A stretch of DNA of 64,000 nt, from the IMG/VR virus record IMGVR_UViG_3300045988_137643, positions 1 through 64,000 of that record; one strand, written 5' to 3'. Of this stretch, positions 1-64,000 are shown in pieces. The notes under the pieces were generated by a model. It worked only from the letters and a program-made list of their open reading frames with translations, was not told the origin of the DNA and searched no databases. A program made the position numbers and the translations under genes. Positions within the stretch are counted from its first letter, which is position 1. The number at the start of each line of letters is the position of its first letter. This DNA comes from a virus. Taxonomy: Duplodnaviria > Heunggongvirae > Uroviricota > Caudoviricetes.

Positions 1-20
1 CTAAACAACCATTCTTCACA

Positions 21-46
21 ATGCCCAGCGTATTGCTGGGCATTTT
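21..46 (+). terminator. rho-independent-type terminator hairpin
   Basis: GCCCAGC-GTATT-GCTGGGC stem-loop followed by TTTTC; duplicated at 891-916. Confidence 0.65.
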
Positions 47-83
47 CATATAGACGCAATCCCTTCTGATTTACTCAGCCCCT

Positions 84-98
84 AAAACAATTTGTTTT
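84..98. promoter_or_regulatory. 15-bp palindrome AAAACAA-T-TTGTTTT (operator family A)
   Basis: perfect inverted repeat; recurring upstream of early genes. Confidence 0.6.
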
Positions 99-140
99 CT
101 GCGTTCTATTATCAGTTAGAGTAACAGTATTAACAAAATA

Positions 141-848
141 ATGGAGCAAATTATGTCGATTGTTGATAAAGCTCATATGTTTGCCGTTGGAGTGTATGGT
201 GGTGTAGGTAAGAAGCGTAGATATACGGGGGAAGACTACGTTACACACCCAGTTTCTGTGCGTGAGATTGTTGCTTGGCACGGAGGCACTGTCGAAATGC
301 AGGCTGCTGCATTATTACATGGTGTTATTGAAGATACCCATATCACTATCGAAATGGTACGCGAGTATTTCGGGAATCGTATAGCTGAGATGGTACTGGC
401 GCTGGCAAACGTTGCCAAACCAGACGACGGCGATAGTCTTGCGAGATTCATTATTAATGTTCGCGAATTGCAAAAGACGTTGGATATGCAGACGCGAATG
501 ATTAAATTGGCCGACCTGTTGGACAATCTTACTGCTATTAAGCTGTGTGCACCTGGTTCCTCACCTATCTATTTTGCTGAAACAGAGCTTATGCTGGAAA
601 TGGTCTTTAACGGCAGGGCAATTGGCCCCGATGCTGGTGTTGTAGAATATTTAGAGAGTAAAGGCATTGAGCACGAATTATTAGTAAACGTACGAGCGGT
701 AGTGAATAAAGGCATATCTGACTTGAAGCCAGAGTACCGAACGCAATATGAATCCTATAAGGAGATGATTTGGCACAAATGGCGTCAATCAGAATATCAA
801 CATAGCGCGAACGTAACCTCCCATCCTGCAGCCGGATGCCGGTGCTAA
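141..848 (+). CDS. HD-domain protein with RelA/SpoT (p)ppGpp-hydrolase-like motifs; the canonical HD dyad reads HG
   Basis: ORF track; motifs HPVSVREIV and AALLHGVIEDT...FG..IAEMVLALANV resemble SpoT/Mesh1 hydrolase motifs; GGAG RBS precedes an alternative ATG at 153. Confidence 0.55.
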   Translation: MEQIMSIVDKAHMFAVGVYGGVGKKRRYTGEDYVTHPVSVREIVAWHGGTVEMQAAALLHGVIEDTHITIEMVREYFGNRIAEMVLALANVAKPDDGDSLARFIINVRELQKTLDMQTRMIKLADLLDNLTAIKLCAPGSSPIYFAETELMLEMVFNGRAIGPDAGVVEYLESKGIEHELLVNVRAVVNKGISDLKPEYRTQYESYKEMIWHKWRQSEYQHSANVTSHPAAGCRC

Positions 849-890
849 ACCTGGCCACCAGGTTAAGTAATTAAACAACCTCTCTTCGCA

Positions 891-916
891 ATGCCCGGCA
901 ACACGCCGGGCATTTT
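891..916 (+). terminator. rho-independent-type terminator after 141..848
   Basis: GCCCGGC-AACAC-GCCGGGC then TTTTC; compensatory base-pair change relative to copy at 21-46. Confidence 0.7.
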
Positions 917-953
917 CATATAGACACAATCCCTTCTGATTTACACAGTACCT

Positions 954-968
954 AAAACAATTTGTTTT
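954..968. promoter_or_regulatory. family A palindrome AAAACAA-T-TTGTTTT
   Basis: identical to 84-98; followed by GATAAT -10-like hexamer. Confidence 0.6.
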
Positions 969-1004
969 CTGCCTTTTGTTGTTAGAGATAATAAGCCACA
1001 TAAG

Positions 1005-1019
1005 AAAACAACTTGTTTT
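1005..1019. promoter_or_regulatory. family A palindrome AAAACAA-C-TTGTTTT
   Basis: second copy between -10-like hexamer and RBS of 1032..1331. Confidence 0.6.
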
Positions 1020-1031
1020 GGAGTGGTTGAA

Positions 1032-1331
1032 ATGTTGAACATTACCCAAGCCTACCAGGTGGCATTGATCAGTTCATCTCATACATCAGAGGAAGATGCT
1101 CGCCGATTCATGATCGCAAGCAATGAGCTGGATTGGGTTTCACAAATTGATGGCGGTTGTATTGTCCACGCCGGGTTACAGGATGATGTCTGGAAAGACG
1201 ACTTGCGTCGATATGGTATATCCGAAGGCGCGATTGCTAACATTCAGAAAGTACTTGATGTAGGCTTTGACTCTGTACATTTTGATTGTGGTGCGCCGGT
1301 CGTTGAAGGGCTTGAGTGCTGGAACTGGTAA
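1032..1331 (+). CDS. hypothetical early protein
   Basis: ORF track, start moved to ATG 1032 (GGAG upstream); preceded by the terminator-operator-promoter cassette. Confidence 0.45.
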   Translation: MLNITQAYQVALISSSHTSEEDARRFMIASNELDWVSQIDGGCIVHAGLQDDVWKDDLRRYGISEGAIANIQKVLDVGFDSVHFDCGAPVVEGLECWNW

Positions 1332-1738
1332 ATCTGCAAACATATTCAAACCGTTGATAATGGCGGTCACAATTTGATTCTTTTCTATAAGAATCCGTTG
1401 ATCGCCACTACTCCCCTTCCATGCCTGCAATCACATCCTTAAATATCAATAGGTTACAGTTGTTTATACCAATAAGAAAACAACTAAATAACAGATCAAC
1501 GAAACATCAACGCTTTCTCCCGATTTGGTCTAAAAAATTGACGTTTTCACACATCACTTCTTATACCCGTAATCCTACGCAGCAGACAGCTCCACAGCGT
1601 CCAATTTTCACCACAGACGACTCAACACACTACCAACAAAAACACACGCTCAAAATCGCTCCCGTTGCGTTACACAACCATATAAACAACTTATTTTCAG
1701 GCATAACAAAACAACTAAATAACACACATGCCATTCCC

Positions 1739-1802
1739 AAAAACAACCAACCTCTTTATGGCAGGCTACCGAAAAGACCCACCTCTTCTTCCCAGGCTAC
1801 CG
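1739..1802 (+). repeat. A+C-rich repeat element copy 1
   Basis: AAAAACAACCAACCTCT...CAGGCTACCG...ACCCACCTCTT...GGCTACCG; related copy at 4830-4881. Confidence 0.55.
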
Positions 1803-2408
1803 GATAACCAACCTAACTTTCACAGGCAATCCGAAAACATTCACACGCGCGATACCCACGACACGCCATTCCCCAAACAGCGAAGAAACACCAGAATCAC
1901 TGAAACCCCAACGAAGCCTGTAACCGCAAGGTTTCTCTCAATCCCAAAAGACACGAAACAGAACAATCACGGGAAACGCCATTACCCAATACACGAATAA
2001 CTACAAAAGCCTTTCACACTCCAGACAAACAACTCAAACACAATAACGAAAGGAATCGCCCACCTGCCATTACTCCATATACGGAGAAGAACAATCACCA
2101 AAACGACGAGAACACCCCATAGAAGAACCACCGCAAAACGAACGAAACCACATACACCGACAGAGAAAACAACACACCCAATTCACCAACAGAAATAGTC
2201 GCCGTATAGAACATTCTGGAAGGAGTGAGCATTAACGCCTATAGAGAGGTTGAGACAGATAAAACACGAAGAAAACACAACATGTATAGCGAAGAAGCCA
2301 GGTATGTATAAGTGGAGAGGGAAGGAGGGGTGTCGCCTCCTTTTTCGTATTTATTCAACTCCTGATTTTATCCCCCGTAACACCCCTACGGTCAGCCTTC
2401 GGTCCATA

Positions 2409-2549
2409 CAGGGAAAAGGCTGCATCCCGCTACAGAAACGGCTGGGTTGCCTTCGGGGAACGGCTGGAGGTTTTCAGGGAAACGGTCGAGTTGCCTGTGT
2501 GAATTTCGGGAAAAGGTTCGATGCCGGTTCAGGAACGGCGGCGTACCGG
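2409..2549. repeat. iteron-like array of about six degenerate 21-31-bp tandem units with core GGGAAA(A/C)GG
   Basis: units begin CAGGGAAAAGGCTG, GAAACGGCTGG, GGAACGGCTGG, GGGAAACGGTCG, GGGAAAAGGTTCG, GGAACGGCGG. Confidence 0.6.
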
Positions 2550-2902
2550 TATAGCGTGAGGGAGAGTTGCGACTGCCCACCTGTAATGTGCGGGAAGAAG
2601 AGAGGCGCTCACGTGCAGGCGAACTTACTTCCCGCTGGATTCCCTCTGAATGCCCAGCTACAGCGTAATTGTGCCAGACAGCCAGCGGGTCACAATCGAT
2701 TTCAGTAGGTTTTCGGGGAGAGGATTATTCTGCCCACCAGCCATCTTCGGCCACTAAATCAGAATAATGTAAAAAGTGTACTCGGTACTGAACCTGAAAA
2801 CTCACTGCCAAAACCACATTCACCGGAATAAAATCCTTTTTCGCCTATACGTTATTACGATAATAACACCAATAAGAAAACATGTTGTTTAAGGATTGCT
2901 TT

Positions 2903-3232
2903 ATGTTTGCACATATCGACATCAACCAAATTAAGAAATTGACTCAAAAAGAGTTTGACCAGTTCTGTGAGCTGGAAGGTTGGTCTTCCACTCTGATCAA
3001 TTCGCGGTGGGTGCTTGAGCTGATGACTCGTGATGACGCTCCTGCTTTGATGATTTGCGACATGGGTGAAGATGCTGACTTTATGGATATGAGCGAATTT
3101 TGTGTGGACACATACAACCGCAGCCAGAAGTACTACTTCACATGCGATAGCGAGAATGACGTGATTTCTAAGGTCTATCTTCACCTTGTCCAGCATTGGG
3201 ACGTTCAGGAGTTTCTTGAAGTATTCGCGTAA
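2903..3232 (+). CDS. hypothetical acidic early protein
   Basis: ORF track; ATG 2903 follows AAGGA RBS at 2891-2895; the track start at 2882 lies inside a palindromic element; D/E-rich product. Confidence 0.45.
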   Translation: MFAHIDINQIKKLTQKEFDQFCELEGWSSTLINSRWVLELMTRDDAPALMICDMGEDADFMDMSEFCVDTYNRSQKYYFTCDSENDVISKVYLHLVQHWDVQEFLEVFA

Positions 3233-3385
3233 CCTCAACCAAAGCCAGCAATGCTGGCTTAACTTCTCTGTGGCCGCAGGGAAGAACCCGCATATCGCTC
3301 ATGCGCCTGATCAATATGCTTTGTAGCCGTTTTCTTACTGGTATTATTTACGCCATTGAGAAAATAAGTTGTTTACGGAGTTGTG

Positions 3386-3697
3386 ATGAAAAAATCATTG
3401 GTTCTTGGTCTGGACAAAGACCAGAAGCGAAAAGAGAAGCCTGCGCTGGTTGCTCAATTAACTTTGCTGGACATCGTTGCCAATGGAACCTCTATTCGTC
3501 TGTTCCGTGAAACAGCGGTGTCTTTCGATAAAAACACCTTTACTCGTTATGTAATGAATGTTCGTCGCCAGCGTGGAAAAGGCTGGGTGGCATTTCAAAG
3601 AATGTGGCCGGAACATCAGCTCGAACTGGCTTTGATGGAAGTTAACCGCGTGGCCCAACAAGAAATTCAGAGAGCATCAGTGATGGCAATAGCCTGA
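3386..3697 (+). CDS. hypothetical protein
   Basis: ORF track; ATG 3386 after ACGGAG RBS; followed by terminator 3732-3759. Confidence 0.5.
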   Translation: MKKSLVLGLDKDQKRKEKPALVAQLTLLDIVANGTSIRLFRETAVSFDKNTFTRYVMNVRRQRGKGWVAFQRMWPEHQLELALMEVNRVAQQEIQRASVMAIA

Positions 3698-3731
3698 TAA
3701 TGTGCAAGTGGTAATTAGTCGACAGTACGAC

Positions 3732-3759
3732 AGCCCCGCCATCCTTACGGGGCTTTTTT
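3732..3759 (+). terminator. rho-independent-type terminator
   Basis: AGCCCCG...CGGGGCT stem followed by TTTTTT. Confidence 0.7.
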
Positions 3760-3764
3760 GTATT

Positions 3765-3780
3765 GTAAGTACATACTTAC
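3765..3780. promoter_or_regulatory. family B palindrome GTAAGTA-CA-TACTTAC
   Basis: 7-bp arms; immediately after terminator, upstream of 3824..4219. Confidence 0.55.
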
Positions 3781-3823
3781 GGTTATAAAATAGAAAAATA
3801 ACCAAGACACTACGGAGAGTGAA

Positions 3824-4219
3824 ATGACCGTTAAACGCGAAAAACTGACAGTTGATGTTTACTATGCCTCTGAAACTGCCGAAGGTAAGAATGTGGCAAA
3901 AATCACCGTTGTTACGTACAACACCGAAACTGGTGCCGAAGTACAGGCCAGTACGATCGTGCGTAAAGGTGATGCCTCCGGCGGCGAGTACGCGACTCAA
4001 TACCAGTCCATTCTCGATGCAACTGACCCGCTGCTGCTGAAAATCGAGAACTACTTCCGCCAGGTTGATGAAGAGGTGTTTGAAACCATGATGAGTATGG
4101 TTAATTCCGTATTCACCTCCAGCCTGAACACCAGCACCACCTGGATTGGCCAGTACGGTCTGCGTATTACCTCCGGCATTCCTGCTGACACCTTAATCCC
4201 TGAAAGCGTATTCGCTTAA
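3824..4219 (+). CDS. hypothetical protein
   Basis: ORF track; GGAGAG RBS; followed by terminator 4230-4256. Confidence 0.55.
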   Translation: MTVKREKLTVDVYYASETAEGKNVAKITVVTYNTETGAEVQASTIVRKGDASGGEYATQYQSILDATDPLLLKIENYFRQVDEEVFETMMSMVNSVFTSSLNTSTTWIGQYGLRITSGIPADTLIPESVFA

Positions 4220-4229
4220 TCCTCTTTAA

Positions 4230-4256
4230 ATGGCGCGTAAACCGCGCCATTTTCTT
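4230..4256 (+). terminator. rho-independent-type terminator
   Basis: TGGCGCG-TAAAC-CGCGCCA followed by TTTTCTT. Confidence 0.7.
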
Positions 4257-4263
4257 ATGCCCG

Positions 4264-4278
4264 ATAACAATTTGTTTT
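4264..4278. promoter_or_regulatory. family A palindrome (ATAACAA-T-TTGTTTT)
   Basis: one mismatch to consensus; same cassette context as 84-98 and 954-968. Confidence 0.55.
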
Positions 4279-4346
4279 CTGCCTTTATCTTACTGCGATA
4301 ATTACAACAACAAGAAAACAACGTGTTTATTAGGTGGTGAAATAAT

Positions 4347-4499
4347 ATGGAATACATTGTTACTGTCGCTTCGTCAGATCGGGAGTCGTTACTTGAGGCT
4401 ATCAGAAGCATGGAAAACATCATCATGTCAGAGCAGGAGCTTAATGGTTATCTTGAGATGGATGATTTTTCTATCAAAATGGAGGTGAAGAATGACTGA
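4347..4499 (+). CDS. small hypothetical protein (50 aa)
   Basis: ATG 4347 after AGGTGGTG RBS; not in ORF track (below size cut-off); 3' end overlaps the next start. Confidence 0.35.
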   Translation: MEYIVTVASSDRESLLEAIRSMENIIMSEQELNGYLEMDDFSIKMEVKND

Positions 4500-4773
4500 C
4501 TTCACCATTACCCCTAAAGCACAAAATGTATTTCTTGAATCATGGCTGGACTTGCCGGAAACAGAACAGCAAGAAATGGATCATGTGGATTATGACGAGC
4601 AGGTAAGCACGCGATTCTTCCACTTTGAGGGATGCGTTTACGACATTGCCGACTTCATGCGAGATGACCGCTTCCCTGAATGGCACGCAAGCTATCCACT
4701 AAACGCCTTTGCCATGCTGATGATCCGTGTGGATGATTCAGGGGATACCATCGACATCGGTCTGCTCCACTGA
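4492..4773 (+). CDS. hypothetical protein
   Basis: ORF track; overlaps upstream small ORF, suggesting translational coupling. Confidence 0.5.
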   Translation: MTDFTITPKAQNVFLESWLDLPETEQQEMDHVDYDEQVSTRFFHFEGCVYDIADFMRDDRFPEWHASYPLNAFAMLMIRVDDSGDTIDIGLLH

Positions 4774-4829
4774 ATAATAAGGTCACCAATGCTGGTGGCC
4801 TTAAATGACCATCCTGTTCCCCGCAGGCT

Positions 4830-4881
4830 AAAAACACCAACCTCTTACCTCCAGGCAACCGACAAACCCACCTGTTCCCGT
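4830..4881 (+). repeat. A+C-rich repeat element copy 2
   Basis: AAAAACACCAACCTCT...CAGGCAACCG...ACCCACCTGTT...GGCTACCG. Confidence 0.55.
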
Positions 4882-4943
4882 CCGGCTACCGCAACTTTCC
4901 ACTTTGACGCCTTATTCGTACAACGATAATTAACGCCAACAAG

Positions 4944-4958
4944 AAAACAATTTGTTAT
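4944..4958. promoter_or_regulatory. family A palindrome AAAACAA-T-TTGTTAT
   Basis: between GATAAT hexamer and RBS of 4978..5460. Confidence 0.55.
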
Positions 4959-4977
4959 TTACGATAAGGAATTAATC

Positions 4978-5460
4978 ATGAATTTTATCGCTACTGTAAA
5001 CGCACCCGCACATGGCAATATCGCTGTAACGTTCTCTGACATTGAAAAACGAGTACTTGGTGCATGGCGCGACAATGAGACGGTAGAACTGTCAGCACAA
5101 GAAAAATGCATTATTGCACGCGACATCATTGGCAATCGTCGTTACTCGCGGGTATTTGAGAAAGCGTATGTGGTAAATTCTGGATTCGGAACGTTCGTCT
5201 TTCCGGTGCGCTCCGGGCGATTCTGCCAGTCCAAGCTGATTGAGTTCGCTACGCAGATTTCGGTCTGGATTAAAACTCAATCGTCGTTCAAATTTTCCGA
5301 CGATGAAGCAGTATCGCAGGGGATGCGGATCGCCAACAATGCAATTAAATGCAAAAACATTACGTATACCGCTGGCGTTGATACATGGAAACTGTTTTGC
5401 GCTAACTTTATGTTGAATGTATACGCAAGCAACCGCATCCACATCCTTGATGGCGTGTAA
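4978..5460 (+). CDS. hypothetical protein
   Basis: ORF track; AAGGA RBS; operator palindrome 4944-4958 upstream; terminator 5468-5492 downstream. Confidence 0.55.
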   Translation: MNFIATVNAPAHGNIAVTFSDIEKRVLGAWRDNETVELSAQEKCIIARDIIGNRRYSRVFEKAYVVNSGFGTFVFPVRSGRFCQSKLIEFATQISVWIKTQSSFKFSDDEAVSQGMRIANNAIKCKNITYTAGVDTWKLFCANFMLNVYASNRIHILDGV

Positions 5461-5467
5461 CTGAGAA

Positions 5468-5492
5468 GAGGGCCAGAAACGGCCCTTTCTCT
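5468..5492 (+). terminator. terminator-like hairpin after 4978..5460
   Basis: GGGCC-AGAAAC-GGCCC followed by TTTCTC. Confidence 0.5.
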
Positions 5493-5507
5493 ATAGCCAC
5501 CAGCTGC

Positions 5508-5597
5508 CGCAGGGAAATTTTCAGAAACGGCGAGGAACGCATTCATGAGCCGACGGGAAACGGCCAGGATTTTTTCGGGAAACGGCTGCATTCGCCT
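5508..5597. repeat. second array of GGGAAACGG-type repeats
   Basis: CAGGGAAATTTTCAGAAACGGCG, CGGGAAACGGCCAGG, CGGGAAACGGCTGCAT; shares GGGAAA-GGCTGCAT with first array. Confidence 0.55.
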
Positions 5598-5997
5598 TTA
5601 TGTAGAAAAAACATCGGGAAGCTGGTGGAATCCAACCAGCGGTTGTCGGACAGGTGAGCGGGGAAAATTATGATGACTTTCGTCGCCTGAGACATCCAGA
5701 TTTCTTTCGTAGCATAATCACATACGTGATTAAGTGGTGTGATTATGTGAAAAATCACGCGCACATAATACGCGAGCGGATACGGAACAAAACGAAATGC
5801 CGATCCGCGCCGACAAATAAACGCGGATCATAAAGCAAGACTAAAAGCCAATGATTAACCATACTCTATAACGCAATATAACGCGTTTTAAGCGCGTTAA
5901 TGTGTTAAGTAATGGGTATGTACTGGTAAGGATATAAAAGCGCGTCTATGGCGTTATTTTGGTGCTTATTTTTATGTTGTTGGAGTGAGTTAAAGAC

Positions 5998-6026
5998 AAT
6001 AAAAAACGCGCCAATGATGGCGCGTT
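5998..6026 (-). terminator. minus-strand rho-independent-type terminator
   Basis: AACGCGCCA-ATGA-TGGCGCGTT; A-run on + strand gives U-run after the hairpin on minus strand. Confidence 0.6.
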
Positions 6027-6046
6027 ATGGTGGGAGTATTGGAAAC

Positions 6047-6071
6047 GAAAAAAGCGCCCATAGTGGGCGCT
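6047..6071 (-). terminator. minus-strand rho-independent-type terminator after 6077..6304
   Basis: AGCGCCCA-TAG-TGGGCGCT with U6 on the minus strand; hairpin sequence repeated at 6546-6566. Confidence 0.7.
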
Positions 6072-6076
6072 CGATT

Positions 6077-6304
6077 TTATTTATGTAAACTGATTTCAAA
6101 TCCCATTTCTACAAACACTTTTAACATTAAAAATATATCAGCGTCGTTCACGTCTGCTTTTTTTCGCTCCTGGTCGCTCAATAAGTCAATTTTGCGCGTC
6201 GTTTCATCTATAAGCTCAACAGATCCAGCGTAACCAGCGATCCCAGCAATATCATTAACACAATATTCATTGTGGACGTTAACGCCAGCGATAAGAACAA
6301 ACAT
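6077..6304 (-). CDS. hypothetical protein
   Basis: ORF track; AAGGAG RBS on minus strand; followed by tandem minus-strand terminators. Confidence 0.5.
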   Translation of the reverse strand: MFVLIAGVNVHNEYCVNDIAGIAGYAGSVELIDETTRKIDLLSDQERKKADVNDADIFLMLKVFVEMGFEISLHK

Positions 6305-6324
6305 GATTAAGCTCCTTAAAAAAA

Positions 6325-6528
6325 TTAAATAGAATTTTGAAGTTTTCCGATTAATGCGCTTAAACGTAAGTATTCACGTTTGCGCTTGCAATCTCGCTTG
6401 CTGTTAAGCAAATCAGAAAACGTAAAATTTAATTGGTCGCGTTGCGCGATCAAATCATCGATTAATTCCAGTTTATAAGCGCGATACTTTGCGCGATATT
6501 CCGCGCGGATCTTGTCATAGCTGACCAT
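6325..6528 (-). CDS. hypothetical protein
   Basis: ORF track 6325..6573 shortened to internal ATG 6528, which has an AAGGAG RBS; the first 15 codons of the track ORF are a hairpin also found at 6053-6071. Confidence 0.45.
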   Translation of the reverse strand: MVSYDKIRAEYRAKYRAYKLELIDDLIAQRDQLNFTFSDLLNSKRDCKRKREYLRLSALIGKLQNSI

Positions 6529-6576
6529 TTTTAAAGCTCCTTTAAAGCGCCCATAGTGGGCGCTTGATTCCATTAA

Positions 6577-7227
6577 TTACGCTTTGAAAGCATCAGCTAA
6601 ATAATTGTAGAAATCATTTTTAATGAAGCGATATTGCTGAGTACCAGCTTTTGCGCTCCCAGCTCCTTTGACTTTCTCAACAAGTCCGAGACGTTCGCAA
6701 AGATTGATCAACTGGTTGGCTTGAGTATAGCCAGCGTCCAATTTAATTTCGCACGCTTTTTTAGCTTCATTCATTAAATCGAAAACAGCGCCATTAGTGA
6801 ACGTGTCGATCTCGTCGTTAATCATATCGATTAAAGCGAATACACGAGATCCTGACATATCAGCGACGGAATAAACGCATTTACCAGCTTTAATGGATTT
6901 AACCAGATAAACCAGTTTTTCCAGTGAATAACTATTAGTCATAGCATCACGGAAAAATACTTCTGGCGCTTGTTTGCTTGCTTTAATCGCATAGTAGAAA
7001 ACAGAGCATAATTTTTCGTCTTCTACTGCGTTTACGACGTTGTTGATGAAGTAAGCAAGTTTAGTGGTCGCAGCTTGCATATTTGCTTTGTCTGCTTTAG
7101 TGTGCGTACCATTTTTATAATGTTCGTTATATGTTTGAGTTGCCAGATCTGCTTTTTCGCGCAGTTCATCGGATACAATGGAAGCAGCTTCAATGATGGA
7201 TTTTTTAGAAATGATAATGTTAGCCAT
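6577..7227 (-). CDS. hypothetical protein
   Basis: ORF track, 216 aa; AGGA RBS. Confidence 0.55.
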   Translation of the reverse strand: MANIIISKKSIIEAASIVSDELREKADLATQTYNEHYKNGTHTKADKANMQAATTKLAYFINNVVNAVEDEKLCSVFYYAIKASKQAPEVFFRDAMTNSYSLEKLVYLVKSIKAGKCVYSVADMSGSRVFALIDMINDEIDTFTNGAVFDLMNEAKKACEIKLDAGYTQANQLINLCERLGLVEKVKGAGSAKAGTQQYRFIKNDFYNYLADAFKA

Positions 7228-7465
7228 GATAATTTTTCCTTATGTAAATTTAAAATTTATTGTCGTTAGCGTCTTCGCTTTCGACGAGTTCAATTATCGA
7301 TACGCGAAAAAAGATTGCAAGTGTTTTTTTAAAATTTTTTGCAGGGATGAAAGTCCTAGAAATAAAAGCGAGATCGTCGAAGGTGTTCCCTAAATAAATA
7401 ATCGATTCCGGCTTTCGATCTTATATATATTTAGGTTATTTGATTTATAGATATAAAGAAGTGAT

Positions 7466-7498
7466 GTGAAAAATAATAACCGGACTTAGCCGGTTATT
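7466..7498 (-). terminator. minus-strand rho-independent-type terminator after 7511..7819
   Basis: AATAACCGG-ACTTAG-CCGGTTATT 9-bp stem; U-rich tract on minus strand. Confidence 0.65.
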
Positions 7499-7510
7499 AA
7501 CCTTATAGAT

Positions 7511-7819
7511 TTATTGAACAGACTCTACAGCCTTACGATTGGTGTCAAATAGCGCATCAACGAACTGTGCCGATGACTCGCTAGATTCGCAATCCAACAT
7601 TGCCCGTTCTTCATTTGCCACTTTCTTACACAGTTCCACATTCTCACCTATCGCTTTTCCTGCTTTTACGGCTGCCGAAAATTGATACATGCAAACTGAT
7701 ACATTCTGAGACGTTGAGCACACGTCATTCATCAGCGACTGAATGACAGGCTTATAGTCCATTGCATTTGCCGCAACTGAGCAAAGTAAAAATAATGGTG
7801 GTAACAATATCGATTTCAT
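7511..7819 (-). CDS. secreted small Cys-containing protein
   Basis: N-terminal signal peptide MKSILLPPLFLLCSVAANA with AxA cleavage site; minus-strand terminator directly downstream. Confidence 0.55.
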   Translation of the reverse strand: MKSILLPPLFLLCSVAANAMDYKPVIQSLMNDVCSTSQNVSVCMYQFSAAVKAGKAIGENVELCKKVANEERAMLDCESSESSAQFVDALFDTNRKAVESVQ

Positions 7820-7822
7820 AAC

Positions 7823-8347
7823 TCAAAAAGGCAAAATTCGCTCAACCCAATCGAACAAAACAACTATTTTTCTACCGTTCTCGACACGTAGTGTAACCTG
7901 ACAAGCATCTGCGCCTGCTGACACCCCCTCAATTTCACGGCCATCCGCCATGTACACCCTTATAGATTTGTTTGCTTTGTAGGCTTGGTTGCAAATTGCA
8001 AAAAAATCGCGGCGTGATGGCCGATTATCGACATAATCAGGGTGAACTGTTAGTCGACCTTTGAAATCGTGAGCGATACTGTCAACCACACCTGATTCAA
8101 TTGTACTAATGCGTTCAAGTGGGAGCCTTATGCGATTTTCTTTATCAAAAGGGGCTGGGCAAAGGTCAACTTTGTTACGAGATGGCATGAGGCCATAAAC
8201 GTACATGCAAAACGCCTGACCATCTTCGAGAGTGGCCCTTACAGGAATTTGTTCTCTGCGCCAGAACATCAGTAGTTTTTCAACGTTAGTGTAATCTCGA
8301 GGCCAGACTTCTGCTGGCACACCGTAGGTGATGTCTTTCGTCGTCAT
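7823..8347 (-). CDS. hypothetical protein
   Basis: ORF track 7823..8386 shortened to Met 14 (8347) to remove overlap with the upstream lipoprotein gene. Confidence 0.5.
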   Translation of the reverse strand: MTTKDITYGVPAEVWPRDYTNVEKLLMFWRREQIPVRATLEDGQAFCMYVYGLMPSRNKVDLCPAPFDKENRIRLPLERISTIESGVVDSIAHDFKGRLTVHPDYVDNRPSRRDFFAICNQAYKANKSIRVYMADGREIEGVSAGADACQVTLRVENGRKIVVLFDWVERILPF

Positions 8348-8351
8348 ATCA

Positions 8352-8771
8352 TTATAAAGTGGTTGGCAATATATCCATTGTACCATCCCAGGTAGTGAAA
8401 ACCCGATATGTTTTCGCGTCGCCTTGCTTTAGTTTTATTTCTCGCTCCATCCTGGAGGGGTTAAATGCGCAAAGACCTGAACTTTCAATTGATGTCCCAA
8501 CGATCCAATCTCCTTCATTAAGATAGAAAGTTGCTTTTTCACCAGGTTCCAATTTTGCTGCCGTTTCTCCATTGATGAATATAGAAGCGTTACATCCAGA
8601 ACCAACCAGCCCTTTGTCTCTAACTATTGTTAGACTAGACTCATGTGGTGTTTGATATTTAAATGTTCTGCTTTGAGGTGCATACTTTGCCTTTGAAACA
8701 GATATAGATGAAGATGAACACCCAATTAGTGATGTGGCTAGTGTTAGAATAATTAGGTTTGTTGCTTTCAT
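8352..8771 (-). CDS. lipoprotein
   Basis: signal peptide with lipobox LIGC (MKATNLIILTLATSLIGC). Confidence 0.6.
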   Translation of the reverse strand: MKATNLIILTLATSLIGCSSSSISVSKAKYAPQSRTFKYQTPHESSLTIVRDKGLVGSGCNASIFINGETAAKLEPGEKATFYLNEGDWIVGTSIESSGLCAFNPSRMEREIKLKQGDAKTYRVFTTWDGTMDILPTTL

Positions 8772-8798
8772 ATTTGTCTGGCTATGATTAATGGATGG

Positions 8799-9341
8799 TT
8801 ACACGTTAACTTGGGTTCTATTGTAAATATCTATTAAGAGGTCGTCCCTTTTTATATCTCCGCAGATTTTGTTGAAATTTAATTCGCCTGATATTATTCC
8901 TTCATTGTATTTTTCGATGAAATCTTTCAATGCGAGATGATTCTTAAAGAGAAACGAAAATCCATAGGACGAAGTGCTATCGTTTATCAGTTTTTGAGCA
9001 TTTGGGTAATCGTATAAGTTTGAATGCAACTCTAATTTACCTGGAGCTACGCCGACACAGGATTTCATAATGGAGAACAGTCTTGATATATCATAGGGAT
9101 AAAAGATAATACCGCAATTTGTCTTGGTACCTTCAATATCCTTTACGTATATATAGTGCTCATAACGATCTTTGCGCGAAGCCTTTAGTTTATATTTGAT
9201 GAGTTTGTGCTCTCCTTTTTGAGAAGATGTTAGGTACGCCTGCTTTTCTAAACAAGACTGCTTTGATTTACAATAGATATGAACACATTCCTTTATTCGC
9301 CTTGCACTTAAGTAATTACTATCAATGTCAAGTACACCCAT
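8799..9341 (-). CDS. hypothetical protein, first gene of A+T-rich island
   Basis: ORF track, 180 aa; visibly A+T-rich coding sequence; CRP-like site and a 16-bp palindrome in its upstream region. Confidence 0.5.
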   Translation of the reverse strand: MGVLDIDSNYLSARRIKECVHIYCKSKQSCLEKQAYLTSSQKGEHKLIKYKLKASRKDRYEHYIYVKDIEGTKTNCGIIFYPYDISRLFSIMKSCVGVAPGKLELHSNLYDYPNAQKLINDSTSSYGFSFLFKNHLALKDFIEKYNEGIISGELNFNKICGDIKRDDLLIDIYNRTQVNV

Positions 9342-9432
9342 TCACACCTCCGGCTATAAACATTGATAAGCCTACAAATATCATTCAGCCAATCAAGAAC
9401 TTTTTTCAGCCGGAGACTTATGCGGTTAAAAA

Positions 9433-9448
9433 TGTGACAAATGTCACA
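9433..9448. promoter_or_regulatory. CRP-type site TGTGA-N6-TCACA
   Basis: AAATGTGACAAATGTCACATGA matches the TGTGA-N6-TCACA core exactly; about 100 bp upstream of minus-strand start codon at 9341. Confidence 0.5.
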
Positions 9449-9524
9449 TGAGAATGCCCTGTTGGACACTATCGTAGTCTATTAATCATTCAATGTTTGT
9501 CTTGATTAAATTCATTCTCTAGGC

Positions 9525-9540
9525 CACATCAATTGATGTG
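9525..9540. promoter_or_regulatory. perfect 16-bp palindrome CACATCAATTGATGTG
   Basis: perfect inverted repeat in the 250-bp intergenic region upstream of 8799..9341. Confidence 0.45.
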
Positions 9541-9595
9541 CTCCTTTTACAAGTAAGCACATCTTGGAATTGGCGGATGGAGGGAATGCGAAATG

Positions 9596-9874
9596 TTATG
9601 GCAGTTTGCTTAGAATTTGTTCTAGGTCTTCCTTTGTCATATTAGAGTTTTCATAGATGCGCATGATTTTCTCACGAGCCTTAGCAGAGACTCCAACGGC
9701 AGAGGAAACTTTATCAAACTCAGCCATCGTCATCGCCTCTAGGATGGTATTGATAACTTCAGCCTTAGACATTTTGATGTTTTTTTCTTTTAGTTTCATT
9801 TGAAACTTTCCAAGTTTGTCATTGGCCTTATCAGACAATGCCACCTGACAATAAGTTGTTTTCTTTTCGCTCAT
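9596..9874 (-). CDS. small hypothetical protein, possibly DNA-binding
   Basis: ORF track, 92 aa, Lys-rich; immediately downstream of the helicase gene on the same strand. Confidence 0.45.
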   Translation of the reverse strand: MSEKKTTYCQVALSDKANDKLGKFQMKLKEKNIKMSKAEVINTILEAMTMAEFDKVSSAVGVSAKAREKIMRIYENSNMTKEDLEQILSKLP

Positions 9875-9876
9875 AA

Positions 9877-11436
9877 CTAATCTCGTTTCAGAACTCCAAA
9901 ATCGAATGCGCCATCAATAGGCAATACACCTTCTGCAAAGCCAGGTGTGGTGTCGATGATGTGTTTTCGCTCATAAGAGTGAGACAACAGATATTTGTTG
10001 CTAATGTCAATAAAATCAGTGATAAAACATACGTTTGCCTGATTCTTCTTGGCTCGTAAGCCACGACCGACACGCTGCCTCATTTCAACTTCTGCTTTCC
10101 CACCACCAGCAAGAATGACCGCACCAACGCTTGGCACATCAACACCGACATCCAGAATAGTCGAGCCTATTAAAACATCTATTTCTCCAGACGCTAAACT
10201 GTTCAGCTTTGCTTGCCTTGTCGCCTGGTTAGATTCCCCATAGATGAAGTCAACTCTAAGGCCGGACTCTTTCATCATTTCCATCAGGATTTGCCCGTGG
10301 CGTTTAAGGCGAACCAGAGTCATACAATTGAGAGAATGTTGCTTATAGAGCAATGCTTCGCGAACAATGGCCTCGTTACGTCCCAAATTATACACGATCC
10401 CCAACTGATAAGCCTTTTGGTAGGCAGTACTCATACCTACTCTAAAATTGAGGTGTTTGTTGGCAAGTTCTGCCTTGATTCTGGCCTCGTCTGGTTTGTA
10501 GGCAACTTTATGATAAAGGAAGTACGGCTTTGCCAGAATGCCTCGATCAATCAGGTACTTTTCTGTGACTTTAATTTCAATTCGCCCGGCCACCGCCATC
10601 AGGCGCATGTTGGCTTCCGTCGAATCCTTCATGAACGGCGTGGCTGTAAGCGCCAGACGATAGTCTGCGTTCACACATAATCTGGCGATGTCATAGAAAT
10701 TTGAGCCTGAAGACTCATGCGCCTCTTCCAGAATAAGAAGAGAGACACTTGAAAGGAAGCGTTTCACCAACTCCCGACGTTTGAGGTGGTAGCTTTTCTT
10801 ATCTGGTGTTGCATCGCGTGGTGGTTCTTCGAGGAAACTTGCAAGAGTTTGAACTGTAGCGACGTTGATATGTCGTGATACCTGGAACTCACCCGAGCCA
10901 ATGACTCCAACCTTTTGGTCTTTTAACCACGGTTCGCCATTTTCGGCGCGGTAGTCGATGGATCTCTGGAAGTTATCGGCCATCTGAAACATCAGAACAG
11001 ATCGGGTTGTTAAAAATAATGTCATTCGACCGATACGTGCAGCTGCTTTGCAGGCAACGTTAGATTTCCCGCCACCAGTAGCGATCTGCGCAATCATCAT
11101 TCCCTCGCGAACTAGTGTTTCCACAGCCTGATCCTGATACGCATAATCAGGATTGTATGGGAATGGGTTAACCGCCGGATTTGGCTTTCCAAGCGCCGGG
11201 ACTTTGTCTTTGCGGATATGAACACATTTGATGCCCGCCTTGTTCAAGTTCGCCACTACAGGCTTGGCAAAGCCAGCAGGGAACGAGTTTTTACTCCAGT
11301 TGAACATCGTGCTTGTGCCCTTCCAGTCGCCAGTCTCGACTTCGTAGCTCAACATTTGCTGCACCAGTTGCTTTACCTTGTCATCTGCGCCAGAAATAAG
11401 CGCATTAACTGCGTTAGATACAATCCGAACAGTCAT
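9877..11436 (-). CDS. superfamily-2 helicase (DEAH-type)
   Basis: motif I TGGGKS, motif II LILEEAHE, motif III TATP, motif VI QRVGRGLR; GAGG RBS. Confidence 0.75.
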   Translation of the reverse strand: MTVRIVSNAVNALISGADDKVKQLVQQMLSYEVETGDWKGTSTMFNWSKNSFPAGFAKPVVANLNKAGIKCVHIRKDKVPALGKPNPAVNPFPYNPDYAYQDQAVETLVREGMMIAQIATGGGKSNVACKAAARIGRMTLFLTTRSVLMFQMADNFQRSIDYRAENGEPWLKDQKVGVIGSGEFQVSRHINVATVQTLASFLEEPPRDATPDKKSYHLKRRELVKRFLSSVSLLILEEAHESSGSNFYDIARLCVNADYRLALTATPFMKDSTEANMRLMAVAGRIEIKVTEKYLIDRGILAKPYFLYHKVAYKPDEARIKAELANKHLNFRVGMSTAYQKAYQLGIVYNLGRNEAIVREALLYKQHSLNCMTLVRLKRHGQILMEMMKESGLRVDFIYGESNQATRQAKLNSLASGEIDVLIGSTILDVGVDVPSVGAVILAGGGKAEVEMRQRVGRGLRAKKNQANVCFITDFIDISNKYLLSHSYERKHIIDTTPGFAEGVLPIDGAFDFGVLKRD

Positions 11437-11482
11437 AAACCTCTTTCCTTAGTGCCTTTTGTATGTTATTTGGCTATTATAA

Positions 11483-11500
11483 TAAGTAAGTAGTTACTTA
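11483..11500. promoter_or_regulatory. family B palindrome TAAGTAA-GTAG-TTACTTA in divergent helicase/ParB-like intergenic region
   Basis: 7-bp arms, 4-bp spacer. Confidence 0.55.
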
Positions 11501-11518
11501 GTGGATTGTAGCAATAAA

Positions 11519-12199
11519 ATGGATGTAAAAATCACGATTTTGCAGGTTGATGTTGCCAACCTTCGCCCGAATACCTGGAACACCAATTCGGTTGGTGCGC
11601 AGAATTTTGAAAAACTGAAAGGTTCTATCGAAAAATTGGGCTTTTTTAAGCCAATTTTGGCTCGTGAACTTGAAGATGGATGTTTTGAAATCCTCGGCGG
11701 CGAACATCGCTGGCGTGCTGCTATTGAGCAAGGAATTTCAACGGTTCCGGTGCTTTCTGTGGGCAAAATTAGCGATGTCGTGGCTAAACAGATGTCACTG
11801 GTGGACAACGAGCGATACGGTGAAGACGACCAAATCGCATTGCAACGCTTCATTGAAGAAATTCAGTCAGAACTTGACTATCAACTGTCTGAAATCGCCC
11901 CGTATGACGACGAAATCTCGATGGTTTTAGCAAAAGAGGCGGCAATCGACCTTGAAGCACTGGAGGCGTTGTCTCGTGGTAGTGATGAGCCTGTCGATAC
12001 CGACAAACGAGAGAAAACCGAACGTGTGGGTGCGGAACATCAGACCATGCGCTTCAAAGTAACTTTCGATGCGTCAGATCGTGTTGCAGAAACCATAAAA
12101 AACATCATCAAAGAGCAGGCTATTAACACCGGTAATGAAATGGAGAACGCTGGTGAGGCTCTGGTGTGGCTGGTCGACTACTACAAGGAGCGTATGTAA
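11519..12199 (+). CDS. ParB N-terminal-domain (ParB/Srx fold) protein
   Basis: ParB box GGEHRWRAA; start moved to ATG 11519; palindrome 11483-11500 upstream. Confidence 0.7.
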   Translation: MDVKITILQVDVANLRPNTWNTNSVGAQNFEKLKGSIEKLGFFKPILARELEDGCFEILGGEHRWRAAIEQGISTVPVLSVGKISDVVAKQMSLVDNERYGEDDQIALQRFIEEIQSELDYQLSEIAPYDDEISMVLAKEAAIDLEALEALSRGSDEPVDTDKREKTERVGAEHQTMRFKVTFDASDRVAETIKNIIKEQAINTGNEMENAGEALVWLVDYYKERM

Positions 12200-12867
12200 T
12201 GACCAAAAAGTTTGAAATCGTATATCGCGACCCGGCAGATCTTATTCCCTATGAGATGAATGCCAAAAAGCATGATGAACAGCAGATCCGAGATCTGGCC
12301 GCAGCCATTAAAAAGCGCGGGTTTGACCAGCCAATTACGGTCGATAAGAACGACGTAATTATTACTGGCCACGGCCGCCGTGAGGCTGCAATTTTTGCTG
12401 GACTTGAGCGCGTACCGGTTATTGTTCGCGATGATCTCAGTGATGACGAGGTTCGTGCGAAGCGCCTTGAAGATAACCGACTTGCCAGCATTGATTACGA
12501 TGCAATTAAGCTACAGAAAGAGCTTGAGTCGCTTGTTCTGGACGATATCGAGGTTTTCGGCTTTGAAGAGCGTGAGTTGAATGTTCTCGTTGGCAGCATG
12601 ACAGAAGAAATGGACACCGACTCGCTAGTTATCGATCTTGGCGAAGAAACTAAACGACAGAAGGATGAACACACCGAGATCAGTCGTGAAGTTGCAGCGG
12701 AAGAAGTACGTGTTGTCGACGTATTGGGCTTTAAAACGCTCCCTGCTGGCTCTGCCATTGTTGTTGGTGATTTGCTTGCCCACATGGAAGAAATGACGGG
12801 AGAAAGCGGGGTAGACGCATTTGTGGCATATGCGGAGAAGATCTCTTCCGGGGAGATGGCTGCATGA
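12199..12867 (+). CDS. second ParB N-terminal-domain protein
   Basis: motif ITGHGRREAA; start ATG 12199 overlaps the previous stop (TAATG) with AAGGAG RBS. Confidence 0.7.
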   Translation: MTKKFEIVYRDPADLIPYEMNAKKHDEQQIRDLAAAIKKRGFDQPITVDKNDVIITGHGRREAAIFAGLERVPVIVRDDLSDDEVRAKRLEDNRLASIDYDAIKLQKELESLVLDDIEVFGFEERELNVLVGSMTEEMDTDSLVIDLGEETKRQKDEHTEISREVAAEEVRVVDVLGFKTLPAGSAIVVGDLLAHMEEMTGESGVDAFVAYAEKISSGEMAA

Positions 12868-13529
12868 GCAAATACATCATCAACGTATCGTTTCAGACAC
12901 GCGTAAATAAAACCACGCGCACGTTGGAAATCGCTGAGTCGTTCGGGCTTGGCCTGGACGAAAAAGAGTGGACGCTTTACGACAATCTGGAGCTGGAAGT
13001 GAAGCAGGGCGATGTGGTGTACATCACCGGCCAATCCGGTTCCGGCAAATCCGTTGTGCTGCGCGAGTTGCAACGACAGATGAAGGATGAAGGGCTGTCT
13101 GTAGCCTCCATCGATGATTTTACCTTCGATAATGAGGTTAACGTCATCGATCAGTTGGGCAAAACGACCAGTGATGCGCTTGGGTTGTTATCTATGGCTG
13201 GTCTGAACGATGCATATCTGTTTGTTCGCAAGCCTTCTGAAATGTCAGACGGCCAGAAATATCGTCTCAAGATTGCCAAACTGATTGAGTCAGGCGCTAA
13301 AGTGTGGGCTGCTGACGAGTTCGGCGCTGTTCTCGACCGTGTAACCGCTCAGGTTGTGGCGTCTAACCTCCAGCGTGCCGCTCGAAAGGTTGGTGCGACG
13401 GTAATGGTGGCGACGACTCACGAAGACCTGAAGAACGCGCTGCGCCCGGATATGCAGATCACCAAGCACTACAAAGAACGCGTGAAGGTGGAATATCACA
13501 ATGGTAGTCACGATGAGGTCCATTCATGA
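12864..13529 (+). CDS. P-loop NTPase
   Basis: Walker A GQSGSGKS, Walker B-like VWAADEFG; ATGA start/stop overlap with upstream gene. Confidence 0.65.
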   Translation: MSKYIINVSFQTRVNKTTRTLEIAESFGLGLDEKEWTLYDNLELEVKQGDVVYITGQSGSGKSVVLRELQRQMKDEGLSVASIDDFTFDNEVNVIDQLGKTTSDALGLLSMAGLNDAYLFVRKPSEMSDGQKYRLKIAKLIESGAKVWAADEFGAVLDRVTAQVVASNLQRAARKVGATVMVATTHEDLKNALRPDMQITKHYKERVKVEYHNGSHDEVHS

Positions 13530-14416
13530 CGGACATCATCATTAAACGCTACCGCCCTGAAGAGTTTCCGCGTCATCTGGACTTTCTGGAGCGAATGACT
13601 GTTACAAAGGGAACTGTAGAGGACTGGCACGCTCTTAAGTCGCTTCACTACAAAACAGACGGCAAACCTTTCGCGCCAACTTACTATCGCTGCGAACTTG
13701 ATGACCGTCTGGTGGGCGTCGTGGTTATGGCTTACCCGAAACTACTGTTGGCACCTCGCCACCGCATGTTTCCTAAGTTGAAACCAACCACTAATACCAC
13801 CGTGGCTAACCAGTACTGGGGTCGGTACGTGAATAACAACTTTGCGGTGATCAGTCGCTCAGTTGTGGATACTCAGTATCGTGGCGTAGGCGTCTCTTAT
13901 CGAATGATTAACCTGGTTAGCAGGATGCATGACCGGCCAATCATTGAGATCCAGTCCTCGATGAGCAAATACAATCCCTTCGCCATGAAAGCAGGGTTTA
14001 AGTTCATCCGCCCTGAGCGACCGAAGAGCTATGAAAGTGCACTGCGTGTATTCCAGCGCCATTTCCGTTCCGACCCGGGTGATAACGAGGCGATCGTCAA
14101 AGAGTTGTTCGCAATGAGCGAGTCTCGTCGTCGCCGTGCACTGCGTGATCTGGTGGCGGACTACCACAAGAACAGTTCCCTGGCAAAAGCTGGGCGGAAT
14201 CGTGGCACGACGATTCAGGACATTGCCGACAGTCTGGTGGACGAGGCCAGCATTGTGAAGCTGCTCAAGGACATTCACAACCTGAGCTTTACGTCTCCGT
14301 TATATGGTGTGTATCGAAACCCTGACTTTGGTCGTCGACTGCCTGACACGCTGCCACTGCTGGCATTCGACAAACAACCTTTGGATAAACCGTTGGAAAT
14401 TGCTTTACCGGCATAA
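13526..14416 (+). CDS. GNAT-fold acetyltransferase-like protein
   Basis: QYRGVGVS (Q/RxxGxG/A motif A) and NPFAMKAGFKFI motif-B-like segment; ATGA overlap with upstream ATPase gene. Confidence 0.5.
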   Translation: MTDIIIKRYRPEEFPRHLDFLERMTVTKGTVEDWHALKSLHYKTDGKPFAPTYYRCELDDRLVGVVVMAYPKLLLAPRHRMFPKLKPTTNTTVANQYWGRYVNNNFAVISRSVVDTQYRGVGVSYRMINLVSRMHDRPIIEIQSSMSKYNPFAMKAGFKFIRPERPKSYESALRVFQRHFRSDPGDNEAIVKELFAMSESRRRRALRDLVADYHKNSSLAKAGRNRGTTIQDIADSLVDEASIVKLLKDIHNLSFTSPLYGVYRNPDFGRRLPDTLPLLAFDKQPLDKPLEIALPA

Positions 14417-14425
14417 GGATTTGCC

Positions 14426-14692
14426 ATGACGTTAACCGATAAACAAAAGGACATCATCAAAACGCTCAATCTCGGTTATGAGCGAGGTCATCTACTTGAT
14501 CTGGACGAATTGCTTGAAGTTTTGCCGTACAAGACAACAAAGCAAAGTATCCAGTTCTCAATTCGCGCTCTGATAAAAAAGGGGCTGGTGGAGAAAGGGC
14601 ATACGCGCCAACGCAGTGACAATCGCTATCACCGCAGGACTCTTGGGTTAACCACTTTAGGTCGAGCCAAAGCGAAGTTACTGGTGATGTAA
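14426..14692 (+). CDS. small basic protein, possible winged-helix DNA binder
   Basis: ORF track, 88 aa; AAGGA RBS; followed by large palindrome 14717-14771. Confidence 0.45.
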   Translation: MTLTDKQKDIIKTLNLGYERGHLLDLDELLEVLPYKTTKQSIQFSIRALIKKGLVEKGHTRQRSDNRYHRRTLGLTTLGRAKAKLLVM

Positions 14693-14716
14693 TCGGTCTG
14701 GGAGCTTATTTAAAGA

Positions 14717-14771
14717 CCTGCTTCTGTATATATAAATAATAAGTAACTTATTAAATATATACGGAAGCAGG
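14717..14771. repeat. large (~55 bp) palindromic hairpin element with 17-bp perfect core TAATAAGTAACTTATTA; copy 1
   Basis: outer stem CCTGCTTCTGTATATAT/ATATATACGGAAGCAGG around the core; near-identical copy at 46136-46190. Confidence 0.75.
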
Positions 14772-14834
14772 CTTAGTAAGACATGCCAGACCTAATTAAA
14801 CACCCCAGAAAACAAGTTGGTTAGCAGATGCAGT

Positions 14835-14847
14835 AAACAAGTTGTTT
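14835..14847. promoter_or_regulatory. family A palindrome AAACAA-G-TTGTTT upstream of terS
   Basis: perfect 6+1+6 inverted repeat; weaker copy at 14808-14822. Confidence 0.55.
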
Positions 14848-14887
14848 TAGAGCGCATGGACGCGCTCTGTGTGTTTTAGAGGGATCT

Positions 14888-15520
14888 ATGACGGTCGAAA
14901 AAGACGAGGTAAAAACTCGCCTGACACCAGCGGAGTGGGCCGAAGCTGAAGCCAAATGGACGTCAGGCGAATATACACTCTCAAAGCTGGAGGAAGAGTA
15001 CGGCATTCGTCGTGAAACACTCTCCAGACATTTCAAAAAGCGAGGATTAGAGAAAGGCGCGGACTCTGTTGGGAAGATGGTTCGTGAGTCTCTTAAATCT
15101 GACGCAGAGCTTCGCGCTAAAGCCCGTGCGGAAAAGATAGAAGAACGTCGTACACGTTATGACGGCTGGGCGTATGCGTTGGGGCAGATGGTGATGGTCG
15201 AAGTCACTACGGCCAAACGTGATGGTAAGCCTTTAGGGGCGATTGAGGATTCTCTCAAGAGCTTACAGAGAGCCAGTAATACCCTTGCAAAATGCTTTGA
15301 AGTTTCGTCCAAAGCATTGGGCATGGATCATGCGGAAAATGACGAGGAAGAAATTCCGAACCTGGTATTTGGTGAGCTTACGCCTTCCCAGGTGGCGAAA
15401 TTACGTCAGGAAGACGACGAGCCTGAAATCATCGATGACGAATTGCTTGAGACGTTGGAAGAAGAAGCTCTAAGCGAATTTGATGCGACAGATGATGGAA
15501 GTGAAGGGGAGGACGAATAA
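14888..15520 (+). CDS. terS: terminase small subunit (putative)
   Basis: position immediately upstream of the large terminase with ATGA-type overlap; HTH-like N-terminus and highly acidic C-terminus. Confidence 0.6.
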   Translation: MTVEKDEVKTRLTPAEWAEAEAKWTSGEYTLSKLEEEYGIRRETLSRHFKKRGLEKGADSVGKMVRESLKSDAELRAKARAEKIEERRTRYDGWAYALGQMVMVEVTTAKRDGKPLGAIEDSLKSLQRASNTLAKCFEVSSKALGMDHAENDEEEIPNLVFGELTPSQVAKLRQEDDEPEIIDDELLETLEEEALSEFDATDDGSEGEDE

Positions 15521-16776
15521 TGGCAATCCCATCCTCGCTCAGTCTTGTGCAACTGCATTCTGGACAGATGAAAGTCTTCCAGTCTCCGCATCGATTTAAA
15601 GTTGTTTGTGCTGGTCGACGCTGGGGAAAATCCCGGTTGTCGATCTCCACTATTATTCGTGCGGCGGCAAAGGAAAAAAAGCAAAGGGTCTGGTATGTCG
15701 CTCCTACTTACCAGATGGCTCGCCAGATTTTGTGGGACGATCTACAGGAAGTTCTGCCTCGTAAGTGGGTTAGGAAAAAGAACGACACCACGATGACAAT
15801 CGTGTTGAAGAACGGTTCGGAGATCGCCCTCAAAGGTGCTGATAAGCCTGACACTCTGCGCGGCGTAGCGTTGCATTTTGTAGTGCTTGATGAATTTCAG
15901 GATATGAAGGCTGACACCTGGTACAAGGTGTTACGACCTACTCTTTCATCGACACGCGGCGGTGCACTGATCATTGGTACGCCAAAAGGCTTCTCGGAAT
16001 TTCACAAACTGTGGACTATAGGCCAGAACGTAGAGCTGCAAAGAAAGGGACAGTGGAAGAGCTGGCAGTTTGTAACTGCTGATTCTCCGTTTGTGCCTAC
16101 GGCGGAAATTGAAGCTGCTAAGAACGATATGGACCCTAAATCGTTCGCTCAGGAGTACCTGGCCAGCTTTGAAAATATGTCCGGGCGCGTTTACTACCCG
16201 TTCGATCGTAACGTGCATGTAAAACCGCTTCAGTTCAACCCTCGGTTGCCTATATGGGTAGGGCAGGACTTCAACATTGACCCGATGTCTTCCGTAATTT
16301 TGCAACCTCAGCCAAACGGTGAGCTATGGGCAATTGATGAACTGGTACTCTTTTCCTCTAACACGGCAGAGGTTTGTGATGAGCTTGAGAGACGCTTCTG
16401 GCGCTGGAAATCACAGATAACGGTATTTCCAGATCCGGCAGGTGCTTATCGCCAACATGCTCGCGGGGAGTCTGACGTCGACATATTCAAAGAGAAGGGA
16501 TTCTTACGTGTCGATTATTCGAAAAAGCACCCGCCAATTGCGGATCGTGTTAATGCTGTTAACCGAATGCTGATGACCGCATCTGGAGATATCCGGTTGT
16601 ATATCGATCCGAAGTGCAAGCATTTGATTGATTCACTGGAAAAAGTCATCTACAAGCCTGGAACACGAGATATGGATAAGACAGGTGGCATTGAGCATAG
16701 TGCAGACGCATTGGGCTATCCAGTACATCGTAGGTATCCAGTCAAAAACCGTGTTATTCTTGGTGGCTCTCGATAG
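15520..16776 (+). CDS. terL: terminase large subunit
   Basis: N-terminal ATPase with deviant Walker A CAGRRWGKS and VVLDEFQD Walker B; followed by portal gene. Confidence 0.85.
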   Translation: MAIPSSLSLVQLHSGQMKVFQSPHRFKVVCAGRRWGKSRLSISTIIRAAAKEKKQRVWYVAPTYQMARQILWDDLQEVLPRKWVRKKNDTTMTIVLKNGSEIALKGADKPDTLRGVALHFVVLDEFQDMKADTWYKVLRPTLSSTRGGALIIGTPKGFSEFHKLWTIGQNVELQRKGQWKSWQFVTADSPFVPTAEIEAAKNDMDPKSFAQEYLASFENMSGRVYYPFDRNVHVKPLQFNPRLPIWVGQDFNIDPMSSVILQPQPNGELWAIDELVLFSSNTAEVCDELERRFWRWKSQITVFPDPAGAYRQHARGESDVDIFKEKGFLRVDYSKKHPPIADRVNAVNRMLMTASGDIRLYIDPKCKHLIDSLEKVIYKPGTRDMDKTGGIEHSADALGYPVHRRYPVKNRVILGGSR

Positions 16777-16802
16777 GTAAGTAATTATCTAAGGTTATTC
16801 AA

Positions 16803-18377
16803 ATGGAATTGAACGACAAACAAATTAAGGATCTGGTGGCGCGACGCCACCCGGAATACGAAAAGAAAAAAGAACATTGGGACTTCCTCGCCAGCACTTA
16901 CGCTGGCGGGCGTGGTTGGTTTACAGACAATATCTTTCGTTACTTTAAAGAGGGAGATCAGGAGTTTAAGGAGCGAGTTGAGCGTGCTTATCGCTTCAAC
17001 CACACTCGTGAGGTGGTAAACCTCATCAACAAATATCTCTTTAAAGAAGACATTCATAGAAATATCGAAGAGGCACCAGAGCAGATCCGCAATTTCTGGA
17101 AACGTGCGACTCGCCAGAATGCCTCTATTGACTCATTTATGGCCGCTATTGATTTGCAGTCGTCTATTTACGGTCGCATATGGGTTGTTGTCGATAGCAC
17201 GATGAGTGGTGATGTTGAGTCAGTAGCTGACGAGAAAAAGAAAGATGCTCGCGCCTACGCCTACTGGATTTCACCTCAGCAAATGCTGGATGTGGCATGG
17301 GACGACGACGGGAATATGTTGTGGGCGTTAATTGTGGAAGTCGCTCGTGATGACGCAGATCCTTTTACTTCTACAGGTCAGGAATACCAACGTTATCGTC
17401 TGTGGACACAAAACGAGTGGTATCTGTTCCGTGAGGAAGTGAAGAAGGGCGCTGGTGGAGCAGGTCGCCGTCAGGCAAAAGTTATTTTAGAGGATAGCGG
17501 TGAGCATAATCTCGGCGTAGTTCCTGTGTTTCCTGTTGATTGTATTGGAGAAAGTGAATCACCGTATTTCAGCCCATCGTTGATCGATGATATCGCTTAT
17601 CTTGATCGTGCGGTTGCAAACTATCTGTCAAACCTTGATGCCATTATTCAGGATCAGACATTTAGCCAGTTGGCTATACCGGTACAGTCGCTTTTACCTG
17701 GTGATGAAAACCACACTAAAGTGCTTGAAATGGGCACAAAGCGAGTCTTCACCTACGATTCTGAAGGTGGAAACCAGCCGTTTTATCTGTCACCAGACCC
17801 GAAACAAGCTCAGATGATCATCACTACGATTAAGACGGTGATTAACGAAATCTACCATTCAGTTGGTGTAGCTGGTGAGCGAACGAAGCAGGACAACGCA
17901 CAGGGAATCGATAACTCATCTGGTGCCGCAAAAATGTATGACTTCCAGCGTGTAAATAGCTTGCTTGTCACAAAAGCAGAGCGTCTGGAAAGGGCTGAAC
18001 GCCAAATCATGCTACTGGTTGCGAAATGGATGGGGGTAGATCTGGACGAAGACCACTCTTTAATAGCGTATCCAGAAAGTTTCGATATTCGTGGCCTTAC
18101 AGATGAATTTTCTGTTGCCGAGAAACTGTCATTACTTCAGGCACCGGACTCTGTACGTCGTCACCAGATGGAAATGCTTATTGAGAAGATTTTCCCGAAC
18201 ATTACTGAGGCGATGAAAAAGGAATTTGATAAAGATCTCTTGAATTTTCCGCCAAAAAATGATCTAAATACCCTTGAAAATAAGTCAGTACTTACTTATG
18301 ATCGTGGTGCAGCCCAAGAAAGCGGGCAAGATCAACCCCGAGGGAATGGGGACTCATCTACTCAAGAGAACGAGTGA
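16803..18377 (+). CDS. portal protein
   Basis: 524 aa ORF directly after terL, before scaffold and capsid genes. Confidence 0.75.
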   Translation: MELNDKQIKDLVARRHPEYEKKKEHWDFLASTYAGGRGWFTDNIFRYFKEGDQEFKERVERAYRFNHTREVVNLINKYLFKEDIHRNIEEAPEQIRNFWKRATRQNASIDSFMAAIDLQSSIYGRIWVVVDSTMSGDVESVADEKKKDARAYAYWISPQQMLDVAWDDDGNMLWALIVEVARDDADPFTSTGQEYQRYRLWTQNEWYLFREEVKKGAGGAGRRQAKVILEDSGEHNLGVVPVFPVDCIGESESPYFSPSLIDDIAYLDRAVANYLSNLDAIIQDQTFSQLAIPVQSLLPGDENHTKVLEMGTKRVFTYDSEGGNQPFYLSPDPKQAQMIITTIKTVINEIYHSVGVAGERTKQDNAQGIDNSSGAAKMYDFQRVNSLLVTKAERLERAERQIMLLVAKWMGVDLDEDHSLIAYPESFDIRGLTDEFSVAEKLSLLQAPDSVRRHQMEMLIEKIFPNITEAMKKEFDKDLLNFPPKNDLNTLENKSVLTYDRGAAQESGQDQPRGNGDSSTQENE

Positions 18378-18398
18378 TAAGTAACAAAAGGAATTTTT

Positions 18399-19286
18399 AT
18401 GAATCTGTGGCAAATGCTTTTGGCCCGTCGTGGTCTGATGGATGTCGCTGAAGCGCATGAGCGTGGAGGCGCTGGCGGTGTAGCTGCTGATAATGAGCAG
18501 AGTACACAAGATCCTGACAAACAGGGTGAACAAAAAGAGCAGCCGAAGGGCGATGACGAATACGCTGGCATGACTCAGGAAGAGTTACTGGCCGAACTTC
18601 GTAAAACCAAGAAAGCTGGTGCTGAACTGCTGAAGGAGAACATGAAGCGCAAAGAGAAAGAGCGCACATTGGCCGATCAGCTTGCTCAGTACGGTGATAT
18701 CGATCCGGCGCGTGCTCGCCAGCTTTTAGAAGCTGAACAGGCCGCAGAAAACGCACGTCGTGAGGCGGAGCAAGCTGAACTGGAGCGTCGTGGTGAGTTC
18801 GATGCTGTTAAAAAACAGATGATCGAAGCACACCAGGCAGAGCTGGCACAGCGTGACGAACGTTATGCAGCACTGGAAAGTGAAAACGCATCACTGAAAT
18901 CTCAATTAGTCGAGATGACCGTGGGCGCTTCCTTCAGTAACTCTCTCTTCCTACGTGACAAAGTTCTGATGACTCCGGCAAAAGCCCGCGTGATCTACGG
19001 TTCTCATTTTGAAGTGGGTGAAGACGGTAGCGTAGTGGGTTATGACAAACCGGCAGGTCATAAAGAACGAGCTGTTCTGGTTGACGGTGAAGGTAAGCCG
19101 TTGCCGTTTGAATCCGCGATTGAACGCATTGTGCGGGCAGATCCGGAAGCTGACGCATTGATGCGTAGCGAAGCCAAGCAGGGTGTAGGCTCACATTCCA
19201 AATCGACCTACACAATATCCCAACCGAAGAACAAGTCGACTATGGATAAGTTGGCCTCCGGTCTGGGGAAAATTGGACTTAAGTAA
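18399..19286 (+). CDS. scaffolding protein (putative)
   Basis: position between portal and major capsid; charged, helix-prone central region. Confidence 0.5.
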   Translation: MNLWQMLLARRGLMDVAEAHERGGAGGVAADNEQSTQDPDKQGEQKEQPKGDDEYAGMTQEELLAELRKTKKAGAELLKENMKRKEKERTLADQLAQYGDIDPARARQLLEAEQAAENARREAEQAELERRGEFDAVKKQMIEAHQAELAQRDERYAALESENASLKSQLVEMTVGASFSNSLFLRDKVLMTPAKARVIYGSHFEVGEDGSVVGYDKPAGHKERAVLVDGEGKPLPFESAIERIVRADPEADALMRSEAKQGVGSHSKSTYTISQPKNKSTMDKLASGLGKIGLK

Positions 19287-19311
19287 CATCTAAATCAAAG
19301 GGAATTGATAG

Positions 19312-20187
19312 ATGCCATTACTGCGTGAAGAAGCTGAAAAGCTGTCTAACAACGAACTCGAACAGGGTGTGATCGAAACTATCATTGATCGCGATGACCT
19401 GTTTGCCATCCTGCCTTTTATGAAAATTAATTCAAAGGCATATCTGTACAATCGTGAAAAAACGCTGAGTGAAGCTACCTTCATCGACGTTAACGACACC
19501 ATCCCTGAAGGTGCAGCAACCTTCGAAGAATGCGTTGCGAAACTGCGTATTCTGGCTGGTGACGTAGACGTTGATAAATTCCTGGCAACCACTATGGCCG
19601 ACACCAATAACCAGTTGGCTATTCAGGTTCGTCAGAAAGTTAAAGGTCTGGCTCGTGCGTTCCGCCGCAATCTGATTTTGGGTGACTCCAGCACCAACAA
19701 CAAAGCGTTTGACGGCATTCCACGCCTGATGCACGCAGATCAGAAGATCGATATCGCCGGTGCATCTATGACTTTCTCTATGTTCGACGAACTGGTCGAT
19801 GCGGTGAAAGATCTTGGTGCTGACTGCATCATGATGCGTTCAGAGCACCTTCGTGCTTACCGTGCGCTGCTGCGTACAGTAAACGTAGGTCCGTCTGAAA
19901 TCATGATGGAGAACTTTGGTCGTCCGATGCTGTGTCATAACGGCGTTCCGTTCATCATCAACGACTTCATCCCGACCGATGCTGGCAAAGCAAGCATCTA
20001 CTGCCTGCATCTGTCAGAAGAGAACGGCGTTACTGGTCTGTATGGCGGCGACAACGCAGGTATCGTTGTTGAAAACATTGGTACTGTACAGAACAAAGAC
20101 GCAGTACGTACCCGTGTGAAGTGGTACTGCTCTCTGGCGAATAAGCACGATAAGGCTATCGCTGCACTGACCAATGTAAAAATTTAA
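19312..20187 (+). CDS. major capsid protein (putative)
   Basis: 291 aa ORF in the canonical position; strong terminator downstream. Confidence 0.65.
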   Translation: MPLLREEAEKLSNNELEQGVIETIIDRDDLFAILPFMKINSKAYLYNREKTLSEATFIDVNDTIPEGAATFEECVAKLRILAGDVDVDKFLATTMADTNNQLAIQVRQKVKGLARAFRRNLILGDSSTNNKAFDGIPRLMHADQKIDIAGASMTFSMFDELVDAVKDLGADCIMMRSEHLRAYRALLRTVNVGPSEIMMENFGRPMLCHNGVPFIINDFIPTDAGKASIYCLHLSEENGVTGLYGGDNAGIVVENIGTVQNKDAVRTRVKWYCSLANKHDKAIAALTNVKI

Positions 20188-20218
20188 TCAGTGTAGTAGA
20201 TAAGTAGTTATCTATGTT

Positions 20219-20247
20219 AAAGGGTGGGCTATACGCCCACCCTTTTT
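20219..20247 (+). terminator. rho-independent-type terminator after major capsid gene
   Basis: AGGGTGGGC-TATAC-GCCCACCCT followed by TTTTT. Confidence 0.8.
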
Positions 20248-20260
20248 GTAGGAGCAAGAA

Positions 20261-21181
20261 ATGCCAGAACAAAAGATGAAGATTACGGAAGAGGTATTTT
20301 CGGATTTTACGGGGCATATGTGCCGCGCCGGATTTACCAATTCTATCTCCGATGAACCTTTAACCGAGCGGCAACAAAGTCAGCTATCTGCTTGTTTGCA
20401 GGCGGTTCCCCTCTCCCAATCCGTAAACATAACCCCGGCTTCACCGTCAGTTTTGGTTGGGAAAACTGTTCAACTTAGTGCAGGTATTAGTATGGGTAAG
20501 AGTGCCAGTTCATTCACCTGGAAGTCAGCCAATGATCAAATTGCAACCGTTAACGGCACTGGATTAGTAACTGGCGTAGCACCAGGCAAAGTAAAAATTA
20601 CTGCAACTGATCAGGAAACCCAGCTTTCCGCGTCAGTGGAAGTCACCGTAAATCCGGTAGCCGTTCAATCCGTAACGGTAACGCCAGACTCAACCTCTGT
20701 TGAGAAAGGGAAATCAGTCAGTCTGAAAGCGAATGTTCAGCCGTCAAATGCGACGAATAAGGCTGTTACCTGGTCTTCTAAAAATGAAGACAAGGCAACG
20801 GTAGACCAGAGCGGGAACGTTACTGGTGTAGAAGTTGGCACTGCGACGATTGAGATCGTTTCCCAAGATGGCAGCAAAAAGGCAACTGCAACGGTGGAAG
20901 TAACTGCGCCTGTTGTGGCTGTTACTGGTGTCGAAATCGACCCAAATAGCACAACCGTTGAGGCAAACAAAACTGTTCAGCTGACCGCAAATGTCGAGCC
21001 TGCAGGAGCAACAAATAAAACCGTTACTTGGGAATCCAAAAATACCGAGTTTGCAACGGTGGATAGCGAAACCGGTGTTGTAACTGGCGTTGCGGCTGGT
21101 ACTGCCACAATCGAGGTTACTACCCAAGATGGTAGCCACAAAGCGACAGCGACCGTAGAAGTCACTGCTGCACAGGAATAA
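20261..21181 (+). CDS. Ig-like (Big_2-type) repeat protein, probable capsid decoration protein
   Basis: three tandem ~90-aa Ig-like repeats (VTGVEIDPNSTTVEANKTVQLTANVEPAGATNKTVTW...); AGGAG RBS. Confidence 0.6.
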   Translation: MPEQKMKITEEVFSDFTGHMCRAGFTNSISDEPLTERQQSQLSACLQAVPLSQSVNITPASPSVLVGKTVQLSAGISMGKSASSFTWKSANDQIATVNGTGLVTGVAPGKVKITATDQETQLSASVEVTVNPVAVQSVTVTPDSTSVEKGKSVSLKANVQPSNATNKAVTWSSKNEDKATVDQSGNVTGVEVGTATIEIVSQDGSKKATATVEVTAPVVAVTGVEIDPNSTTVEANKTVQLTANVEPAGATNKTVTWESKNTEFATVDSETGVVTGVAAGTATIEVTTQDGSHKATATVEVTAAQE

Positions 21182-21225
21182 TCAATATTGGGCGGCGAAA
21201 GCCGCCCATGTAGAGAGAATGCGTT

Positions 21226-21660
21226 ATGAAACCAGCAAAAATTGTTTTATTAGAACCGCAATTTTCCGGTTATTCGGGAATGTTGTGCGGCGTTCAGTTC
21301 GAGAACGGGGTGTCCGTAGCGGAGTTGCCTTTTATCGATCAGCAAAGGATTTGTGCCTCAATGCGAGCATCAACAGTCGAGGGCAAAAATGTTTCTCCGT
21401 CTGCCGCATACAGTGATCGTGGCGAGTTGACCGCAGACCTGATTACCGAGCCAGCAGCACCTGACATTGTGCCAATGAAACGTGGGACACCAGATGAACC
21501 GGCCAAACAGATCCAGACTTTCACACGAGAAGAGTTGGAGTCAATTGCAGACAATGAAGGCATTGCCGGTCTACGTGTGATTGGTAATCAGGTTGGTGTC
21601 AAAGCGAAAGGAATTGTCGAGATGATTGAAGGCATCCTGAAAGCACAAGGCGGTGAGTAA
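21226..21660 (+). CDS. hypothetical head-module protein
   Basis: ORF track; position in the head-tail joining region. Confidence 0.45.
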   Translation: MKPAKIVLLEPQFSGYSGMLCGVQFENGVSVAELPFIDQQRICASMRASTVEGKNVSPSAAYSDRGELTADLITEPAAPDIVPMKRGTPDEPAKQIQTFTREELESIADNEGIAGLRVIGNQVGVKAKGIVEMIEGILKAQGGE

Positions 21661-22493
21661 TGGCGCAGATCGACTCGTATCGTAGCGGTGAAGCTGTTTC
21701 TCTTTCATTTGCCTTCAACGTGCTGGATATCGAATCTGCCACCTACACAGTAAAGGACAGCACCGGGGCTATTCTCGTTGATGGCGAGCCGCTAGAAATT
21801 ACCAGCGGTCAAATGTCGATTCCGGTTGTCGTGTCGGCTGAATATAACCAGCTCTCTGAGAAAGAGCGAGATCTGCGGTACGTCATTGTGAAGGCTGTTG
21901 CATCGGGCCTGACGCATGAAGAGCGTCAAATGTATGTTCTGCTGAATAGTTTTGAACTGTCGATACCAGAACAGTCGTTTGCAACTGTCGCTGATGCTCA
22001 AATGCAGGCGATCGATATGCTGAATGGGGACACTTTGCTGTCGGATGGTGAAGGCTTAATGCGCAAGCGTCTCATTGAGGCTACCAGACGTATTAAAACT
22101 TTACCGTTCTCAATCCGCAAAATTCTACGTATCGACTTTGACCGATACGATCGCCCTCAAAATATGCTGAATGTGTATGACATTCCGTGGGGAGCAGATG
22201 GAGCGTACCGGCATGATTTAGTCGATTGGGAAAAGATGACGCAGGAGAAGTTTGAAGAGTTCCCTGACTACTTCAAAGAAGCGTTGATGCTTGCCGTTGT
22301 CAACGAAGCGTGTGAGATCGCAAATGGCAATGATGTTGCCGCAGCACGAGAGGATGGCATTTTGTCAGAGTCAATCGGTGAAACAACCAACATGTACCGT
22401 ACCGGTAAAGCTGCAAACGTGCATGTGGCTCGCAGTACCTGGCGCTTGCTGGTCAGTTACATCAACAACCGTATGATTGTTCGCCGTGCGTAA
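21660..22493 (+). CDS. hypothetical head-tail connector module protein
   Basis: ORF track; start overlaps upstream stop. Confidence 0.45.
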   Translation: MAQIDSYRSGEAVSLSFAFNVLDIESATYTVKDSTGAILVDGEPLEITSGQMSIPVVVSAEYNQLSEKERDLRYVIVKAVASGLTHEERQMYVLLNSFELSIPEQSFATVADAQMQAIDMLNGDTLLSDGEGLMRKRLIEATRRIKTLPFSIRKILRIDFDRYDRPQNMLNVYDIPWGADGAYRHDLVDWEKMTQEKFEEFPDYFKEALMLAVVNEACEIANGNDVAAAREDGILSESIGETTNMYRTGKAANVHVARSTWRLLVSYINNRMIVRRA

Positions 22494-22572
22494 CGCCAGT
22501 CGCATTATTTACTTTTGGTCGAAAGGGTTTTTGGCCAGTAATGAGAGCGACCGACAACAACAGAGAGAGAGC

Positions 22573-22917
22573 ATGAATATTTCGTGGCAAACAGAAATTG
22601 CGATCTACCGCTTTGGCGCAAAGAACGTTTACGGCGAGGCGCAATTACAATTCGTCAGGAAGACGAATGTCGGCGTGGTTAAGTTCGAACAGAGTAATGA
22701 GAAATCGTCAGTTCGTGCTGATAGCTCTGGTAGTCGTGGTAAGGCGAGTCTGGAGCTGTTTGATGCTGTGTTAGTTGTCCCTTTAGAAGCGGCTGTACAA
22801 CTTGATGATGTGCTGATCCTTGAAGGTCAAAAATTAAAGGTGTCCAGTGTTCATCGCCGCTGGGGGCTACGAGGAAGACCTGGGCATCTTGAAGTGGGGG
22901 CGAATATATGGGTCTGA
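22573..22917 (+). CDS. hypothetical head-tail joining protein
   Basis: ORF track 22477.. shortened to ATG 22573 with GAGAGAGA RBS. Confidence 0.45.
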   Translation: MNISWQTEIAIYRFGAKNVYGEAQLQFVRKTNVGVVKFEQSNEKSSVRADSSGSRGKASLELFDAVLVVPLEAAVQLDDVLILEGQKLKVSSVHRRWGLRGRPGHLEVGANIWV

Positions 22918-23381
22918 AATACGATGCGCATCAGTTCAAACGTGCGGGGAATAGACTCAATAACAGCCAGAAAGCATTTAAGCGATATCTTATTCGGGAC
23001 ATGGAAAAGCTGGCGCGTTTGGTTGAGCGTCTCAGCCGTGCAATGGCCCCGCTCGAAACCGGATCTCTGGAGACAGCCATCTTTGCCAGGGTGATTAAAG
23101 AAGGTTATTCAGGGCTGCGCATTGAGCTTTCTGTGTCTGGAGCAAAACCACGTCAGGGGCATCCGGGCGTAGAAGTCGGTGACTATGCTAAGTACATGGA
23201 GCTGGGTAAATACCGACTCGGTTATCTTTCTCGAATGAAGAACGTGACAAACCCACCAATTGCCGGTGTTAAACCTCGTGTTGGGCCACACTTTCTGGAA
23301 AGAGCGGTGGAAATTAGCGAGAAGCAGTTCTCAGAAGCGATTCTTGAGGCTGCCAGAAAAGCCGGTTTTACGAGAGGTTAA
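22908..23381 (+). CDS. hypothetical head-tail joining protein
   Basis: ORF track; overlaps neighbours. Confidence 0.45.
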   Translation: MGLKYDAHQFKRAGNRLNNSQKAFKRYLIRDMEKLARLVERLSRAMAPLETGSLETAIFARVIKEGYSGLRIELSVSGAKPRQGHPGVEVGDYAKYMELGKYRLGYLSRMKNVTNPPIAGVKPRVGPHFLERAVEISEKQFSEAILEAARKAGFTRG

Positions 23382-23382
23382 T

Positions 23383-23766
23383 GTGTTTATTGAAGCGTTT
23401 GCAAGTTTGATGCAGAAGGCAAAGATTGGCACGGTCGGGACTGACATTTTCTGTCACTACTTGCCTGCCAATGTGAAATCTGGCGTCCTGCTTATTAACC
23501 CAAATACCGGTATCAGCATCGATCATGAGCTACAGGGCTTTTACCACGAATCATTCACAATAATTGTGCGTGGTTCGTCAATTACTACGACGGTTGAGAA
23601 AGCCAATAAAATCATTGAGATGTTTCCAGTAGAGGAAACGGAATCTGGTGGTGTTTATTTTCGACTGGTACGACCGATGGCGATGCCAATCATTTATCCC
23701 AAAAATGATGGAGCATTAATAGAAGCAGGCATTCCTGTTGAATTTGCTGGCTATTTATTGAATTAA
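23383..23766 (+). CDS. hypothetical tail completion-type protein
   Basis: track ORF 23260.. shortened to GTG 23383 after GAGAGG RBS, immediately after upstream stop. Confidence 0.4.
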   Translation: MFIEAFASLMQKAKIGTVGTDIFCHYLPANVKSGVLLINPNTGISIDHELQGFYHESFTIIVRGSSITTTVEKANKIIEMFPVEETESGGVYFRLVRPMAMPIIYPKNDGALIEAGIPVEFAGYLLN

Positions 23767-23774
23767 GTTAATTG

Positions 23775-23790
23775 GTAAGTATATACTTAC
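23775..23790. promoter_or_regulatory. family B perfect 16-bp palindrome GTAAGTATATACTTAC upstream of major tail gene
   Basis: perfect palindrome about 50 nt before ATG 23841. Confidence 0.6.
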
Positions 23791-23840
23791 TATTAGCGCA
23801 ATGAATGCGTAGAATTAACGGAAAAAGGAGTTTTCCATCA

Positions 23841-24587
23841 ATGTCTAATACCCATGTAAAAAACATCAAACTTGGTGCCTGTAAGGTGTCGTTTGGTGGT
23901 GTGGATTTGGGTTACACCAAAGGTGGTGTTCAGGTTGAAGTAGCCACTGAAACGCTGAAAGTCACTGTCGACCAGCACGGCCAGACAATTATGTCCGAGC
24001 TGGTGCAGGGTCGTAACATTACCATTACTGCGCCGCTGGCCGAGTCTGTGTTGAAAAATATGGTCGATCTGATGCCGGGGTCTACTCTGAACGAAGACGA
24101 CAACGCTGTGACCATCACTTCCGCACAGGGTGTCAACCTGATCGACGTAGCCAAAGAGCTGGTTCTGACTCCGCAGGACACTACCGACTACGTTCTGACC
24201 ATCCCGAAAGCTGCGACCGCAGGTAACTTCACCATGACTTACCAGTCTGATGATGTTCGTGTGTTCTCTGTTCAGTTCAGTGCGTACCCTGATGACGAAG
24301 GCGTTCTGGGAAGAATGAGCGGCCCTAAACCGGTAAAAACCGTGTCGATCAAACCGGAATCTCCAACTGTAAAAGCAGGGGAGACTGTGCAACTGACAGC
24401 AGAAATCACTCCAGATGATGCCGCAGATAAAACCGGTGTTTGGGAATCCGAAGACCAGGAAAAGGCCACGGTAGATCAAACGGGTCTGGTACGTGGTGTG
24501 GCGCAGGGTACTGCAAACATCTCCTTCACCAGCAATAGCGGCGCTAAGAAGGCAACTAAGTCAGTAACGATTAACTCCGCAGATTAA
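23841..24587 (+). CDS. major tail protein with C-terminal Ig-like domain
   Basis: ATG 23841 after AAGGAG RBS; C-terminal Big_2-like segment; terminator downstream as is typical. Confidence 0.65.
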   Translation: MSNTHVKNIKLGACKVSFGGVDLGYTKGGVQVEVATETLKVTVDQHGQTIMSELVQGRNITITAPLAESVLKNMVDLMPGSTLNEDDNAVTITSAQGVNLIDVAKELVLTPQDTTDYVLTIPKAATAGNFTMTYQSDDVRVFSVQFSAYPDDEGVLGRMSGPKPVKTVSIKPESPTVKAGETVQLTAEITPDDAADKTGVWESEDQEKATVDQTGLVRGVAQGTANISFTSNSGAKKATKSVTINSAD

Positions 24588-24599
24588 TCAGTAACTAAG

Positions 24600-24626
24600 C
24601 AGAGGCTCAGGATGAGCCTCTCTTTT
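24600..24626 (+). terminator. rho-independent-type terminator after major tail gene
   Basis: GAGGCTC-AGGAT-GAGCCTC followed by TCTTTT. Confidence 0.7.
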
Positions 24627-24642
24627 AAAAGGATTTAAACCA

Positions 24643-24960
24643 ATGACCAAATTACTCGATCTCGATTCCATTCTGCCTCCGAAGAAAAGCATCAAATTTG
24701 GCGGTCAGGAATATCCCATCGTTGAAATGACGGTAGGTTTGTTCGTTTCCATCAAGCAGATGGAAGGCAAAGATCTCATGAACATGTCTCCTGTTGAGCA
24801 AGTGACAGCTTATGCAGATCTGGTTCGTAAGGTTATCCCTTCAGTGCCTGATGAAGTTCTTGAAAAACTGACTGTTCCGCAACTCCAGCAGATCTTCACC
24901 TTCGCTATGGAAGTGATTGATGAAGAAAACGAAAAAGCGGCTGGCGAAGGGGCAAAGTAA
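24643..24960 (+). CDS. tail assembly chaperone (lambda G-like)
   Basis: small acidic ORF immediately upstream of the tape measure gene; overlapping -1 frame open from 24924. Confidence 0.6.
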   Translation: MTKLLDLDSILPPKKSIKFGGQEYPIVEMTVGLFVSIKQMEGKDLMNMSPVEQVTAYADLVRKVIPSVPDEVLEKLTVPQLQQIFTFAMEVIDEENEKAAGEGAK

Positions 24961-25040
24961 TTTCCCGCGATGAATCCGGGACAAGGACCGTCTCAATAGA
25001 TCTCGGATTCTATTTCAGTCGTGTAGTTGCTCACTACGCC

Positions 25041-25310
25041 GTGTCGCCATTAGAGCTACTGAACGTTCCTCTCACGATGTTCTGGATGCTCAGTCGCAAT
25101 ATAGACCGTCTGCGTGCGGAAGAGGATGTCCGCAACTTACAAGTCGCCCGTGCGTCCCAGGCGGATGGCGAGGCTGTGAAGGCGTTCATGGAGGGTTTGC
25201 AACTCAGGATTGGAAGACCAGTCGTAACAGATAAAGTCTACGATCCAAGCCAGGATAAGGCAGACCCTGACGCCAAAGAGCAACTGATGCAAATATTTGG
25301 CAGAGGATGA
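25041..25310 (+). CDS. tail assembly chaperone extension (GT-like, candidate frameshift product)
   Basis: reading frame -1 relative to 24643..24960 is open from 24924 to 25310; no RBS before the GTG at 25041. Confidence 0.45.
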   Translation: MSPLELLNVPLTMFWMLSRNIDRLRAEEDVRNLQVARASQADGEAVKAFMEGLQLRIGRPVVTDKVYDPSQDKADPDAKEQLMQIFGRG

Positions 25311-25317
25311 CAAGGGA

Positions 25318-28300
25318 ATGTCACAAAACGTAGAGTTTATCCTGTCGCTGGAAGACAAACAGTTTACAGCGTCAATCGATCGTGCGGGGAAACTGCTTAC
25401 TCGATTTGGTGAGCAGGTAACAAAGCCTGCTCAAAAAATCCAAACCTTTGAACGCTCTTTGGGTTCGGTCGCCCGTATCATTGGCGTTCTGGAAAGCAAG
25501 CTCGATTCTACGGCAGATAAACTACAGGATGTAGCTGCCGGTTTTGAGCTTGCTTCAGATGCTACGCGTAAAATGCGTGGCAACATCACCAGCCTCAATT
25601 CTGGTCTTAAAGCCCTGATTGAGCGCGTCGATACGACAACTTCTTCAGTAGATAAACTCACCGCGTCATTACGTAAAGTGCAATCAGAGCTAAATGATTT
25701 CTCTGATTGGGCGACCTATGCAAGCAAAAGCGCAAGCCGCTTTGGTACGGAGGTCAAAGAAGCCTCTGCGTCCGTGAGTGGCATGAATACGCGCCTTAAT
25801 ACCACGACGAAGCGACTCAGTAATTGGGGTGTCACAACGAGTCAGGCTGCCGAGGGACTGAAAAAGGTTCGTGAGCAGATGGACGAAGTTATCGGACGTC
25901 AGCAACTGATTAGCAAGCCGGTACGCGTTCGTACATCTGGAAGTGGCGATGGTGGTAGCGGTAGCAGGCAGCGTAGCGGCGCTTCTGGCCACAGCGGTAA
26001 AAATAACGAAGGAGGTATGTTCTCTGGCCTTCGTGGCAACATTTTCCTGCTTGGCGAGATCGGAGATGCAGCCAGAACGGTTACTGACATCATGTTTGGG
26101 TGGCAGAAGCCTATTGTTGAAGCTGCGGCCGAAATGGAACGTATGCGGGTGATGCTTCGAGGGTTGAATAAGGAGAAGTCCAACCCTGGCCAGGCTGCCG
26201 CTGATGATATGAAGTACATCGTAGACATGGCTCAAAATGCGCCGTTCGCGATGCAGGCGTTAACAGACTCCTTCGTGAAGTTTCGTTCTGCTGGCTTAGA
26301 TCCAACCGATGGTTCTCTGAAGGCGCTGGTGGACTCCGTTGCTCGTTTTGGTGGTGATAGTGAGCTGTTGAAACGTGCGGCTGTGGCCGTTCAGCAGATG
26401 TCCGGTAAGGGCGTCGTGTCAATGGAAGAGCTACGTCAGCAATTAGGTGAAGCCGTTCCTAACGCGATGCAGGCAATGGCAGACGCCGCAGGCATCACTA
26501 TGGGGGAACTAACTAAAGCCGTTGCCAGCGGTACGGTTGAGGCAAAGCAGGCGTTGTCTCTGATGTTTGTTGGTCTGCGTGCGGAGAACGAGAACGCAGC
26601 GAAAGACATGATGCAAACCTACACAGGTGCGCTGGCGCAACTTCAGACGTCATTCACGTTATTTGCTGATCGAGTTGGTCAGGCCGGATATCTGGATTCT
26701 CTATCAAAGGGGATGAAAGAACTGGCTTCAATCATGAATAGCGCCGAAGGGATTTCGTTTGCCAATTCTTTAGGTTCGGGGTTAACGACGGCAATCGATG
26801 GGTTGCGTCAGCTTGCTCAATGGTTAGCAAAGAACCAAGAGCTGGTAATTAATCTCGGTAAGGTCGTGGCCGCGATGGTTGCGTTCAAACTGATGCGAGC
26901 AGGGATCATGGGGGTAGTTGGCGCTGGCAGCCAGATGGTTAGCACCTTTGCCACGATGGCGACCGCCATACAGACTCCATTTAACCTCGGCGCTACAGCC
27001 GTAACTCGATTCAATCGTGCGGCACGTATGGGGCTGGCTCCGATCCCCTCTCTTATTTTCGCCATCCGTGGGGCGATTACGGGGCTTAAAGGCGCTTTTG
27101 CAGGATTAACGGCGTTCATTGCAGCAAACCCTATAGGGGCAGCATTTACAGTTGCCACTGTAGCTGTTGCTGGCCTAATCACGTACATGACCATGCTCCG
27201 CAGCGAAACTTCAAAGGTCGTTGACGAGATTAGGAAAATACCAGAAGCGATGACAGCGGCCAAACGTGCACAAATGGCCGACCGCGCAGAAAAGCTCGAA
27301 AAGCAGATTCTTGCTGATCAACGAGCATTAAAAACTGGTGAGGGTGTTAATTACGTATCTAACTCTGCCGGTGTTATTACTCACAAAGAGTCGAAGGCTG
27401 ACATCGAAGCACGCCTGAAAAAAAATCAGGAAGAGTATCAAAAGATAACCGGCACGATAGCTCTTGGTGACGGCGCTGTAGCAAAGCGTTTGGCTAAAGA
27501 GGCTGCCGAATCTCAGATTGAGAAAATTCGAGCGGAAAACCAGATTTTTGCGGCAACATTCGTGAAAGCCCGGCAGGAGGCTCTGGACAAGATCCAGAAA
27601 ATCAATGATGACGGTTCACTTTCAGATGACGAAAAGAACAAGCTATTGGCACCGTTACGTGAAACGGTAAACAAAAGCTATCTGGAGCCTGCGCAAAAAC
27701 TGGTTGATTCACTTTCTTCTCGTAAGAATGCGACCGAGAAGCAAATAGCGACTCTTAATGATCAGCTTGAAAAAGCCAAAAAGGATGGAAATACCGAGCA
27801 GATCCAGAAACTGCAAGGCAGTATCCGTGGTTATCAGGAGCATTTGGAAGCCGTTGCTCAGGAGCTGACTCAGGCAGAGTTCGAGAGAGATAACGCGGCC
27901 AAAACTGGTAAGGGCGTAATGTCAAACCAGGGGACTGTTCTTGGGTTAGGTACAACTGATAAAGCTGCTCAGAAGGCACTGGCGCAATATATGCGAAACC
28001 AGATGGATTCTGCGACTTATCAACGTACTTTGCCTGACGGCACTCCGATGATGGACTTCGAAGGTAAGCCGATTATTGGGCCTAAACAACTCAAGACGCA
28101 GCTTAATTTGCAGAAAGCATCCAGCGCCAGCTCTCTGGAGAAAATGAGCGATGAAGAGCGTGCCGCAGCCATTGCTGCACTAACTAAAGCTCGTGAACAG
28201 GATGCAGCAGCTGCCGAGAAAGCAGCCCAACGATCAGCTAACGCCTCGCAGCGTGCGGCCAAGAAGGAACAGGCAGCGCAACAGAAACTGGCAGCCGGAT

Positions 28301-29877
28301 ACCAGAAGGCTCTGGACAAAGCCGATCAGCTTATGGGGCAAATGGGTGAAAGCTCTAAGGCTACGGTATCGTTTGATCAGTCTCTTCGCGATACAACGAA
28401 ATCGCTGACAGATTTGGCTAATGCGGTTCCTAACGAGTTCATCACTCAAGAGATGATCGACAAGGCGAAAAAACGTCTTGAAGACCTCAAAAATGCGACA
28501 CCTGAATATCGCGAGATGTTTAATCGCCGCAATGTTGAGCAGATGATCTCCACTTGGGCACCGGAGGCGGATTCCATTATTAGTGCTGGCTATACGCCGT
28601 CTCGCGAAGAGAAAGTTGCTGATTTCGAAGACACCTACAACCGCAATCTCAAAGCGTTGATAGAACTTCGTGATAAGGCGTCTGATCCTAAAGTCGTGGC
28701 GCTTTATACAAAGAAAATCAATCAACTTATTGCTGCTGGCAATACCGCGCTTATTAAAGAGACGGGGACTGCGACGCAGAAGTTGGCACTGGAATACGAA
28801 AACCTGGCAGAGCAGATCGAAAGCACCTGGACTGATTTGTTTAGTGGCTTAACTGATGTCCTGACTGATTTCGTTATTAACGGGAAGATGAGCTTCTCCA
28901 GCCTATCTCAGTCCATTTTGAAAGATATCACCAATATGGTCGTGAAGTCGCAGATCACGCTGCCTCTAATGAACATGTTGGGGATGGGAACCACCGCAGC
29001 TGGTAGTTCACAGAGTGGTAATTTGCTGACCGGGGTTGCTTCCGCCGTTGCTAATCAAGGTGTACGAATGGGTAACACTGTTAACGGCGACAAGTCAGTA
29101 GGAGAAGCCACGAAGGAGACGTCCAGTTCGGTAACTGGATTGGGGCAAACAACACAGCAGACCACCAGCGCAATTGGCACAGCAACAAATGCGATTGGTA
29201 GCTGGGTATCAGGGCTATTTGATAGCACTGAAGCCAAAGATGCTGAGACAAAAGCAGTGAAGGACTCCATCTTCTCGATGCAGAACCTAAGCTCTGTTAC
29301 CGGCGCGCTGTCTGCCGCGTTTGCAATGCTTGGAGCTAATGCTTCCGGCTCTGGTAATAAGTGGTTGAGTTTTGGAGCAACGGTTGCATCTGGTCTTGTT
29401 TCAGCTTGGGCTGGCGGTGGTTTCGACAGCGTGACATCAAGCTCTGCTAAAACCGCAACCAGCAGTGTGGCTGACGGAACTAAAGGCATTCCTGCAATCC
29501 CGAAGTTTGCAAATGGAGGAATATTCGGAAAAGACGGCGTGATCCCGCTCCGGGCATACCAGAAAGGCGGTATTGCTAACTCGCCTCAATTAGCGTTGTT
29601 TGGGGAAGGTTCTATGAATGAGGCGTATGTTCCATTGCCTGATGGTCGAACAATCCCTGTAACGCTCAGTACCGATGGTATGAGTGGAGGAGGAAATGTT
29701 CTTTCTCCGGTATCAATTGAGATCAACGTCCATAGTGACGGTAGCACAACTGAATCCGGCGATGCAGAAAGCATATGGAACAATGCCGCTCAACGGATGA
29801 AAGCAATCGCGCTTGAGACTATCGCTCAAGAGAAACGCCCTGGCGGATCACTCAACCCAAACACTCAACGTAACTAA
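25318..29877 (+). CDS. tape measure protein
   Basis: about 1520 aa, coiled-coil-rich with hydrophobic segments, Gly-rich C-terminal part; start moved to ATG 25318 (AAGGGA RBS). Confidence 0.85.
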   Translation: MSQNVEFILSLEDKQFTASIDRAGKLLTRFGEQVTKPAQKIQTFERSLGSVARIIGVLESKLDSTADKLQDVAAGFELASDATRKMRGNITSLNSGLKALIERVDTTTSSVDKLTASLRKVQSELNDFSDWATYASKSASRFGTEVKEASASVSGMNTRLNTTTKRLSNWGVTTSQAAEGLKKVREQMDEVIGRQQLISKPVRVRTSGSGDGGSGSRQRSGASGHSGKNNEGGMFSGLRGNIFLLGEIGDAARTVTDIMFGWQKPIVEAAAEMERMRVMLRGLNKEKSNPGQAAADDMKYIVDMAQNAPFAMQALTDSFVKFRSAGLDPTDGSLKALVDSVARFGGDSELLKRAAVAVQQMSGKGVVSMEELRQQLGEAVPNAMQAMADAAGITMGELTKAVASGTVEAKQALSLMFVGLRAENENAAKDMMQTYTGALAQLQTSFTLFADRVGQAGYLDSLSKGMKELASIMNSAEGISFANSLGSGLTTAIDGLRQLAQWLAKNQELVINLGKVVAAMVAFKLMRAGIMGVVGAGSQMVSTFATMATAIQTPFNLGATAVTRFNRAARMGLAPIPSLIFAIRGAITGLKGAFAGLTAFIAANPIGAAFTVATVAVAGLITYMTMLRSETSKVVDEIRKIPEAMTAAKRAQMADRAEKLEKQILADQRALKTGEGVNYVSNSAGVITHKESKADIEARLKKNQEEYQKITGTIALGDGAVAKRLAKEAAESQIEKIRAENQIFAATFVKARQEALDKIQKINDDGSLSDDEKNKLLAPLRETVNKSYLEPAQKLVDSLSSRKNATEKQIATLNDQLEKAKKDGNTEQIQKLQGSIRGYQEHLEAVAQELTQAEFERDNAAKTGKGVMSNQGTVLGLGTTDKAAQKALAQYMRNQMDSATYQRTLPDGTPMMDFEGKPIIGPKQLKTQLNLQKASSASSLEKMSDEERAAAIAALTKAREQDAAAAEKAAQRSANASQRAAKKEQAAQQKLAAGYQKALDKADQLMGQMGESSKATVSFDQSLRDTTKSLTDLANAVPNEFITQEMIDKAKKRLEDLKNATPEYREMFNRRNVEQMISTWAPEADSIISAGYTPSREEKVADFEDTYNRNLKALIELRDKASDPKVVALYTKKINQLIAAGNTALIKETGTATQKLALEYENLAEQIESTWTDLFSGLTDVLTDFVINGKMSFSSLSQSILKDITNMVVKSQITLPLMNMLGMGTTAAGSSQSGNLLTGVASAVANQGVRMGNTVNGDKSVGEATKETSSSVTGLGQTTQQTTSAIGTATNAIGSWVSGLFDSTEAKDAETKAVKDSIFSMQNLSSVTGALSAAFAMLGANASGSGNKWLSFGATVASGLVSAWAGGGFDSVTSSSAKTATSSVADGTKGIPAIPKFANGGIFGKDGVIPLRAYQKGGIANSPQLALFGEGSMNEAYVPLPDGRTIPVTLSTDGMSGGGNVLSPVSIEINVHSDGSTTESGDAESIWNNAAQRMKAIALETIAQEKRPGGSLNPNTQRN

Positions 29878-29919
29878 CTATCGACTGCCCCGATCGGGGC
29901 AGTCTCACAAGGATGTGAG

Positions 29920-30255
29920 ATGGAAAGACAAACGTTTAATTGGTATCCAGATTACGAATCTGAAAAGAGCGTAAAACCGAATGTAACGGTACTTAATTTT
30001 GGTGATGACTACGAGCAGCGACAGGCTCAAGGTCTTAATCGTATTAAAGAAGAATGGTCGTTAACCTTTACCAGATCATACAACGAAATTAATGCAATCG
30101 ATGACTTCTTGACTGAGCGATCAGGCGTTGAATCGTTCTATTGGGTTAATCCAAGAGGCAAGCAGATTGTAGTTGTATGTGACAGTCATACGGTCAAGCG
30201 ATATCAGGGGTACTGTGTCTTAACTGCTACATTCAGACAAGTATTTGAGGCTTAA
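29920..30255 (+). CDS. minor tail protein (lambda M-like)
   Basis: 111 aa ORF directly after the tape measure gene. Confidence 0.6.
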   Translation: MERQTFNWYPDYESEKSVKPNVTVLNFGDDYEQRQAQGLNRIKEEWSLTFTRSYNEINAIDDFLTERSGVESFYWVNPRGKQIVVVCDSHTVKRYQGYCVLTATFRQVFEA

Positions 30256-30337
30256 GTATCTGGATAAGTAAGTACTAATTTACTATTATTGTGGCGCTGA
30301 CAGGATGTTAGCGCCTACTTATTTCAAGGATGAAACA

Positions 30338-31036
30338 ATGGGAATTAAAGCTGATATTCAGAGCTTATCTCCCTCTGCACTCATTGAGTTGTTCGTACTG
30401 GATATGTCGAACACAACTTCAGGGGGGAAGCTATTCTTCCACGCCGGAACAAACGAACTGATGCAACCGGTCGTCTGGCAAGGAGTGACATATGAGCCGT
30501 GGCCAATCAAAGCCTCAGGTTTTGACAAAACGGGCCAGGGAACGTTGCCACGTCCAAAAATTCAGGTATCGAACTTTGCCGGAACCGTCTCTGCGGAAGT
30601 TCAGGCAAACGACGATCTTGTTGGCTGCCGCATTATTCGCAAGATGACGCTGGCTCGCTTCCTCGATGCCGTTAATTTTAAAGACGGCAACCCAACAGCA
30701 GATCCAAACCAACATTTCCCGGATGAAATGTGGTTTATCGAACAGAAAACTCTCGAAACTCATCAGGTTGTCGAGTTTGAATTGTCCAGTGTGTTCGATT
30801 TGATGGGGGTGCAACTGCCGTATCGTCAGATCATTAAAAACACCTGCCCGTGGAAATACCGAGGGCCAGAATGCGGCTATACCGGTCCATATTTCGACAA
30901 AAATAACCAGCAGACGTCTATGTCTGGTGCGGATTACTGCACAAAACGTTATGACGCCTGTAATGCGCGTCGGAATTATTTTGCCAACGGAGTGATCCAT
31001 TTTGGCGGGTTTATTGGAGCTACGCGATATGGGTAA
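30338..31036 (+). CDS. minor tail protein (lambda L-like)
   Basis: Cys cluster CPWKYRGPECGYTGPYF..C..C typical of L-like proteins; ATG 30338 after AAGGA. Confidence 0.65.
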   Translation: MGIKADIQSLSPSALIELFVLDMSNTTSGGKLFFHAGTNELMQPVVWQGVTYEPWPIKASGFDKTGQGTLPRPKIQVSNFAGTVSAEVQANDDLVGCRIIRKMTLARFLDAVNFKDGNPTADPNQHFPDEMWFIEQKTLETHQVVEFELSSVFDLMGVQLPYRQIIKNTCPWKYRGPECGYTGPYFDKNNQQTSMSGADYCTKRYDACNARRNYFANGVIHFGGFIGATRYG

Positions 31037-31826
31037 TAAAGCAATCCCTGAGCTTGGCTCTGATGTTATGCAGCAAATCTATCTCTGCGCCATAAATCGC
31101 TACCCTAATGAAGCGTGTGGCTTTCTGGTTAGAACTAATGGCGACAAATATCGCTTTATGGAAGCGCGGAATGTTTCGGAGAACCCGCAGAACACTTTTG
31201 TAATGCACGTTGACGACATTATGGCGGCAGAGGATGCGGGTGATGTTATCGCAATCTGGCATTCACATACTGATGAATCAGCAGAAGCATCTGATGCCGA
31301 TCGTGCAGGCTGCGAAGCGACGGAAGTTCCGTGGATGATTCTGGCTATTCGCAAGAATGTTGAGGGAGATGCCCCTTTCCATTTTAGCGAGATGAATGTG
31401 ATCACACCTGATGGTTTCGAAATGCCATACCTGGGCAGACCGTATGTATTTGGCGTATTCGATTGCTGGATGTTGTGTCGGGACTATTTGAAGCGTGAGT
31501 TTAACGTCGAACTAAACCCGAACGCACACCTGCATATTCCATCGTGGTACACCGGCGATAACGACATTCTAGACCAGAACTACCGAAACGAAGGATTGGT
31601 GCGTCTTGCGCCCGGAACAGAGCCTCAACGTGGGGACATCTTCTTTATCCAATACGGGAAAATGCCTGACCACTGCGCGGTTTATATCGGCGATGGAATG
31701 ATTCTTCATCACCAGATCGACCGCCTAAGTTGTCGTGCTTATTACGGCGGGATGTATCAGAAACATACGACGCATCACTTGCGTCACAGAGACTTGCTCA
31801 AGGGAGATGAGACGTGTCTGAGTTAG
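31029..31826 (+). CDS. tail protein with JAB/MPN and NlpC/P60-like motifs (lambda K-like)
   Basis: AIWHSHTDESAEASDAD (HxH...D JAMM-like) and GVFDCWMLCRDY (Cys-peptidase-like). Confidence 0.7.
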   Translation: MGNKAIPELGSDVMQQIYLCAINRYPNEACGFLVRTNGDKYRFMEARNVSENPQNTFVMHVDDIMAAEDAGDVIAIWHSHTDESAEASDADRAGCEATEVPWMILAIRKNVEGDAPFHFSEMNVITPDGFEMPYLGRPYVFGVFDCWMLCRDYLKREFNVELNPNAHLHIPSWYTGDNDILDQNYRNEGLVRLAPGTEPQRGDIFFIQYGKMPDHCAVYIGDGMILHHQIDRLSCRAYYGGMYQKHTTHHLRHRDLLKGDETCLS

Positions 31827-32404
31827 TTCATGTGCAGCTTGGCGGCCCTATGGCCAAACATTTTGGCCGCCACTGGCATCTAAAGGTGCGCAATACAAAA
31901 CAGGCTCTGGATTTAATTGAGGCCAACAAGCCGGGGTTTAAAGCATGGATGAAGCGCAATATCAAAACCTATGACAGATACCACATCCAGATCACCAATA
32001 AACAGGGCCACAAGTGGTCTGTGGACGAGAGTGAATATCAGATGATGGGGCAGTCTGACAACATTGCCAAAATCCGCATTACCCCTGTTCCGCGAGGAAG
32101 TGGCGGATCTGCTTTTGGATGGTTTCAGACGGTTGTTGGAGCAGTGTTAATGGTTGCCTCGATATGGGTGCCCGCTCTTGCGCCTCTCGGTTTGTCACTG
32201 ATGATGGGTGGTATAGCGCAAATCATATCTCCGCAAGCCACTAACGAAAGTGTGAGGCAGGCGGATAACTCGAACTCTTATTACTTCGATGGACCTCAAA
32301 ACACAACAAACCAGGGGAACCCTGTACAGCTTATCTATGGTGAGGAAATTTTAGTTGGCTCACAGGTCGTGAGTTCTTCTATCACCATCGACCAGCTTAT
32401 GTAA
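31814..32404 (+). CDS. tail assembly protein (lambda I-like)
   Basis: position; C-terminal hydrophobic segment; GTG start after GGGAG RBS. Confidence 0.6.
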   Translation: MSELVHVQLGGPMAKHFGRHWHLKVRNTKQALDLIEANKPGFKAWMKRNIKTYDRYHIQITNKQGHKWSVDESEYQMMGQSDNIAKIRITPVPRGSGGSAFGWFQTVVGAVLMVASIWVPALAPLGLSLMMGGIAQIISPQATNESVRQADNSNSYYFDGPQNTTNQGNPVQLIYGEEILVGSQVVSSSITIDQLM

Positions 32405-32421
32405 TCAAGGATTTTTTGGAC

Positions 32422-35400
32422 ATGGAACAGTTCAAGAAGAAAAAATTACCGCTTCTTATTGCCGGTGCTGGTGGCAAGAAAAGTAAAAGCTCCAGCCGTA
32501 CTCCGGTTGAAGCTGATGATACTGTCAATTCTCGTGCTATGGCAGCCATCCTCGACCTTCTTGGCGAGGGGGTTATCGGTGGCCTGGTAAATGGCGCAAA
32601 GTCGATCTTCATCGACGATTTACCGATCTTGAATGAAGATGGCTCTTCCAACTTCAGCGGTATTACATGGGATTTTCGTGACGGCTCACAAGACCAGACG
32701 CCAATGGCTGGTTTTGATTTTGTCGAAACGCCTAAGTCCGTAAATATTCAGCTTAAAAAAACACACGACGTTACGGTTTCAATCGATAACGATGAAGCTG
32801 ATCGCGTTCGTGTCATCATGAAATTCCCATCTTTACGTAGCGTTGATAAAAGCTCTGGCGATACAAATGGCACTACGGTGAAGTACAAATTCCAGATCGC
32901 CAACGGAGACGCAACATTTTCTGATGTAGTGGCAGAAGGTGAGAAAAGCGTTGATATCACGCTAACGGCAAAGAAAACCGGCGTGTATTACCGTAGCTAT
33001 GAGCTGAAACTGCCTAAGCCTGGTCGTGCATACAAGGTTAGGGTGATTCGTCTTACAGATGATAACAGTAGCCAGTACCTCTACAACGACACATGGGTTG
33101 ATTCCATCGGTGAGATTGTCGACACGCCAATGAACTACCCTAACTCAGCTCTTGTTGGCTTGAAGGTCAATTCAGAGCAGTTTGGTAGCACAATGCCTTC
33201 CCGTTCGTATTTGGTGCGCGGTATCAAAATCCGAGTACCGTCAAACTACAACGAATACACCAATACTTATGTCGGCGTATGGGACGGTACTTTTAAGCTG
33301 TTGTCTTCTTCAAACCCTGCGTGGATTCTCTACGATTTGCTTACCAATACTCGGTATGGTCTTGGGCAATTTGTGTCGGAATCCATGATTGACCTCGGCC
33401 AGCTCTACCAGATTGGTCGATATTGTGACGAAGAGGTCGATGATGGCTTTGGGGGTAAAGAGAAACGCTTTGCAATCAATACGCAGATCACCAGTCGACA
33501 AGACGCATACCGATTAATTCAGGATATTGCCGGTGCATTCCGCGGCATGGTGTTTTGGGCTGGTGGCATGGTTAACATCATGCAGGATAGCCCATCAGAT
33601 CCGGTAATGATGTTTACCAACTCCAACGTCAAAGATGGACTATTTACCTATAAAGGTTCTGCGCGTAAAGATCGCCCATCCGTTGCGCTCGTAACCTACA
33701 ACAACAAGGAGGACGGTTATAAGCAAAACATCGAGTACGTTGAAGATCAGGACGCAATGCGCCGTTATGGTGAGCGTAAAACAGAAGTCGTAGCATTTGG
33801 ATGTACAAGCCGAGGCCAGGCTCACCGAGTTGGTTTGTGGCTTTTGTATACCGCCAGAATGGAGTCGGATGTAATTACATTTACTGCCGGCTTAGACGCC
33901 TCATTTCTGATGCCCGGTGAAACCGTTCTGATTCAGAACAAATATCGTGCAGGTAAACGTAACTCCGGTCGAATTGTGGAGTTTACCAAAAACAGCATCA
34001 CTCTCGATGCGCCTGTGTCGTTAGCTAAAAGCGGCAGCTTTATTCGGATATTGAATCAGGAAGGCAAAATCGTTGAACGCGATGTTCTTGAAACTGGCGA
34101 AAACATAACAAAGGTTACGTTTTCAAAAGCTCTGTCGTCAGCGGAAACGCCTGTTTTGAACGGTGTCTGGACAATTACAGAACCAGATCTCGAACCTATG
34201 CGCGTTCGCATCGTTAACATCGCGCAGGGGGAAACGCCGGGTAGCTTTGACATCACCGCTGTTGAGAACAATCCGTCTAAATATGAGGCAATCGACAATG
34301 GTGCAACGCTTATCCCGCAGAATACGACGGTATTGGACCCGACTTACTCTAAGCCATCTAATTTGCAAATCACTGAAGGGACTTACCTCTCAAGCCCGGG
34401 AAACCTGTCAGTAAAACTGACTGCAACATGGGAAGGGAAATCTCCAGAGTATTGGATCAGTTGGCGACGTTCTGATGAAAACAATGTATCGAACTGGCAA
34501 TCGGCGCGTGTAACCGAAGAGCAATACGAAATCGTTAATGTAGCGGAGAATGGACGCTACGACTTCCAACTGTATGCGGTTTCATTCAACGGTAAAAAAA
34601 CAGAAATTATCAGTACCGTTTATCAGGTGCTGGGAACAATGACACCGCCGGATGCACCAACGTCATTAACGGCCGTTGGAGACTATCGTAATGTGATACT
34701 GAATTGGGTTAATCCAGATTCGGTAGACCTTGATCACATTAATGTTTACGCATCCCAGACCAACAATCTGGATACGGCGAAACTGATCGCAGAGTCTGCA
34801 AGCACCACCTTTACACATGCTGGTCTTGGGGATAGCGAAACGTGGTATTACTGGGTTCGAGCATCGAACAAGCGAGGTATGTTAAGCCCTCCGAACTCAA
34901 ACTTGGGTACAGAGGCGACAACTCGCGATGTACTGTCGTTCCTGGCTGGCAAAATTACATCTTCCGAGCTTGGTCAGGCTCTGCTTGAGGACATCAACAG
35001 CAAAGCCTCTCAAGAAGCAGTTGACGAGTTAAATGAGCATATCAACCAGAGCGTCGAATCTTTGGAGGGGTCGGTAAACGACGTTAAGGAAGATATAGCT
35101 GAATTAGATAAGCAGTTCAGCGATAACCTCGCGGATTTTGAAATAAAATTCAACGAGCGTAGCGATGCTTTGGAGAACGCACAAACCGAACTTAAAGGTG
35201 AGGTTTCGGCAACGATCGACAAGGTCAATGAAGCGTTTGAAAAAATTGATGCTACTGATGCTGCAATTGTTGAAATCGAAAACACCGTATCTGAACACGA
35301 TAAAGCTCTCGCTAATACAGTCGAGGCAATAAAGGCTGCAAGAGATGAAGCAGCAGCTCTTATTGCTAAGGAAAGCGAGGCTCGTGTTGAAGGCGATGCT

Positions 35401-37146
35401 GCAAACGCTAAACAACTGGAAGTGTTGCAGTCAACGGTAGAGGAAAGCTCCGCTGCCGTTGAAGAAATGAAAAAGACGGTTGCAGAGGTCGATCGTGCCA
35501 GTGCAGAACTGACTACGAACATTGAGGCGTTAGCCAAAACAAATATTGACCTGGCTCTTCGTCAAGATGAAGACCAGCACAAGCAGATGGTCAATAACGC
35601 GAAGATCGCAACAACACAGAAAACCTTTGCTGATGATATGTCTGCAATGGCCACGAAGGTTGAGGAAATTCGCGTAGAAATTGGCGAAGACATTAAGGCC
35701 AGTATTCTGGAAGAGTCCACCGCTCGTGCCGATGGCGATGAAGCGTTGGCAAAGCGTGTCACTCAGCTGCAATCTAAGTTTGAAGGAGATATCAGCGCGG
35801 CGATTAGTACAGAGCAGGAGGCTCGTACATCTGCCGATGAAGCTCTGACGACACAGATCACTCAGCTTGAGTCGAAAGTAAGCAACGATATCGTCGCAGC
35901 TATTAAGGAAGAGCAAGAAGCCCGAGCAACGGAAGATTCGGCTCTGGCAAGCCAGATCACCCAACTACAGGCAAAGGTTGATGATGATATTTCTGCTGCA
36001 ATACGTAGTGAGCAGGAGGCTCGAGCAAGCGGGGACTCTGCATTAGCCAAACAAATAAACCAGCTTCAGTCAAAGGTTGACGGTGATATATCCGCTGCCA
36101 TCACTCAGGAGCAGGAGGCCAGGGCAAGTGCTGACCAGGCGCTCTCACGAGAAATTAACAGCCTGCGAGCACAGACCGGAACTGATATTGCCGCAGCGGT
36201 TGCTGTAGAGACAAAGGCAAGGACTGATGCCGATAGTGCATTGTCCACTCAGATTACGTCTCTTACAGCAAAAGCTAATGATCTCGAGGCATCTCTTGCC
36301 AGAGAAACAACGGCTCGTGCAGATGGTGATACCGCTTTAACAAAAGAGGTTTCAAGTTTAAAAGCACAGACTGCGAAAGATATTAGTGCGGCCGTTGCAG
36401 TTGAAACGCAGGCTCGAACTGATGCTGACTCGGCGTTGTCATCTCAGATCACCAAGCTGACCTCTCAATACAAAGAGGATATTAAAGCGGCTGTAGCAAC
36501 CGAAACGAAAACGCGTACAGAGCAAGATGCGGCACTGGCGACTCAAATCACAAACTTAGAGTCTCAAACAGCAGCCAACATTTCTGCGGCTGTCACAACT
36601 GAAACGACAGCGAGAACGCAGGCAGATAATGCTCTAAGTGGGCGAATCGATACTCTGAAAGCAGAGGTGGATGGAAATACCGCGACAATTCAACAGCAGG
36701 CAACAGCCATTGCTGATACCAACAAAAAAGTCTCAACCGCGTGGACGTTGAAAATGGAGACTTCAACGAGCGGAGGGCAGAAGTATGTTGCCGGTATTGC
36801 GCTTGGTATCGACACCACCGGTCTTTCTCAGTTTTTGGTGCAGGCGGACAGATTTGGTTTGGTCAACTCTGTTAACGGGAAGATCACCACGCCATTTGTT
36901 ATCGAAAACAGTATCGCCTATATGAATGGTGCGTATATCAAGGATGGCACAATCACCAATGCAAAAGTAGGCGATCTGCAATCTACCAATTTTGTTAGCG
37001 GTAGATCTGGATGGCGGTTCGGCAAAAATGGAACGCTTGAGATCAACGGTAATAGCGGCGGCAATGGGCGACTGGTCATAAATGGTCAGCGGATTGACGT
37101 TTATGACGATAACAACGTACTACGAGTAAGAATTGGCCTTCTGTAA
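32422..37146 (+). CDS. tail tip / host-specificity protein (lambda J-like) with C-terminal tandem-repeat region
   Basis: about 1575 aa; position after K/I-like genes; FN3-like central part; about ten ~29-aa tandem repeats near C-terminus. Confidence 0.8.
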   Translation: MEQFKKKKLPLLIAGAGGKKSKSSSRTPVEADDTVNSRAMAAILDLLGEGVIGGLVNGAKSIFIDDLPILNEDGSSNFSGITWDFRDGSQDQTPMAGFDFVETPKSVNIQLKKTHDVTVSIDNDEADRVRVIMKFPSLRSVDKSSGDTNGTTVKYKFQIANGDATFSDVVAEGEKSVDITLTAKKTGVYYRSYELKLPKPGRAYKVRVIRLTDDNSSQYLYNDTWVDSIGEIVDTPMNYPNSALVGLKVNSEQFGSTMPSRSYLVRGIKIRVPSNYNEYTNTYVGVWDGTFKLLSSSNPAWILYDLLTNTRYGLGQFVSESMIDLGQLYQIGRYCDEEVDDGFGGKEKRFAINTQITSRQDAYRLIQDIAGAFRGMVFWAGGMVNIMQDSPSDPVMMFTNSNVKDGLFTYKGSARKDRPSVALVTYNNKEDGYKQNIEYVEDQDAMRRYGERKTEVVAFGCTSRGQAHRVGLWLLYTARMESDVITFTAGLDASFLMPGETVLIQNKYRAGKRNSGRIVEFTKNSITLDAPVSLAKSGSFIRILNQEGKIVERDVLETGENITKVTFSKALSSAETPVLNGVWTITEPDLEPMRVRIVNIAQGETPGSFDITAVENNPSKYEAIDNGATLIPQNTTVLDPTYSKPSNLQITEGTYLSSPGNLSVKLTATWEGKSPEYWISWRRSDENNVSNWQSARVTEEQYEIVNVAENGRYDFQLYAVSFNGKKTEIISTVYQVLGTMTPPDAPTSLTAVGDYRNVILNWVNPDSVDLDHINVYASQTNNLDTAKLIAESASTTFTHAGLGDSETWYYWVRASNKRGMLSPPNSNLGTEATTRDVLSFLAGKITSSELGQALLEDINSKASQEAVDELNEHINQSVESLEGSVNDVKEDIAELDKQFSDNLADFEIKFNERSDALENAQTELKGEVSATIDKVNEAFEKIDATDAAIVEIENTVSEHDKALANTVEAIKAARDEAAALIAKESEARVEGDAANAKQLEVLQSTVEESSAAVEEMKKTVAEVDRASAELTTNIEALAKTNIDLALRQDEDQHKQMVNNAKIATTQKTFADDMSAMATKVEEIRVEIGEDIKASILEESTARADGDEALAKRVTQLQSKFEGDISAAISTEQEARTSADEALTTQITQLESKVSNDIVAAIKEEQEARATEDSALASQITQLQAKVDDDISAAIRSEQEARASGDSALAKQINQLQSKVDGDISAAITQEQEARASADQALSREINSLRAQTGTDIAAAVAVETKARTDADSALSTQITSLTAKANDLEASLARETTARADGDTALTKEVSSLKAQTAKDISAAVAVETQARTDADSALSSQITKLTSQYKEDIKAAVATETKTRTEQDAALATQITNLESQTAANISAAVTTETTARTQADNALSGRIDTLKAEVDGNTATIQQQATAIADTNKKVSTAWTLKMETSTSGGQKYVAGIALGIDTTGLSQFLVQADRFGLVNSVNGKITTPFVIENSIAYMNGAYIKDGTITNAKVGDLQSTNFVSGRSGWRFGKNGTLEINGNSGGNGRLVINGQRIDVYDDNNVLRVRIGLL
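35700..36680 (+). repeat. in-frame tandem repeats (~87 bp / 29 aa, about 10 copies) in J-like tail tip gene
   Basis: repeated peptide pattern EQEAR-SAD-AL---ITQLQSKV--DISAAI in translation. Confidence 0.7.
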
Positions 37147-37176
37147 TGTAGAAAAAAATATTTACATCGGTAAAAA

Positions 37177-37190
37177 TAAGTATGTACTTA
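37177..37190. promoter_or_regulatory. family B palindrome TAAGTA-TG-TACTTA upstream of tail fibre gene
   Basis: 6-bp arms. Confidence 0.55.
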
Positions 37191-37238
37191 CTTAATGGCG
37201 GGCAAGGATAGCTCGCCAAATCAAGGAGCATATTCAAC

Positions 37239-40200
37239 ATGTGGTACAGGGAAGGTACTATCACATTTACACAGGGTAGCAATACTCTGGTTGGGGTTGG
37301 GACAGCCTGGAACGTAACAGCTAATGGTGTGTTGCCGGGGATGATCGTCATTGGCCCCGACAATAAGCTGTATGAGATCAAGCGCGTAACAAGCGATACG
37401 AATATTGTTCTCTCAGAACCTTATACCGGCGAAACTCAGTCTGAAGTTCCGTGCCGAATCATTACGACCTATGAAGGCGACTTAACACAGTTTAGCGCGC
37501 GCTTTACTGCGCTAATGTCGCGTATGTCGGCTGATTCCAAGTCCATGCGCAGTTGGTTGACTGCGCTGGATGAGGTGACAATCGAGCGTGAAGACGGTAC
37601 AGAAGTGACCGTTAAGCCGCTGATGCAGATCGTCAACGAGCACAACGAAAACGTTGAGTGGTATAAAAATAACACCGATGCGATTGACGCTGCTGGCGAC
37701 AAAGCTCGTGAGGCGGCGGCCAGTGCTGCCGCAGCAGCAGAAAGCGCCAATACCGCTGGAGAAAAAGCCTCTCAAGCGTCTCAAAGTGCATCCGCTGCGG
37801 CTTCCTCACAAAGTGCTGCAAGTGCGAGTGCAACTGCTGCGAAAAAATCTGAAACAAACGCAGAATCAGCATATGTCGCGGCAGCAGAATCAGCATCTGT
37901 AGCGTCGACTAAAGCATCGGAGGCGGCCACATCTGCGTCCAGTGCCTCTGCATCTAAGGATGCGGCTAAAGCATCAGAGACTAACGCGTCATCGAGTGCA
38001 AACGCGGCGGCATCATTTGCAACAGAAGCTGAAAATTCGTCTAAGGCAGCAAAAGCGTCAGAGACAAACGCAAAAGCATCTGAAACGGCAGCCGGGCAGA
38101 GTGCATCGTCTGCAAACAGTTCGAAATCTGCGGCAGAAGCGTCAGCAAGCGCAGCCTCAGCAAGTGCGGATAGTGCTTCATCAAGTGCAACTGCGGCAGG
38201 AAAATCTGCGGAAAGCGCGTCGTCATCAGCGACAACAGCTACCGCAAAAGCGACTGAGGCGACGAATCAGGCTACAGCCGCTAAAAATTCAGCATCGGCA
38301 GCAAAATCCTCTGAAACAAATGCAAAGACTTCAGAAGACAATGCCGCTTCCTCTAAGGCTGCAGCTGCTGAATCTGCAAGTTCTGCGTCAGCATCAGCCA
38401 CCTCGGCGTCTGCTTCAAAGGATGAGGCGACCAAGCAGGCATCAGCTGCGAAGGGTAGTGCTTCAACGGCATCCACGAAAGCAACAGAGGCGGCAGGCAG
38501 TGCGACGGCTGCATCTCAGAGCAAAACTGCTGCTGAATCCGCTGCGGCCCGTGCAGAAGCTGCCGCTGATCGTGCTGAAGAGATTGCCGGTGCAGTTGCG
38601 ATGGAAGACGCAAGCCTTACAACTAAAGGTGTTGTGAAACTTAGCAGTGCTGTCGATAGCACCAGCGAATCACTGGCTGCAACTCCAAAGGCAGTTAAAG
38701 CTGCGAATGACAATGCGAATAGCCGATTGGCGAAGAACCAGAATGGTGCTGATATACCAGGTAAGGATACCTTCACGAAAAATATTGGCGCTGGGCGAGC
38801 ATTTGGAGGCTCTGTAAGCACAACAGCAGGAAACTGGACTACGGCACAGTTTGTCGAATGGTTGGACTCTCAAGGGGCGTTTAATCATCCGTACTGGATG
38901 TGTAAAGGCTCATGGTCGTATGGCAACAACAAAATCATTACTGATACTGGTTGTGGCGATATTCATCTTGCCGGGGCAGTAATTGAGGTAATGGGGATAA
39001 AGTCCGCAATGACGATCCGCGTTACCACACCAACAACATCTAGCGGTGGTGGTACTGCTAACGCTCAATTTACTTATATTAACCACGGGACAGATTATTC
39101 TCCAGGCTGGCGACGAGACTACAATACAAAATACAAACCTACGCCATCGGATATAGGTGCATTATCAACATCAGGAGGGACGGTTTCAGGTCCGTTGTCT
39201 GTTACTGGTGGATTAACTGGTTCATTGAATGGCAATGCGAGTACCGCCACGAAATTGCAGACTGCAAGAACTATCGGCGGCGTGGCCTTCGATGGATCTG
39301 CGAACATAAATTTGCCTGGTGTAAACACGGCAGGTAATCAGAGCACTACTGGTAATGCCGCAACCGCTACAAAACTTCAAACGGCAAGAACGATTGGTGG
39401 CGTTTCATTTAACGGAACTGCCAACATCGACTTGCCCGGAGTTAACAAAGCTGGCAACCAAAGCACCACAGGTAATGCTGCTACAGCTACTAAATTGCAG
39501 ACAGCAAGAACCATCGGTGGTGTTAGCTTCGATGGCACTGCGAATATTAATTTGCCTGGTGTTAATGCTGCCGGTAATCAGAACACTACCGGTAACGCGG
39601 CCACAGCGACCAAGTTGCAAACTGCTAGAACTATTAACGGGGTGTCGTTTAACGGCTCTGCGAATATTTCAATACCAACAATTACGTCCAGAGGACGCGT
39701 TACTGCGCTCACAGGTACAACACAAGGTGCTGCGACTGGATTGCAGATGTACGAGGCATATAACAATGGCTACCCTTCGACTTACGGGAATGTGCTTCAT
39801 CTTAAGGGCGCAACGGCCGTTGGTGAAGGTGAGTTGTTCATAGGTTGGAGCGGTACAAGTGGCGCTCATGCACCTGTACATGTACGTTCGCGACGAGATA
39901 CGGATACATCCAGTTGGTCTGAATGGGCGCAAGTTTATACGTCCAAAGACTCAATTCCAGGTGTCAATGCCACCGGTAATCAGAACACTACTGGCAACGC
40001 AGCCTCTGCAACGAAGTTGCAGACAGCCAGAACAATTGGAGGTGTGTCGTTTAATGGTACCGCCAATATTAACTTGCCGGGTGTTAATATAGCGGGTAAT
40101 CAGAATACGACTGGTAACGCAGCTTCAGCCACGAAGTTACAAACGGCTCGTACTATCGGTGGTGTTAGTTTTAACGGTACAGCCAATATTAACTTACCTG

Positions 40201-40895
40201 GTGTGAATACGACCGGTAATCAGAACACTACTGGTAATGCTGCAACCGCCACAAAATTGCAGACAGCAAGGAAAATTGCTGGTGTGGCGTTTGATGGCTC
40301 TGCCGATATTACTTTGACTGCGGCTAACCTTAATGCTTATACGAAAACTGAGGTAACAAACCTTCTAAGTTCCTATGCAAGCAGATCATCACTGACAGGC
40401 TATAGTGGCAACCTGGATATTATCGCTGAAACACTGGTTGTCAAATCAGGCGGTAGTGGAGGGTTTGCTATATGGGATATTGGCACAACTACTAGCGGTG
40501 CCAATATGTACATTGATCCAAACCCAGGTATCAATACAGTTTGGCGTTCAACATCTTCAAGGCGCTATAAAAAGGATATTGAAACATTACAAGATCGATA
40601 TGCTGATGAACTTTTGTCATTAAGACCTGTTTGGTATCGTTCAATTTGTCGAGGTGACCGAAAGGATTGGGGGTATTACGGCCTTATTGCTGAAGAGGTT
40701 GGTGAGATTGCCCCGCAATATGTCCATTGGCGTGAACCAACAAATAATGATTCTCCAGAAGATATTTCCTCAAATGGTATGGTCGCTGAAGGGGTGATGT
40801 ATGAGCGTTTGGTTGTACCACTCATTCATCATATTCAGCAATTGACCAAAAGGGTTGAGGAGCTTGAAACGAAGTTAAATTCACCTAAAGAATAA
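37239..40895 (+). CDS. tail fibre protein with C-terminal intramolecular-chaperone (peptidase S74-like) domain
   Basis: Ala/Ser-rich N-terminal region, eight ~39-aa tandem repeats (GNQNTTGNAATATKLQTARTIGGVSFNGTANINLPGVN), C-terminal SSRRYKKDIE...LRPVWYR segment typical of self-cleaving chaperone domains. Confidence 0.8.
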   Translation: MWYREGTITFTQGSNTLVGVGTAWNVTANGVLPGMIVIGPDNKLYEIKRVTSDTNIVLSEPYTGETQSEVPCRIITTYEGDLTQFSARFTALMSRMSADSKSMRSWLTALDEVTIEREDGTEVTVKPLMQIVNEHNENVEWYKNNTDAIDAAGDKAREAAASAAAAAESANTAGEKASQASQSASAAASSQSAASASATAAKKSETNAESAYVAAAESASVASTKASEAATSASSASASKDAAKASETNASSSANAAASFATEAENSSKAAKASETNAKASETAAGQSASSANSSKSAAEASASAASASADSASSSATAAGKSAESASSSATTATAKATEATNQATAAKNSASAAKSSETNAKTSEDNAASSKAAAAESASSASASATSASASKDEATKQASAAKGSASTASTKATEAAGSATAASQSKTAAESAAARAEAAADRAEEIAGAVAMEDASLTTKGVVKLSSAVDSTSESLAATPKAVKAANDNANSRLAKNQNGADIPGKDTFTKNIGAGRAFGGSVSTTAGNWTTAQFVEWLDSQGAFNHPYWMCKGSWSYGNNKIITDTGCGDIHLAGAVIEVMGIKSAMTIRVTTPTTSSGGGTANAQFTYINHGTDYSPGWRRDYNTKYKPTPSDIGALSTSGGTVSGPLSVTGGLTGSLNGNASTATKLQTARTIGGVAFDGSANINLPGVNTAGNQSTTGNAATATKLQTARTIGGVSFNGTANIDLPGVNKAGNQSTTGNAATATKLQTARTIGGVSFDGTANINLPGVNAAGNQNTTGNAATATKLQTARTINGVSFNGSANISIPTITSRGRVTALTGTTQGAATGLQMYEAYNNGYPSTYGNVLHLKGATAVGEGELFIGWSGTSGAHAPVHVRSRRDTDTSSWSEWAQVYTSKDSIPGVNATGNQNTTGNAASATKLQTARTIGGVSFNGTANINLPGVNIAGNQNTTGNAASATKLQTARTIGGVSFNGTANINLPGVNTTGNQNTTGNAATATKLQTARKIAGVAFDGSADITLTAANLNAYTKTEVTNLLSSYASRSSLTGYSGNLDIIAETLVVKSGGSGGFAIWDIGTTTSGANMYIDPNPGINTVWRSTSSRRYKKDIETLQDRYADELLSLRPVWYRSICRGDRKDWGYYGLIAEEVGEIAPQYVHWREPTNNDSPEDISSNGMVAEGVMYERLVVPLIHHIQQLTKRVEELETKLNSPKE
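39231..40320 (+). repeat. in-frame tandem repeats (~117 bp / 39 aa, 8 copies, one interrupted) in tail fibre gene
   Basis: GNQNTTGNAATATKLQTARTIGGVSFNGTANINLPGVN repeated with minor variation. Confidence 0.75.
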
Positions 40896-40955
40896 ACAAC
40901 TTCAATCGGGGCTGGAACTAAACCAGCCCCTGCTTAAAAGTATAAGGATATATTT

Positions 40956-41210
40956 ATGAGCTATGGTGCACAGGTTTGGTCGCCATCAAGACAGGAGATG
41001 GTCGATGCGTTGGCCCCTGTTTATTACCTCGATTATTTTACTCCCTCTGGTTCTGGAAGTAGAACATATGATGTTGAGGCGGGATTGGGAATCGACTATT
41101 ACATAATGGACGTAACCAATGGGAAATACACAAGTCTTACGGTTTCTGGAAATACCATTTCATGGTCTGGAGCTAGTGGTAATTTAAACATATTGGTTTT
41201 TCAAAAATAA
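40956..41210 (+). CDS. hypothetical protein
   Basis: ORF track; downstream of fibre gene. Confidence 0.4.
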   Translation: MSYGAQVWSPSRQEMVDALAPVYYLDYFTPSGSGSRTYDVEAGLGIDYYIMDVTNGKYTSLTVSGNTISWSGASGNLNILVFQK

Positions 41211-41818
41211 TGTACGGAAGCAAGATATATCGATCTGACGGGAAGGTCTGGATGTCTCCTTCTTTGTCTCCTATCGTTTTTCAGAGAAAGCAGGTTGTTT
41301 CTTTATCCGGCGGGACAGAGTTTAACACCCAAATATCTCCAGATCGTTCACCGATGATTTTTGTTGCCTATTCGAAAGCTGTTTCATTAATAGCCAACAG
41401 AATAGTGCGTAACAACCAGGTGATTTACAGTTTCGGAGGTCAGGGTAGCGACTCTAGTGCCACGATATACGTATTTTCGAAAGGTATAGCCAAAAAAGAA
41501 ACTTGGGGCATGAGTTTTTTCAATGCACAAGGGGAGGAAATCTATAATACGGCAAATATCCCACTTTCATTTACCTTTCTTAATAATACGGAGTGGAACA
41601 GCTCTGGAGGGCATGTTTTTGATTACCCACCAGCGATAATCCCAACATATGCGAATGTGTTCGCTGTTCCAGTACCGGGCGGAGCCATGACAATGGTTTA
41701 TGGATATGCGGCATATGGAAATACTGTTAGCTCGATATTCGTAAACCAACTTAATGGCGGCCATAGTTTTAGCGTAAATGGCAGAGTACCGGTAATAAAT
41801 AGAAATCTGTATAACTGA
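41210..41818 (+). CDS. hypothetical protein, possible fibre-associated component
   Basis: ORF track; TAATG start/stop overlap with upstream ORF. Confidence 0.45.
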   Translation: MYGSKIYRSDGKVWMSPSLSPIVFQRKQVVSLSGGTEFNTQISPDRSPMIFVAYSKAVSLIANRIVRNNQVIYSFGGQGSDSSATIYVFSKGIAKKETWGMSFFNAQGEEIYNTANIPLSFTFLNNTEWNSSGGHVFDYPPAIIPTYANVFAVPVPGGAMTMVYGYAAYGNTVSSIFVNQLNGGHSFSVNGRVPVINRNLYN

Positions 41819-41825
41819 TGAGTAA

Positions 41826-42059
41826 ATGATGAAAAGATTATTTCTAACAATAGCTGTTGTTCTCTCTCTTACTGGCTGCCAGAAATTGCCGACACCTATA
41901 TGTTATGGTGAGGCTATCATTGGTGGACAGGAGACAGTCATACCTATATATGCTGTTAAAAAGGTTAACGGCTATACCTTATACAAAGCGGGTAGCATCT
42001 ATAACTGGCGATGGGTTGGAGTAGGTGCTTTCTCATCTGTGCGTTGCAATGCTGAATGA
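41826..42059 (+). CDS. small lipoprotein
   Basis: signal peptide with lipobox LTGC (MMKRLFLTIAVVLSLTGC); sits directly after the fibre genes. Confidence 0.55.
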   Translation: MMKRLFLTIAVVLSLTGCQKLPTPICYGEAIIGGQETVIPIYAVKKVNGYTLYKAGSIYNWRWVGVGAFSSVRCNAE

Positions 42060-42128
42060 TAAGTAAGTACACACCTACAACAAGAAGGTGAAATGTGATA
42101 TAAATCCGCCATCCCGATTTGACTTTTC

Positions 42129-42464
42129 ATGGAGGAAAACATGTCGAACGAGATGGCGGGCGTTACAACAGAGCAAGTTGAGCGTATTGCCGCGATCGTT
42201 GCTCGGGAGGTTGTTGGCAAATTAGGCAAAGAGCTACGTGAAGAAATTGGCCAGGAGGTCAATGATCAGCTGAAAACCTACTTTGGTGATATGACCCCGG
42301 CGCAACATAGTATTCAACACTCCAACCTGGACAAGCTCCTTAACCGGTTAGATTCCATCTCCAGTGGGTTCTTTGGCGGCATTGTTTCTAAAATAACGTC
42401 GTTCATTATTACCGCACTGCTTTTGGGGTTAGCCGCGTATGGCGTAAAAAATGGACTGCAATAA
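42129..42464 (+). CDS. membrane protein of lysis cassette (holin-like?)
   Basis: single C-terminal hydrophobic helix; position upstream of spanin genes. Confidence 0.4.
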   Translation: MEENMSNEMAGVTTEQVERIAAIVAREVVGKLGKELREEIGQEVNDQLKTYFGDMTPAQHSIQHSNLDKLLNRLDSISSGFFGGIVSKITSFIITALLLGLAAYGVKNGLQ

Positions 42465-42477
42465 CAGGAGATCAAGG

Positions 42478-43170
42478 ATGAAGACTCCGAGAGGCATTCG
42501 TAATAATAACCCCGGTAATCTTGATAAAGGATCACCGTGGCAAGGTCTGGTTGCGAATCCAGACGAACCGCGCTTTTGCACGTTTAAAGACCCTGTTTGG
42601 GGGATTCGTGCGCTGGCGGTGACTCTAATTACCTACCACGACAAACGTCGCGCAAAAGACGGCTCAAGTATCGATACCATTCGTGAAGTTATTGAACGTT
42701 GGGCACCGCCGAATGAAAACAACACTGACGCCTACATTAATGAGGTGTCTAAAGCCGTTGGTGTAACCGCAGACATGATCATCGATCTGCATGATTACGA
42801 CATCCTTCGACCTTTGGTTGAGGCAATCATTCGCCACGAGAATGGCCGGGGGCCGCTAAAAACGCTGAACACCTGGTATGCGGCAGAAGTTATTGAGGAA
42901 GGTCTGCGTCGAGCTGGCGTTGTTAAGCCGGTGAAAACCGTGAAGGCTGTTCCTGTAACTAAAGAAACAGCAGGCGCAACTGTTACAGCAGGTATTGGTC
43001 TGGCGCAACTGGCCGATGTTATGCCGCAGGTTTCCGCTGCTATGGATAAGGCACAAGGCCATATCTCTAGCGGGGATACAGTACGCATCATCTTCGGTAT
43101 TGCCACTATTGTTGTGGCCGGATTCATTGCCTGGTCGCAGGTAAGAAAACACCAGAAAGGGATGGTCTAA
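42478..43170 (+). CDS. membrane-anchored protein of lysis cassette (possible endolysin; fold not recognised)
   Basis: ATG 42478 after AGGAG RBS; C-terminal hydrophobic anchor; position immediately before the Rz-like gene. Confidence 0.35.
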   Translation: MKTPRGIRNNNPGNLDKGSPWQGLVANPDEPRFCTFKDPVWGIRALAVTLITYHDKRRAKDGSSIDTIREVIERWAPPNENNTDAYINEVSKAVGVTADMIIDLHDYDILRPLVEAIIRHENGRGPLKTLNTWYAAEVIEEGLRRAGVVKPVKTVKAVPVTKETAGATVTAGIGLAQLADVMPQVSAAMDKAQGHISSGDTVRIIFGIATIVVAGFIAWSQVRKHQKGMV

Positions 43171-43171
43171 T

Positions 43172-43423
43172 ATGCTAGGCAGCCTGATGACAAAGCTAAA
43201 AGTTGCTTTGATTACGCTGGCTGCCGTTCTTTTCGTTCTGGTCGGCGCTTACACGATGGGCGGGAATGCAGCACGACGAGCAATGGAAGAGAAGGCAAAA
43301 CAGGAAGACAGAAAACGACTTCAAAGCACAGTGGACGTCAAAAATGAAACACTTGATGAGTTACGGCGCAAGGATGCTTCTTCTGTTCATCATGAGTTGC
43401 ACAATAAGTGGTTGCGTGATTAA
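43172..43423 (+). CDS. i-spanin (Rz-like)
   Basis: N-terminal TM helix followed by charged coiled-coil-like segment; overlapping lipoprotein ORF in another frame. Confidence 0.55.
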   Translation: MLGSLMTKLKVALITLAAVLFVLVGAYTMGGNAARRAMEEKAKQEDRKRLQSTVDVKNETLDELRRKDASSVHHELHNKWLRD

Positions 43424-43574
43424 GCCTCAACCCGCTGGTGTGCTTTTCTGCGATGCGGCTACACCGCTATACATCAGTCGTGATGATCTCATGACCGAAG
43501 AGACTGAAAGAGAGGTGCTTTTTCACAATATGATAGGGGAGCGATTGTGTGGATGGGGCAGAAAATTACCATAA
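43344..43574 (+). CDS. o-spanin (Rz1-like lipoprotein), overlapping the i-spanin gene
   Basis: lipobox ISGC after hydrophobic stretch, different frame overlapping the 3' end of 43172..43423; exact start uncertain. Confidence 0.5.
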   Translation: MKHLMSYGARMLLLFIMSCTISGCVIKPQPAGVLFCDAATPLYISRDDLMTEETEREVLFHNMIGERLCGWGRKLP

Positions 43575-43750
43575 CAGAAGTGGAGTTTTCTAACATAAAA
43601 TTTGCATATTATTAGAGCACAAGGTAGATTTAAGGCACGGGTGTCAAGTAAATCATCCGTTGCTTTAAAGCTGCGAAGCATTATCGTAGCCTCTAAATCC
43701 CTTTGGGGTCGCCGCAATAACATACACTTGTTAACGGCTAAGGTGGAAAC

Positions 43751-44170
43751 ATGCTAAATTATCATGACAATACGCGTTCTATGCAGACGATCCGCACCAA
43801 TACTGCGGTTATCGACAGCTTTCCTATGCGTATTCACAACAGTGAAGACGCAGTAGAAGTGCGACGTATGTTGTGCCGTGAATCAGCTAACCGCCAGCAC
43901 TTCATCGTCACTTTTAAGAGCGATGTGGCGCGTGCCGAAAAGATCTCTAATTCTACGTCACTGGTTAAACCGTTGGCCGAGGTTGTCGCTAACGGTAAAC
44001 GAACCTCTTTTGTTTTAGATGTTGCTGAACAATATCCTGACTTGAAGTGTTTAGATCGTGATATTTCTTCACGAATCAAACAAGTTGTAGAGTCTTTTAT
44101 GAAGAAATTCTGTAAAATCGATGATATGGAACCATCAACGGCACAGAATACTTCATGGCACCATCTCTAA
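43751..44170 (+). CDS. hypothetical protein
   Basis: ORF track; overlaps downstream gene by 16 nt. Confidence 0.45.
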   Translation: MLNYHDNTRSMQTIRTNTAVIDSFPMRIHNSEDAVEVRRMLCRESANRQHFIVTFKSDVARAEKISNSTSLVKPLAEVVANGKRTSFVLDVAEQYPDLKCLDRDISSRIKQVVESFMKKFCKIDDMEPSTAQNTSWHHL

Positions 44171-44928
44171 TTGGTCAGGCGAACAGATTAATCCCTGAAA
44201 TAGAAGACTACAGCAAGGTCTTGTCTGAAATGCCGAGAGCGACGAGAATTATCGCTCTCGGTGAGTTCTATTTTATCTCCCGAGGTTTCGATCTAATTCG
44301 ATTTACCGAATACGAGCTTGTTGATTCGGCCTATGAACGCTGTATTGTTGGCGAGTGTCTTGAGTCATGTGATCCTGATTACCAAGAGCAGGAAGTTAAG
44401 CGACTCAAACGTGCTGGTTACACACCTCTTGAGATAGGAGCAGAAATTGAATCCTACAAGTTGCATGTGGGGCAGTCAGTCCAAACAGTCTTCCGCGTGG
44501 CCTACTGCGAGTTTCCAATCAAGGATAAATCTGGAGTAAAAGTCAGCGCCAAGCAGATTAGAGGGGTTTTTACTCATGCTGATTATATGGGATTAGGCAT
44601 CGCAAGTTTTGCTTACCTTTATCTCGTAGATAAGTATCAGTACTTGGTTTGCGATACGTTACAGACGGTAAAAGGCGCAACTCTTTGGGCTGTGAGTATG
44701 CGCAAACATGGACTGGTAGAAATTTACGATACGAAGAACGAAAATTTTATAGAGGAATTGGGTGAGGATGCCTGTGGCGTAAGTGGTTTTATTCCGTGGG
44801 ATATTGGTAAGTCTGACGGAGGCCAGATGCGAAGACGTGAAGAGTGGGGGACTAATAAAATCAATCTCACCCCAGGTGCTTGTACTCATATAGTGAACAT
44901 TCTGAGTAAACGATCTATGAATCCATAA
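44155..44928 (+). CDS. hypothetical protein
   Basis: ORF track, 257 aa; strong terminator directly downstream. Confidence 0.5.
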   Translation: MAPSLIGQANRLIPEIEDYSKVLSEMPRATRIIALGEFYFISRGFDLIRFTEYELVDSAYERCIVGECLESCDPDYQEQEVKRLKRAGYTPLEIGAEIESYKLHVGQSVQTVFRVAYCEFPIKDKSGVKVSAKQIRGVFTHADYMGLGIASFAYLYLVDKYQYLVCDTLQTVKGATLWAVSMRKHGLVEIYDTKNENFIEELGEDACGVSGFIPWDIGKSDGGQMRRREEWGTNKINLTPGACTHIVNILSKRSMNP

Positions 44929-44950
44929 ACCCGCTACGGCGGGTTTTTTT
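44928..44950 (+). terminator. rho-independent-type terminator
   Basis: AACCCGC-TACG-GCGGGTT followed by TTTTTTT. Confidence 0.8.
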
Positions 44951-45029
44951 GTTATTAAGCCCCCCTATGTACCTATCATTAAACCTTTACACCGCAGCCG
45001 TAGGCATTTAGGCTATATCACATATAAGA

Positions 45030-45042
45030 AAACAAGTTGTTT
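45030..45042. promoter_or_regulatory. family A palindrome AAACAA-G-TTGTTT upstream of parA
   Basis: followed by GATAAT hexamer and AAGGGA RBS. Confidence 0.6.
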
Positions 45043-45077
45043 CAGACGATAATTATATACGCAAAGGGAACTCTCCA

Positions 45078-45746
45078 ATGACCAAGATCTTTGTGGTTGG
45101 CGGCACAAAGGGCGGGCCTGGCAAATCCACCGTTGCCCAGCAAATTGCCGTTTGCCTGAAAGTCAAAAAGAAGAAGAAGGTTTATATCACCGATATAGAT
45201 ATTCAGCGCACGACAACGAGCTGGTGTGAAGACCGTCGACAGAACGAAGACCTTGAGCTGATTCCTTTTGCATACGTTCAGGATGACATCATTAAGCACC
45301 TAAAATCGCTTCAGGGTAGAGCTGAGTATGTAGTGGTAGATGCTGGTGGCTTCGACTCCGAAATTCAGCGACAAGCGATGCTGATGGCTGACGTTATCAT
45401 TATCCCGCTGCGTCCTAAGCGTCGTGATTTGAAATCTTTACGTGACATCGATCCTATTATCGACAATGTTCGCAATGTAAACGATAAAGTGAAGGTCCGC
45501 GCGGTCATGAACCAGTGCCCGGCTTTGCCATCACAAGTGTCTCGCATTCTGGCGGCTAAAGAGATTGTCGAGACGTTTGGCATCGAGTCTGCGCCTGTCA
45601 ATCTATATAACCGCAACGTCTACGATGATGCGGAAGAGTCTGGTCGTTCTATCTTTGAAATGACCGGTAGCGAGCGCGACAAAAAGGCGGAAGCCGAGTT
45701 TGAAGAATTTGTAGATTATCTGTTGAGTCTGGAGGAAGAAGAATAA
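45078..45746 (+). CDS. parA: ParA/MinD-family partition ATPase
   Basis: deviant Walker A GGTKGGPGKST; 222 aa without N-terminal HTH (type Ib-like); operator palindrome upstream. Confidence 0.85.
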   Translation: MTKIFVVGGTKGGPGKSTVAQQIAVCLKVKKKKKVYITDIDIQRTTTSWCEDRRQNEDLELIPFAYVQDDIIKHLKSLQGRAEYVVVDAGGFDSEIQRQAMLMADVIIIPLRPKRRDLKSLRDIDPIIDNVRNVNDKVKVRAVMNQCPALPSQVSRILAAKEIVETFGIESAPVNLYNRNVYDDAEESGRSIFEMTGSERDKKAEAEFEEFVDYLLSLEEEE

Positions 45747-46105
45747 TGTCCATGAAAATGGGTGACCTAGCAAAGCGCAAAGAGCCTGATGCACCGGCTA
45801 AGAACACAACTCCTTTGCGCCAACCAGTCAGACCACAGGGACGCCCGACTCGTGGCAAAGAGAAAATTAAAAGCCGCACAATGTCACTGGAAGACGAATA
45901 CTTCGAACTGCTGGAGATGATGAAGTTCATCCCTCGCTTCGAGAAATTCACCCGCTCTGATGTGATTCGTGCTGCTATTTTCCATCTTGCGGAGAAGACA
46001 CCGCAGGAAATCGAGGACATCGTGAAACTTAACGAGGCGATCACAGCTGCCGATGTAACGATGCGTACCGATGAAATCAAGCGAGAACTCATGAAAAAAG
46101 GCTGA
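45746..46105 (+). CDS. ribbon-helix-helix partition partner (ParG-like)
   Basis: ATGA-coupled to parA; C-terminal RHH-like segment; large palindrome 46136-46190 downstream. Confidence 0.6.
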   Translation: MSMKMGDLAKRKEPDAPAKNTTPLRQPVRPQGRPTRGKEKIKSRTMSLEDEYFELLEMMKFIPRFEKFTRSDVIRAAIFHLAEKTPQEIEDIVKLNEAITAADVTMRTDEIKRELMKKG

Positions 46106-46135
46106 CAACTTCCGGTCTGGCAGCTTCAATCAGAA

Positions 46136-46190
46136 CCTGTTTCTGTATTTAAATAATAAGTAACTTATTAAATATATATACGGAAGCAGG
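46136..46190. repeat. large palindromic hairpin element, copy 2, immediately downstream of partition operon
   Basis: same 17-bp core at 46154-46170 with flanking stem CCTGTTTCTGTA.../...TACGGAAGCAGG. Confidence 0.75.
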
Positions 46191-46307
46191 TCTTTTAAAA
46201 GACACCCACCAGAACAACTCCCTTCCGTTTTCACTTCCAAAAACTGACACCAGTCGCTATCATCCGCTCATTGTGATAAGTAAGTAACTACCTACCAGGT
46301 GAGCCAC

Positions 46308-47048
46308 ATGAGCCAAATCTTTTTCGATACCATCGACAACGACCAGTACGACTTCATGACAGAGTGGAATACCGCTGTTATGGACAAGTGGGTCGCTGAA
46401 AACATTGGTTTGTCGCGCTGTAAAGACGAGGCTGAACTCTTCGAGACGAAGTGGTTTGATTACCGAGACATGCATCCTCTTATGGCCACCTGTCTGTTTA
46501 CGGAGGCATACAAACGTCAGTACTCAAATATCATGCTGACGCACGGTCGCGAACACTTTGAAACAGCTCCGTTCACCACCGGGTTAAAACGCCTGCCTTA
46601 TCAGGAGTTGTCGACTGCCAATAAAACGTCGCTATGGAAAGCACGCCAGTTTGCTGATCGCTATTGCTGCTCATACGACTACTTTATCTCCACCGTGCTT
46701 TCCGCAGCTGCACGACGTCTGTGGGACAAGCTGCCTCGCCCACAGCATTTGTGGCAGCCAGAACTGATTGAGATATTTGAAGAGAAATTAGCCAGACGCG
46801 CAACAACCCGTCTGGATGACTCTCTGGTTAGTTTTAAGCATATGGGAGACATGCAGTTCAACCCGATCCAGGAAAGCTATTTTGAGTGGATTCTGGAGCG
46901 TTTACGCACCATCCCCCGCAGCAAGCGCATACGCGCAATTTTCTCCGCTATCTGGCTAATGGAAATCGTTCCAGAGCGCCTTATTTCCGCCCATTTTCCA
47001 GAAGAACTGGAGGAAGCACGGCGGTTTATTGATCCCCTATCCAATTAA
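46308..47048 (+). CDS. hypothetical protein upstream of replicative helicase (possible initiator/loader)
   Basis: ORF track with start moved to ATG 46308 (AGGTGA RBS); position. Confidence 0.45.
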   Translation: MSQIFFDTIDNDQYDFMTEWNTAVMDKWVAENIGLSRCKDEAELFETKWFDYRDMHPLMATCLFTEAYKRQYSNIMLTHGREHFETAPFTTGLKRLPYQELSTANKTSLWKARQFADRYCCSYDYFISTVLSAAARRLWDKLPRPQHLWQPELIEIFEEKLARRATTRLDDSLVSFKHMGDMQFNPIQESYFEWILERLRTIPRSKRIRAIFSAIWLMEIVPERLISAHFPEELEEARRFIDPLSN

Positions 47049-47059
47049 CTAATACTAGA

Positions 47060-47072
47060 AAACAATTTGTTT
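47060..47072. promoter_or_regulatory. family A palindrome AAACAA-T-TTGTTT upstream of helicase gene
   Basis: perfect inverted repeat 20 nt before ATG 47092. Confidence 0.6.
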
Positions 47073-47091
47073 AAAAAACAAAGGAAAGCAC

Positions 47092-48432
47092 ATGACCGAA
47101 CTTTGCCATACAGGACGCGGGCTGTCCGAAGAGTTTGATGAAGATTTCCAGAACAGATTGACGGCATATTTTTGTCGTGATCACGAGTTTCTTACTCGTG
47201 CGGGAGATCTGGTTGTACCTAGCCAATTTGCCAATGCGGCCAATGCCATATTGGTTAATATGGTTTCGGGCTATTACCGTATGTACAAGAGCGCGCCCTC
47301 TTCATCTGCAATTCTGGATATGCTTAAGCGTGCGAAACGCGATAAGACTATCCGTGAGGAACTATTCGCCGATGTTGTTGCTGCGTTTAAGCGCATCCTT
47401 GCAGAAAAATTGTCCGATACCTCGTACATGGTTGACCAGGTATCAACCTTCGCAAAAAGCGTAGCGTTTGATGATGCTCTGATTAAGGCTGCTGAACTGA
47501 AAGAGAAGGGCGACTTTCAGGGGGCGATGGCAATCATGGCCAAGGTTCAGCAGATTGGATCGAACGAAGCGACCGGAATCTATGACTACTACACCTCCGC
47601 AAGTGAGCGATTGAAAGCGCGTGAATATGAGGCTTCAGAGGAGTATGTACCAAACAGTATTACAACTGGACTCCCTCTTCTCGATAGGTTGCTGTACCAA
47701 AAAGGCTGGGCAAAGCGCGAAATGGTGCTCTTCATGGGGTTCGCTAAATCCGGTAAATCGACCGCAATGGGTGAGTTTTCCATAAACGCAACGCTTGCTG
47801 GCTACAATGTACTGTATCTCTCGCTGGAGGTTCACACCAACATTTTGTCCGACCGTTTTGATGCAAGATTGTCGGAGACGGAAATGTCCAAGCTGGTGGA
47901 ACGGCGCGATGAAGTTCATCGTAAGTTGGCAGAGTTGGGAGCCACTAAGGGGATTGGTAGTTTGTGGGTTGTTGAGCGTCCGTCAGGAAGTATGTCACCG
48001 GCAGATCTGGACCGTATGCTTAACAGTATGAAAGCCAATGGCATGGTGCCTGACATGCTTGTTGTCGACTACGCAGATTTGATGCGTGCCAGTTATGACC
48101 TTCGTGATGATCGCGCCAACATTCGTAGTATCTACACCGATTTACGTGCTCTTTATGACAAACATAACGTTGCTGGAATCACGGCATCGCAGACAAACCG
48201 TGAAGGTGGCGCGTCAGAAGTTGCCACAATGATGCACGCCGCCGACAACATCGAAAAAGTACGTATTGCTGACCTGGTAATAACGATCAACAAAACCGAA
48301 GAAGAAGAAGCGAAAGGAGAGGCTCGTCTCTACTTTGCTGGTTCACGTAACCAGCAGGGAGGGATCAGCATTCGTGTTAAACAAAACCTCGAACAAATGC
48401 GCTTCATTGAGCGGATCTTAGACGTTACCTAA
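47092..48432 (+). CDS. DnaB-like replicative helicase
   Basis: Walker A GFAKSGKST, Walker B MLVVDYADLM, RecA-like C-terminal domain. Confidence 0.8.
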   Translation: MTELCHTGRGLSEEFDEDFQNRLTAYFCRDHEFLTRAGDLVVPSQFANAANAILVNMVSGYYRMYKSAPSSSAILDMLKRAKRDKTIREELFADVVAAFKRILAEKLSDTSYMVDQVSTFAKSVAFDDALIKAAELKEKGDFQGAMAIMAKVQQIGSNEATGIYDYYTSASERLKAREYEASEEYVPNSITTGLPLLDRLLYQKGWAKREMVLFMGFAKSGKSTAMGEFSINATLAGYNVLYLSLEVHTNILSDRFDARLSETEMSKLVERRDEVHRKLAELGATKGIGSLWVVERPSGSMSPADLDRMLNSMKANGMVPDMLVVDYADLMRASYDLRDDRANIRSIYTDLRALYDKHNVAGITASQTNREGGASEVATMMHAADNIEKVRIADLVITINKTEEEEAKGEARLYFAGSRNQQGGISIRVKQNLEQMRFIERILDVT

Positions 48433-48439
48433 AAAATAA

Positions 48440-48465
48440 GCGTGGAGAACACCTCCACGCTTGAT
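48440..48465 (+). terminator. terminator-like hairpin after helicase gene
   Basis: GCGTGGAG-AACAC-CTCCACGC then T-rich TTGATTCATT. Confidence 0.5.
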
Positions 48466-48513
48466 TCATTGGTGAAACAACTTTTCTTTTGCCAAACCAC
48501 AAAAGAAAAACAC

Positions 48514-49695
48514 ATGAGCCTTTATGTTATATCAACATTTAGGTTGGTCACAATATTGCCTGTTAAAAGTGGAATTATCGTGAGCGAGCTGAAAGAGCTA
48601 ATTACCGAATTAGATTTTGAACAATGGTTGGACACTGAAGGTATCGTTTATCGACGTGGAGGCGTGAGTGCTCGCGGTCGTGAAGTGAATATCAAGGAGT
48701 GTCCGGTATGCGGCAGCTCCAACTGGAAGGTATATTTCAATCTGACCAGTGGCGTCGGCAAATGCTTCGCTGGTGATCATCCCGAAGAGATTCAGTTCAA
48801 TAAGCTGGTCTTCCTCAAGCACTACAGCGGTAAATCACGACGACAGTTCGAGGAATATGTGCAGAACGCTCTTCTTTCCCAGGGGTGGGCACCAAAGAAA
48901 GAAGAGATAGTGCTTACAAGCACAGTCGAGTTAGAGGGACCACTTGCACTCCCTCGTCATTACGAACTTCCTATAGATGGCCGTCTTCCAGACTATCTGG
49001 TTGAACGAAACATATCGCCTGAAATGGCAAAGTATTTTGACCTACGATACTGCGTCGAAGGCAAGCACGCTTATGTAGATCCGTATACAGATCAGGTTAA
49101 AGGACAGATATTCGATATGCGAATACTGATACCGGTTTACGATCTGGATGGGGTAATGAAGACATTTCAGGGGCGAGACATTACCGGTACAGCTGAACGT
49201 CGCTACCTCTTTCCTATGCAGCTTCCAGCTTCAGGCAAGTTTCTCTACAACGGCCATAATGCGGTCGGCAAACAGACTGTAGTTGTCTGTGAGGGGGCGT
49301 TCGATGTTATGGGGGTTAAACGAGCTATTTTTGATGAAGAAACATTACGTGATTACGTGGAACCGATAGGAACGTTCGGGATGCATCTATCTGGTAACAC
49401 CACTCAGGATGCAGAAGATCAGTTAGGCGCGTTCCTGACGCTCAAGGCGCGTGGGTTACGTAATGTGATCATGATGTGGGATAGTGAAAAGCAAGCTATA
49501 CGCAACACTATGGCCGCAGCCAGGCGACTGACCAGTATCGGTCTTAATGTCAAAGTTGCGTGTTTGGGTGAGGAAGGACTCGACCCGGGCGGTGCAACGC
49601 CAGAACAAATTATCAAAGCCTATTATCGGGCAAAACCGTATACCAAACAGTTGGAGTTGCAAAGCAAGGTTTTGGGCATTAAGGCTCTATCGTAA
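48514..49695 (+). CDS. DnaG-like primase (zinc ribbon plus Toprim)
   Basis: CPVCGSSNW...KCFAGDH zinc-binding motif, VVVCEGAFDVMG Toprim glutamate, MWDSEKQA acidic motif; start moved to ATG 48514. Confidence 0.75.
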   Translation: MSLYVISTFRLVTILPVKSGIIVSELKELITELDFEQWLDTEGIVYRRGGVSARGREVNIKECPVCGSSNWKVYFNLTSGVGKCFAGDHPEEIQFNKLVFLKHYSGKSRRQFEEYVQNALLSQGWAPKKEEIVLTSTVELEGPLALPRHYELPIDGRLPDYLVERNISPEMAKYFDLRYCVEGKHAYVDPYTDQVKGQIFDMRILIPVYDLDGVMKTFQGRDITGTAERRYLFPMQLPASGKFLYNGHNAVGKQTVVVCEGAFDVMGVKRAIFDEETLRDYVEPIGTFGMHLSGNTTQDAEDQLGAFLTLKARGLRNVIMMWDSEKQAIRNTMAAARRLTSIGLNVKVACLGEEGLDPGGATPEQIIKAYYRAKPYTKQLELQSKVLGIKALS

Positions 49696-49709
49696 CAAGT
49701 GCCGCTAAA

Positions 49710-49729
49710 ATAAGTAGATGATTACTTAT
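49710..49729. promoter_or_regulatory. family B palindrome ATAAGTA-GATGAT-TACTTAT
   Basis: 7-bp arms, 6-bp spacer; upstream of 49771..50553. Confidence 0.55.
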
Positions 49730-49770
49730 CTTTCTGTAAGAATACTTTCATCTGTTAGCTAGGAGTTGGT

Positions 49771-50553
49771 ATGAAAGACGAAATTCACAAATTAGCCTGC
49801 GACATCATTGATAAAACTGGTTTAGAAATCAGCGAGAGCAATCGACTAGACATCATTGAAAAAGCGGTAAAAACAGCAATGGATCATATCGCCACTCGTT
49901 TGGTTGAGATCCCGCTACCAGGGCTACCTTATCTGAAAGTTGAGTTACACGTATGGGGTGAACCTTCTTGTGCACGGCGTTCTGCATTAGTTGTTTTTAT
50001 TAGCAAAGAAAACCCGCTCAGTCTTAAAGTGCAGGTTGGTGCATGGATGGATGGCAAAGTGATCTACACAAATACCGTTTTTTGTGCGCCAAACGACAGT
50101 ATTATTGAAGAGGCTATTCAGGAATCACTTCTTACTATGCATAGCTTAGTTTTGCTGGAAGACAAGCAAAACTACGAAGAGTACTTACGGTCGATAAAAG
50201 GTGAGAGAACATTGTCACTTAAAGCCGATTTCGTTACCCCGACAAACCTGTTGGAAGTCTTGCTTAATAAAGGGGCTAATGATGCCGTAAATGTAATCAG
50301 AGAGAGTGAGTATGCGTCTCTTTGCGACATGTGCAAAAGCCAGTTGGATCTGGTGCATATCGTTATTGATGCTGGGAAGGCATGTGATGGCGTAATGGCG
50401 GAATTTGCTGGGAAGATGGTCAGGATTGCTAACGAATTACCGATGATAGAGCAAGAGGCTAAATCATACGCCACCAATCATGTCACAGAGCTTCTTGTCC
50501 CCTATCGCTTAGAAAGCAATCAGCGCAAGATGGTTAGCTGGGGAAGTTGGTAA
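49771..50553 (+). CDS. hypothetical protein
   Basis: ORF track; AGGAG RBS; palindrome 49710-49729 upstream. Confidence 0.5.
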   Translation: MKDEIHKLACDIIDKTGLEISESNRLDIIEKAVKTAMDHIATRLVEIPLPGLPYLKVELHVWGEPSCARRSALVVFISKENPLSLKVQVGAWMDGKVIYTNTVFCAPNDSIIEEAIQESLLTMHSLVLLEDKQNYEEYLRSIKGERTLSLKADFVTPTNLLEVLLNKGANDAVNVIRESEYASLCDMCKSQLDLVHIVIDAGKACDGVMAEFAGKMVRIANELPMIEQEAKSYATNHVTELLVPYRLESNQRKMVSWGSW

Positions 50554-50608
50554 TCTCTCCGCGCGTCGTTTTTTACGCAAATAACGATAGGTAAGTACAA
50601 GATTATTT

Positions 50609-51091
50609 ATGGCGGTAGTTGTGAAAACTGATTTGTCAAAAATCCCCTCTATTTCAGGAAATAATGGTTATTCACTTCGTTGTGAGGAAGTAAAGATAAA
50701 CGGTGAGTCGGCATATTGCAGCTACTCCGTTTGCCAGCACACCATTCTTGCCTTCAAAGAAAACCGTCTTCCTCGAACTTCATTCCAGTCGTGCGCAACC
50801 GCTATCAAAGCAGGCAAATGCAAGGCGTTAAAAATGATGCTTGAAGAGATTCGTAAAGGAGAATCTCTGTATTTCGAAGATATGACCGCGCTCATTAAGG
50901 AGGTTGAAGAACGGAATAAACAAGCCAGAACTTTAAAACGAAAACGTGACAGTGTAACGATTAATAGCATGGTTAAGAAGAGCGCCACATCACAAACAGC
51001 GATCACTGACGTGTATGCGGCGTTGCTTGAAGAAACAACAAAAGAAACACATGAGCAAATCGATCAACATATGGAGGCAAAACAACAATGA
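50609..51091 (+). CDS. hypothetical protein
   Basis: ORF track; overlaps ligase start. Confidence 0.5.
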   Translation: MAVVVKTDLSKIPSISGNNGYSLRCEEVKINGESAYCSYSVCQHTILAFKENRLPRTSFQSCATAIKAGKCKALKMMLEEIRKGESLYFEDMTALIKEVEERNKQARTLKRKRDSVTINSMVKKSATSQTAITDVYAALLEETTKETHEQIDQHMEAKQQ

Positions 51092-52410
51092 AAAAGTTGA
51101 TCGCACTTAAGCATAAGCTGGACGAAATGAAAGCTATGGGAACCAATGCAAAAAAAGAGGCATTGGCCAACATGGATGACTTCGAGCAAAGCATGGTTTC
51201 ATTGATGCTCAACCCTTTCATCCGTTTTGGGGTAAAGAAATACAAAGTGGCAGAGCCGCTTAGTGAGTCCGTCCCAAGTGACGAAAAAGCCATTGATATA
51301 CTGAATAAGCTGGCCTCTCGCGAGCTGACGGGGAACGCAGCAATAGCTGCTGTTGAGTCTATCGTGGCGTCAATGTGCGCCGATGGGCAGGACGTGTTCC
51401 GTCGTTTCCTCTTAAAAGATCCGAAAGCTGGCGTTGGGATTAGCCTATGCAACAAGGTTTTTGAAAATCCCATTCCGAAATTCGAGGTGCAGCTGGCGTC
51501 ACCGTATAAAGAAAAAGGTGACAAATACCCCTTCAAGCCAAATCCTAAAGCCAAATGGCCGATGATTGGCAGCCTTAAGCTCGATGGTTTGCGAGTAATT
51601 TGTGAGGTTATTGTTGACGAGGAAGAGGTTAACTTCCTTTCTCGTACTGGTAATCCAATCACGTCTCTCGATCACCTAAAGCCAGCCATGCTCGAATTAG
51701 GCAAACTTTCAGGCCACAAACACATCTTCTTCGATGGTGAAGGAACAGCCGGTTCATTTAACCAGTCCGTATCTGCATTGCGCAAAAAGAACGTGCAGGC
51801 AATTGGCGCTATTTATCATGTTTTCGACTTCTTCCTACCGGAATGGCGAGCACAGGCTAAATCCAAAGAGTATGCAAAGACAGGTATGAAGCTGAAAGAG
51901 CGCCTGGCTATGCTGGTGGCGTTGTTCAAAAACGATCGCAGTGAAGGCTACACACAAGACATTCACCTGCATCCGTTCTATATCATCCATAGCCACGAAG
52001 ACTTCATCGAACGCTTCATGAAACGCCTGGACGATAACGAAGAAGGGGAGATGGGCAAAGATCCGAACTCTGTTTACGAGTTTAAACGTACCCGCAGCTG
52101 GTGGAAGTTAAAAGACGAAGATTCAGAAGATGGTGAAATTATCGACTTTGAGCCGGGCGACCCGGACTCTGGTTTTGCCAACACACTTGGAAAAATTGTT
52201 ATTCGTCTTGAAAACGGCGTCATCGTTCGTGCGAGCGGCATTAAGCATAAATATCTGGACGAGATCTGGAACAACAAAGAGAAGTACCGTGGTCGTATTG
52301 TCGAGGTTCATTGTCACGAGAAAACACCGGACGGCAGCTTACGCCACCCACGACTGAAATGGCCGCGTTGCTTACGCGATACAGAAGATCGAATCGGAGA
52401 TAAAGAATGA
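51088..52410 (+). CDS. ATP-dependent DNA ligase
   Basis: adenylation motif I KLDGLR; size and position in replication module. Confidence 0.8.
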   Translation: MKKLIALKHKLDEMKAMGTNAKKEALANMDDFEQSMVSLMLNPFIRFGVKKYKVAEPLSESVPSDEKAIDILNKLASRELTGNAAIAAVESIVASMCADGQDVFRRFLLKDPKAGVGISLCNKVFENPIPKFEVQLASPYKEKGDKYPFKPNPKAKWPMIGSLKLDGLRVICEVIVDEEEVNFLSRTGNPITSLDHLKPAMLELGKLSGHKHIFFDGEGTAGSFNQSVSALRKKNVQAIGAIYHVFDFFLPEWRAQAKSKEYAKTGMKLKERLAMLVALFKNDRSEGYTQDIHLHPFYIIHSHEDFIERFMKRLDDNEEGEMGKDPNSVYEFKRTRSWWKLKDEDSEDGEIIDFEPGDPDSGFANTLGKIVIRLENGVIVRASGIKHKYLDEIWNNKEKYRGRIVEVHCHEKTPDGSLRHPRLKWPRCLRDTEDRIGDKE

Positions 52411-52586
52411 TGCTCGGCTGGATGATTGCATTTTTAGCGGTTGGTTTTTTAATCGGTATTGTTGTGATGTCCAGTTGCATCAATGACTACATTAAAAGCG
52501 GTGTTATAGAAAGACGCGGTCGTATTTATCGCATTGTTGAAATAACCAACACCGTGAAGGAGATTAAGGATGATCGTATTAAGTAA
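52407..52586 (+). CDS. small membrane protein (59 aa)
   Basis: ATG overlapping ligase stop; N-terminal TM helix; paralogous to 52783..52934. Confidence 0.35.
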   Translation: MMLGWMIAFLAVGFLIGIVVMSSCINDYIKSGVIERRGRIYRIVEITNTVKEIKDDRIK

Positions 52587-52785
52587 ACGGGAGAAGGAAA
52601 CGCTTCATGAAATCAGTAAGTGGCCGGAGTTCCCTGAGTACTGGAAGCCTAAAACGCGAGCTAAGTTAGAGCGTTTAGGGTTGGTTGCAAACGTTTCTGA
52701 AACGAAGTGTTCGGCCAACTACCAGTTAACTGATAAAGGGAAAGTATTGCTACAGCAATTAGTAGAATCAGGAGTGTTAAAATGA
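52570..52785 (+). CDS. hypothetical small protein
   Basis: ORF track. Confidence 0.4.
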   Translation: MIVLSKREKETLHEISKWPEFPEYWKPKTRAKLERLGLVANVSETKCSANYQLTDKGKVLLQQLVESGVLK

Positions 52786-52934
52786 TTCCATATATCTCAT
52801 TAGCTTTTATGGGTGGCTTCCTTATCGGCTTCGGCATCTGTCGTGATTTAATTAAGCAGGAACTTAAAACCAAAACACTGTGCATCGGAAAGCGCGTGTA
52901 TCGGGTAGTTCATGAAACAAAGGTGAAAAAATGA
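52783..52934 (+). CDS. small membrane protein (50 aa), paralogue of 52407..52586
   Basis: N-terminal TM helix followed by GKRVYRVVHETKVKK, similar to RRGRIYRIVEITNTVKE in the other copy. Confidence 0.35.
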
Positions 52935-53221
52935 GCAAGTTAACTTCTTGGGAATGGTGGTTGGCCACCTATTTCTTAGCGACCGGAGTCGCATTCGCCT
53001 TTTACGTAGGTCAGTTAGTCGTAAAACTGTTGCTGATTAAATTTGCTAGTCATAAACGTATCGATGATGGTCTGTGGCGTCTTGGCACCCTGGTGGAAAC
53101 TCGCTACGGGCAACTTAAGGAGAACGAAACCATTACTATCCAAGCGAAACGATTCACTGCCACCATCACAAGAACACCTGATCGTAGAGTGGCCTTGATC
53201 AAAAAAGTCACAACCGAATAA
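52931..53221 (+). CDS. small membrane protein
   Basis: ORF track; N-terminal hydrophobic helix. Confidence 0.45.
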   Translation: MSKLTSWEWWLATYFLATGVAFAFYVGQLVVKLLLIKFASHKRIDDGLWRLGTLVETRYGQLKENETITIQAKRFTATITRTPDRRVALIKKVTTE

Positions 53222-53231
53222 AAACACAATA

Positions 53232-53251
53232 ATAAGTATTTACTTACTTAT
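53232..53251. promoter_or_regulatory. family B palindrome ATAAGTA-TTTACT-TACTTAT followed by T-run
   Basis: 7-bp arms; T6 downstream, so may also act as a weak terminator. Confidence 0.5.
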
Positions 53252-53611
53252 TTTTTATGTATAAGATGACTTTGTTTTCGTTGAGACGCGACTGTTTGAA
53301 CTTAAATACAAGTGCAAACGAAGAAGTCTATCTGGCAGTAGCCTAATAAGCCAAACACCAGCGAGGTCAGTTTCCAGCCTCGTTACCGAAATGGGACACA
53401 CTGAGCGAGTGTGATTACAGAACGCAGGAGGGAACATTCATGTTCCCTCCGATGAAGTAACAGAATGGGCGGTTGGTATATTTTCAACTCCATATGACTC
53501 CCGGATTCTTAGCCACTGACCGTCCATCCTGTTACGTCATTTTGTTCAATTATGTCGTTTATACTGGGTTAAAAAGCGGCGACGTAGCCCGGCTGGTATG
53601 GTTAGCCAGCA

Positions 53612-53733
53612 CACAACGTTGAGGCCATTACATTTTTATCAATTCTAAGGTTCTATCCACAGAAAAACCGGCGAACGTTGATATGTAACATGTTGGGCAA
53701 ACATTCAATCGGAGTAGTGGCCTCAACGTTGTG
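53612..53733 (+). other. long inverted-repeat hairpin element H1 (20-bp stem, ~82-nt loop)
   Basis: CACAACGTTGAGGCCATTAC ... GTAGTGGCCTCAACGTTGTG, one wobble position. Confidence 0.6.

Positions 53734-64000: not shown

What the first reader, a model, noticed from the sequence alone, without database searches (positions are those of the whole stretch)
1..5000. Early region built from repeated terminator-operator-promoter cassettes with AAACAA-N-TTGTTT palindromes
Three near-identical intergenic cassettes (1-106, 871-973, 4228-4330) each contain a terminator hairpin (copies at 21-46 and 891-916 differ by a compensatory A-T to G-C pair, arguing for selection on structure), a 15-bp palindrome AAAACAA-T-TTGTTTT, a GATAAT or TATTAT -10-like hexamer, and often a second palindrome just before the RBS (1005-1019, 4315-4328, 4944-4958). 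The same palindrome precedes terS (14835-14847), parA (45030-45042) and the replicative helicase gene (47060-47072). This is a second regulon, distinct from the TAAGTA family, linking early, partition and replication genes; its binding factor is not identifiable from sequence.
Basis: seen in the sequence. Interest (0 to 1): 0.55.

Follow-up and report, generated by a model that had tools for sequence, protein, structure and literature searches.

The report
Conserved operator palindrome regulon, SSU5-type phage-plasmid
A 15-base palindrome (AAAACAA-N-TTGTTTT) sits at a fixed position on about twenty promoters of a widespread family of phage-plasmids and is strictly conserved while its surroundings drift, so it is almost certainly the docking site of a still unidentified regulator that keeps early, replication, partition and packaging genes under common control.

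Summary
The window is an SSU5-type phage-plasmid of E. coli, 97% identical to phage Cyrano/pLF82. AAAACAANTTGTTTT (at least 12 of 14 bases) occurs 16 times against 0.65 expected. It occurs 15-21 times in Cyrano, SSU5 and Klebsiella pJN2-26, at orthologous positions. In 30 variants of the helicase upstream region the 14 specified bases are nearly invariant (0.03 bit), the central base is free (1.46 bit) and the flanks drift (0.5-0.8 bit).

Sites come in two positions. A 'D' site starts 10-13 bp after an extended -10 hexamer, about +5 to +19 and just before the ribosome-binding site. A 'U' site lies exactly 51 bp upstream, over the -35 region and behind the previous gene's terminator.

Published RNA-seq of a Cyrano lysogen shows the downstream genes at background, except parA. 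The best reading is a DNA operator for a two-fold symmetric repressor. The binder remains unidentified. I excluded or weakened several candidates: the CYRAN_45-type HTH repressor, an 88-aa winged-helix protein and a 92-aa RHH protein. A ParG-like protein and an FljA-like protein with a tandem Hfq fold stay open.

This is a new member of a known kind (dispersed operator regulon, as with P1 C1 or RK2 Kor). I found no description of it in the searched literature.

The parts
20..48 (+). Intrinsic terminator of the gene upstream of the window start (10-bp stem, loop 5, UUUU tail), cassette 1
   Evidence: -17.6 kcal/mol, z -4.4.
84..98 (.). U-type palindrome AAAACAATTTGTTTT (14/14), cassette 1, in front of the HD-domain gene (141-848)
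890..918 (+). Intrinsic terminator after the HD-domain gene, cassette 2. It differs from copy 1 by a compensatory A-U to G-C pair.
   Evidence: -19.1 kcal/mol, z -6.0. Sequence.
954..968 (.). U-type palindrome (14/14), centre about -38 relative to the inferred start site, overlapping the -35 region of cassette 2
   Evidence: The centre lies 51 bp from the D site.
987..992 (+). -10 hexamer GATAAT of cassette 2 (TGA-GATAAT in Cyrano)
1005..1019 (.). D-type palindrome AAAACAACTTGTTTT (14/14), 12 nt after the -10 and 12 nt before ATG 1032 (DUF5983 protein)
1683..1697 (.). Palindrome TAAACAACTTATTTT (12/14) inside the A+C-rich ORF-poor region. It is conserved with its left flank (GCTCCCGTTGCGTTA) in Cyrano and SSU5, and in diverged form in pJN2-26.
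   Evidence: Cyrano 94604, SSU5 90739, pJN2-26 25868.
2859..2891 (+). Promoter cassette 4: GATAAT (2859-2864) plus D site AAAACATGTTGTTTA (2877-2891), before ATG 2903
   Evidence: D1, D3.
3339..3375 (+). Promoter cassette 5: extended -10 TGG-TATTAT (3339-3347) plus D site AAAATAAGTTGTTTA (3361-3375), before ATG 3386
   Evidence: The site is 13/14 in Cyrano, SSU5 and pJN2-26.
4228..4256 (+). Intrinsic terminator after gene 3824-4219, cassette 3
   Evidence: -15.2 kcal/mol, z -4.9.
4264..4278 (.). U-type palindrome ATAACAATTTGTTTT (13/14), cassette 3
4294..4329 (+). Extended -10 TGC-GATAAT (4294-4302) plus D site AAAACAACGTGTTTA (4315-4329), before ATG 4347. The U-D centre distance is 51 bp.
4925..4958 (+). 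Promoter cassette 6: GATAAT (4925-4930) plus D site AAAACAATTTGTTAT (4944-4958), before ATG 4978
14809..14848 (.). Two palindromes 25 bp apart (14809-14823, 12/14; 14834-14848, 13/14) in the terS leader, followed by hairpin 14849-14869 and the RBS. terS ATG is at 14888.
   Evidence: The same pair occurs in Cyrano, SSU5 and pMT1.
45029..45043 (.). D-type palindrome AAAACAAGTTGTTTC (13/14), 34 nt before parA. It is kept in lineages where the ParG-like protein is only 48-64% identical.
47059..47073 (.). D-type palindrome AAAACAATTTGTTTA (13/14), 18 nt before the DnaB-type helicase gene. This is the site used for the conservation footprint.
58701..58738 (+). Extended -10 TGC-TACATT plus palindrome TAAATAATTTGTTTT (58724-58738, 12/14), before the cobT-like gene (ATG 58757). 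The same geometry occurs in SSU5 and pJN2-26, and the site is perfect (14/14) in pMT1.
45746..46105 (+). Candidate binder 1: ParG-like small protein behind parA. An RHH fold is inferred from the sequence pattern only.
   Evidence: The AF2 model is poor.
7823..8386 (-). Candidate binder 2 (RNA-level rival): FljA-family protein with a predicted tandem Sm/Hfq fold
   Evidence: PF03614, E 4e-84.

Best explanation
The palindrome AAAACAA-N-TTGTTTT (core AAACAA-N-TTGTTT) is a double-stranded DNA operator. It is recognised by a two-fold symmetric regulator and is shared by about 20 transcription units of SSU5-type phage-plasmids of Enterobacteriaceae.

**Promoter layout.** The strong early promoters are extended -10 promoters (TGnGATAAT or TGGTATTAT) without a usable -35.
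- One operator copy (D) begins 10-13 bp after the -10 hexamer, at about +5 to +19.
- At the strongest cassettes a second, inverted copy (U) lies exactly 51 bp upstream, about five helical turns away, over the -35 region.

**Proposed mechanism.** A protein bound at D blocks open-complex formation or promoter escape. U plus D allow cooperative binding or a loop across the core promoter. This keeps these genes off in the plasmid-prophage state:
- the accessory early genes;
- the helicase, cobT-like and nrdB genes;
- the terS leader.

Each cassette is insulated from the previous gene by an intrinsic terminator. parA, with a single slightly weaker site, is only throttled.

**What is shown.** The motif is over-represented, is conserved at orthologous positions with a free central base, has a fixed geometry relative to the -10, and sits in front of genes that are silent in a lysogen.

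**What is inferred.**
- The transcription start sites.
- That the site is bound as DNA.
- That binding represses.
- The identity of the protein, which is unresolved. It is most likely element-encoded, and the ParG-like protein is the best but weakened DNA-binding candidate.
For: **Enrichment.**
- 16 sites at 12 or more of 14 bases against 0.65 expected in the window; 19 in Cyrano.
- 21 in SSU5 and 15 in pJN2-26, against 0.5-0.7 expected.

**Purifying selection on the half-sites only.** In 30 distinct helicase-upstream variants the entropy is 0.03 bit in the 14 specified positions, 1.46 bit at the central base, and 0.79 and 0.50 bit in the flanks.

**Geometry.**
- 27 of 52 sites have a -10-like hexamer ending 7-15 nt upstream. 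The mode is 12 nt (13 sites), and 15 of the 27 carry TGn.
- The distance from a D-type site to the start codon ranges widely, from 10 to 39 nt.
- The cobT promoter is not homologous to the cassettes. It still keeps TGnTAnnTT, then 10-11 nt, then the site, in three genera.
- The U-D centre distance is 51 bp in every pair.
- U sites lie upstream of the -10 and behind terminators, so transcription from the cassette promoter does not include them.

**Symmetry and folding.** The two halves are exact reverse complements, and the sequence does not fold as RNA (-3.8 kcal/mol, z -0.5).

**Expression in a Cyrano lysogen** (PMC9928086 table S1; background 9.8).
- terS 7.1, CYRAN_47 7.8, 58 5.7, 70 12.9, 85 7.0, 87 7.1, 93 6.3, 101 7.5, 105 12.8, 106 12.2, 108 5.7, 110 6.7.
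- parA operon 50-89.

**Specificity to the family.** 103 of 120 IMG/VR loci holding the exact 18-mer are SSU5-like; the rest are low-GC chance hits.
Against: **No direct data.** There is no binding assay and no mapped transcription start site.

**No candidate passes every comparative test.**
- The 88-aa winged-helix protein keeps an invariant recognition helix in two lineages that lack the motif.
- The DNA-facing strand residues of the 92-aa RHH protein vary while the motif does not.
- The CYRAN_45-type repressor is missing from SSU5, and its own promoter carries a different palindrome.
- The ParG-like protein is absent from pMT1, which keeps seven sites.
- The ParG-like protein also keeps its putative DNA-reading strand in Pectobacterium Drgb1, where the palindrome is absent.

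**Other weaknesses.**
- D sites always lie in the 5' untranslated region next to the RBS, which an RNA-level mechanism would also explain.
- Silence in the lysogen would also follow from lack of an activator.
- The constant U-D spacing may partly reflect common descent of the cassettes.
Confidence: 0.6

Rival explanations
1. RNA-level control. The D element (AAG-AAAACAA-N-UUGUUUA) in the 5' untranslated region is the target of the element's FljA-family protein, which blocks translation or destabilises the mRNA, as FljA does on fliC. The A-rich and U-rich halves would bind the two faces of an Hfq-like ring.
For: **The protein.**
- Window 7823-8386 (-) matches PF03614 over its full length (E 4e-84).
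- It has no HTH.
- FljA proteins act on fliC after transcription (PMC2652032).

**The sites.**
- D sites are always in sense orientation and lie 10-39 nt before the start codon.
- The 40 nt before Salmonella fliC contain ACATCAAGTTGTAAT (10/14) just 5' of the RBS (primer in PMC3410353).

**Co-occurrence.**
- The gene is core: 831 PLSDB plasmids.
- It is present in every genome or locus checked that has the motif and covers the gene's position, down to 53% identity.
- Gene and motif are both absent from the two distant relatives, Pectobacterium Drgb1 and a Morganella element.
Against: - Thirteen U-type copies across the window, Cyrano, SSU5 and pJN2-26 lie upstream of the promoter and behind terminators.
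- Exact reverse-complement symmetry has no use for a single-strand binder. By my own rough estimate, not a tool result, A-rich/U-rich halves with one C and one G would show it by chance about 5% of the time.
- Spacing is tight relative to the -10 and loose relative to the start codon.
- The E. coli fliC leader, a known FljA target, has no match of 9/14 or better.
- There are no compensatory changes and no stable fold.
- The co-occurrence rests on the two most distant lineages, which also live in other host families, so it is confounded by phylogeny.
- The protein is only 35% identical to a bona fide FljA.
Confidence: 0.2
2. Host-factor site. The palindrome is bound by a transcription factor of Enterobacteriaceae, which the element uses to tie its promoters to host physiology.
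For: - The motif is present in elements from Escherichia, Salmonella, Klebsiella, Kluyvera, Buttiauxella and (recently acquired) Yersinia pestis pMT1.
- It is at chance level in the relatives from Pectobacterium (4 sites against about 4 expected) and Morganella.
- No element-encoded DNA-binding candidate passes every comparative test.
Against: - I know of no E. coli regulator with this consensus. This rests on my own recall, not on a database test.
- I could not scan a host chromosome for the motif.
- Dispersed, element-wide operator sets are normally served by an element-encoded protein.
- The two motif-negative lineages are also the most distant ones (UvsW 58-62% identical), so the pattern is confounded.
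Confidence: 0.1
3. Lytic-cycle shut-off or switch operator. The binder is an early or middle protein absent from the lysogen, for example the 71-aa winged-helix protein at 52570-52785. It turns early promoters off after infection or induction, and the lysogen is silent for another reason (the TAAGTA-type repressor acting upstream).
For: - The core DNA-binding proteins that are expressed in the lysogen fail comparative tests.
- The 71-aa protein is present in Cyrano, SSU5, pJN2-26 and the L212 lineage, and absent from motif-negative Drgb1.
- Sites in the terS leader would suit an early-to-late switch.
Against: - The cassette promoters carry no TAAGTA-type site, yet they are silent in the lysogen despite good extended -10 elements.
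- The 71-aa protein is missing from pMT1, which keeps the sites, and was not found in the 20-kb L215 locus.
- Its DNA binding rests on weak profile hits only.
Confidence: 0.08

Closest known systems
Dispersed C1 operators of phage-plasmid P1 (from general knowledge of P1 biology; not tested here)
   Same: - One short operator sequence is scattered over a ~100-kb phage-plasmid genome.
- It overlaps many separate promoters, including that of a DnaB-type helicase operon (ban in P1; the helicase gene at 47092 here).
- It holds lytic functions off in a plasmid prophage.
   Different: - P1 operators are asymmetric 17-mers bound by monomeric C1. Here the site is a 13-15 bp perfect palindrome.
- No C1 homologue was seen.
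- The HTH repressor next to the integrase seems to use a different (TAAG/CTTAC) palindrome.
KorA/KorB global regulon of IncP plasmid RK2, and omega of pSM19035 (from general knowledge)
   Same: - Palindromic sites of 12-13 bp are repeated on many promoters of one replicon.
- They tie partition, replication and other operons together.
- One site sits in the promoter of the partition operon, whose small second gene product is a possible binder.
   Different: - No ParB-CTPase-type or omega-type binding was shown.
- There is only a single site before parA, with no repeat array.
- The ParG-like candidate is weakened by pMT1 and Drgb1.
Dual-operator repression with promoter-flanking sites (lac O1/O3, gal OE/OI type looping)
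   Same: Two identical sites bracket the core promoter at a fixed distance close to an integral number of helical turns (51 bp). One of them lies just downstream of the start site.
   Different: Looping is inferred from spacing only, and the spacing could be inherited with the duplicated cassette.
FljA repression of the fliC leader in Salmonella
   Same: - An FljA-family protein is encoded by the element.
- The element lies in the 5' leader next to the RBS.
- The Salmonella fliC leader shares the core CAAGTTGT.
   Different: - Copies upstream of promoters, the two-fold symmetry and the absence of a match in the E. coli fliC leader all argue against it.
- The protein is only 35% identical to a true FljA.
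CUP repeat promoters of IncN plasmids (from general knowledge)
   Same: Repeated intergenic promoter-operator modules stand in front of small accessory genes of a mobile element.
   Different: The sequence, the size (CUP repeats are several hundred bp) and the regulators are all different.

Membership tests
Operator set of a global repressor regulon on a phage or plasmid | One specific sequence is strongly over-represented in the replicon | tested here: met
   - Window: 16 observed against 0.65 expected.
- Cyrano 19 against 0.65; SSU5 21 against 0.7; pJN2-26 15 against 0.5.
Operator set of a global repressor regulon on a phage or plasmid | Sites overlap core promoter elements or the start site | tested here: inconclusive
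   - By sequence, the D site starts 10-13 nt after a -10-like hexamer in 23 of the 27 sites that have one.
- The U site overlaps the -35 region.
- No start-site data are available.
Operator set of a global repressor regulon on a phage or plasmid | Sites are conserved at orthologous positions while flanks diverge | tested here: met
Operator set of a global repressor regulon on a phage or plasmid | A cognate DNA-binding protein binds the site | not testable with these tools
   Candidates were only ranked by presence/absence and by residue conservation.
Operator set of a global repressor regulon on a phage or plasmid | Target genes are repressed when the regulator is present | tested here: inconclusive
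   Published lysogen RNA-seq shows 12 of 13 site-linked units at about background. There is no mutant or induced comparison.
Intrinsic (Rho-independent) terminator | A G+C-rich hairpin directly followed by a U run | tested here: met
   Three hairpins with 10-bp stems, -15 to -19 kcal/mol, tail UUUUC.
Extended -10 sigma-70 promoter | TGn immediately upstream of a TAnnnT hexamer, with a dispensable -35 | tested here: met
   - 15 of 27 site-linked hexamers carry TGn.
- No -35 is detectable.
- Promoter activity was not tested.
FljA-type leader operator (post-transcriptional) | The target lies in the mRNA leader near the RBS, and an FljA-family protein is present | tested here: met
FljA-type leader operator (post-transcriptional) | All copies lie in transcribed leaders, and the sequence resembles known FljA targets | tested here: not met
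   - U copies lie upstream of promoters.
- The E. coli fliC leader has no match; the Salmonella fliC leader reaches only 10/14.
Centromere (parS/parH-type) of a type Ib partition system | An array of several repeats next to the par operon | tested here: not met
   There is a single palindrome before parA and no repeat array in 44930-45078.

The most novel reading that the evidence does not exclude
The palindrome regulon belongs to the FljA-family protein of the element, which has a tandem Hfq/Sm fold. In that case FljA, known only as the repressor of one flagellin gene, would be a domesticated offshoot of a phage-plasmid global regulator. That regulator would control about 20 genes through an A-rich/U-rich leader element, possibly acting on both DNA and RNA. 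The element is carried by more than 800 sequenced plasmids, including S. Typhi pHCM2 and Y. pestis pMT1.
Probability: 0.17. Interest if true: 0.75.

Novelty: new member of a known kind. Interest (0 to 1): 0.45.

Why it matters
**Why the family matters.** SSU5-type phage-plasmids are common in clinical Enterobacteriaceae.
- About 800 PLSDB plasmids carry the marker genes.
- Relatives include S. Typhi pHCM2-type plasmids, KPC-carrying Klebsiella elements and Y. pestis pMT1.
- In the library searched I found nothing on how their gene expression is organised.

**What the finding provides.**
- A defined 15-bp operator with about 20 mapped positions.
- A defined promoter architecture: extended -10, with sites at about -38 and about +13.

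**What it makes testable.**
- What silences the lytic genes in the plasmid state.
- How partition, replication and packaging are coupled.
- Which protein to delete or titrate to induce or cure these elements.

The motif also gives a simple sequence signature for annotating promoters and accessory-gene cassettes in this family.

Tried and rejected
1. **Chance or low complexity.** Rejected by shuffles. Motif hits outside SSU5-like contigs occur only in low-GC phages, at 1-3 per locus.
2. **RNA hairpin.** The D element does not fold. No compensatory changes appear among about 70 sites.
3. **CYRAN_45-type HTH repressor (57808-58194) as binder.**
   - Its promoter region carries GGTAAGTGCTTACC and no AAACAA site.
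   - SSU5 lacks the gene but keeps 21 sites.
4. **92-aa RHH protein (9596-9874) as binder.**
   - The apparent site at its 5' end (9848) is coding sequence and is not conserved in SSU5 or pJN2-26.
   - Its DNA-facing strand residues vary.
5. **88-aa winged-helix protein (14426-14692).** Its recognition helix is invariant in motif-negative Drgb1 and the Morganella element.
6. **Autoregulation of the FljA-like gene.** There is no site upstream of it in three genomes.
8. **Left half plus AAG flank as an independent promoter element in Drgb1.** Only 2 copies were found, which is about chance.
9. **Rfam on 1-6000.** No hit.
10. **Literature.** No paper in the library links SSU5-type elements to an operator or repressor motif. 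One 2026 preprint on an SSU5-type element could not be opened, but the text search shows it has no occurrence of 'repressor', 'operator' or 'palindrom'.
11. **Distant relatives via the helicase protein.** The IMG/VR search returned only homologues at least 92% identical. Distant lineages came from PLSDB and a UvsW profile instead.

Full report
**Identity of the window.** Bases 832-5200 are 97% identical to Escherichia phage Cyrano (pLF82). The full 5.2 kb is 95-99% identical to several ~110-kb E. coli plasmids. The window is therefore part of an SSU5-type phage-plasmid. Cyrano's annotation places the finding in a block of small genes of unknown function. That block lies between the MetRS/HD-domain gene and a leftward operon.

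**The observation.** Reading the sequence confirms every coordinate in the finding.
- Exact AACAANTTGTT occurs 8 times against 0.17 expected.
- AAACAANTTGTTT with up to 2 mismatches occurs 20 times against 6.3 expected.
- The 15-mer AAAACAANTTGTTTT at 12 or more of 14 bases occurs 16 times against 0.65 expected.
- The three hairpins (20-44, 890-914, 4228-4252) have 10-bp stems, fold at -15 to -19 kcal/mol (z -4.4 to -6.0) and carry U tails.
- Copies 1 and 2 differ by the stated A-U to G-C double change.

'Near-identical' is true only for cassettes 1 and 2. Cassette 3 shares only the segment from the upstream palindrome onward. Cassette 1 has no downstream palindrome. Three more promoter cassettes (2837-2891, 3321-3375, 4909-4958) carry only the downstream palindrome.

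**Anatomy.** I aligned all sites from the window, Cyrano, SSU5 and Klebsiella pJN2-26. Two site classes emerge.
- *D sites* read ...CCAAcAAG-AAAACAAnTTGTTTA. They begin 10-13 nt after a -10-like hexamer (mode 12 nt, 13 of 27 sites). They end 10-39 nt before a start codon with an RBS.
- *U sites* read (hairpin)...T/AAAACAAnTTGTTTT-CTgCC. This is the reverse complement of the D form. In every pair their centre lies exactly 51 bp upstream of the D centre.
- *The -10 elements* are GATAAT, TATTAT or GAAAAT. Fifteen of 27 are preceded by TGn. No -35 is detectable, and the consensus scan does not find these promoters.

Taking a start site 7 nt after the hexamer, D spans about +5 to +19 and U is centred near -38. 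The cobT-like promoter is not homologous to the cassettes. It still keeps TGnTAnnTT, then 10-11 nt, then the site, in three genera. The terS leader holds two sites 25 bp apart, followed by a hairpin.

**Conservation.**
- SSU5 has 21 sites and pJN2-26 has 15, against 0.5-0.7 expected. They lie before the orthologous genes: terS, parA, helicase, cobT, the TciA-like gene and the early cassettes; nrdB carries a site in SSU5 and Cyrano but none above threshold in pJN2-26.
- Eighty IMG/VR loci anchored on the helicase gene give 30 distinct upstream variants. Mean entropy is 0.03 bit in the 14 specified positions, 1.46 bit at the central base, and 0.79 and 0.50 bit in the flanks.
- The sites persist where the neighbouring ParA and ParG-like proteins are only 48-68% identical.
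- They persist in a diverged early region with different genes (L063).
- They persist in the degraded relative pMT1 of Y. pestis (7 sites, one perfect).
- Of 120 IMG/VR loci with the exact 18-mer, 103 are SSU5-like. The others are low-GC chance hits.
- Two distant syntenic relatives have the motif only at chance level. These are Pectobacterium plasmid Drgb1 (4 sites against about 4 expected) and a Morganella element.

**Expression.** Table S1 of PMC9928086 gives RNA-seq of the Cyrano lysogen (background 9.8).
- Genes directly behind a site are at background (5.7-12.9), with the helicase at 21 and CYRAN_111 at 25.5.
- The parA operon is the exception (50-89).
- The same paper shows that Cyrano is induced by ciprofloxacin.

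So promoters with good extended -10 elements are silent in the plasmid state. This fits repression but does not prove it.

**DNA or RNA?** Evidence for DNA:
- The halves are exact reverse complements.
- The U copies lie upstream of the promoter and behind terminators.
- Spacing is tight relative to the -10 and loose relative to the start codon.
- The sequence does not fold as RNA, and no compensatory changes are seen.

Evidence for RNA:
- D sites are always in the leader next to the RBS.
- The element encodes a core FljA-family protein (PF03614, E 4e-84; 831 PLSDB plasmids).
- Its model is a tandem Sm/Hfq fold.
- FljA acts on the fliC leader after transcription (PMC2652032).
- The Salmonella fliC leader has a 10/14 match next to its RBS, although the E. 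coli fliC leader has none.
- The FljA-like gene and the motif are present together in every genome or locus checked that has the motif and covers that gene's position. Both are absent from the two distant relatives. Those relatives are also the most distant lineages and live in other host families, so this is one confounded contrast.

I rate the DNA operator at 0.6 and the RNA reading at 0.2.

**Who binds?**
- *CYRAN_45-type HTH repressor (57808-58194):* excluded. Its own promoter region carries GGTAAGTGCTTACC, and SSU5 lacks the gene.
- *88-aa winged-helix protein (14426-14692):* unlikely. Its recognition helix is invariant in the motif-negative lineages.
- *92-aa RHH-like protein (9596-9874):* unlikely, although it is expressed in the lysogen. 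Its DNA-facing residues vary.
- *ParG-like protein (45746-46105):* open. In its favour, it sits in the only site-linked operon active in the lysogen, and a strand-helix segment is invariant down to 48% identity. Against it, pMT1 lacks it yet keeps the sites. Drgb1 also keeps the same strand residues without the palindrome. Its RHH fold is inferred from sequence only, because the model is poor.
- *71-aa winged-helix-like protein (52570-52785):* open.
- *A host factor:* open.

**Comparison with known systems.** The arrangement works like the dispersed C1 operators of P1 or the Kor regulon of RK2. One short operator is repeated over many promoters of a plasmid-borne element. Two promoter-flanking copies sit where tight repression is needed. 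It is not a member of those families by sequence or protein. Searches of the held literature found no description of regulatory sites in SSU5-type elements.

**Verdict.**
- The feature is real, conserved and functional-looking.
- Operator is the best reading.
- The binder is unidentified.
- It is a new member of a known kind, of moderate interest mainly because the element family is widespread and its regulation is uncharted.

Noticed in passing
window 1400-2350: - A ~900-nt ORF-poor stretch is strongly A+C-rich on the + strand (GC skew -0.4 to -0.5, AT skew up to +0.56).
- It starts after a half-element TAAGAAAACAACTAAATAACA (1472-1493, repeated at 1703-1724) and ends at a terminator-like hairpin (2319-2345).
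- Cyrano annotates a 'coiled-coil' ORF here (CYRAN_102). That ORF is broken in this window.
- The region is transcribed in the lysogen (57 against a background of 9.8), and there is no Rfam hit.
- It looks like a long non-coding RNA.
   Followed up: partly
window 1740-1806 and 4808-4895: 28-31-nt tandem repeats of the type ACCnACCTcTT..CAGGCTACCG occur at two separate places in the early region, both in ORF-poor DNA (families D4 and D5). Their function is unknown.
   Followed up: no
[not shown]
- This would explain the post-transcriptional action reported for FljA.
- It is a core gene of the clade (831 PLSDB plasmids) and is only 35% identical to a true FljA.
   Followed up: partly
window 14717-14775 and 46136-46192: Two copies of a ~56-bp near-perfect palindrome are centred on AATAAGTAACTTATT (-30.8 kcal/mol, z -9). 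One lies before the terS leader and one after the par operon. The centre belongs to the TAAGTA family.
   Followed up: partly
window 58195-58445: The divergent promoter region of the CYRAN_45-type HTH repressor carries a perfect palindrome GGTAAGTGCTTACC (58226-58239) and further TAAG/CTTAC elements. This suggests that this repressor serves the TAAGTA-type sites (21 in the window against 1.7 expected), although the half-site spacing differs.
   Followed up: partly
window 2400-2550 and 5549-5585: G-rich repeats of the type GGGAAAaGG..GGGAAACGG follow directly after the A+C-rich region, with one more copy near 5550 (D9 and D10).
   Followed up: no
L218 48354-48575 (Pectobacterium plasmid Drgb1): This distant relative lacks both the palindrome and the FljA-like gene. 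It encodes a true Hfq homologue directly in front of its helicase gene, the position where the SSU5 clade carries a D site.
   Followed up: no
L216+L217 (Y. pestis pMT1, NC_017169): pMT1 keeps seven AAACAA palindromes, including a perfect one before the cobT-like gene. It has lost the type Ib parA/ParG-like genes and the helicase region and carries a P1/P7-type parAB instead.
   Followed up: partly

Follow-up and report, generated by a model that had tools for sequence, protein, structure and literature searches.

To our knowledge, phage-encoded alarmone hydrolases are the only known broad-spectrum natural antidotes to toxSAS defence toxins, and laboratories rely on the SSU5 enzyme for toxSAS neutralisation. 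This enzyme, PaSpo (gp099, AFL47026), neutralises all tested toxSAS toxins (PMC7229694), with CapRel, PhRel, PhRel2, FaRel and FaRel2 among its targets, and has been described as clearing tRNA of the 3' modification that FaRel2 installs (bioRxiv 10.1101/2024.07.05.602228). In small alarmone hydrolases (SAHs), the Mn2+ ligands were assigned to H34, H58, D59 and D122 for RelH_Cg, while PaSAH is active with a Leu at motif HD1 (both PMC9293644). The pseudo-HD domain of E. coli RelA keeps the conserved hydrolase fold, has lost the catalytic residues and plays a regulatory, non-catalytic role (PMC8012599); it is devoid of the whole HDxxED motif and, as part of a long multidomain enzyme, regulates that enzyme in cis. 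Among hydrolase-dead laboratory mutants, engineered or spontaneous, the Asp-to-Gly exchange D81G at the HD dyad of Caulobacter SpoT abolishes (p)ppGpp hydrolysis (PMC4848567), and the D54A mutant of C. marina ATfaRel loses its antitoxin activity, with toxSAS neutralisation abolished; the authors describe D54 as homologous to a residue of the RelSeq active site at which mutation abolishes hydrolysis.

The locus described here lies at the beginning of a 64,000-nucleotide window (the whole stretch of DNA analysed, positions 1 to 64,000 of IMG/VR record IMGVR_UViG_3300045988_137643), the source of which is an SSU5-like phage-plasmid of E. coli (99.9% identity between p009_B and the window). Its product has in common with SSU5 PaSpo a single-domain, all-helical SAH fold, the motifs HD1, HD2, HD4, HD5 and HD6, an SSU5-like phage-plasmid setting and an upstream palindrome with promoter-like module, at 67% identity over 210 residues. 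Unlike PaSpo, however, it carries Gly in place of the HD3 Asp (and, in a sister allele, Asn in place of the His) together with the exchanges H15Y, Q20K, T85A and R95S, occupies a non-syntenic position on a repeat-flanked cassette after metG without a phiTE_072 partner, ends in a 16-residue non-native tail and is found beside a true PaSpo orthologue. Like the RelA pseudo-HD, this degenerate copy is an RSH hydrolase fold minus catalytic residues, but it is a stand-alone protein degraded only at the metal dyad and at certain further sites; a limited literature search returned no stand-alone pseudo-SAH. With SpoT D81G it has the identical Asp-to-Gly exchange in common, whereas, in contrast to both laboratory mutants, it represents a natural, plasmid-lineage-fixed allele under purifying selection.

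Gene, family and fold

The initial annotation had compared the product with the SpoT/Mesh1-like (p)ppGpp-hydrolase HD domain, and profile, PDB and Foldseek matches bear this out. The protein matched HD_4 (Pfam) at 4e-15 (56.3 bits against a cut-off of 27.2), TIGR00691 spoT_relA at 4e-20 over the hydrolase region and phrog_990 at 2e-26, while the generic HD profile PF01966 scored under its threshold. Sequence matches in the PDB were exclusively to Rel/SpoT/Mesh1/SAH hydrolase domains, and in the profile and PDB alignments the stretch 'aallhGviedt' was set over 'allhDviedt'. The closest relative is the PaSpo-like protein P0002 (73% identity); among characterised proteins, SSU5 PaSpo is the nearest. 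HD_4 is the sole domain of the 231-residue product, in line with a stand-alone architecture of the all-helical SAH/Mesh1 type. For the AF2 model (pLDDT 87.5, 12 helices), the top 50 Foldseek matches were all Mesh1, SAH or Rel/SpoT/RelA hydrolase domains, the best being human and Drosophila Mesh1, C. glutamicum RelH, P. aeruginosa SAH and Lmo0812. These cellular SAH structures agree with the model at a Foldseek probability of 1.0 and target-normalised TM scores of 0.7–0.76 in the same motif order; they differ in their low sequence identity (~20–25%) and in the full Mn2+ tetrad that all of them possess. Judged by these sequence and structure matches, the product belongs to the RelA/SpoT-type HD_4 small alarmone hydrolases, PaSpo subfamily.

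The ORF as listed for the window starts at ATG 141. The true start is probably ATG 153, because a GGAG motif lies 6 nt upstream of it and the proteins of SSU5, P0002 and RefSeq begin at the equivalent Met. Residues are numbered from ATG 153 here, so that the Gly of the dyad is G57; counted from ATG 141, the residues are H36 and H60-G61, exactly as first annotated. Two antisense ORFs within the gene (236..526 and 607..858) are without support. The features of the locus are compiled in Table 1.

Table 1. Features of the degenerate hydrolase locus (window positions).
Feature	Position	Strand	Remarks
Direct repeat, left copy	1..121	+	reaches into the 3' end of metG, ~42 nt beyond the upstream edge of the window; aligned with metG ends of Cyrano and p009_B
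Terminator-like hairpin 3' of metG	20..44	+	10-bp stem, then UUUUCAU
Perfect palindrome AAAACAA-T-TTGTTTT, operator-like	84..98	.	55 nt upstream of ATG 153
Mechanical ORF	141..848	+	present in the window's ORF list
Shine-Dalgarno GGAG	143..146	+	for start 153; by direct reading; GGAG/TGAG equivalent in SSU5 and L004
CDS, degenerate PaSpo-type small alarmone hydrolase paralogue (predicted)	153..848	+	231 aa; family and structure matches
H32 (CAC), motif HD2, Mn2+ ligand, retained	246..248	+	roles from PMC9293644
H56-G57 (CAT GGT), HD3 dyad, Asp to Gly	318..323	+	alignments; sister allele AAT GGT (N-G)
E60-D61 (GAA GAT), motif HD4, nucleophile activation, retained	330..335	+	alignment
D121 (HD5, Mn2+ ligand) to N125 (HD6, base contact), KLADLLDN, retained	513..527	+	
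Non-native 16-residue C-terminal tail	798..848	+	disordered in AF2 model
Direct repeat, right copy	829..987	+	alignment with metG ends of Cyrano and p009_B

Metal site and fixation of the glycine

The Mn2+ tetrad of the family (HD2 His, HD3 His-Asp, HD5 Asp) is incomplete in the window, where the corresponding residues are H32, H56, G57 and D121. The dyad is encoded by CAT (318–320) and GGT (321–323), which confirms the initial annotation with respect to both the codon and the exchange of Asp for Gly. The HD1 Arg (R22), the HD4 Glu-Asp pair (E60-D61) and the HD6 Asn (N125) are all present, so that, with H32 and D121 also in place, HD3 is the only one of the six HD motifs to be damaged. His and Asp occupy the two dyad columns in 153/153 aligned related proteins, a set of five PaSpo homologues plus 148 of the 150 top-ranked representatives of clusters at 50% identity. 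Beyond the dyad, the degenerate copy departs from 11 of 43 family-conserved columns, versus a mean of 3.45 among the 150 representatives, only one of which is equally deviant. The four exchanges named above affect near-invariant positions, and the columns of H15Y and R95S are 99% conserved.

The loss of the Asp is real and fixed in the clade. Apart from the window, 29 independent assemblies were examined (p009_B, 2014C-3307 and a further 27 contigs from isolates or metagenomes, obtained by different laboratories from different sources with different methods); every one of them reads GGT, and Gly was found in 15/15 aligned members of a 17-member protein cluster that represents >150 contigs. In a common sister allele, the His of the dyad is lost as well (N56-G57), and this NG allele is the most abundant one. 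H56N is derived and belongs to one sublineage, and all substitutions on the path between the HG and NG alleles are later than D57G; the NG allele is without two of the four metal ligands, yet it persists.

On the basis of these alignments, the Mn2+ site of the degenerate copy is broken, and we infer that the capacity for Mn2+-dependent removal of the 3'-pyrophosphate from (p)ppGpp, (p)ppApp or tRNA has been lost. The precedents of SpoT D81G and ATfaRel D54A likewise predict no activity. The HG allele may display residual or altered catalysis, since five of its six HD motifs are intact. The label 'HD domain-containing protein' should not be taken to mean 'active ppGpp hydrolase'.

Cassette, intact PaSpo and origin

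Downstream of metG on the plasmid, the gene is carried by a cassette of 870 bp that is framed by direct repeats of ~160 bp, of which the left one holds the metG terminator and an operator/promoter-like module. A blastn comparison of the window against itself gave 82.5% identity between positions 1–140 and 872–987. The right repeat contains a remnant of the 3' end of metG (829–870, with a relic stop at 868–870), a terminator-like hairpin (890–914, −19.1 kcal/mol) and a palindrome (954–968). The hairpin of the left repeat folds at −17.6 kcal/mol (z = −5.3). A scan for consensus promoters and terminators yielded neither a promoter on the + strand nor a terminator; the hairpins were found afterwards by folding, and the left one had been missed because its T-run comprises just 4 T. 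Rfam searches over 1–1500 and 1300–2950 returned nothing credible.

Codon 216 is CAA in the degenerate copy and a stop codon in P0002, and the tail that follows is a duplicated fragment of the metG 3' end, with a pLDDT below 50 for residues 223–231. Compared with the NG allele, CCTG at 825–828 is an indel of 4 nt that shifts the frame of the tail.

The palindrome occurs at eight sites in the window, versus 0.04 expected, each 20–70 nt upstream of a + strand ORF start, and is conserved upstream of PaSpo in SSU5, in L004 and in the canonical copy. Reading by eye suggests a promoter-like element, with TTGTTT as the −35 inside the palindrome and a −10-like element 18–19 nt downstream. Both the ribosome-binding site and this module, which is common to the intact PaSpo, are intact in the degenerate copy. 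The word 'early' in the initial annotation receives indirect support from the shared palindrome and promoter-like module.

An intact 213-aa PaSpo with an HD dyad, adjoining a phiTE_072 gene and located upstream of metG, is encoded by p009_B and by the NG plasmid alike. It lies ~8.4 kb upstream of the degenerate copy, just beyond the window; tblastn within the window found no second PaSpo, phiTE_072 or DUF4942. The possibility that the degenerate gene is the sole alarmone hydrolase of the element is rejected by this intact copy. The arrangement of intact and degenerate copies recurs in 14/16 further contigs, while contig L035 keeps the degenerate copy alone, a case that speaks against a strict need for a heterodimer.

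In SSU5-like elements, PaSpo follows the order DUF4942, hypothetical genes, PaSpo and phiTE_072, with translational coupling. The degenerate copy is off this syntenic position, and the slot is taken in the same plasmids by the other, intact PaSpo. Tandem duplication within the genome was rejected as its origin, as the co-resident copies are only 62–63% identical to each other, versus the 73% between the degenerate copy and P0002. Sequence comparison thus identifies the gene as a second, xenologous PaSpo copy. It would have been acquired from another SSU5-like element, since that lineage is nearer to it than the resident copy is, and may have recombined in just downstream of metG, most plausibly via the operator/promoter module common to many genes of such elements.

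Selection and possible roles

Among 170 complete E. coli plasmids of the SSU5-like type, only two carry the degenerate gene; as it is absent from ~99% of such plasmids and evolves far faster than its neighbours (60 synonymous (S) to 1 non-synonymous (N) substitution in metG), it is clearly dispensable. Purifying selection nevertheless went on after the loss of the Asp, albeit on small numbers, as the tests rest on just 16–25 substitutions. Between the HG and NG alleles there are 9 synonymous and 7 non-synonymous substitutions (omega 0.21, p = 0.003 against neutrality), omega values for the degenerate copy lie at 0.18–0.21, and across six alleles 12 S and 13 N polymorphic sites were counted (p = 0.004). 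A comparison within 10 contigs gave 10 S : 6 N for the degenerate copy and 18 S : 7 N for the intact one (Fisher p = 0.73), and with a baseline omega of 0.17–0.21 among intact PaSpo alleles, relaxed constraint relative to the active PaSpo is unsupported. Constraint on the degenerate copy is far weaker than that on metG, apbC and the S24 gene. Inside the 215-codon core, no stop or frameshift was found in any allele seen, the alleles having come from a look-up of intact proteins which disrupted copies would have escaped.

Taken together, the gene probably encodes a catalytically dead or crippled stand-alone pseudo-SAH, a second copy that has been retained for a non-catalytic role. A non-catalytic job beside the intact PaSpo appears most likely because the protein has kept its fold and the gene an undisrupted reading frame, a ribosome-binding site of its own and the shared regulatory module, in addition to the signal of purifying selection. 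Candidate roles would be the binding of a pyrophosphorylated ligand or of a protein partner, for which the intact PaSpo (a member of a dimer-forming family) or a host toxSAS could be considered. The pseudo-hydrolase option raised in the initial annotation therefore survives, with the activity presumed to be lost, and is strengthened by the NG allele, the further losses at invariant sites and a dN/dS of ~0.2. The counter-defence role, mentioned there as speculative, is well grounded for the family in the experiments with SSU5 PaSpo, but not for the degenerate copy itself.

More tentatively, and with the odds somewhat against it, the protein could be a co-regulated dead paralogue beside an active PaSpo that binds without cleaving, and would then be the first reported stand-alone pseudo-hydrolase of the RelA/SpoT superfamily. 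It might trap or sense 3'-pyrophosphorylated tRNA or alarmones, regulate the active PaSpo as its partner in a heterodimer, or serve as a decoy for a toxSAS defence of the host. The idea of a substrate trap with an otherwise perfect pocket is weakened by H15Y, Q20K, T85A and R95S at conserved columns. A natural copy with a broken metal site beside an intact one represents a ready-made separation-of-function variant and hints at a reuse of the SAH fold for binding or regulation, as within RelA.

It is rather unlikely that the gene is a functionless relic, i.e. a redundant, inactivated copy hitch-hiking on a successful plasmid lineage, with a low dN/dS that stems from small numbers or from too little time. 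Its redundancy with the intact PaSpo on the same plasmid, the two hits on the metal dyad, the erosion at other invariant positions, the non-native tail that is frameshifted between alleles, the rarity of the gene and the truncated or fused PaSpo remnants elsewhere in SSU5-like elements (P0009, P0010 and P0013-15) would all fit such a relic. However, the substitutions separating HG from NG all postdate D57G and still deviate from neutrality, the degenerate and intact copies of the same contigs cannot be told apart by their N:S ratios, the core is undisrupted in every allele seen, and the ribosome-binding site and promoter-like module are intact. If the gene were an inert extra copy, it would provide a clean example of gene movement in phage-plasmids by recombination at shared operator/promoter modules, with the junction duplicated.

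Slightly less probable still is a working hydrolase, attenuated or re-specialised, in which H32, H56, D121 and water would hold the metal and H15Y, Q20K and R95S would retune the substrate, for example to another pyrophosphorylated nucleotide or an RNA end. The intact motifs HD1, HD2, HD4, HD5 and HD6, purifying selection equal to that on the intact PaSpo and the tolerance of SAHs for some motif changes, as in PaSAH with Leu at HD1 (PMC9293644), are consistent with retained activity. Against this stand the same Asp-to-Gly exchange, which kills the Caulobacter SpoT hydrolase, and the Asp in all 153 aligned proteins. Metal-dependent catalysis as the selected function is, moreover, hard to reconcile with the persistence of the abundant NG allele without two of its four ligands.

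Two further options of the initial annotation are refuted. A sequencing or assembly error with GAT as the true codon, one transition from GGT, conflicts with GGT in every independent assembly examined and with Gly throughout the aligned cluster members. Membership in an unrelated HD family with a non-catalytic residue at this position, which the subthreshold PF01966 score could have suggested, disagrees with the HD_4 match well over threshold, with spoT_relA, PDB and fold matches that are all to RSH hydrolases, and with the identity to the experimentally characterised SSU5 PaSpo, in which the position corresponds to an Mn2+ ligand of HD3.

Identity of the protein and its HG dyad

Scanning the window for open frames yielded an ORF of 235 codons at 141..848 (+), in which ATG 153 is most likely the functional start, as a Shine-Dalgarno-type GGAG precedes it, the homologues of SSU5 and of P0002 (the closest PaSpo-like relative) begin in alignment at an equivalent Met-Ser, and the RefSeq start in the near-identical plasmid p009_B is the same. 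The product, currently annotated just as 'HD domain-containing protein', matched Pfam HD_4 (56 bits; cut-off 27), the hydrolase region of the RelA/SpoT profile TIGR00691, and PHROG 990 ('metal-dependent phosphohydrolase'). Significant PDB sequence matches were confined to small alarmone hydrolases (SAHs) and hydrolase domains of Rel/SpoT/RelA (Lmo0812, Mesh1, A. baumannii SpoT, M. tuberculosis Rel and a (p)ppApp hydrolase), with 'AALLHGVIEDT' of the window protein aligned to 'ALLHDVIEDT'. An AlphaFold model built from nine aligned sequences was confident (pLDDT 87.5, pTM 0.85) and all-helical with a disordered tail; among its best 50 Foldseek matches in the PDB there was nothing but Mesh1, bacterial SAHs and hydrolase domains of Rel/SpoT/RelA. 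The nearest characterised relative (67% identity over 210 residues) is SSU5 gp099, the small alarmone hydrolase PaSpo, which carries an intact 'AALLHDVVEDT' in contrast to the HG of the window protein.

The codons CAT GGT confirm the statement of the initial annotation that glycine replaces the aspartate of the HD dyad. This glycine, residue 57 when counted from ATG 153 (G61 in the initial annotation), is real: GGT is also present in p009_B (99.9% identical to the window across the first 1000 bases) and in the plasmid of strain 2014C-3307 (95.8% across the same bases), no variation at 321-323 was found among 27 further contigs compared as DNA, and glycine occurs in all 15 aligned members of the 90%-identity protein cluster, whose 17 sequences represent >150 contigs from NCBI isolates, ENA metagenomes and Logan assemblies. 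In contrast, each of 153 aligned related proteins has His-Asp; these comprise 148 of the best 150 50%-identity cluster representatives, drawn from 1.84 billion library proteins, and five PaSpo homologues. A sequencing error, one of three explanations initially offered, is thereby refuted, and so is membership of an unrelated HD family, given that profile, PDB and Foldseek matches all lie within the RSH hydrolases; the remaining pseudo-hydrolase explanation stands. The clade comprises two alleles, HG (that of the window) and NG, with His-to-Asn derived in the NG lineage when polarised with P0002 as outgroup. NG is at least as frequent as HG (protein P0017 in 123 indexed blocks of the collection vs 100 for P0018 and 49 for P0019).

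Origin of the second copy

A plasmid-borne metG ends with its stop codon directly before the first base of the window. In p009_B, a second 'HD domain-containing protein' of 213 aa with an intact HD is encoded outside the window, about 8.4 kb 5' of the HG gene. Its slot (DUF4942 - hypothetical genes - PaSpo - phiTE_072) is a conserved one, shared with SSU5 and further SSU5-like elements, and the NG plasmid has the same layout. Reading 10 kb upstream in 16 further contigs revealed the intact copy in 14; one of the others ends inside phiTE_072, and one has lost the PaSpo-phiTE_072 pair while keeping the degenerate gene. HD is present in all ten complete intact copies. The degenerate protein shares 62-63% identity with its co-resident counterpart but 73% with P0002, a PaSpo that occupies the syntenic locus in an SSU5-like element, so that on sequence identity the second copy is a xenologue and local duplication is ruled out as its source.

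A phiTE_072-family gene (PF26211) always follows intact PaSpo in SSU5-like elements, its start overlapping the PaSpo stop by 4 nt (as in p009_B), which suggests a translationally coupled pair; the degenerate copy lacks such a partner. Other SSU5-like elements carry remodelled derivatives (P0009, P0010, P0013-P0015): one stops at residue 139 and is found on 139 contigs, one has an AAA-ATPase N-terminus fused in frame to PaSpo from 'EDT' on, without HD2 and HD3, and a third class has a substituted N-terminus and no HD1-HD4. Judged from these sequences, inactivation or rebuilding of PaSpo has happened repeatedly in SSU5-like plasmids.

Among 170 E. coli plasmids matching the region, 168 run from metG straight to window ~832 onwards, and two contain the gene. 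The extra DNA amounts to 870 bp, bounded by ~160-bp direct repeats that each hold the metG 3' end, a hairpin followed by UUUU, and the perfect palindrome AAAACAA-T-TTGTTTT. The two hairpins differ by a compensatory A-U to G-C pair (CCCAGC/GCTGGG on the left, CCCGGC/GCCGGG on the right), which argues that the stem was kept in both copies since duplication. As the native stop codon (after …WRQSEY in P0002) is CAA at 798-800, translation continues into the metG relic; the NG allele ends in the metG frame (…QPDAGA), and the window tail (…PAAGCRC) is shifted by a 4-nt insertion at 825-828. Homology links the 70 nt upstream of ATG 153 to the PaSpo upstream regions of SSU5, contig L004 and the co-resident intact copy, and also to that of the next gene, DUF5983. 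Insertion by recombination at this shared module is likely, and similar regulation of both PaSpo copies would be implied. The DUF5983 gene (1023/1032-1331, +), for which gene callers differ between 73 and 99 aa, has two palindromes in its leader, at 954 and 1005.

Features of the cassette and its surroundings
Feature	Position	Strand	Remark
Left direct repeat	last ~42 nt of metG + 1-~121	+	
Hairpin then UUUU, left repeat	20-44	+	strong; -17.6 kcal/mol
Shine-Dalgarno-type GGAG	143-146	+	6 nt upstream of ATG 153
HD3 dyad H56-G57	318-323	+	codons read directly
Right direct repeat	829-987	+	
Relic metG 3' end, right repeat	relic stop 868-870	+	
Hairpin then UUUU, right repeat	890-914	+	strong; -19.1 kcal/mol
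Palindrome sites	84-98, 954-968, 1005-1019, 4264-4278, 4944-4958, 14834-14848, 45029-45043, 47059-47073		
Intact PaSpo + phiTE_072	contigs L026 978-2158; L001 3001-4190		outside window
metG, plasmid-borne	contigs L002 1967-4000; L026 7815-9848		full-length methionyl-tRNA synthetase, 677 aa; tRNA_bind C-terminal domain

Expected activity, selection and possible role

Six motifs serve catalysis in SAHs: Arg of HD1 and Asn of HD6 make contact with the base, the HD4 Glu-Asp activates the nucleophile, and Mn2+ is held by the HD2 His, HD3 His-Asp and HD5 Asp, corresponding in C. glutamicum RelH to H34, H58, D59 and D122 together with two waters (PMC9293644). The window protein keeps R22, H32, E60-D61, D121 and N125, with H56-G57 at HD3. 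The identical Asp-to-Gly exchange in Caulobacter SpoT (D81G) abolished hydrolase activity (PMC4848567), and the active-site D54A exchange in the SAH antitoxin ATfaRel cost both ppGpp degradation and toxin neutralisation; from these precedents we infer, on good grounds, that hydrolase activity is lost or severely reduced. Erosion extends beyond the dyad: of the 43 alignment columns with ≥80% conservation in the aligned relatives, 11 carry a different residue in the window protein, including H15Y and R95S (99% of relatives with His and Arg, respectively), T85A, Q20K, D133A and F136S. For 150 full-length representatives the mean number of such departures is 3.45, with just one as deviant, and the closest relatives that bear HD have 1-4, a pattern typical of a protein freed from catalytic constraint.

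The differences between HG and NG all arose after D57G and, over 215 codons, comprise 9 synonymous changes against 6-7 non-synonymous ones (omega 0.18-0.21; neutral expectation 78% non-synonymous, binomial p = 0.003). Of the polymorphic sites among six distinct alleles, 12 were synonymous and 13 non-synonymous (p = 0.004). Neighbouring genes of the same two plasmids are far more constrained (S:N of 60:1 for metG, a very strong constraint, 11:0 for apbC and 8:0 for the S24 peptidase), but the proper yardstick is PaSpo itself, whose intact alleles show omega 0.17-0.21 at comparable divergence. In ten matched contigs, 10 S : 6 N for the degenerate copy compared with 18 S : 7 N for the intact one (Fisher p = 0.73; metG 104:2). 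On these omega values and counts, neutrality is rejected and relaxation relative to the active enzyme is not detectable, with the caveats that the counts throughout are small and that the alleles stem from intact-protein look-ups, by which broken copies would be missed.

The degenerate gene is probably a catalytically dead or crippled PaSpo paralog that is retained alongside the active enzyme to serve some function other than catalysis, and the initial pseudo-hydrolase proposal is retained in view of D57G, the NG allele, the erosion and the low omega. A hitch-hiking relic is unlikely, being disfavoured by the selection tests, and a still-active, re-specialised hydrolase is rather improbable, as the thriving NG allele has lost two of four metal ligands. 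The retained paralog might bind a ligand or tRNA ends, form a heteromer with intact PaSpo, since SAHs are dimers (PMC9293644), or interact with host toxSAS. A simple trap with a perfect pocket minus the metal is made less likely by the further replacements at conserved positions. A precedent for a retained non-catalytic hydrolase fold within the same superfamily is the pseudo-hydrolase domain of RelA, which regulates the synthetase although its HDxxED is gone (PMC8012599).

The PaSpo family and its anti-toxSAS role are already known: SSU5 PaSpo neutralised all five toxins tested, CapRel, PhRel, PhRel2, FaRel and FaRel2 (PMC7229694). It is in routine use for detoxifying FaRel2 and PhRel2. The SAHs MESH1 and ATfaRel restored aminoacylation of pyrophosphorylated tRNA in vitro in a study that employed PaSpo as co-expression antidote (10.1101/2021.04.30.441581). 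A limited literature search yielded no naturally occurring SAH that has a broken metal site, is fixed in a lineage and maintained by selection, and sits beside an intact paralog.

Operator-like palindromes and neighbouring features

The 15-nt palindrome AAAACAA-N-TTGTTTT occurs eight times in the window (≤1 mismatch; 0.04 expected), each site lying 20-70 nt 5' of a plus-strand ORF start (153, 1032, 4347, 4978, 14888, 45078, 47092), and its conservation extends to the region in front of PaSpo in SSU5 and in further SSU5-like elements. The sites resemble an operator that a dimeric regulator would bind, and they overlap a -35-like TTGTTT. Just before metG, which itself immediately precedes window position 1, comes an S24-type repressor gene; the phage-plasmid also has an apbC/Mrp homologue. 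Chance may or may not account for the proximity of a tRNA synthetase to (pseudo-)enzymes whose target is the tRNA 3' end.

Window ~1480-2290 (+) is an A/C-rich stretch of ~800 nt, almost without runs of G and T and of extreme strand asymmetry (GC skew -0.4 to -0.5, AT skew up to +0.56), in which RefSeq annotates no gene. It is followed by a GGAGG…CCTCC+TTTTT hairpin (2322-2346) and a GC-rich segment (2400-2760) with GGGAAAAGG…GAAACGG repeats. The region 1400-2880, which holds these features and gave no Rfam match, is conserved at 91-97% in E. coli elements; SSU5 and Klebsiella SSU5-like phages share parts of it (68% and 73%, respectively). Possible identities for the stretch are a long non-coding RNA and an element involved in replication.

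Follow-up and report, generated by a model that had tools for sequence, protein, structure and literature searches.

Phased direct-repeat arrays around a Chi-rich early-gene island in a phage-plasmid, and their possible role in packaging

Two repeat arrays and the genes between them

The window, i.e. the whole 64,000-nucleotide stretch of viral DNA that was analysed, belongs to a phage-plasmid of the SSU5/pHCM2/pMT1 family and is 97% identical to phage Cyrano. Inspection of the sequence identified two arrays of direct repeats on the + strand that share the core (C/G)RGGGAAACGG(C/T). An earlier note on this DNA had placed such arrays at 2409-2549 and 5508-5597, with about six units in the first and three or four in the second, and both the positions and the counts were confirmed. 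The same applies to its claim that a longer string containing GGGAAA is common to both, since GGGAAA(A/C)GGCTGCAT is present at 2411-2425 and at 5577-5591. The features are as follows, with unit spacing measured from the RAAMGG anchor.

2409..2549, + strand: array 1, six direct-repeat units with core (C/G)RGGRAAMGG(C/T); anchor spacing 22, 22, 22, 31, 22 bp
2409: array 1 unit CAGGGAAAAGGC
2433: array 1 unit CAGAAACGGC
2454: array 1 unit CGGGGAACGGC
2475: array 1 unit CAGGGAAACGGT
2507: array 1 unit CGGGAAAAGGT
2530: array 1 unit CAGGAACGGC
2550..2566, + strand: array 1 tail, TATAG...GAGGGAGAG, paralogous to the array 2 tail; candidate processing site
5508..5597, + strand: array 2, a partial unit and three full units; anchor spacing 33, 22 bp
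5510: array 2 partial unit CAGGGAAAT
5522: array 2 unit CAGAAACGGC
5554: array 2 unit CGGGAAACGGC
5576: array 2 unit CGGGAAACGGC, an exact second copy 22 bp on
5598..5640, + strand: array 2 tail, with conserved GCCTTTATGTAGAAAA, a degenerate unit and an overlapping Chi site
5615: the degenerate unit, CGGGAAGCTGG, within the array 2 tail

Half of the 20 matches to GRAAMGGY in the window lie inside or directly beside the arrays, and all ten of these are on the + strand; SRGGRAAMGG occurs six times in the window against 1.36 expected. The density of array 1 (six anchors per 150 nt) was reached in none of 300 composition-preserving block shuffles. Array 2 alone, with four anchors in 150 nt, was not significant by count in the shuffle test, and its validation therefore comes from its conservation. 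Neither array was called by Tandem Repeats Finder because the units are too degenerate. The complete Cyrano genome contains no clusters of the core beyond these two arrays. The last two units and the common tail align between arrays 1 and 2, which on sequence grounds are paralogous modules with a module-plus-tail design.

The arrays had also been described as flanking early genes, and an island of six small genes does lie between them, in the following setting.

2250..2708, + strand: mechanical ORF over array 1, not a gene
2319..2345, + strand: terminator-like hairpin closing an A+C-rich segment, 64 bp upstream of array 1; position conserved in relatives
2837..5460, + strand: early-gene island of six small genes
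2882-3232, 3383-3697, 3824-4219, 4347-4499, 4492-4773 and 4978-5460, + strand: the island genes
5463..5492, + strand: terminator hairpin that follows the 160-aa gene and precedes array 2 by 16 bp
5641..6076, no strand: remaining convergent non-coding region past array 2
5713-5747: inverted repeat after array 2
5866-5900: TATAACGC repeats after array 2
6005-6026 and 6052-6072, - strand: two tandem terminators

A near-identical promoter/5'UTR module recurs at 2837, 3321, 4275 and 4909. The gene content and length of the island differ among relatives, the distance from array to array ranging from about 1.5 to 5 kb. Its small genes, their common promoter module and the hypervariable content make the island look like a first-entering module for early functions or host takeover. 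Each array lies directly 3' of a terminator hairpin and is therefore shielded from read-through transcription; the stem of the hairpin at 5463..5492 is retained in relatives via one-sided changes. The ORF at 2250-2708 had been suspected of being an artefact of the repeats, and we reached the same conclusion because its reading frame and length vary in relatives, i.e. the stop-free stretch over array 1 runs from 207 to 507 nt in differing frames, and one relative has a 22-nt unit deletion there.

Conservation and helical phasing across relatives

The earlier note had held that absence of the repeats from relatives would speak against a function. Both arrays are instead conserved in the family, being kept across E. 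coli, Salmonella, Klebsiella and Enterobacter members; in Yersinia pMT1 array 2 is retained and array 1 is absent. In relatives the cores of the arrays stay invariant; their spacers differ, and gains and losses involve entire units. The two CGGGAAACGGC copies of array 2 are nearly invariant across the family, and the motif is unchanged even beside neighbouring proteins of only about 50-60% identity. More than 700 PLSDB plasmids carry the arrays, including S. Typhi pHCM2 and Y. pestis pMT1. Of the 65 loci recovered by scanning viral contigs for a pair of cores at 22-bp spacing, all except three are family homologues, and the scan therefore provides no independent context for the motif.

In 88 distinct relatives the unit spacing was 22 bp in 160 cases, the other spacings being 21/23, 31, 33-34, 42-44, 52-53 or 66 bp. 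These are multiples of about 10.5-11 bp and so place the units on one helix face, a phasing that, judged from the spacing, would be expected for cooperative protein binding to one face of duplex DNA. A 48-49-bp spacing in 18 sequences involves a motif copy within the terminator loop, and one divergent relative has irregularly spaced units (24-35 bp apart).

The phasing also bears on whether the arrays might act as RNA, e.g. as a sponge or target for the FljA-like Sm-type protein (7823-8386) or for CsrA. All units are on one strand, the CCG...CGG flank of many could put GGGAAA in a hairpin loop, a FljA homologue is encoded 2.3 kb away, and the 12-mer TGAGCCGACGGG beside an array 2 unit is also found in the E. 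coli fliC leader. We nevertheless consider an RNA-level element very unlikely, as spacing at multiples of a helical turn has no rationale in RNA and each array follows a terminator and is preceded by no promoter-like site. There was no Rfam match, a scan of positions 1-9000 at a permissive threshold giving chance-level hits only, and RNAalifold, run on 14 diverse copies of each array, returned covariation terms of -1.28 and +0.24 kcal/mol, with no covarying structure except the terminator hairpin. The likeness to the fliC leader falls within the shuffled-leader range: in local alignments to the window the E. coli, Salmonella and Enterobacter fliC leaders scored 24-27 against 22-33 after shuffling, and we place no weight on a FljA target. 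A CsrA sponge was rejected, since GGA is missing from several units and the units are spaced according to the DNA helical repeat.

Chi sites, replication and partition

The window contains 18 copies of Chi (GCTGGTGG), where 1.6 would be expected. Among octamers of the Cyrano genome Chi ranks third in abundance, and the densest 4-kb Chi window of that genome is the inter-array segment. In all relatives examined, too, Chi is most densely clustered in this segment, with both orientations present. Four sites are placed as follows.

2734..2741, - strand: Chi about 185 bp past array 1, active against rightward RecBCD
4791..4798, + strand: Chi within a terminator hairpin
5497..5504, - strand: Chi about 25 bp ahead of the first full array 2 unit
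5621..5628, + strand: Chi directly past array 2

Over ten loci, 60 Chi sites were counted in 37.8 kb inside the inter-array segment and 26 in 132 kb outside it; those in the segment are in both orientations and in coding, terminator and intergenic contexts. A bidirectional cluster of this kind is the expected sign of exposure to DNA ends from both directions, and lambdoid phages provide documented cases of Chi clusters at the genome terminus, beside the packaging site (PMC12315714). The cluster is modest in E. coli lineages (4-5 sites). The site at 5497..5504 is found in all relatives examined except Yersinia pMT1, and past array 2 the E. coli and Klebsiella lineages have one Chi, at differing alignment positions. 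Alternatively, recombination that shuffles the island could have given rise to the cluster.

The earlier note's proposal of a plasmid-type origin was not borne out. Iterons of the plasmid RepA (IncFIB) replicon, serving as origin or copy-control sites, would resemble the arrays in a generic way, in that both are direct repeats, about 17-22 bp long, that recur roughly every 22 bp. In Cyrano, however, RepA (IncFIB type) is about 34 kb from the arrays and has iterons of its own, CTCTCTAYAGTGGATA, which lie on either side of its gene at 21-22-bp spacing and are adjoined by a DnaA-box-like TGTGGATAA. The GGGAAACGG arrays share no sequence with these iterons and contain no copy of CTCTCTAYAGTGGATA. 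The arrays are adjoined neither by a cognate rep gene nor by DnaA boxes with an AT-rich unwinding element; for TTWTNCACA the window has 5 matches compared with 7.2 expected, and near the arrays there is a single weak site, at 5746. We therefore regard the arrays as almost certainly not RepA iterons.

A lytic or secondary origin, with the arrays as iterons for a phage initiator, is a different case. Two iteron clusters kilobases apart are found in satellite phage P4, as the ori and crr sites. Like classical iterons, the arrays are direct repeats phased at 22 bp; they are also insulated from transcription, a complex, multi-repeat and partly AT-rich non-coding region follows array 2, the Chi sites flanking array 2 (- left, + right) fit a bidirectional origin, and genes for a helicase, a primase, a polymerase and T4-like recombination proteins are present in the phage itself. 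We still think such an origin unlikely. About 40 kb separates the arrays from the helicase and primase genes, and no initiator-like gene lies beside either array: the adjoining proteins have no Pfam match, and the predicted model of the 160-aa protein, although confident, matches no known fold. DnaA boxes are not enriched near the arrays, the cumulative GC skew is uninformative as it tracks transcription direction, and the Chi orientations in the island are mixed, with no single switch point.

A partition centromere for the small ParA (45078-45746) and its 119-aa partner appears decidedly improbable. Centromeres of small-ParA systems are typically arrays of short direct repeats, no direct-repeat array was seen directly flanking the par genes, and most family members have kept the small ParA. 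Against this, the par genes (45.1-46.1 kb) are about 40 kb from the arrays, and two arrays around a Chi-rich early island are not a centromere layout. Furthermore, pMT1, whose partition system we take to be P1-type ParAB, keeps array 2, and Yersinia is not among the top genera listed with the small ParA. The arrays also do not resemble ParB-parS sites, as their units are asymmetric direct repeats, with no palindromic parS and no par operon beside them.

Packaging genes, proposed genome ends and known systems

Candidate proteins for reading the arrays are encoded in an operon further to the right.

11501..12867, + strand: two ParB_N-domain proteins, at the head of an operon ending in the terminase genes; candidate array binders
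14888..15520, + strand: small-terminase-like DNA-binding protein (phrog_867); candidate array reader
15520..16776, + strand: large terminase (Pfam Terminase_6N and Terminase_3)

The AlphaFold2 model of the small-terminase-like protein has an N-terminal helix-turn-helix (HTH) and a long helical hairpin; it had no Pfam Nu1 match, and no Nu1 structure was among its fold matches. The large terminase is about 25% identical to the terminases of T5-like and Jersey-like phages, and because it is equally close to the latter its phylogeny is not diagnostic. Two ABC-type ATPases are encoded together with the two ParB_N proteins just upstream of the terminase genes, and all family members retain this set; searches of the module with PADLOC and NCBIfam yielded no informative assignment. 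As the ParB-like genes head an operon ending in terminase genes, reading the arrays as ParB-binding sites may be equivalent to reading them as packaging sites.

The interpretation that we favour, tentatively and as something short of probable, is that the arrays serve the packaging machinery as putative binding sites on duplex DNA and delimit an end segment that is terminally redundant. It draws on (i) the bidirectional Chi cluster, (ii) the confined early island, (iii) the transcriptional insulation and (iv) the paralogous module-plus-tail design. In this model both arrays would be bound, as double-stranded DNA, by one conserved sequence-specific protein, probably phage-encoded, i.e. the small-terminase-like protein, possibly in concert with the ParB-like proteins from its operon. 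The packaging machinery would bind an array and cut roughly 35-185 bp downstream, leaving the left virion end just past array 1 and the right end just past array 2, so that the ~3-kb island would be present at both ends; the packaged genome would thus have the island as its terminally redundant end segment, as we infer. On injection the early genes would enter first and be transcribed inward, Chi in both orientations would convert incoming RecBCD at either end, and recombination between the two island copies would circularise the DNA into the plasmid.

Several observations run against the packaging reading. Most cos and pac sites adjoin or lie inside terminase genes, whereas the arrays lie 9-12 kb from them, the end of array 2 being 9.3 kb upstream of the small-terminase-like gene. 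The absence of array 1 from pMT1, the irregular spacing in the divergent relative, the modest E. coli Chi cluster and the undiagnostic terminase phylogeny count in the same direction, as does the single-copy island in phage records, none of which has it twice; assemblies normally collapse terminal repeats. In the literature searched, nothing relevant was found on SSU5-family termini, packaging signal or lytic origin, or on the pMT1 repeats.

The same layout could also serve silencing, if a repressor or the ParB-like proteins bound both arrays and looped or spread to silence the early genes in the plasmid state. Two like-oriented multi-site arrays bracket exactly the early promoters, cooperative one-face binding would suit looping, and the ParB_N proteins and ABC-type ATPases are universal in the family. 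However, the arrays overlap none of the early promoters, which share an operator-like element of their own (AAGAAAACA...TGTTT), the ParB-like genes are in an operon ending in terminase genes and not in a lysogeny module, and the bidirectional Chi cluster is left unexplained. We rate boundary or silencing arrays as rather unlikely. A more speculative scheme, which we hold to be improbable, joins the two ideas: the arrays would be loading sites for a packaging-associated complex of the two ParB_N proteins and two ABC-type ATPases, which in the plasmid state would bridge the arrays and both insulate and silence the island, and on induction would hand the DNA to terminase for cutting beside each array. 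The outcome would be an exact terminal repeat, whose Chi load would then drive a RecBCD/RecA-dependent return to the circular plasmid.

In clinical Enterobacteriaceae, phage-plasmids of the SSU5/pHCM2 type are found very commonly, some of them with resistance genes. If the arrays define packaged ends, they would provide a concrete, testable map of the switch between plasmid and virion, explain the Chi cluster, and identify cis-elements for building or disabling transducing particles. A role as ParB/ATPase loading sites would link plasmid-type ParB biology to the formation of phage genome ends. If they prove to be a lytic origin or silencing system instead, they would still be the main conserved cis-elements of the family lacking an assignment.

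Among known systems, iteron origins (P1 oriR/incA, RepFIB, R6K; P4 ori/crr) have direct repeats at two-turn spacing, and P1 oriR/incA and P4 ori/crr also have two clusters kilobases apart; unlike these, the arrays have no adjacent initiator gene or DnaA boxes, and the RepA iterons are elsewhere. As with ParB/KorB-type sites, proteins with a ParB_N domain are encoded close by and a higher-order complex could be nucleated on multi-site arrays, but the arrays are asymmetric direct repeats and not palindromic parS, with no par operon adjoining.

The lambda cosB R sites and the SPP1 and P1 pac sites likewise consist of several short asymmetric repeats, there read by a packaging protein near the processing site, and in Chi-rich lambdoid phages Chi is clustered toward the terminus (PMC12315714), as it is toward the presumed terminus here. 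Unlike the lambda, SPP1 and P1 sites, the arrays are two, 1.5-5 kb apart, in place of one compact site, and are 9-12 kb from the terminase genes. The R sites of lambda contain CGTTTCC, which the complementary-strand core CCGTTTCCC shares; this stays a lead because the small-terminase-like protein has no Nu1 match. T5-like phages have long exact terminal repeats carrying pre-early genes. The segment here is about 3 kb compared with about 10 kb in T5 and SPO1, its terminal repeat is a predicted one, and the element is temperate and kept as a plasmid. As in T5 and SPO1, small early genes with their own promoters lie at the presumed genome end, and the large terminase is distantly related to T5-like ones (about 25% identity).

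Two repeat arrays on either side of an early-gene island

The annotated neighbours of the two repeat arrays show that this DNA, as judged from sequence, belongs to an SSU5/pHCM2/pMT1-type phage-plasmid of about 108 kb. Identity of the window is 93-96% with other E. coli phage-plasmids and about 78% with those of Klebsiella. The arrays are set among the following features:

2319-2345, + strand: terminator hairpin directly 5' of array 1
2409-2549, + strand: array 1, six units
2837-2891, 3321-3375, 4275-4329 and 4909-4956: four copies of a 50-nt promoter/5'UTR module, a -10-like GATAAT/TATTAT and then AAGAAAACAnnnTGTTT
1002, 1474, 2269, 9857 (- strand), 43143 and 45026: further copies of this module
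Between the arrays, + strand: six small genes driven by the four module copies, with no family assigned in a domain search
5463-5492, + strand: terminator hairpin directly 5' of array 2
5508-5597, + strand: array 2, three full units and one partial, with a further degenerate unit at 5615
From array 2 onwards: 620-bp convergent non-coding region that begins with the array and includes more small repeats and two - strand terminators
Right of the non-coding region, - strand: block for an FljA-like protein and a UvsW-like helicase
Right of that block: operon with genes for two ParB_N proteins (11501-12867), a pair of ABC-type ATPases, a putative DNA-binding protein of 88 aa (14426-14692), a small-terminase-like protein (14888-15520) and the large terminase

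An earlier note had placed degenerate repeats with a shared core at these two sites, and reading the sequence bore out both the positions and the core common to the arrays, GGGAAA(A/C)GGCTGCAT. Measured between RAAMGG anchors within the core, unit spacing is 22, 22, 22, 31 and 22 bp in array 1 and 33 and 22 bp in array 2. Half of the window's matches to GRAAMGGY (10/20) fall within or directly beside the arrays, none of 300 block shuffles attained six anchors in 150 nt, and the complete Cyrano genome has only two such clusters, i.e. the arrays themselves. Tandem Repeats Finder detected neither array. The last two units of each array and a common tail (TATAG/TGTAG, then GAGGGAGA-like sequence) align with each other, and the arrays are therefore paralogous modules. 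The ORF across array 1, already suspected of being an artefact of the repeats, is not a gene, as neither its frame nor its length is conserved. The length and gene content of the island between the arrays differ among relatives.

Conservation of the arrays and their possible functions

The earlier note held that absence of the repeats from relatives would speak against a function; by BLAST, 716 PLSDB plasmids have the array 1 region and 766 have that of array 2, both with Klebsiella, Escherichia, Enterobacter, Salmonella, Citrobacter and Cronobacter as hosts; for array 2 the hosts also take in Yersinia, with 55 plasmids. In alignments the spacers diverge while the cores are invariant, and whole units are gained or lost (e.g. 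PhiR41_1 has a 22-nt deletion). A pattern scan of viral contigs gave 65 loci, almost all of them family homologues. Since these loci were chosen by two exact cores, the claim of conservation is based on BLAST-retrieved and protein-anchored loci (L076, L077 and L186), in which the motif is kept although the adjacent proteins are just 50-60% identical. Separately, GGGAAACGG units are clustered in both orientations 3' of a gene in L029 (about 1977-2200, reverse-complement strand), a high-GC viral contig that is unrelated; this may be a coincidence or a convergent binding-site array.

Over 88 distinct sequences the unit spacing was 22 bp in 160 cases and otherwise 21/23, 31, 33-34, 42-44, 52-53 or 66 bp, i.e. 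helical-turn multiples. This favours a protein on one face of duplex DNA and disfavours an RNA element, which we consider very improbable: an Rfam search gave no match for the arrays and RNAalifold found covarying structure in neither. A lytic origin made of the two iteron clusters is unlikely, and we give similarly low weight to boundary or silencing arrays bound by a repressor or by the ParB-like proteins. Less likely again is a centromere for the small ParA, which is conserved in the family but seemingly missing in Yersinia, which the genera listed do not include.

The suggestion of a plasmid-type origin did not survive. The RepA (IncFIB) gene of Cyrano, at 60.6-61.7 kb, is about 34 kb distant from the arrays and has its own, different iterons (CTCTCTAYAGTGGATA) on both sides at 21-22-bp spacing, with TGTGGATAA adjoining; no DnaA-box enrichment was found near the arrays. 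Given this distance and the different iteron type, it is scarcely conceivable that the arrays are RepA iterons. Around RepA, beyond the window (Cyrano 60.1-62.35 kb; L006 10100-12350), more than 20 CTCTCTAYAGTGGATA-type iterons occur at 21-22-bp spacing, together with DnaA-box-like TGTGGATAA and GGATCT repeats, and this region is, on its sequence features, the true plasmid origin.

Chi sites and candidate packaging ends

The window has 18 copies of Chi (GCTGGTGG) where 1.6 are expected, and the Cyrano genome, in which Chi is the third commonest octamer, has 25; it is more than 10-fold over-represented genome-wide, beyond the inter-array segment too. No other 4-kb stretch of Cyrano is as dense in Chi as that segment. 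Ten loci, drawn from E. coli, Salmonella, Klebsiella, Enterobacter and relatives further off, together had 60 Chi sites in 37.8 kb inside the segment versus 26 in 132 kb outside, with roughly balanced orientations. The sites are not copies of one module, because their contexts include coding, terminator-hairpin and intergenic DNA. A - strand Chi lies just upstream of array 2 in all relatives examined except Yersinia pMT1, and a + strand Chi lies just downstream of it in the E. coli and Klebsiella lineages, at alignment positions that differ between them. Several Chi sites form part of terminator hairpins of the type GGCCACCA...TGGTGGCC.

RecBCD must enter from a DNA end for Chi to act. A segment in need of active Chi in both directions would be expected if both termini of a linear genome carried it. 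In lambdoid phages, Chi clusters at the terminus beside the packaging site (PMC12315714). We tentatively infer that the arrays are candidate recognition sites for the packaging machinery, bounding a terminally redundant early-gene segment; of the readings considered we favour this one, as possible rather than probable. A cut about 35-185 bp 3' of each array would make 2734 (- strand) the first Chi inside the left end and 5621 (+ strand) the first inside the right end, and the early genes, reading inward, would be first into the cell. Early genes also enter first in T5-like phages, to whose large terminase the one here is distantly related. Against packaging sites count the distance of the arrays from the terminase genes and the ambiguous terminase phylogeny. 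Cyrano has low coverage in the public LF82 virome run ERR8973296.

The small-terminase-like protein has a predicted fold with an N-terminal HTH followed by a long helical hairpin, for which a fold search gave no significant match and none to lambda Nu1. Directly upstream of the terminase genes, the module of two ParB_N-domain proteins and two ABC-type ATPases (11501-14416) is conserved; PADLOC gave it weak matches only (methyltransferase N-terminal region, mad3/mad8).

Neighbouring elements and comparison with known arrays

The promoter/5'UTR module probably serves genome-wide as a promoter-operator or in translational control: its AAGAAAACA has 9 copies in the window versus 1.55 expected, and no octamer is commoner in Cyrano than its AGAAAACA (29 copies). 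Left of array 1, about 900 nt (1400-2300) are A+C-rich with extreme strand composition (GC skew to -0.58, AT skew to +0.63), starting with an early-promoter-like element (about 1460-1490), ending at the 2319-2345 hairpin and containing GCCATTMC...ACGGAGAAGAACA-type repeats. This stretch, which has counterparts in pHCM2 (L004 about 4400-5260) and L076, may encode a non-coding RNA, load Rho or bind Hfq through an (ARN)n tract, and the ORFs called within it (1421-1807, 1728-2000) look doubtful.

A second repeat family, ACCNACCTnnTTnnCnCAGGCWACCG, occurs as three copies at 28-30-bp spacing at 1745-1830 and 4808-4888, one site adjoining the promoter of a 160-aa gene on its upstream side, and also in pHCM2 (L004 about 4770-4860). 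After array 2 (5713-5747 and 5866-5960) there are a 10-bp perfect inverted repeat, CATAATCACA / TGTGATTATG, and TATAACGC/TAAAACGC repeats; L076, a distant relative, has at least seven tandem 8-nt units (CTAAAYKG) at 8732-8811. The tail-fibre gene region holds two arrays (39252-39631 and 39960-40311) of about three 120-nt tandem copies (71-72% matches). With 22 copies, ATAAGTAA is one of the commonest octamers in Cyrano, and copies of it lie in AT-rich inverted repeats just 3' of the parA operon (46139-46290); this may be the real centromere or an operator.

The product of the - strand gene at 7823-8386 is homologous over its full length to FljA, the flagellin repressor (PF03614, E 4e-84), and about 34% identical to the presumed Salmonella FljA sequence; its C-terminal half looks Sm/Hfq-like. 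All family members have it, S. Typhi pHCM2 and Y. pestis pMT1 among them. Beside one unit of array 2, a 12-mer is shared with the E. coli fliC leader, but mimicry of that leader was rejected, as three fliC leaders scored within the shuffled range against the window.

No account of these arrays turned up in the literature open to search. As predicted protein-binding sequences, they belong with known phased direct-repeat arrays; what is unusual is a kilobase-separated pair around an early island loaded with Chi, in a family of phage-plasmids that is very widespread.

Follow-up and report, generated by a model that had tools for sequence, protein, structure and literature searches.

To our knowledge, repression of flagellin is the sole activity of the FljA family known from experiment. 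A small phage protein that works on mRNA leaders is RegA of phage T4, which binds them and shuts off translation. FljA, encoded by Salmonella fljBA and with equivalents in E. coli and S. Typhi z66, blocks translation of fliC mRNA (PMC2652032). Here we report on a stretch of 64,000 nucleotides (the window), an SSU5/pSLy3-type phage-plasmid near-identical to E. albertii pEA11_2, and on a minus-strand operon in it whose anchor is a FljA-family gene. The product of this gene is like FljA in family, length and invariant motifs and presumably acts, as FljA does, by a post-transcriptional block of mRNA. Unlike fljA, the phage-plasmid gene does not lie beside a flagellin gene or an invertase but sits after a helicase gene in the backbone, is found in elements of non-flagellate hosts and has a sigma-70-like promoter with a CRP-type site. 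Its proposed mode of action resembles that of T4 RegA by functional analogy only; we claim no relation in sequence or fold. Our preferred reading is that of a FljA-like operon with an mRNA-leader-binding repressor, a main target other than flagellin and swappable cassettes, and we give this joint claim an even chance of being right. From its observed anatomy, conservation and distribution, the operon is an under-studied regulator unit rather than simple foreign cargo, and a core gene of the small FljA family with no flagellin gene adjacent to it suggests post-transcriptional regulation by a protein that has apparently gone unstudied.

A FljA-family gene in the phage-plasmid backbone

Four minus-strand ORFs (9341-8799, 8771-8352, 8347-7823 and 7819-7511) occupy the segment just as originally predicted and, judged from the sequence, are probably co-transcribed as one FljA-like operon that runs from a promoter at ~9365-9495 to a terminator at 7466-7499. 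The third of them (7823..8347, minus strand), listed as 'unknown' in the original prediction, encodes a full-length FljA-family protein of 174 aa, which matches the Pfam family PF03614 (Flag1_repress) over the entire profile (1-170/170) with an E-value of 3e-84 and 281.3 bits against a cut-off of 24. It is colinear with genuine FljA over 171 residues at 33-36% identity and keeps the motifs PSRRDFF.IC and FDWV.RI; with the FljA of an invertase-flagellin-fljA locus (the L007 ORF after hin-like and flagellin genes), identity is 33% over 171 residues (E 2e-33). Distant phage-plasmid alleles share 24-29% identity with FljA, and in depth the phage-plasmid clade equals the entire family.

The predicted model of the 174-aa protein has a tandem Sm/Hfq-like fold, with an N-terminal helix and then a five-stranded bent sheet. 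Two Sm-like domains in one chain, as modelled, distinguish it from Hfq/Sm-like proteins, and by sequence it falls below the Pfam threshold for the Hfq family (16.8 bits vs a cut-off of 27). A BFVD fold search returned only single-domain Sm-like matches, and a PDB sequence search gave no match. On the analogy with FljA and on this model, we regard the protein as a probable mRNA-binding translational repressor; the tandem Sm-like domains, if correctly predicted, also provide a structural idea for how FljA itself may bind mRNA.

Clinical E. coli, Klebsiella, Enterobacter and Salmonella very often carry phage-plasmids of the SSU5 type, to which pMT1 of Y. pestis also belongs. The FljA-like gene is present in 831 PLSDB plasmids (341 from Klebsiella and 62 from Yersinia); its backbone neighbour, the 216-aa gene, is in 815, and the counts per genus hardly differ between the two. 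The gene order helicase, small gene, slot, FljA-like gene and 216-aa gene is common to SSU5, pMT1 and pHCM2 and recurs identically in elements of Klebsiella, Enterobacter and Cronobacter and in two distant relatives; in all 20+ loci the FljA-like gene has the helicase gene, a 92-aa gene, cassettes and the 216-aa gene as its neighbours. A scan of species-representative genomes gave 5 loci only. Diversifying, 'immunity-like' selection on the regulator was also considered and is weakened, since the 92-aa gene, the regulator and all that lies between them are mosaic and the 92-aa gene diverges even more.

A shared promoter and interchangeable cassettes

The promoter module (9365..9495, minus strand; ~130 bp, present in 21 fetched loci) consists of a UP-like A-tract (9401-9406), a -35 hexamer TTGATT (9391-9396), a 16-nt spacer and a -10 hexamer TAGGCT (9369-9374). 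Both hexamers are invariant, while spacer and flanks differ between loci. The exact TGTGA-N6-TCACA core that had been predicted is there as well (TGTGACATTTGTCACA, 9433..9448, minus strand), its half-sites invariant and its spacer variable among 18 distinct variants. It is the sole site with no more than one mismatch in the 64 kb, where 0.09 are expected by chance and 9 of 100 shuffles hold at least one; a search for extra copies of this site, or of the palindrome described below, as repeated operators found singletons only. Of the 18 variants, 17 have the CRP-type site at one and the same distance from the promoter core (in one relative this distance is 6 nt shorter). Relative to the start that the conserved -10 predicts, the site would be centred at ~-78.5/-79.5. 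In its perfect core, T-rich flank, weak -10/-35 elements and A-tract for possible alpha-subunit binding the module is like class I CRP-cAMP promoters, albeit at a predicted position of ~-79 rather than the canonical -61.5, -71.5, -82.5 or -92.5. By these sequence features it is a sigma-70-type promoter with an upstream predicted CRP operator, through which the operon may respond to cAMP-CRP.

Wherever it occurs, the module follows the 92-aa gene and precedes the FljA-like gene, without exception in the same orientation; SSU5, pMT1, pHCM2 and one Klebsiella type lack it. Past the -10, the sequence splits at once into at least six unrelated downstream cassettes. At the other end of the operon, the predicted intrinsic terminator (7466..7499, minus strand) was recovered as a 10-bp stem (7474-7499) with a 6-nt loop, followed by a T-run, and it sits within a block (6534-7513) common to relatives without the 102-aa gene. 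Terminator and promoter are thus conserved backbone elements and, against the original view, were not brought in with an insertion.

The first cassette gene (8799..9341, minus strand; PHROG 31250) encodes a 180-aa cytoplasmic protein with GGAGG 5 nt 5' of its ATG; it is rare (25 PLSDB plasmids), and its product has no Pfam, PADLOC or PDB match. The second (8352..8771, minus strand; 414 plasmids) encodes an outer-membrane-type lipoprotein, as predicted from its L-I-G-C lipobox, which we find in MKATNLIILTLATSLIGC: residues 15-18 conform to the pattern [LVI][ASTVI][GAS]C, Cys18 is invariant in 8 homologues, Ser occupies position +2 and two more Cys are invariant. Its mature form of 121 aa appears to be a beta-sandwich, the fold matches being to generic proteins of this kind; Pfam, PHROG, NCBIfam and PADLOC gave no named match for it, and no homology to Cor or Llp was seen. 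The 102-aa protein (7511..7819, minus strand; PHROG 9536; 259 plasmids), expected to be secreted and to contain Cys, does have a signal peptide (MKSILLPPLFLLCSVAANA) and four invariant Cys. PGAP starts this ORF at an internal Met, giving 83 aa; since this Met is Lys in two homologues, the long secreted form of 102 aa is the correct one. The 102-aa gene is a clean indel cassette: homology to relatives without it stops exactly at 7513/7825. The slot that the cassette genes occupy is filled in relatives by unrelated lipoproteins and signal-peptide proteins. Cyrano-type elements carry an opposite-strand lipoprotein gene between promoter and regulator. The stretches on either side of the regulator, up to the promoter and down to the terminator, would, in our proposal, form a recombination slot that gathers interchangeable cassettes. 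As the gaps between genes measure only 3-4 nt and ribosome-binding sites are weak, the sequence suggests that the cassette genes are translated by coupling.

The original prediction saw in this segment an A+T-rich island, and its G+C is indeed low (0.400 for 7511-9595 vs 0.462 for the window, with an sd of 0.029 and 6.3% of equal-sized windows as low), but the low tract is not confined to the unit: it extends from ~5750 to ~10000 and takes in conserved backbone genes (216 aa, 0.386; 92 aa, 0.380). Gene by gene, G+C is 0.346 for the 180-aa gene, 0.390 for the lipoprotein gene (GC3 0.27), 0.424 for the 102-aa gene and 0.457, the average, for the FljA-like gene. Patchy distribution combined with deviant composition, as in morons, therefore holds for the three cassette genes (G+C 0.35-0.42) and not for the FljA-like gene. 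Synteny in all relatives, which the original prediction had itself named as a ground for refutation, divides the segment in the same way and so in part tells against that prediction: the FljA-like gene is core and syntenic, the other three are patchy. Envelope-targeted cargo was rightly foreseen, two of the three patchy low-G+C cassettes encoding such proteins. Like lambda-type morons and the exclusion genes cor and T5 llp, this cargo is patchy, low in G+C, exported and located between conserved genes; unlike them it uses the promoter and terminator of a core gene, both being backbone elements common to different cassettes, and is not homologous to Cor or Llp. Searches against Pfam, PHROG, PADLOC and NCBIfam and by fold linked none of the operon proteins to a superinfection-exclusion or defence protein already described. 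The cassette junction at the conserved promoter offers a defined spot at which to seek lysogenic-conversion cargo in hundreds of plasmids.

Target of the FljA-like protein and rival readings

From its homology to FljA and its predicted fold, we infer that the 174-aa protein would bind the 5' leader of its target mRNA(s) and stop translation. Its main target would be a transcript present in every host, whether made from the element itself or a conserved mRNA of the host, and not flagellin mRNA alone, because the gene belongs to the backbone, has no flagellin gene or invertase linked to it in any locus examined and stays intact in elements of non-flagellate hosts. The last of these arguments is weakened, as elements pass between Klebsiella and motile Enterobacter (the helicase and 92-aa proteins are identical in L018 and L019) and as Y. 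pestis arose too recently to show gene decay. A search of the 64-kb window found no flagellin ORF and no fliC-leader-like sequence above chance, and a literature search for FljA together with phage-plasmids, SSU5, pHCM2, pMT1 or motility returned nothing relevant. The leader of the downstream 216-aa gene was considered as a co-varying target and rejected, since identity there stays at 90-94% even with regulator alleles of 67-79%.

It is possible, albeit doubtful to us, that the protein instead binds the host fliC mRNA leader and so stops motile hosts from making flagellin. In that case, the operon would serve lysogenic conversion by remodelling the cell surface: flagellin would be switched off, the outer membrane would gain a lipoprotein and the periplasm a protein, and cAMP-CRP would co-induce the operon with the flagellar regulon. 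Homology to genuine FljA is full-length, with both motifs conserved, and FljA proteins merely 66-67% identical to each other work across Salmonella and E. coli (PMC2652032), yet identity here is just 32-36%. That companion genes encode envelope proteins suits this alternative. CRP activates flhDC, and a conserved CRP-type operator would fit co-induction with the target, whereas the promoter does not have the sigma-28 form of flagellar promoters. Passage of elements through motile as well as non-motile genera might preserve the gene. What speaks against flagellin as the target is the place of the gene in the backbone of ~400 plasmids of Klebsiella and Y. pestis and its lack of linkage to a flagellin gene or invertase. 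Constitutive repression is disfavoured by S. Typhi CT18, which we take to carry pHCM2 and still to be typed H:d, and the literature searched holds no report of a motility effect of SSU5-type elements. If flagellin is silenced, carriage would alter how hosts move, how the immune system recognizes them and how sensitive they are to phages that depend on the flagellum; otherwise, the role of FljA would be wider and older than phase variation.

The original prediction had taken the whole 2.1 kb for a horizontally acquired, A+T-rich island of moron type, controlled by host CRP and serving exclusion or lysogenic conversion, which makes the third gene a passenger. Low G+C, a CRP-type site, a terminator, a lipoprotein, a secreted protein and patchy distribution of three of the four genes all agree with it, and every sequence feature that it listed was found in the window. 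What fails is the autonomy of the island: its anchor gene is core, syntenic, of average composition and present in essentially every SSU5-type phage-plasmid, promoter and terminator are common to relatives with quite different cassettes, the low-G+C tract covers conserved flanking genes too and the lipoprotein is a generic beta-sandwich by its fold matches, with no Cor/Llp-type or PADLOC match. The synteny data already refute the island as a whole, and we see little chance for this explanation. Even less probable, indeed hardly credible, is that the FljA-like gene is a functionless linked relic and the upstream module a recombination hotspot devoid of promoter activity. Although neither phenotype nor target of the gene is known, as such a relic would have it, 822 of the 831 copies match at full length, dN/dS is 0.06-0.17 (at saturated dS), the several deep alleles are all intact and variation in the module falls on the bases between the invariant -35, -10 and operator half-sites.

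An extension of our preferred reading of a FljA-like operon with a non-flagellin main target is more speculative, and we think it rather unlikely to hold in full: the FljA family might be, in origin and mainly, a cAMP-CRP-responsive phage-plasmid regulator of tandem-Sm, pseudo-Hfq type, from which Salmonella FljA would be a domesticated offshoot, and the promoter might double as a landing pad that shuffles surface-protein cargo under the same control. With such an origin, what the repressor controls would be the programme of the element itself or an mRNA conserved among hosts.

Palindrome and RNA hairpins next to the operon

The 16-bp palindrome noted originally (CACATCAATTGATGTG, 9525-9540) is exact but at chance level, with three perfect 16-bp palindromes in the window vs 1.0 expected. 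As a specific operator it was rejected on this ground and for want of conservation; only a hairpin at this position is conserved. A stem that could sequester the Shine-Dalgarno sequence (9348-9360 with 9403-9415) was likewise rejected as a riboswitch-like leader, since its z-score is only -2.4 and it is absent in AnCo3. The RNA hairpin (9535..9563, minus strand; GAUGUGCUU...GAGCACAUC) directly follows the stop of the 92-aa gene, and the palindrome overlaps its 3' arm; the region 9500-9600 folds with -24.9 kcal/mol (z -3.2). Relatives have a different hairpin in the same place, with a z-score of -5.4 in AnCo3 and GC-rich stems in pMT1 and L016.

Composition and setting of the segment

The four minus-strand genes and upstream region at 7511-9595 are part of a backbone operon anchored by a probable regulator of the FljA family with a predicted Sm-like fold, around which cassettes are slotted. 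The original prediction, a more A+T-rich island carrying CRP-controlled envelope cargo, was largely correct in what it observed: the four open reading frames, lipobox, signal peptide, terminator (7466-7499), exact TGTGA-N6-TCACA (9433-9448) and 16-bp palindrome (9525-9540) all lie where it placed them. Its interpretation was partly right: there is a conserved CRP-type site, and envelope cargo is indeed present with a patchy distribution. The segment as a whole, however, is no autonomous foreign island. While G+C is indeed low (0.400, compared with 0.462, sd 0.029, over the window), the low tract extends over about 5750-10000 and takes in conserved genes. Within the segment it is 0.346 for the 180-aa gene (9341-8799), 0.390 (GC3 0.27) for the lipoprotein gene (8771-8352) and average (0.457) for the third, FljA-like gene (8347-7823). 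A second low-G+C tract (54600-56100; 0.34-0.39) includes a 298-aa minus-strand open reading frame (55181-56077) with no Pfam match, adjoining a tyrosine recombinase (56710-57813).

The minus-strand block runs from a DEAD/DEAH helicase (9877-11436) through a 92-aa gene (9596-9874) and the four genes to 216-aa (6577-7227), 82-aa and 75-aa genes, divergent from plus-strand genes that comprise two ParB-like and structural genes. Both genes flanking the slot, 92 aa (G+C 0.380) and 216 aa (G+C 0.386), are conserved, on the minus strand and without a Pfam family; the 92-aa protein weakly matches a PHROG of transcriptional repressors (E 5.5e-4). By megablast, 5500-12500 is ~95% identical to the SSU5-type Escherichia phage-plasmids CMS-2020a, PhiR41_1 and Cyrano and 80% identical to SSU5, and the nearest plasmid is E. 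albertii pEA11_2 (98.6% over 7 kb).

A core gene for a probable regulator in a mosaic slot

When searched by tblastn against 72,556 plasmids, the FljA-like gene was found in 831 and the neighbouring 216-aa gene in 815, as compared to 414 for the lipoprotein, 259 for the 102-aa gene (7819-7511) and 25 for the 180-aa gene. Genus counts for the 216-aa and FljA-like genes are almost equal (Klebsiella 346 and 341, Yersinia 62 and 62, Enterobacter 91 and 92). The order helicase, small gene, zero to three variable genes, FljA-like gene, zero or one variable gene, 216-aa gene is kept in SSU5, pMT1/pFra, pHCM2 and Klebsiella, Enterobacter and Cronobacter elements, and also in two distant relatives, where identity of the FljA-like protein falls to 35-46%.

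Comparisons including Klebsiella and Y. pestis copies gave dN/dS of 0.06-0.17 for the FljA-like gene, with dS saturated. Among close relatives helicase dS is 0.08-0.14 whereas that of the FljA-like gene is 1.0-1.4, which means that its alleles are exchanged by recombination. Since the 92-aa gene diverges even more between groups, the whole slot appears mosaic, and divergence of the regulator is no proof of diversifying selection. Elements from K. pneumoniae (L018) and E. cloacae (L019) share identical helicase and 92-aa proteins (same accession numbers) yet differ in slot contents and FljA-like alleles, which shows recent spread across a non-motile and a motile genus plus slot recombination.

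As for the cargo, the lipoprotein belongs to PHROG 890, the 180-aa and 102-aa proteins fall into PHROGs of unknown function, and PADLOC and NCBIfam gave no match for the segment's genes. In the 102-aa protein, a signal peptide is accompanied by four cysteines invariant in all homologues. PGAP starts this protein at an internal Met (83 aa; L004, 5586-5837) and thereby loses the signal peptide, but this Met is Lys in two homologues, so the secreted form is real. Its gene is an indel with exact borders: where relatives lack it, homology ends at 7513 and restarts at 7825, which assigns the terminator to the conserved backbone. Slots of relatives hold three unrelated lipoprotein families and several signal-peptide proteins.

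Family, modelled fold and possible target of the FljA-like protein

The third gene product covers the whole of Pfam PF03614 ('repressor of phase-1 flagellin') with 281 bits. Its identity to the FljA encoded behind a hin-like invertase gene and a flagellin gene in an E. coli locus is 33% across 171 residues. The family is tiny: HMMER, run exhaustively on 1.84 billion representatives, returned only 24 matches. Three of them are clusters of full length, comprising the phage-plasmid clade, a more remote relative from phage-plasmids, and FljA of Salmonella. With the main phage-plasmid alleles genuine FljA shares 32-36% identity, with the distant ones only 24-29%. The phage-plasmid clade is therefore as deep as the family, and these values hint that a phage-plasmid gene may have given rise to the phase-variation repressor. 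The RefSeq record of SSU5 gives this gene only 447 nt (L002, 2850-3296), an annotation problem.

The AlphaFold model (pLDDT 81.6) is a tandem Sm/Hfq-like fold of two domains, each a helix plus five strands; residues 120-162 match Pfam Hfq below threshold, and both halves share an Sm1-like V/I-R-V-x-x-x-D-G stretch. No solved structure matching by sequence was found, nor, in the literature searched, any link of FljA to an Sm or tandem Sm/Hfq-like fold. According to PMC2652032, which cites Bonifield and Hughes 2003 and Yamamoto and Kutsukake 2006, FljA prevents translation of fliC mRNA, and the modelled, putatively RNA-binding fold would fit such a block.

We see close to an even chance that the regulator's target is not flagellin-specific. 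Flagellin itself would be suggested by the homology to FljA and by the logic that cAMP-CRP, which drives the flagellar regulon, would act here too; we consider it rather unlikely, the remainder going to other outcomes. Speaking against flagellin as the sole target, no linked flagellin gene was found in the 64 kb, the FljA-like gene is a core gene whose operon promoter is not flagellar, Klebsiella and Y. pestis account for about 400 carrier plasmids, and 822 of the 831 copies are full length. Moreover, S. Typhi CT18, which bears pHCM2, is typed H:d all the same. The argument from hosts loses some force through the helicase and 92-aa proteins found identical in a K. pneumoniae and an E. cloacae element.

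Promoter module and RNA hairpins

When the sequence preceding the 180-aa gene was aligned with relatives and IMG/VR was scanned by pattern, a ~130-bp module (9365-9495) emerged in 21 loci (18 distinct sequences): TGTGA-N6-TCAC(A/G), a T-run, CCTCCGGCTGAAAAAAG, the -35 TTGAT(T), 16 nt of spacer and the -10 TAGGCT. Neither the operator half-sites nor the two hexamers vary, in contrast to operator spacer, promoter spacer and flanks. The CRP core is the sole site with up to one mismatch in 64 kb (0.09 expected; 9 of 100 shuffles have one), and a perfect site also occurs in a Klebsiella element missed by the regular expression. Wherever a locus extends far enough, the module sits between the 92-aa and FljA-like genes, in the same orientation and 250-2230 nt upstream of the latter; in one Enterobacter element the FljA-like gene follows directly. 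It is absent from SSU5, pMT1, pHCM2 and one Klebsiella type. Identity between elements stops within a few bases after the -10, where at least six unrelated leaders and genes start (window 9365-9375; same point in L001, L003, L013, L019 and L022-L035), so that the promoter acts as a junction for cassettes. Judged by this conservation, we concluded that the module most probably serves as a genuine promoter carrying a true CRP-type dimer-binding operator, and that it is a recombination junction as well. The operator centre lies at about -78.5/-79.5 from the start predicted off the -10, not a canonical class I position, and the spacing is 6 nt shorter in one relative.

The 16-bp palindrome is unremarkable: the window has three such perfect palindromes with 1.0 expected. 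The palindrome is not conserved in sequence. It overlaps the 3' arm of hairpin 9535-9563, the best RNA fold 3' of the 92-aa gene (z -3.2), at whose position relatives have differing hairpins, some terminator-like. Many relatives (L001 ~5040-5075, minus strand; L035, L013, L019), unlike the window, have, immediately 5' of the operator, a hairpin whose arms show compensatory substitutions (GCAGGTG/CACCTGC versus GCTGGAGC/GCTCCAGC); it is probably the terminator of a 187-199-aa gene carried there. Finally, an imperfect inverted repeat (9348-9360 with 9403-9415; z -2.4) might let the GGAGG ribosome-binding site ahead of the 180-aa gene base-pair with CCUCCGGCU in the promoter region, but is probably not functional, since its left arm would precede the predicted start of transcription and the pairing is absent from AnCo3.
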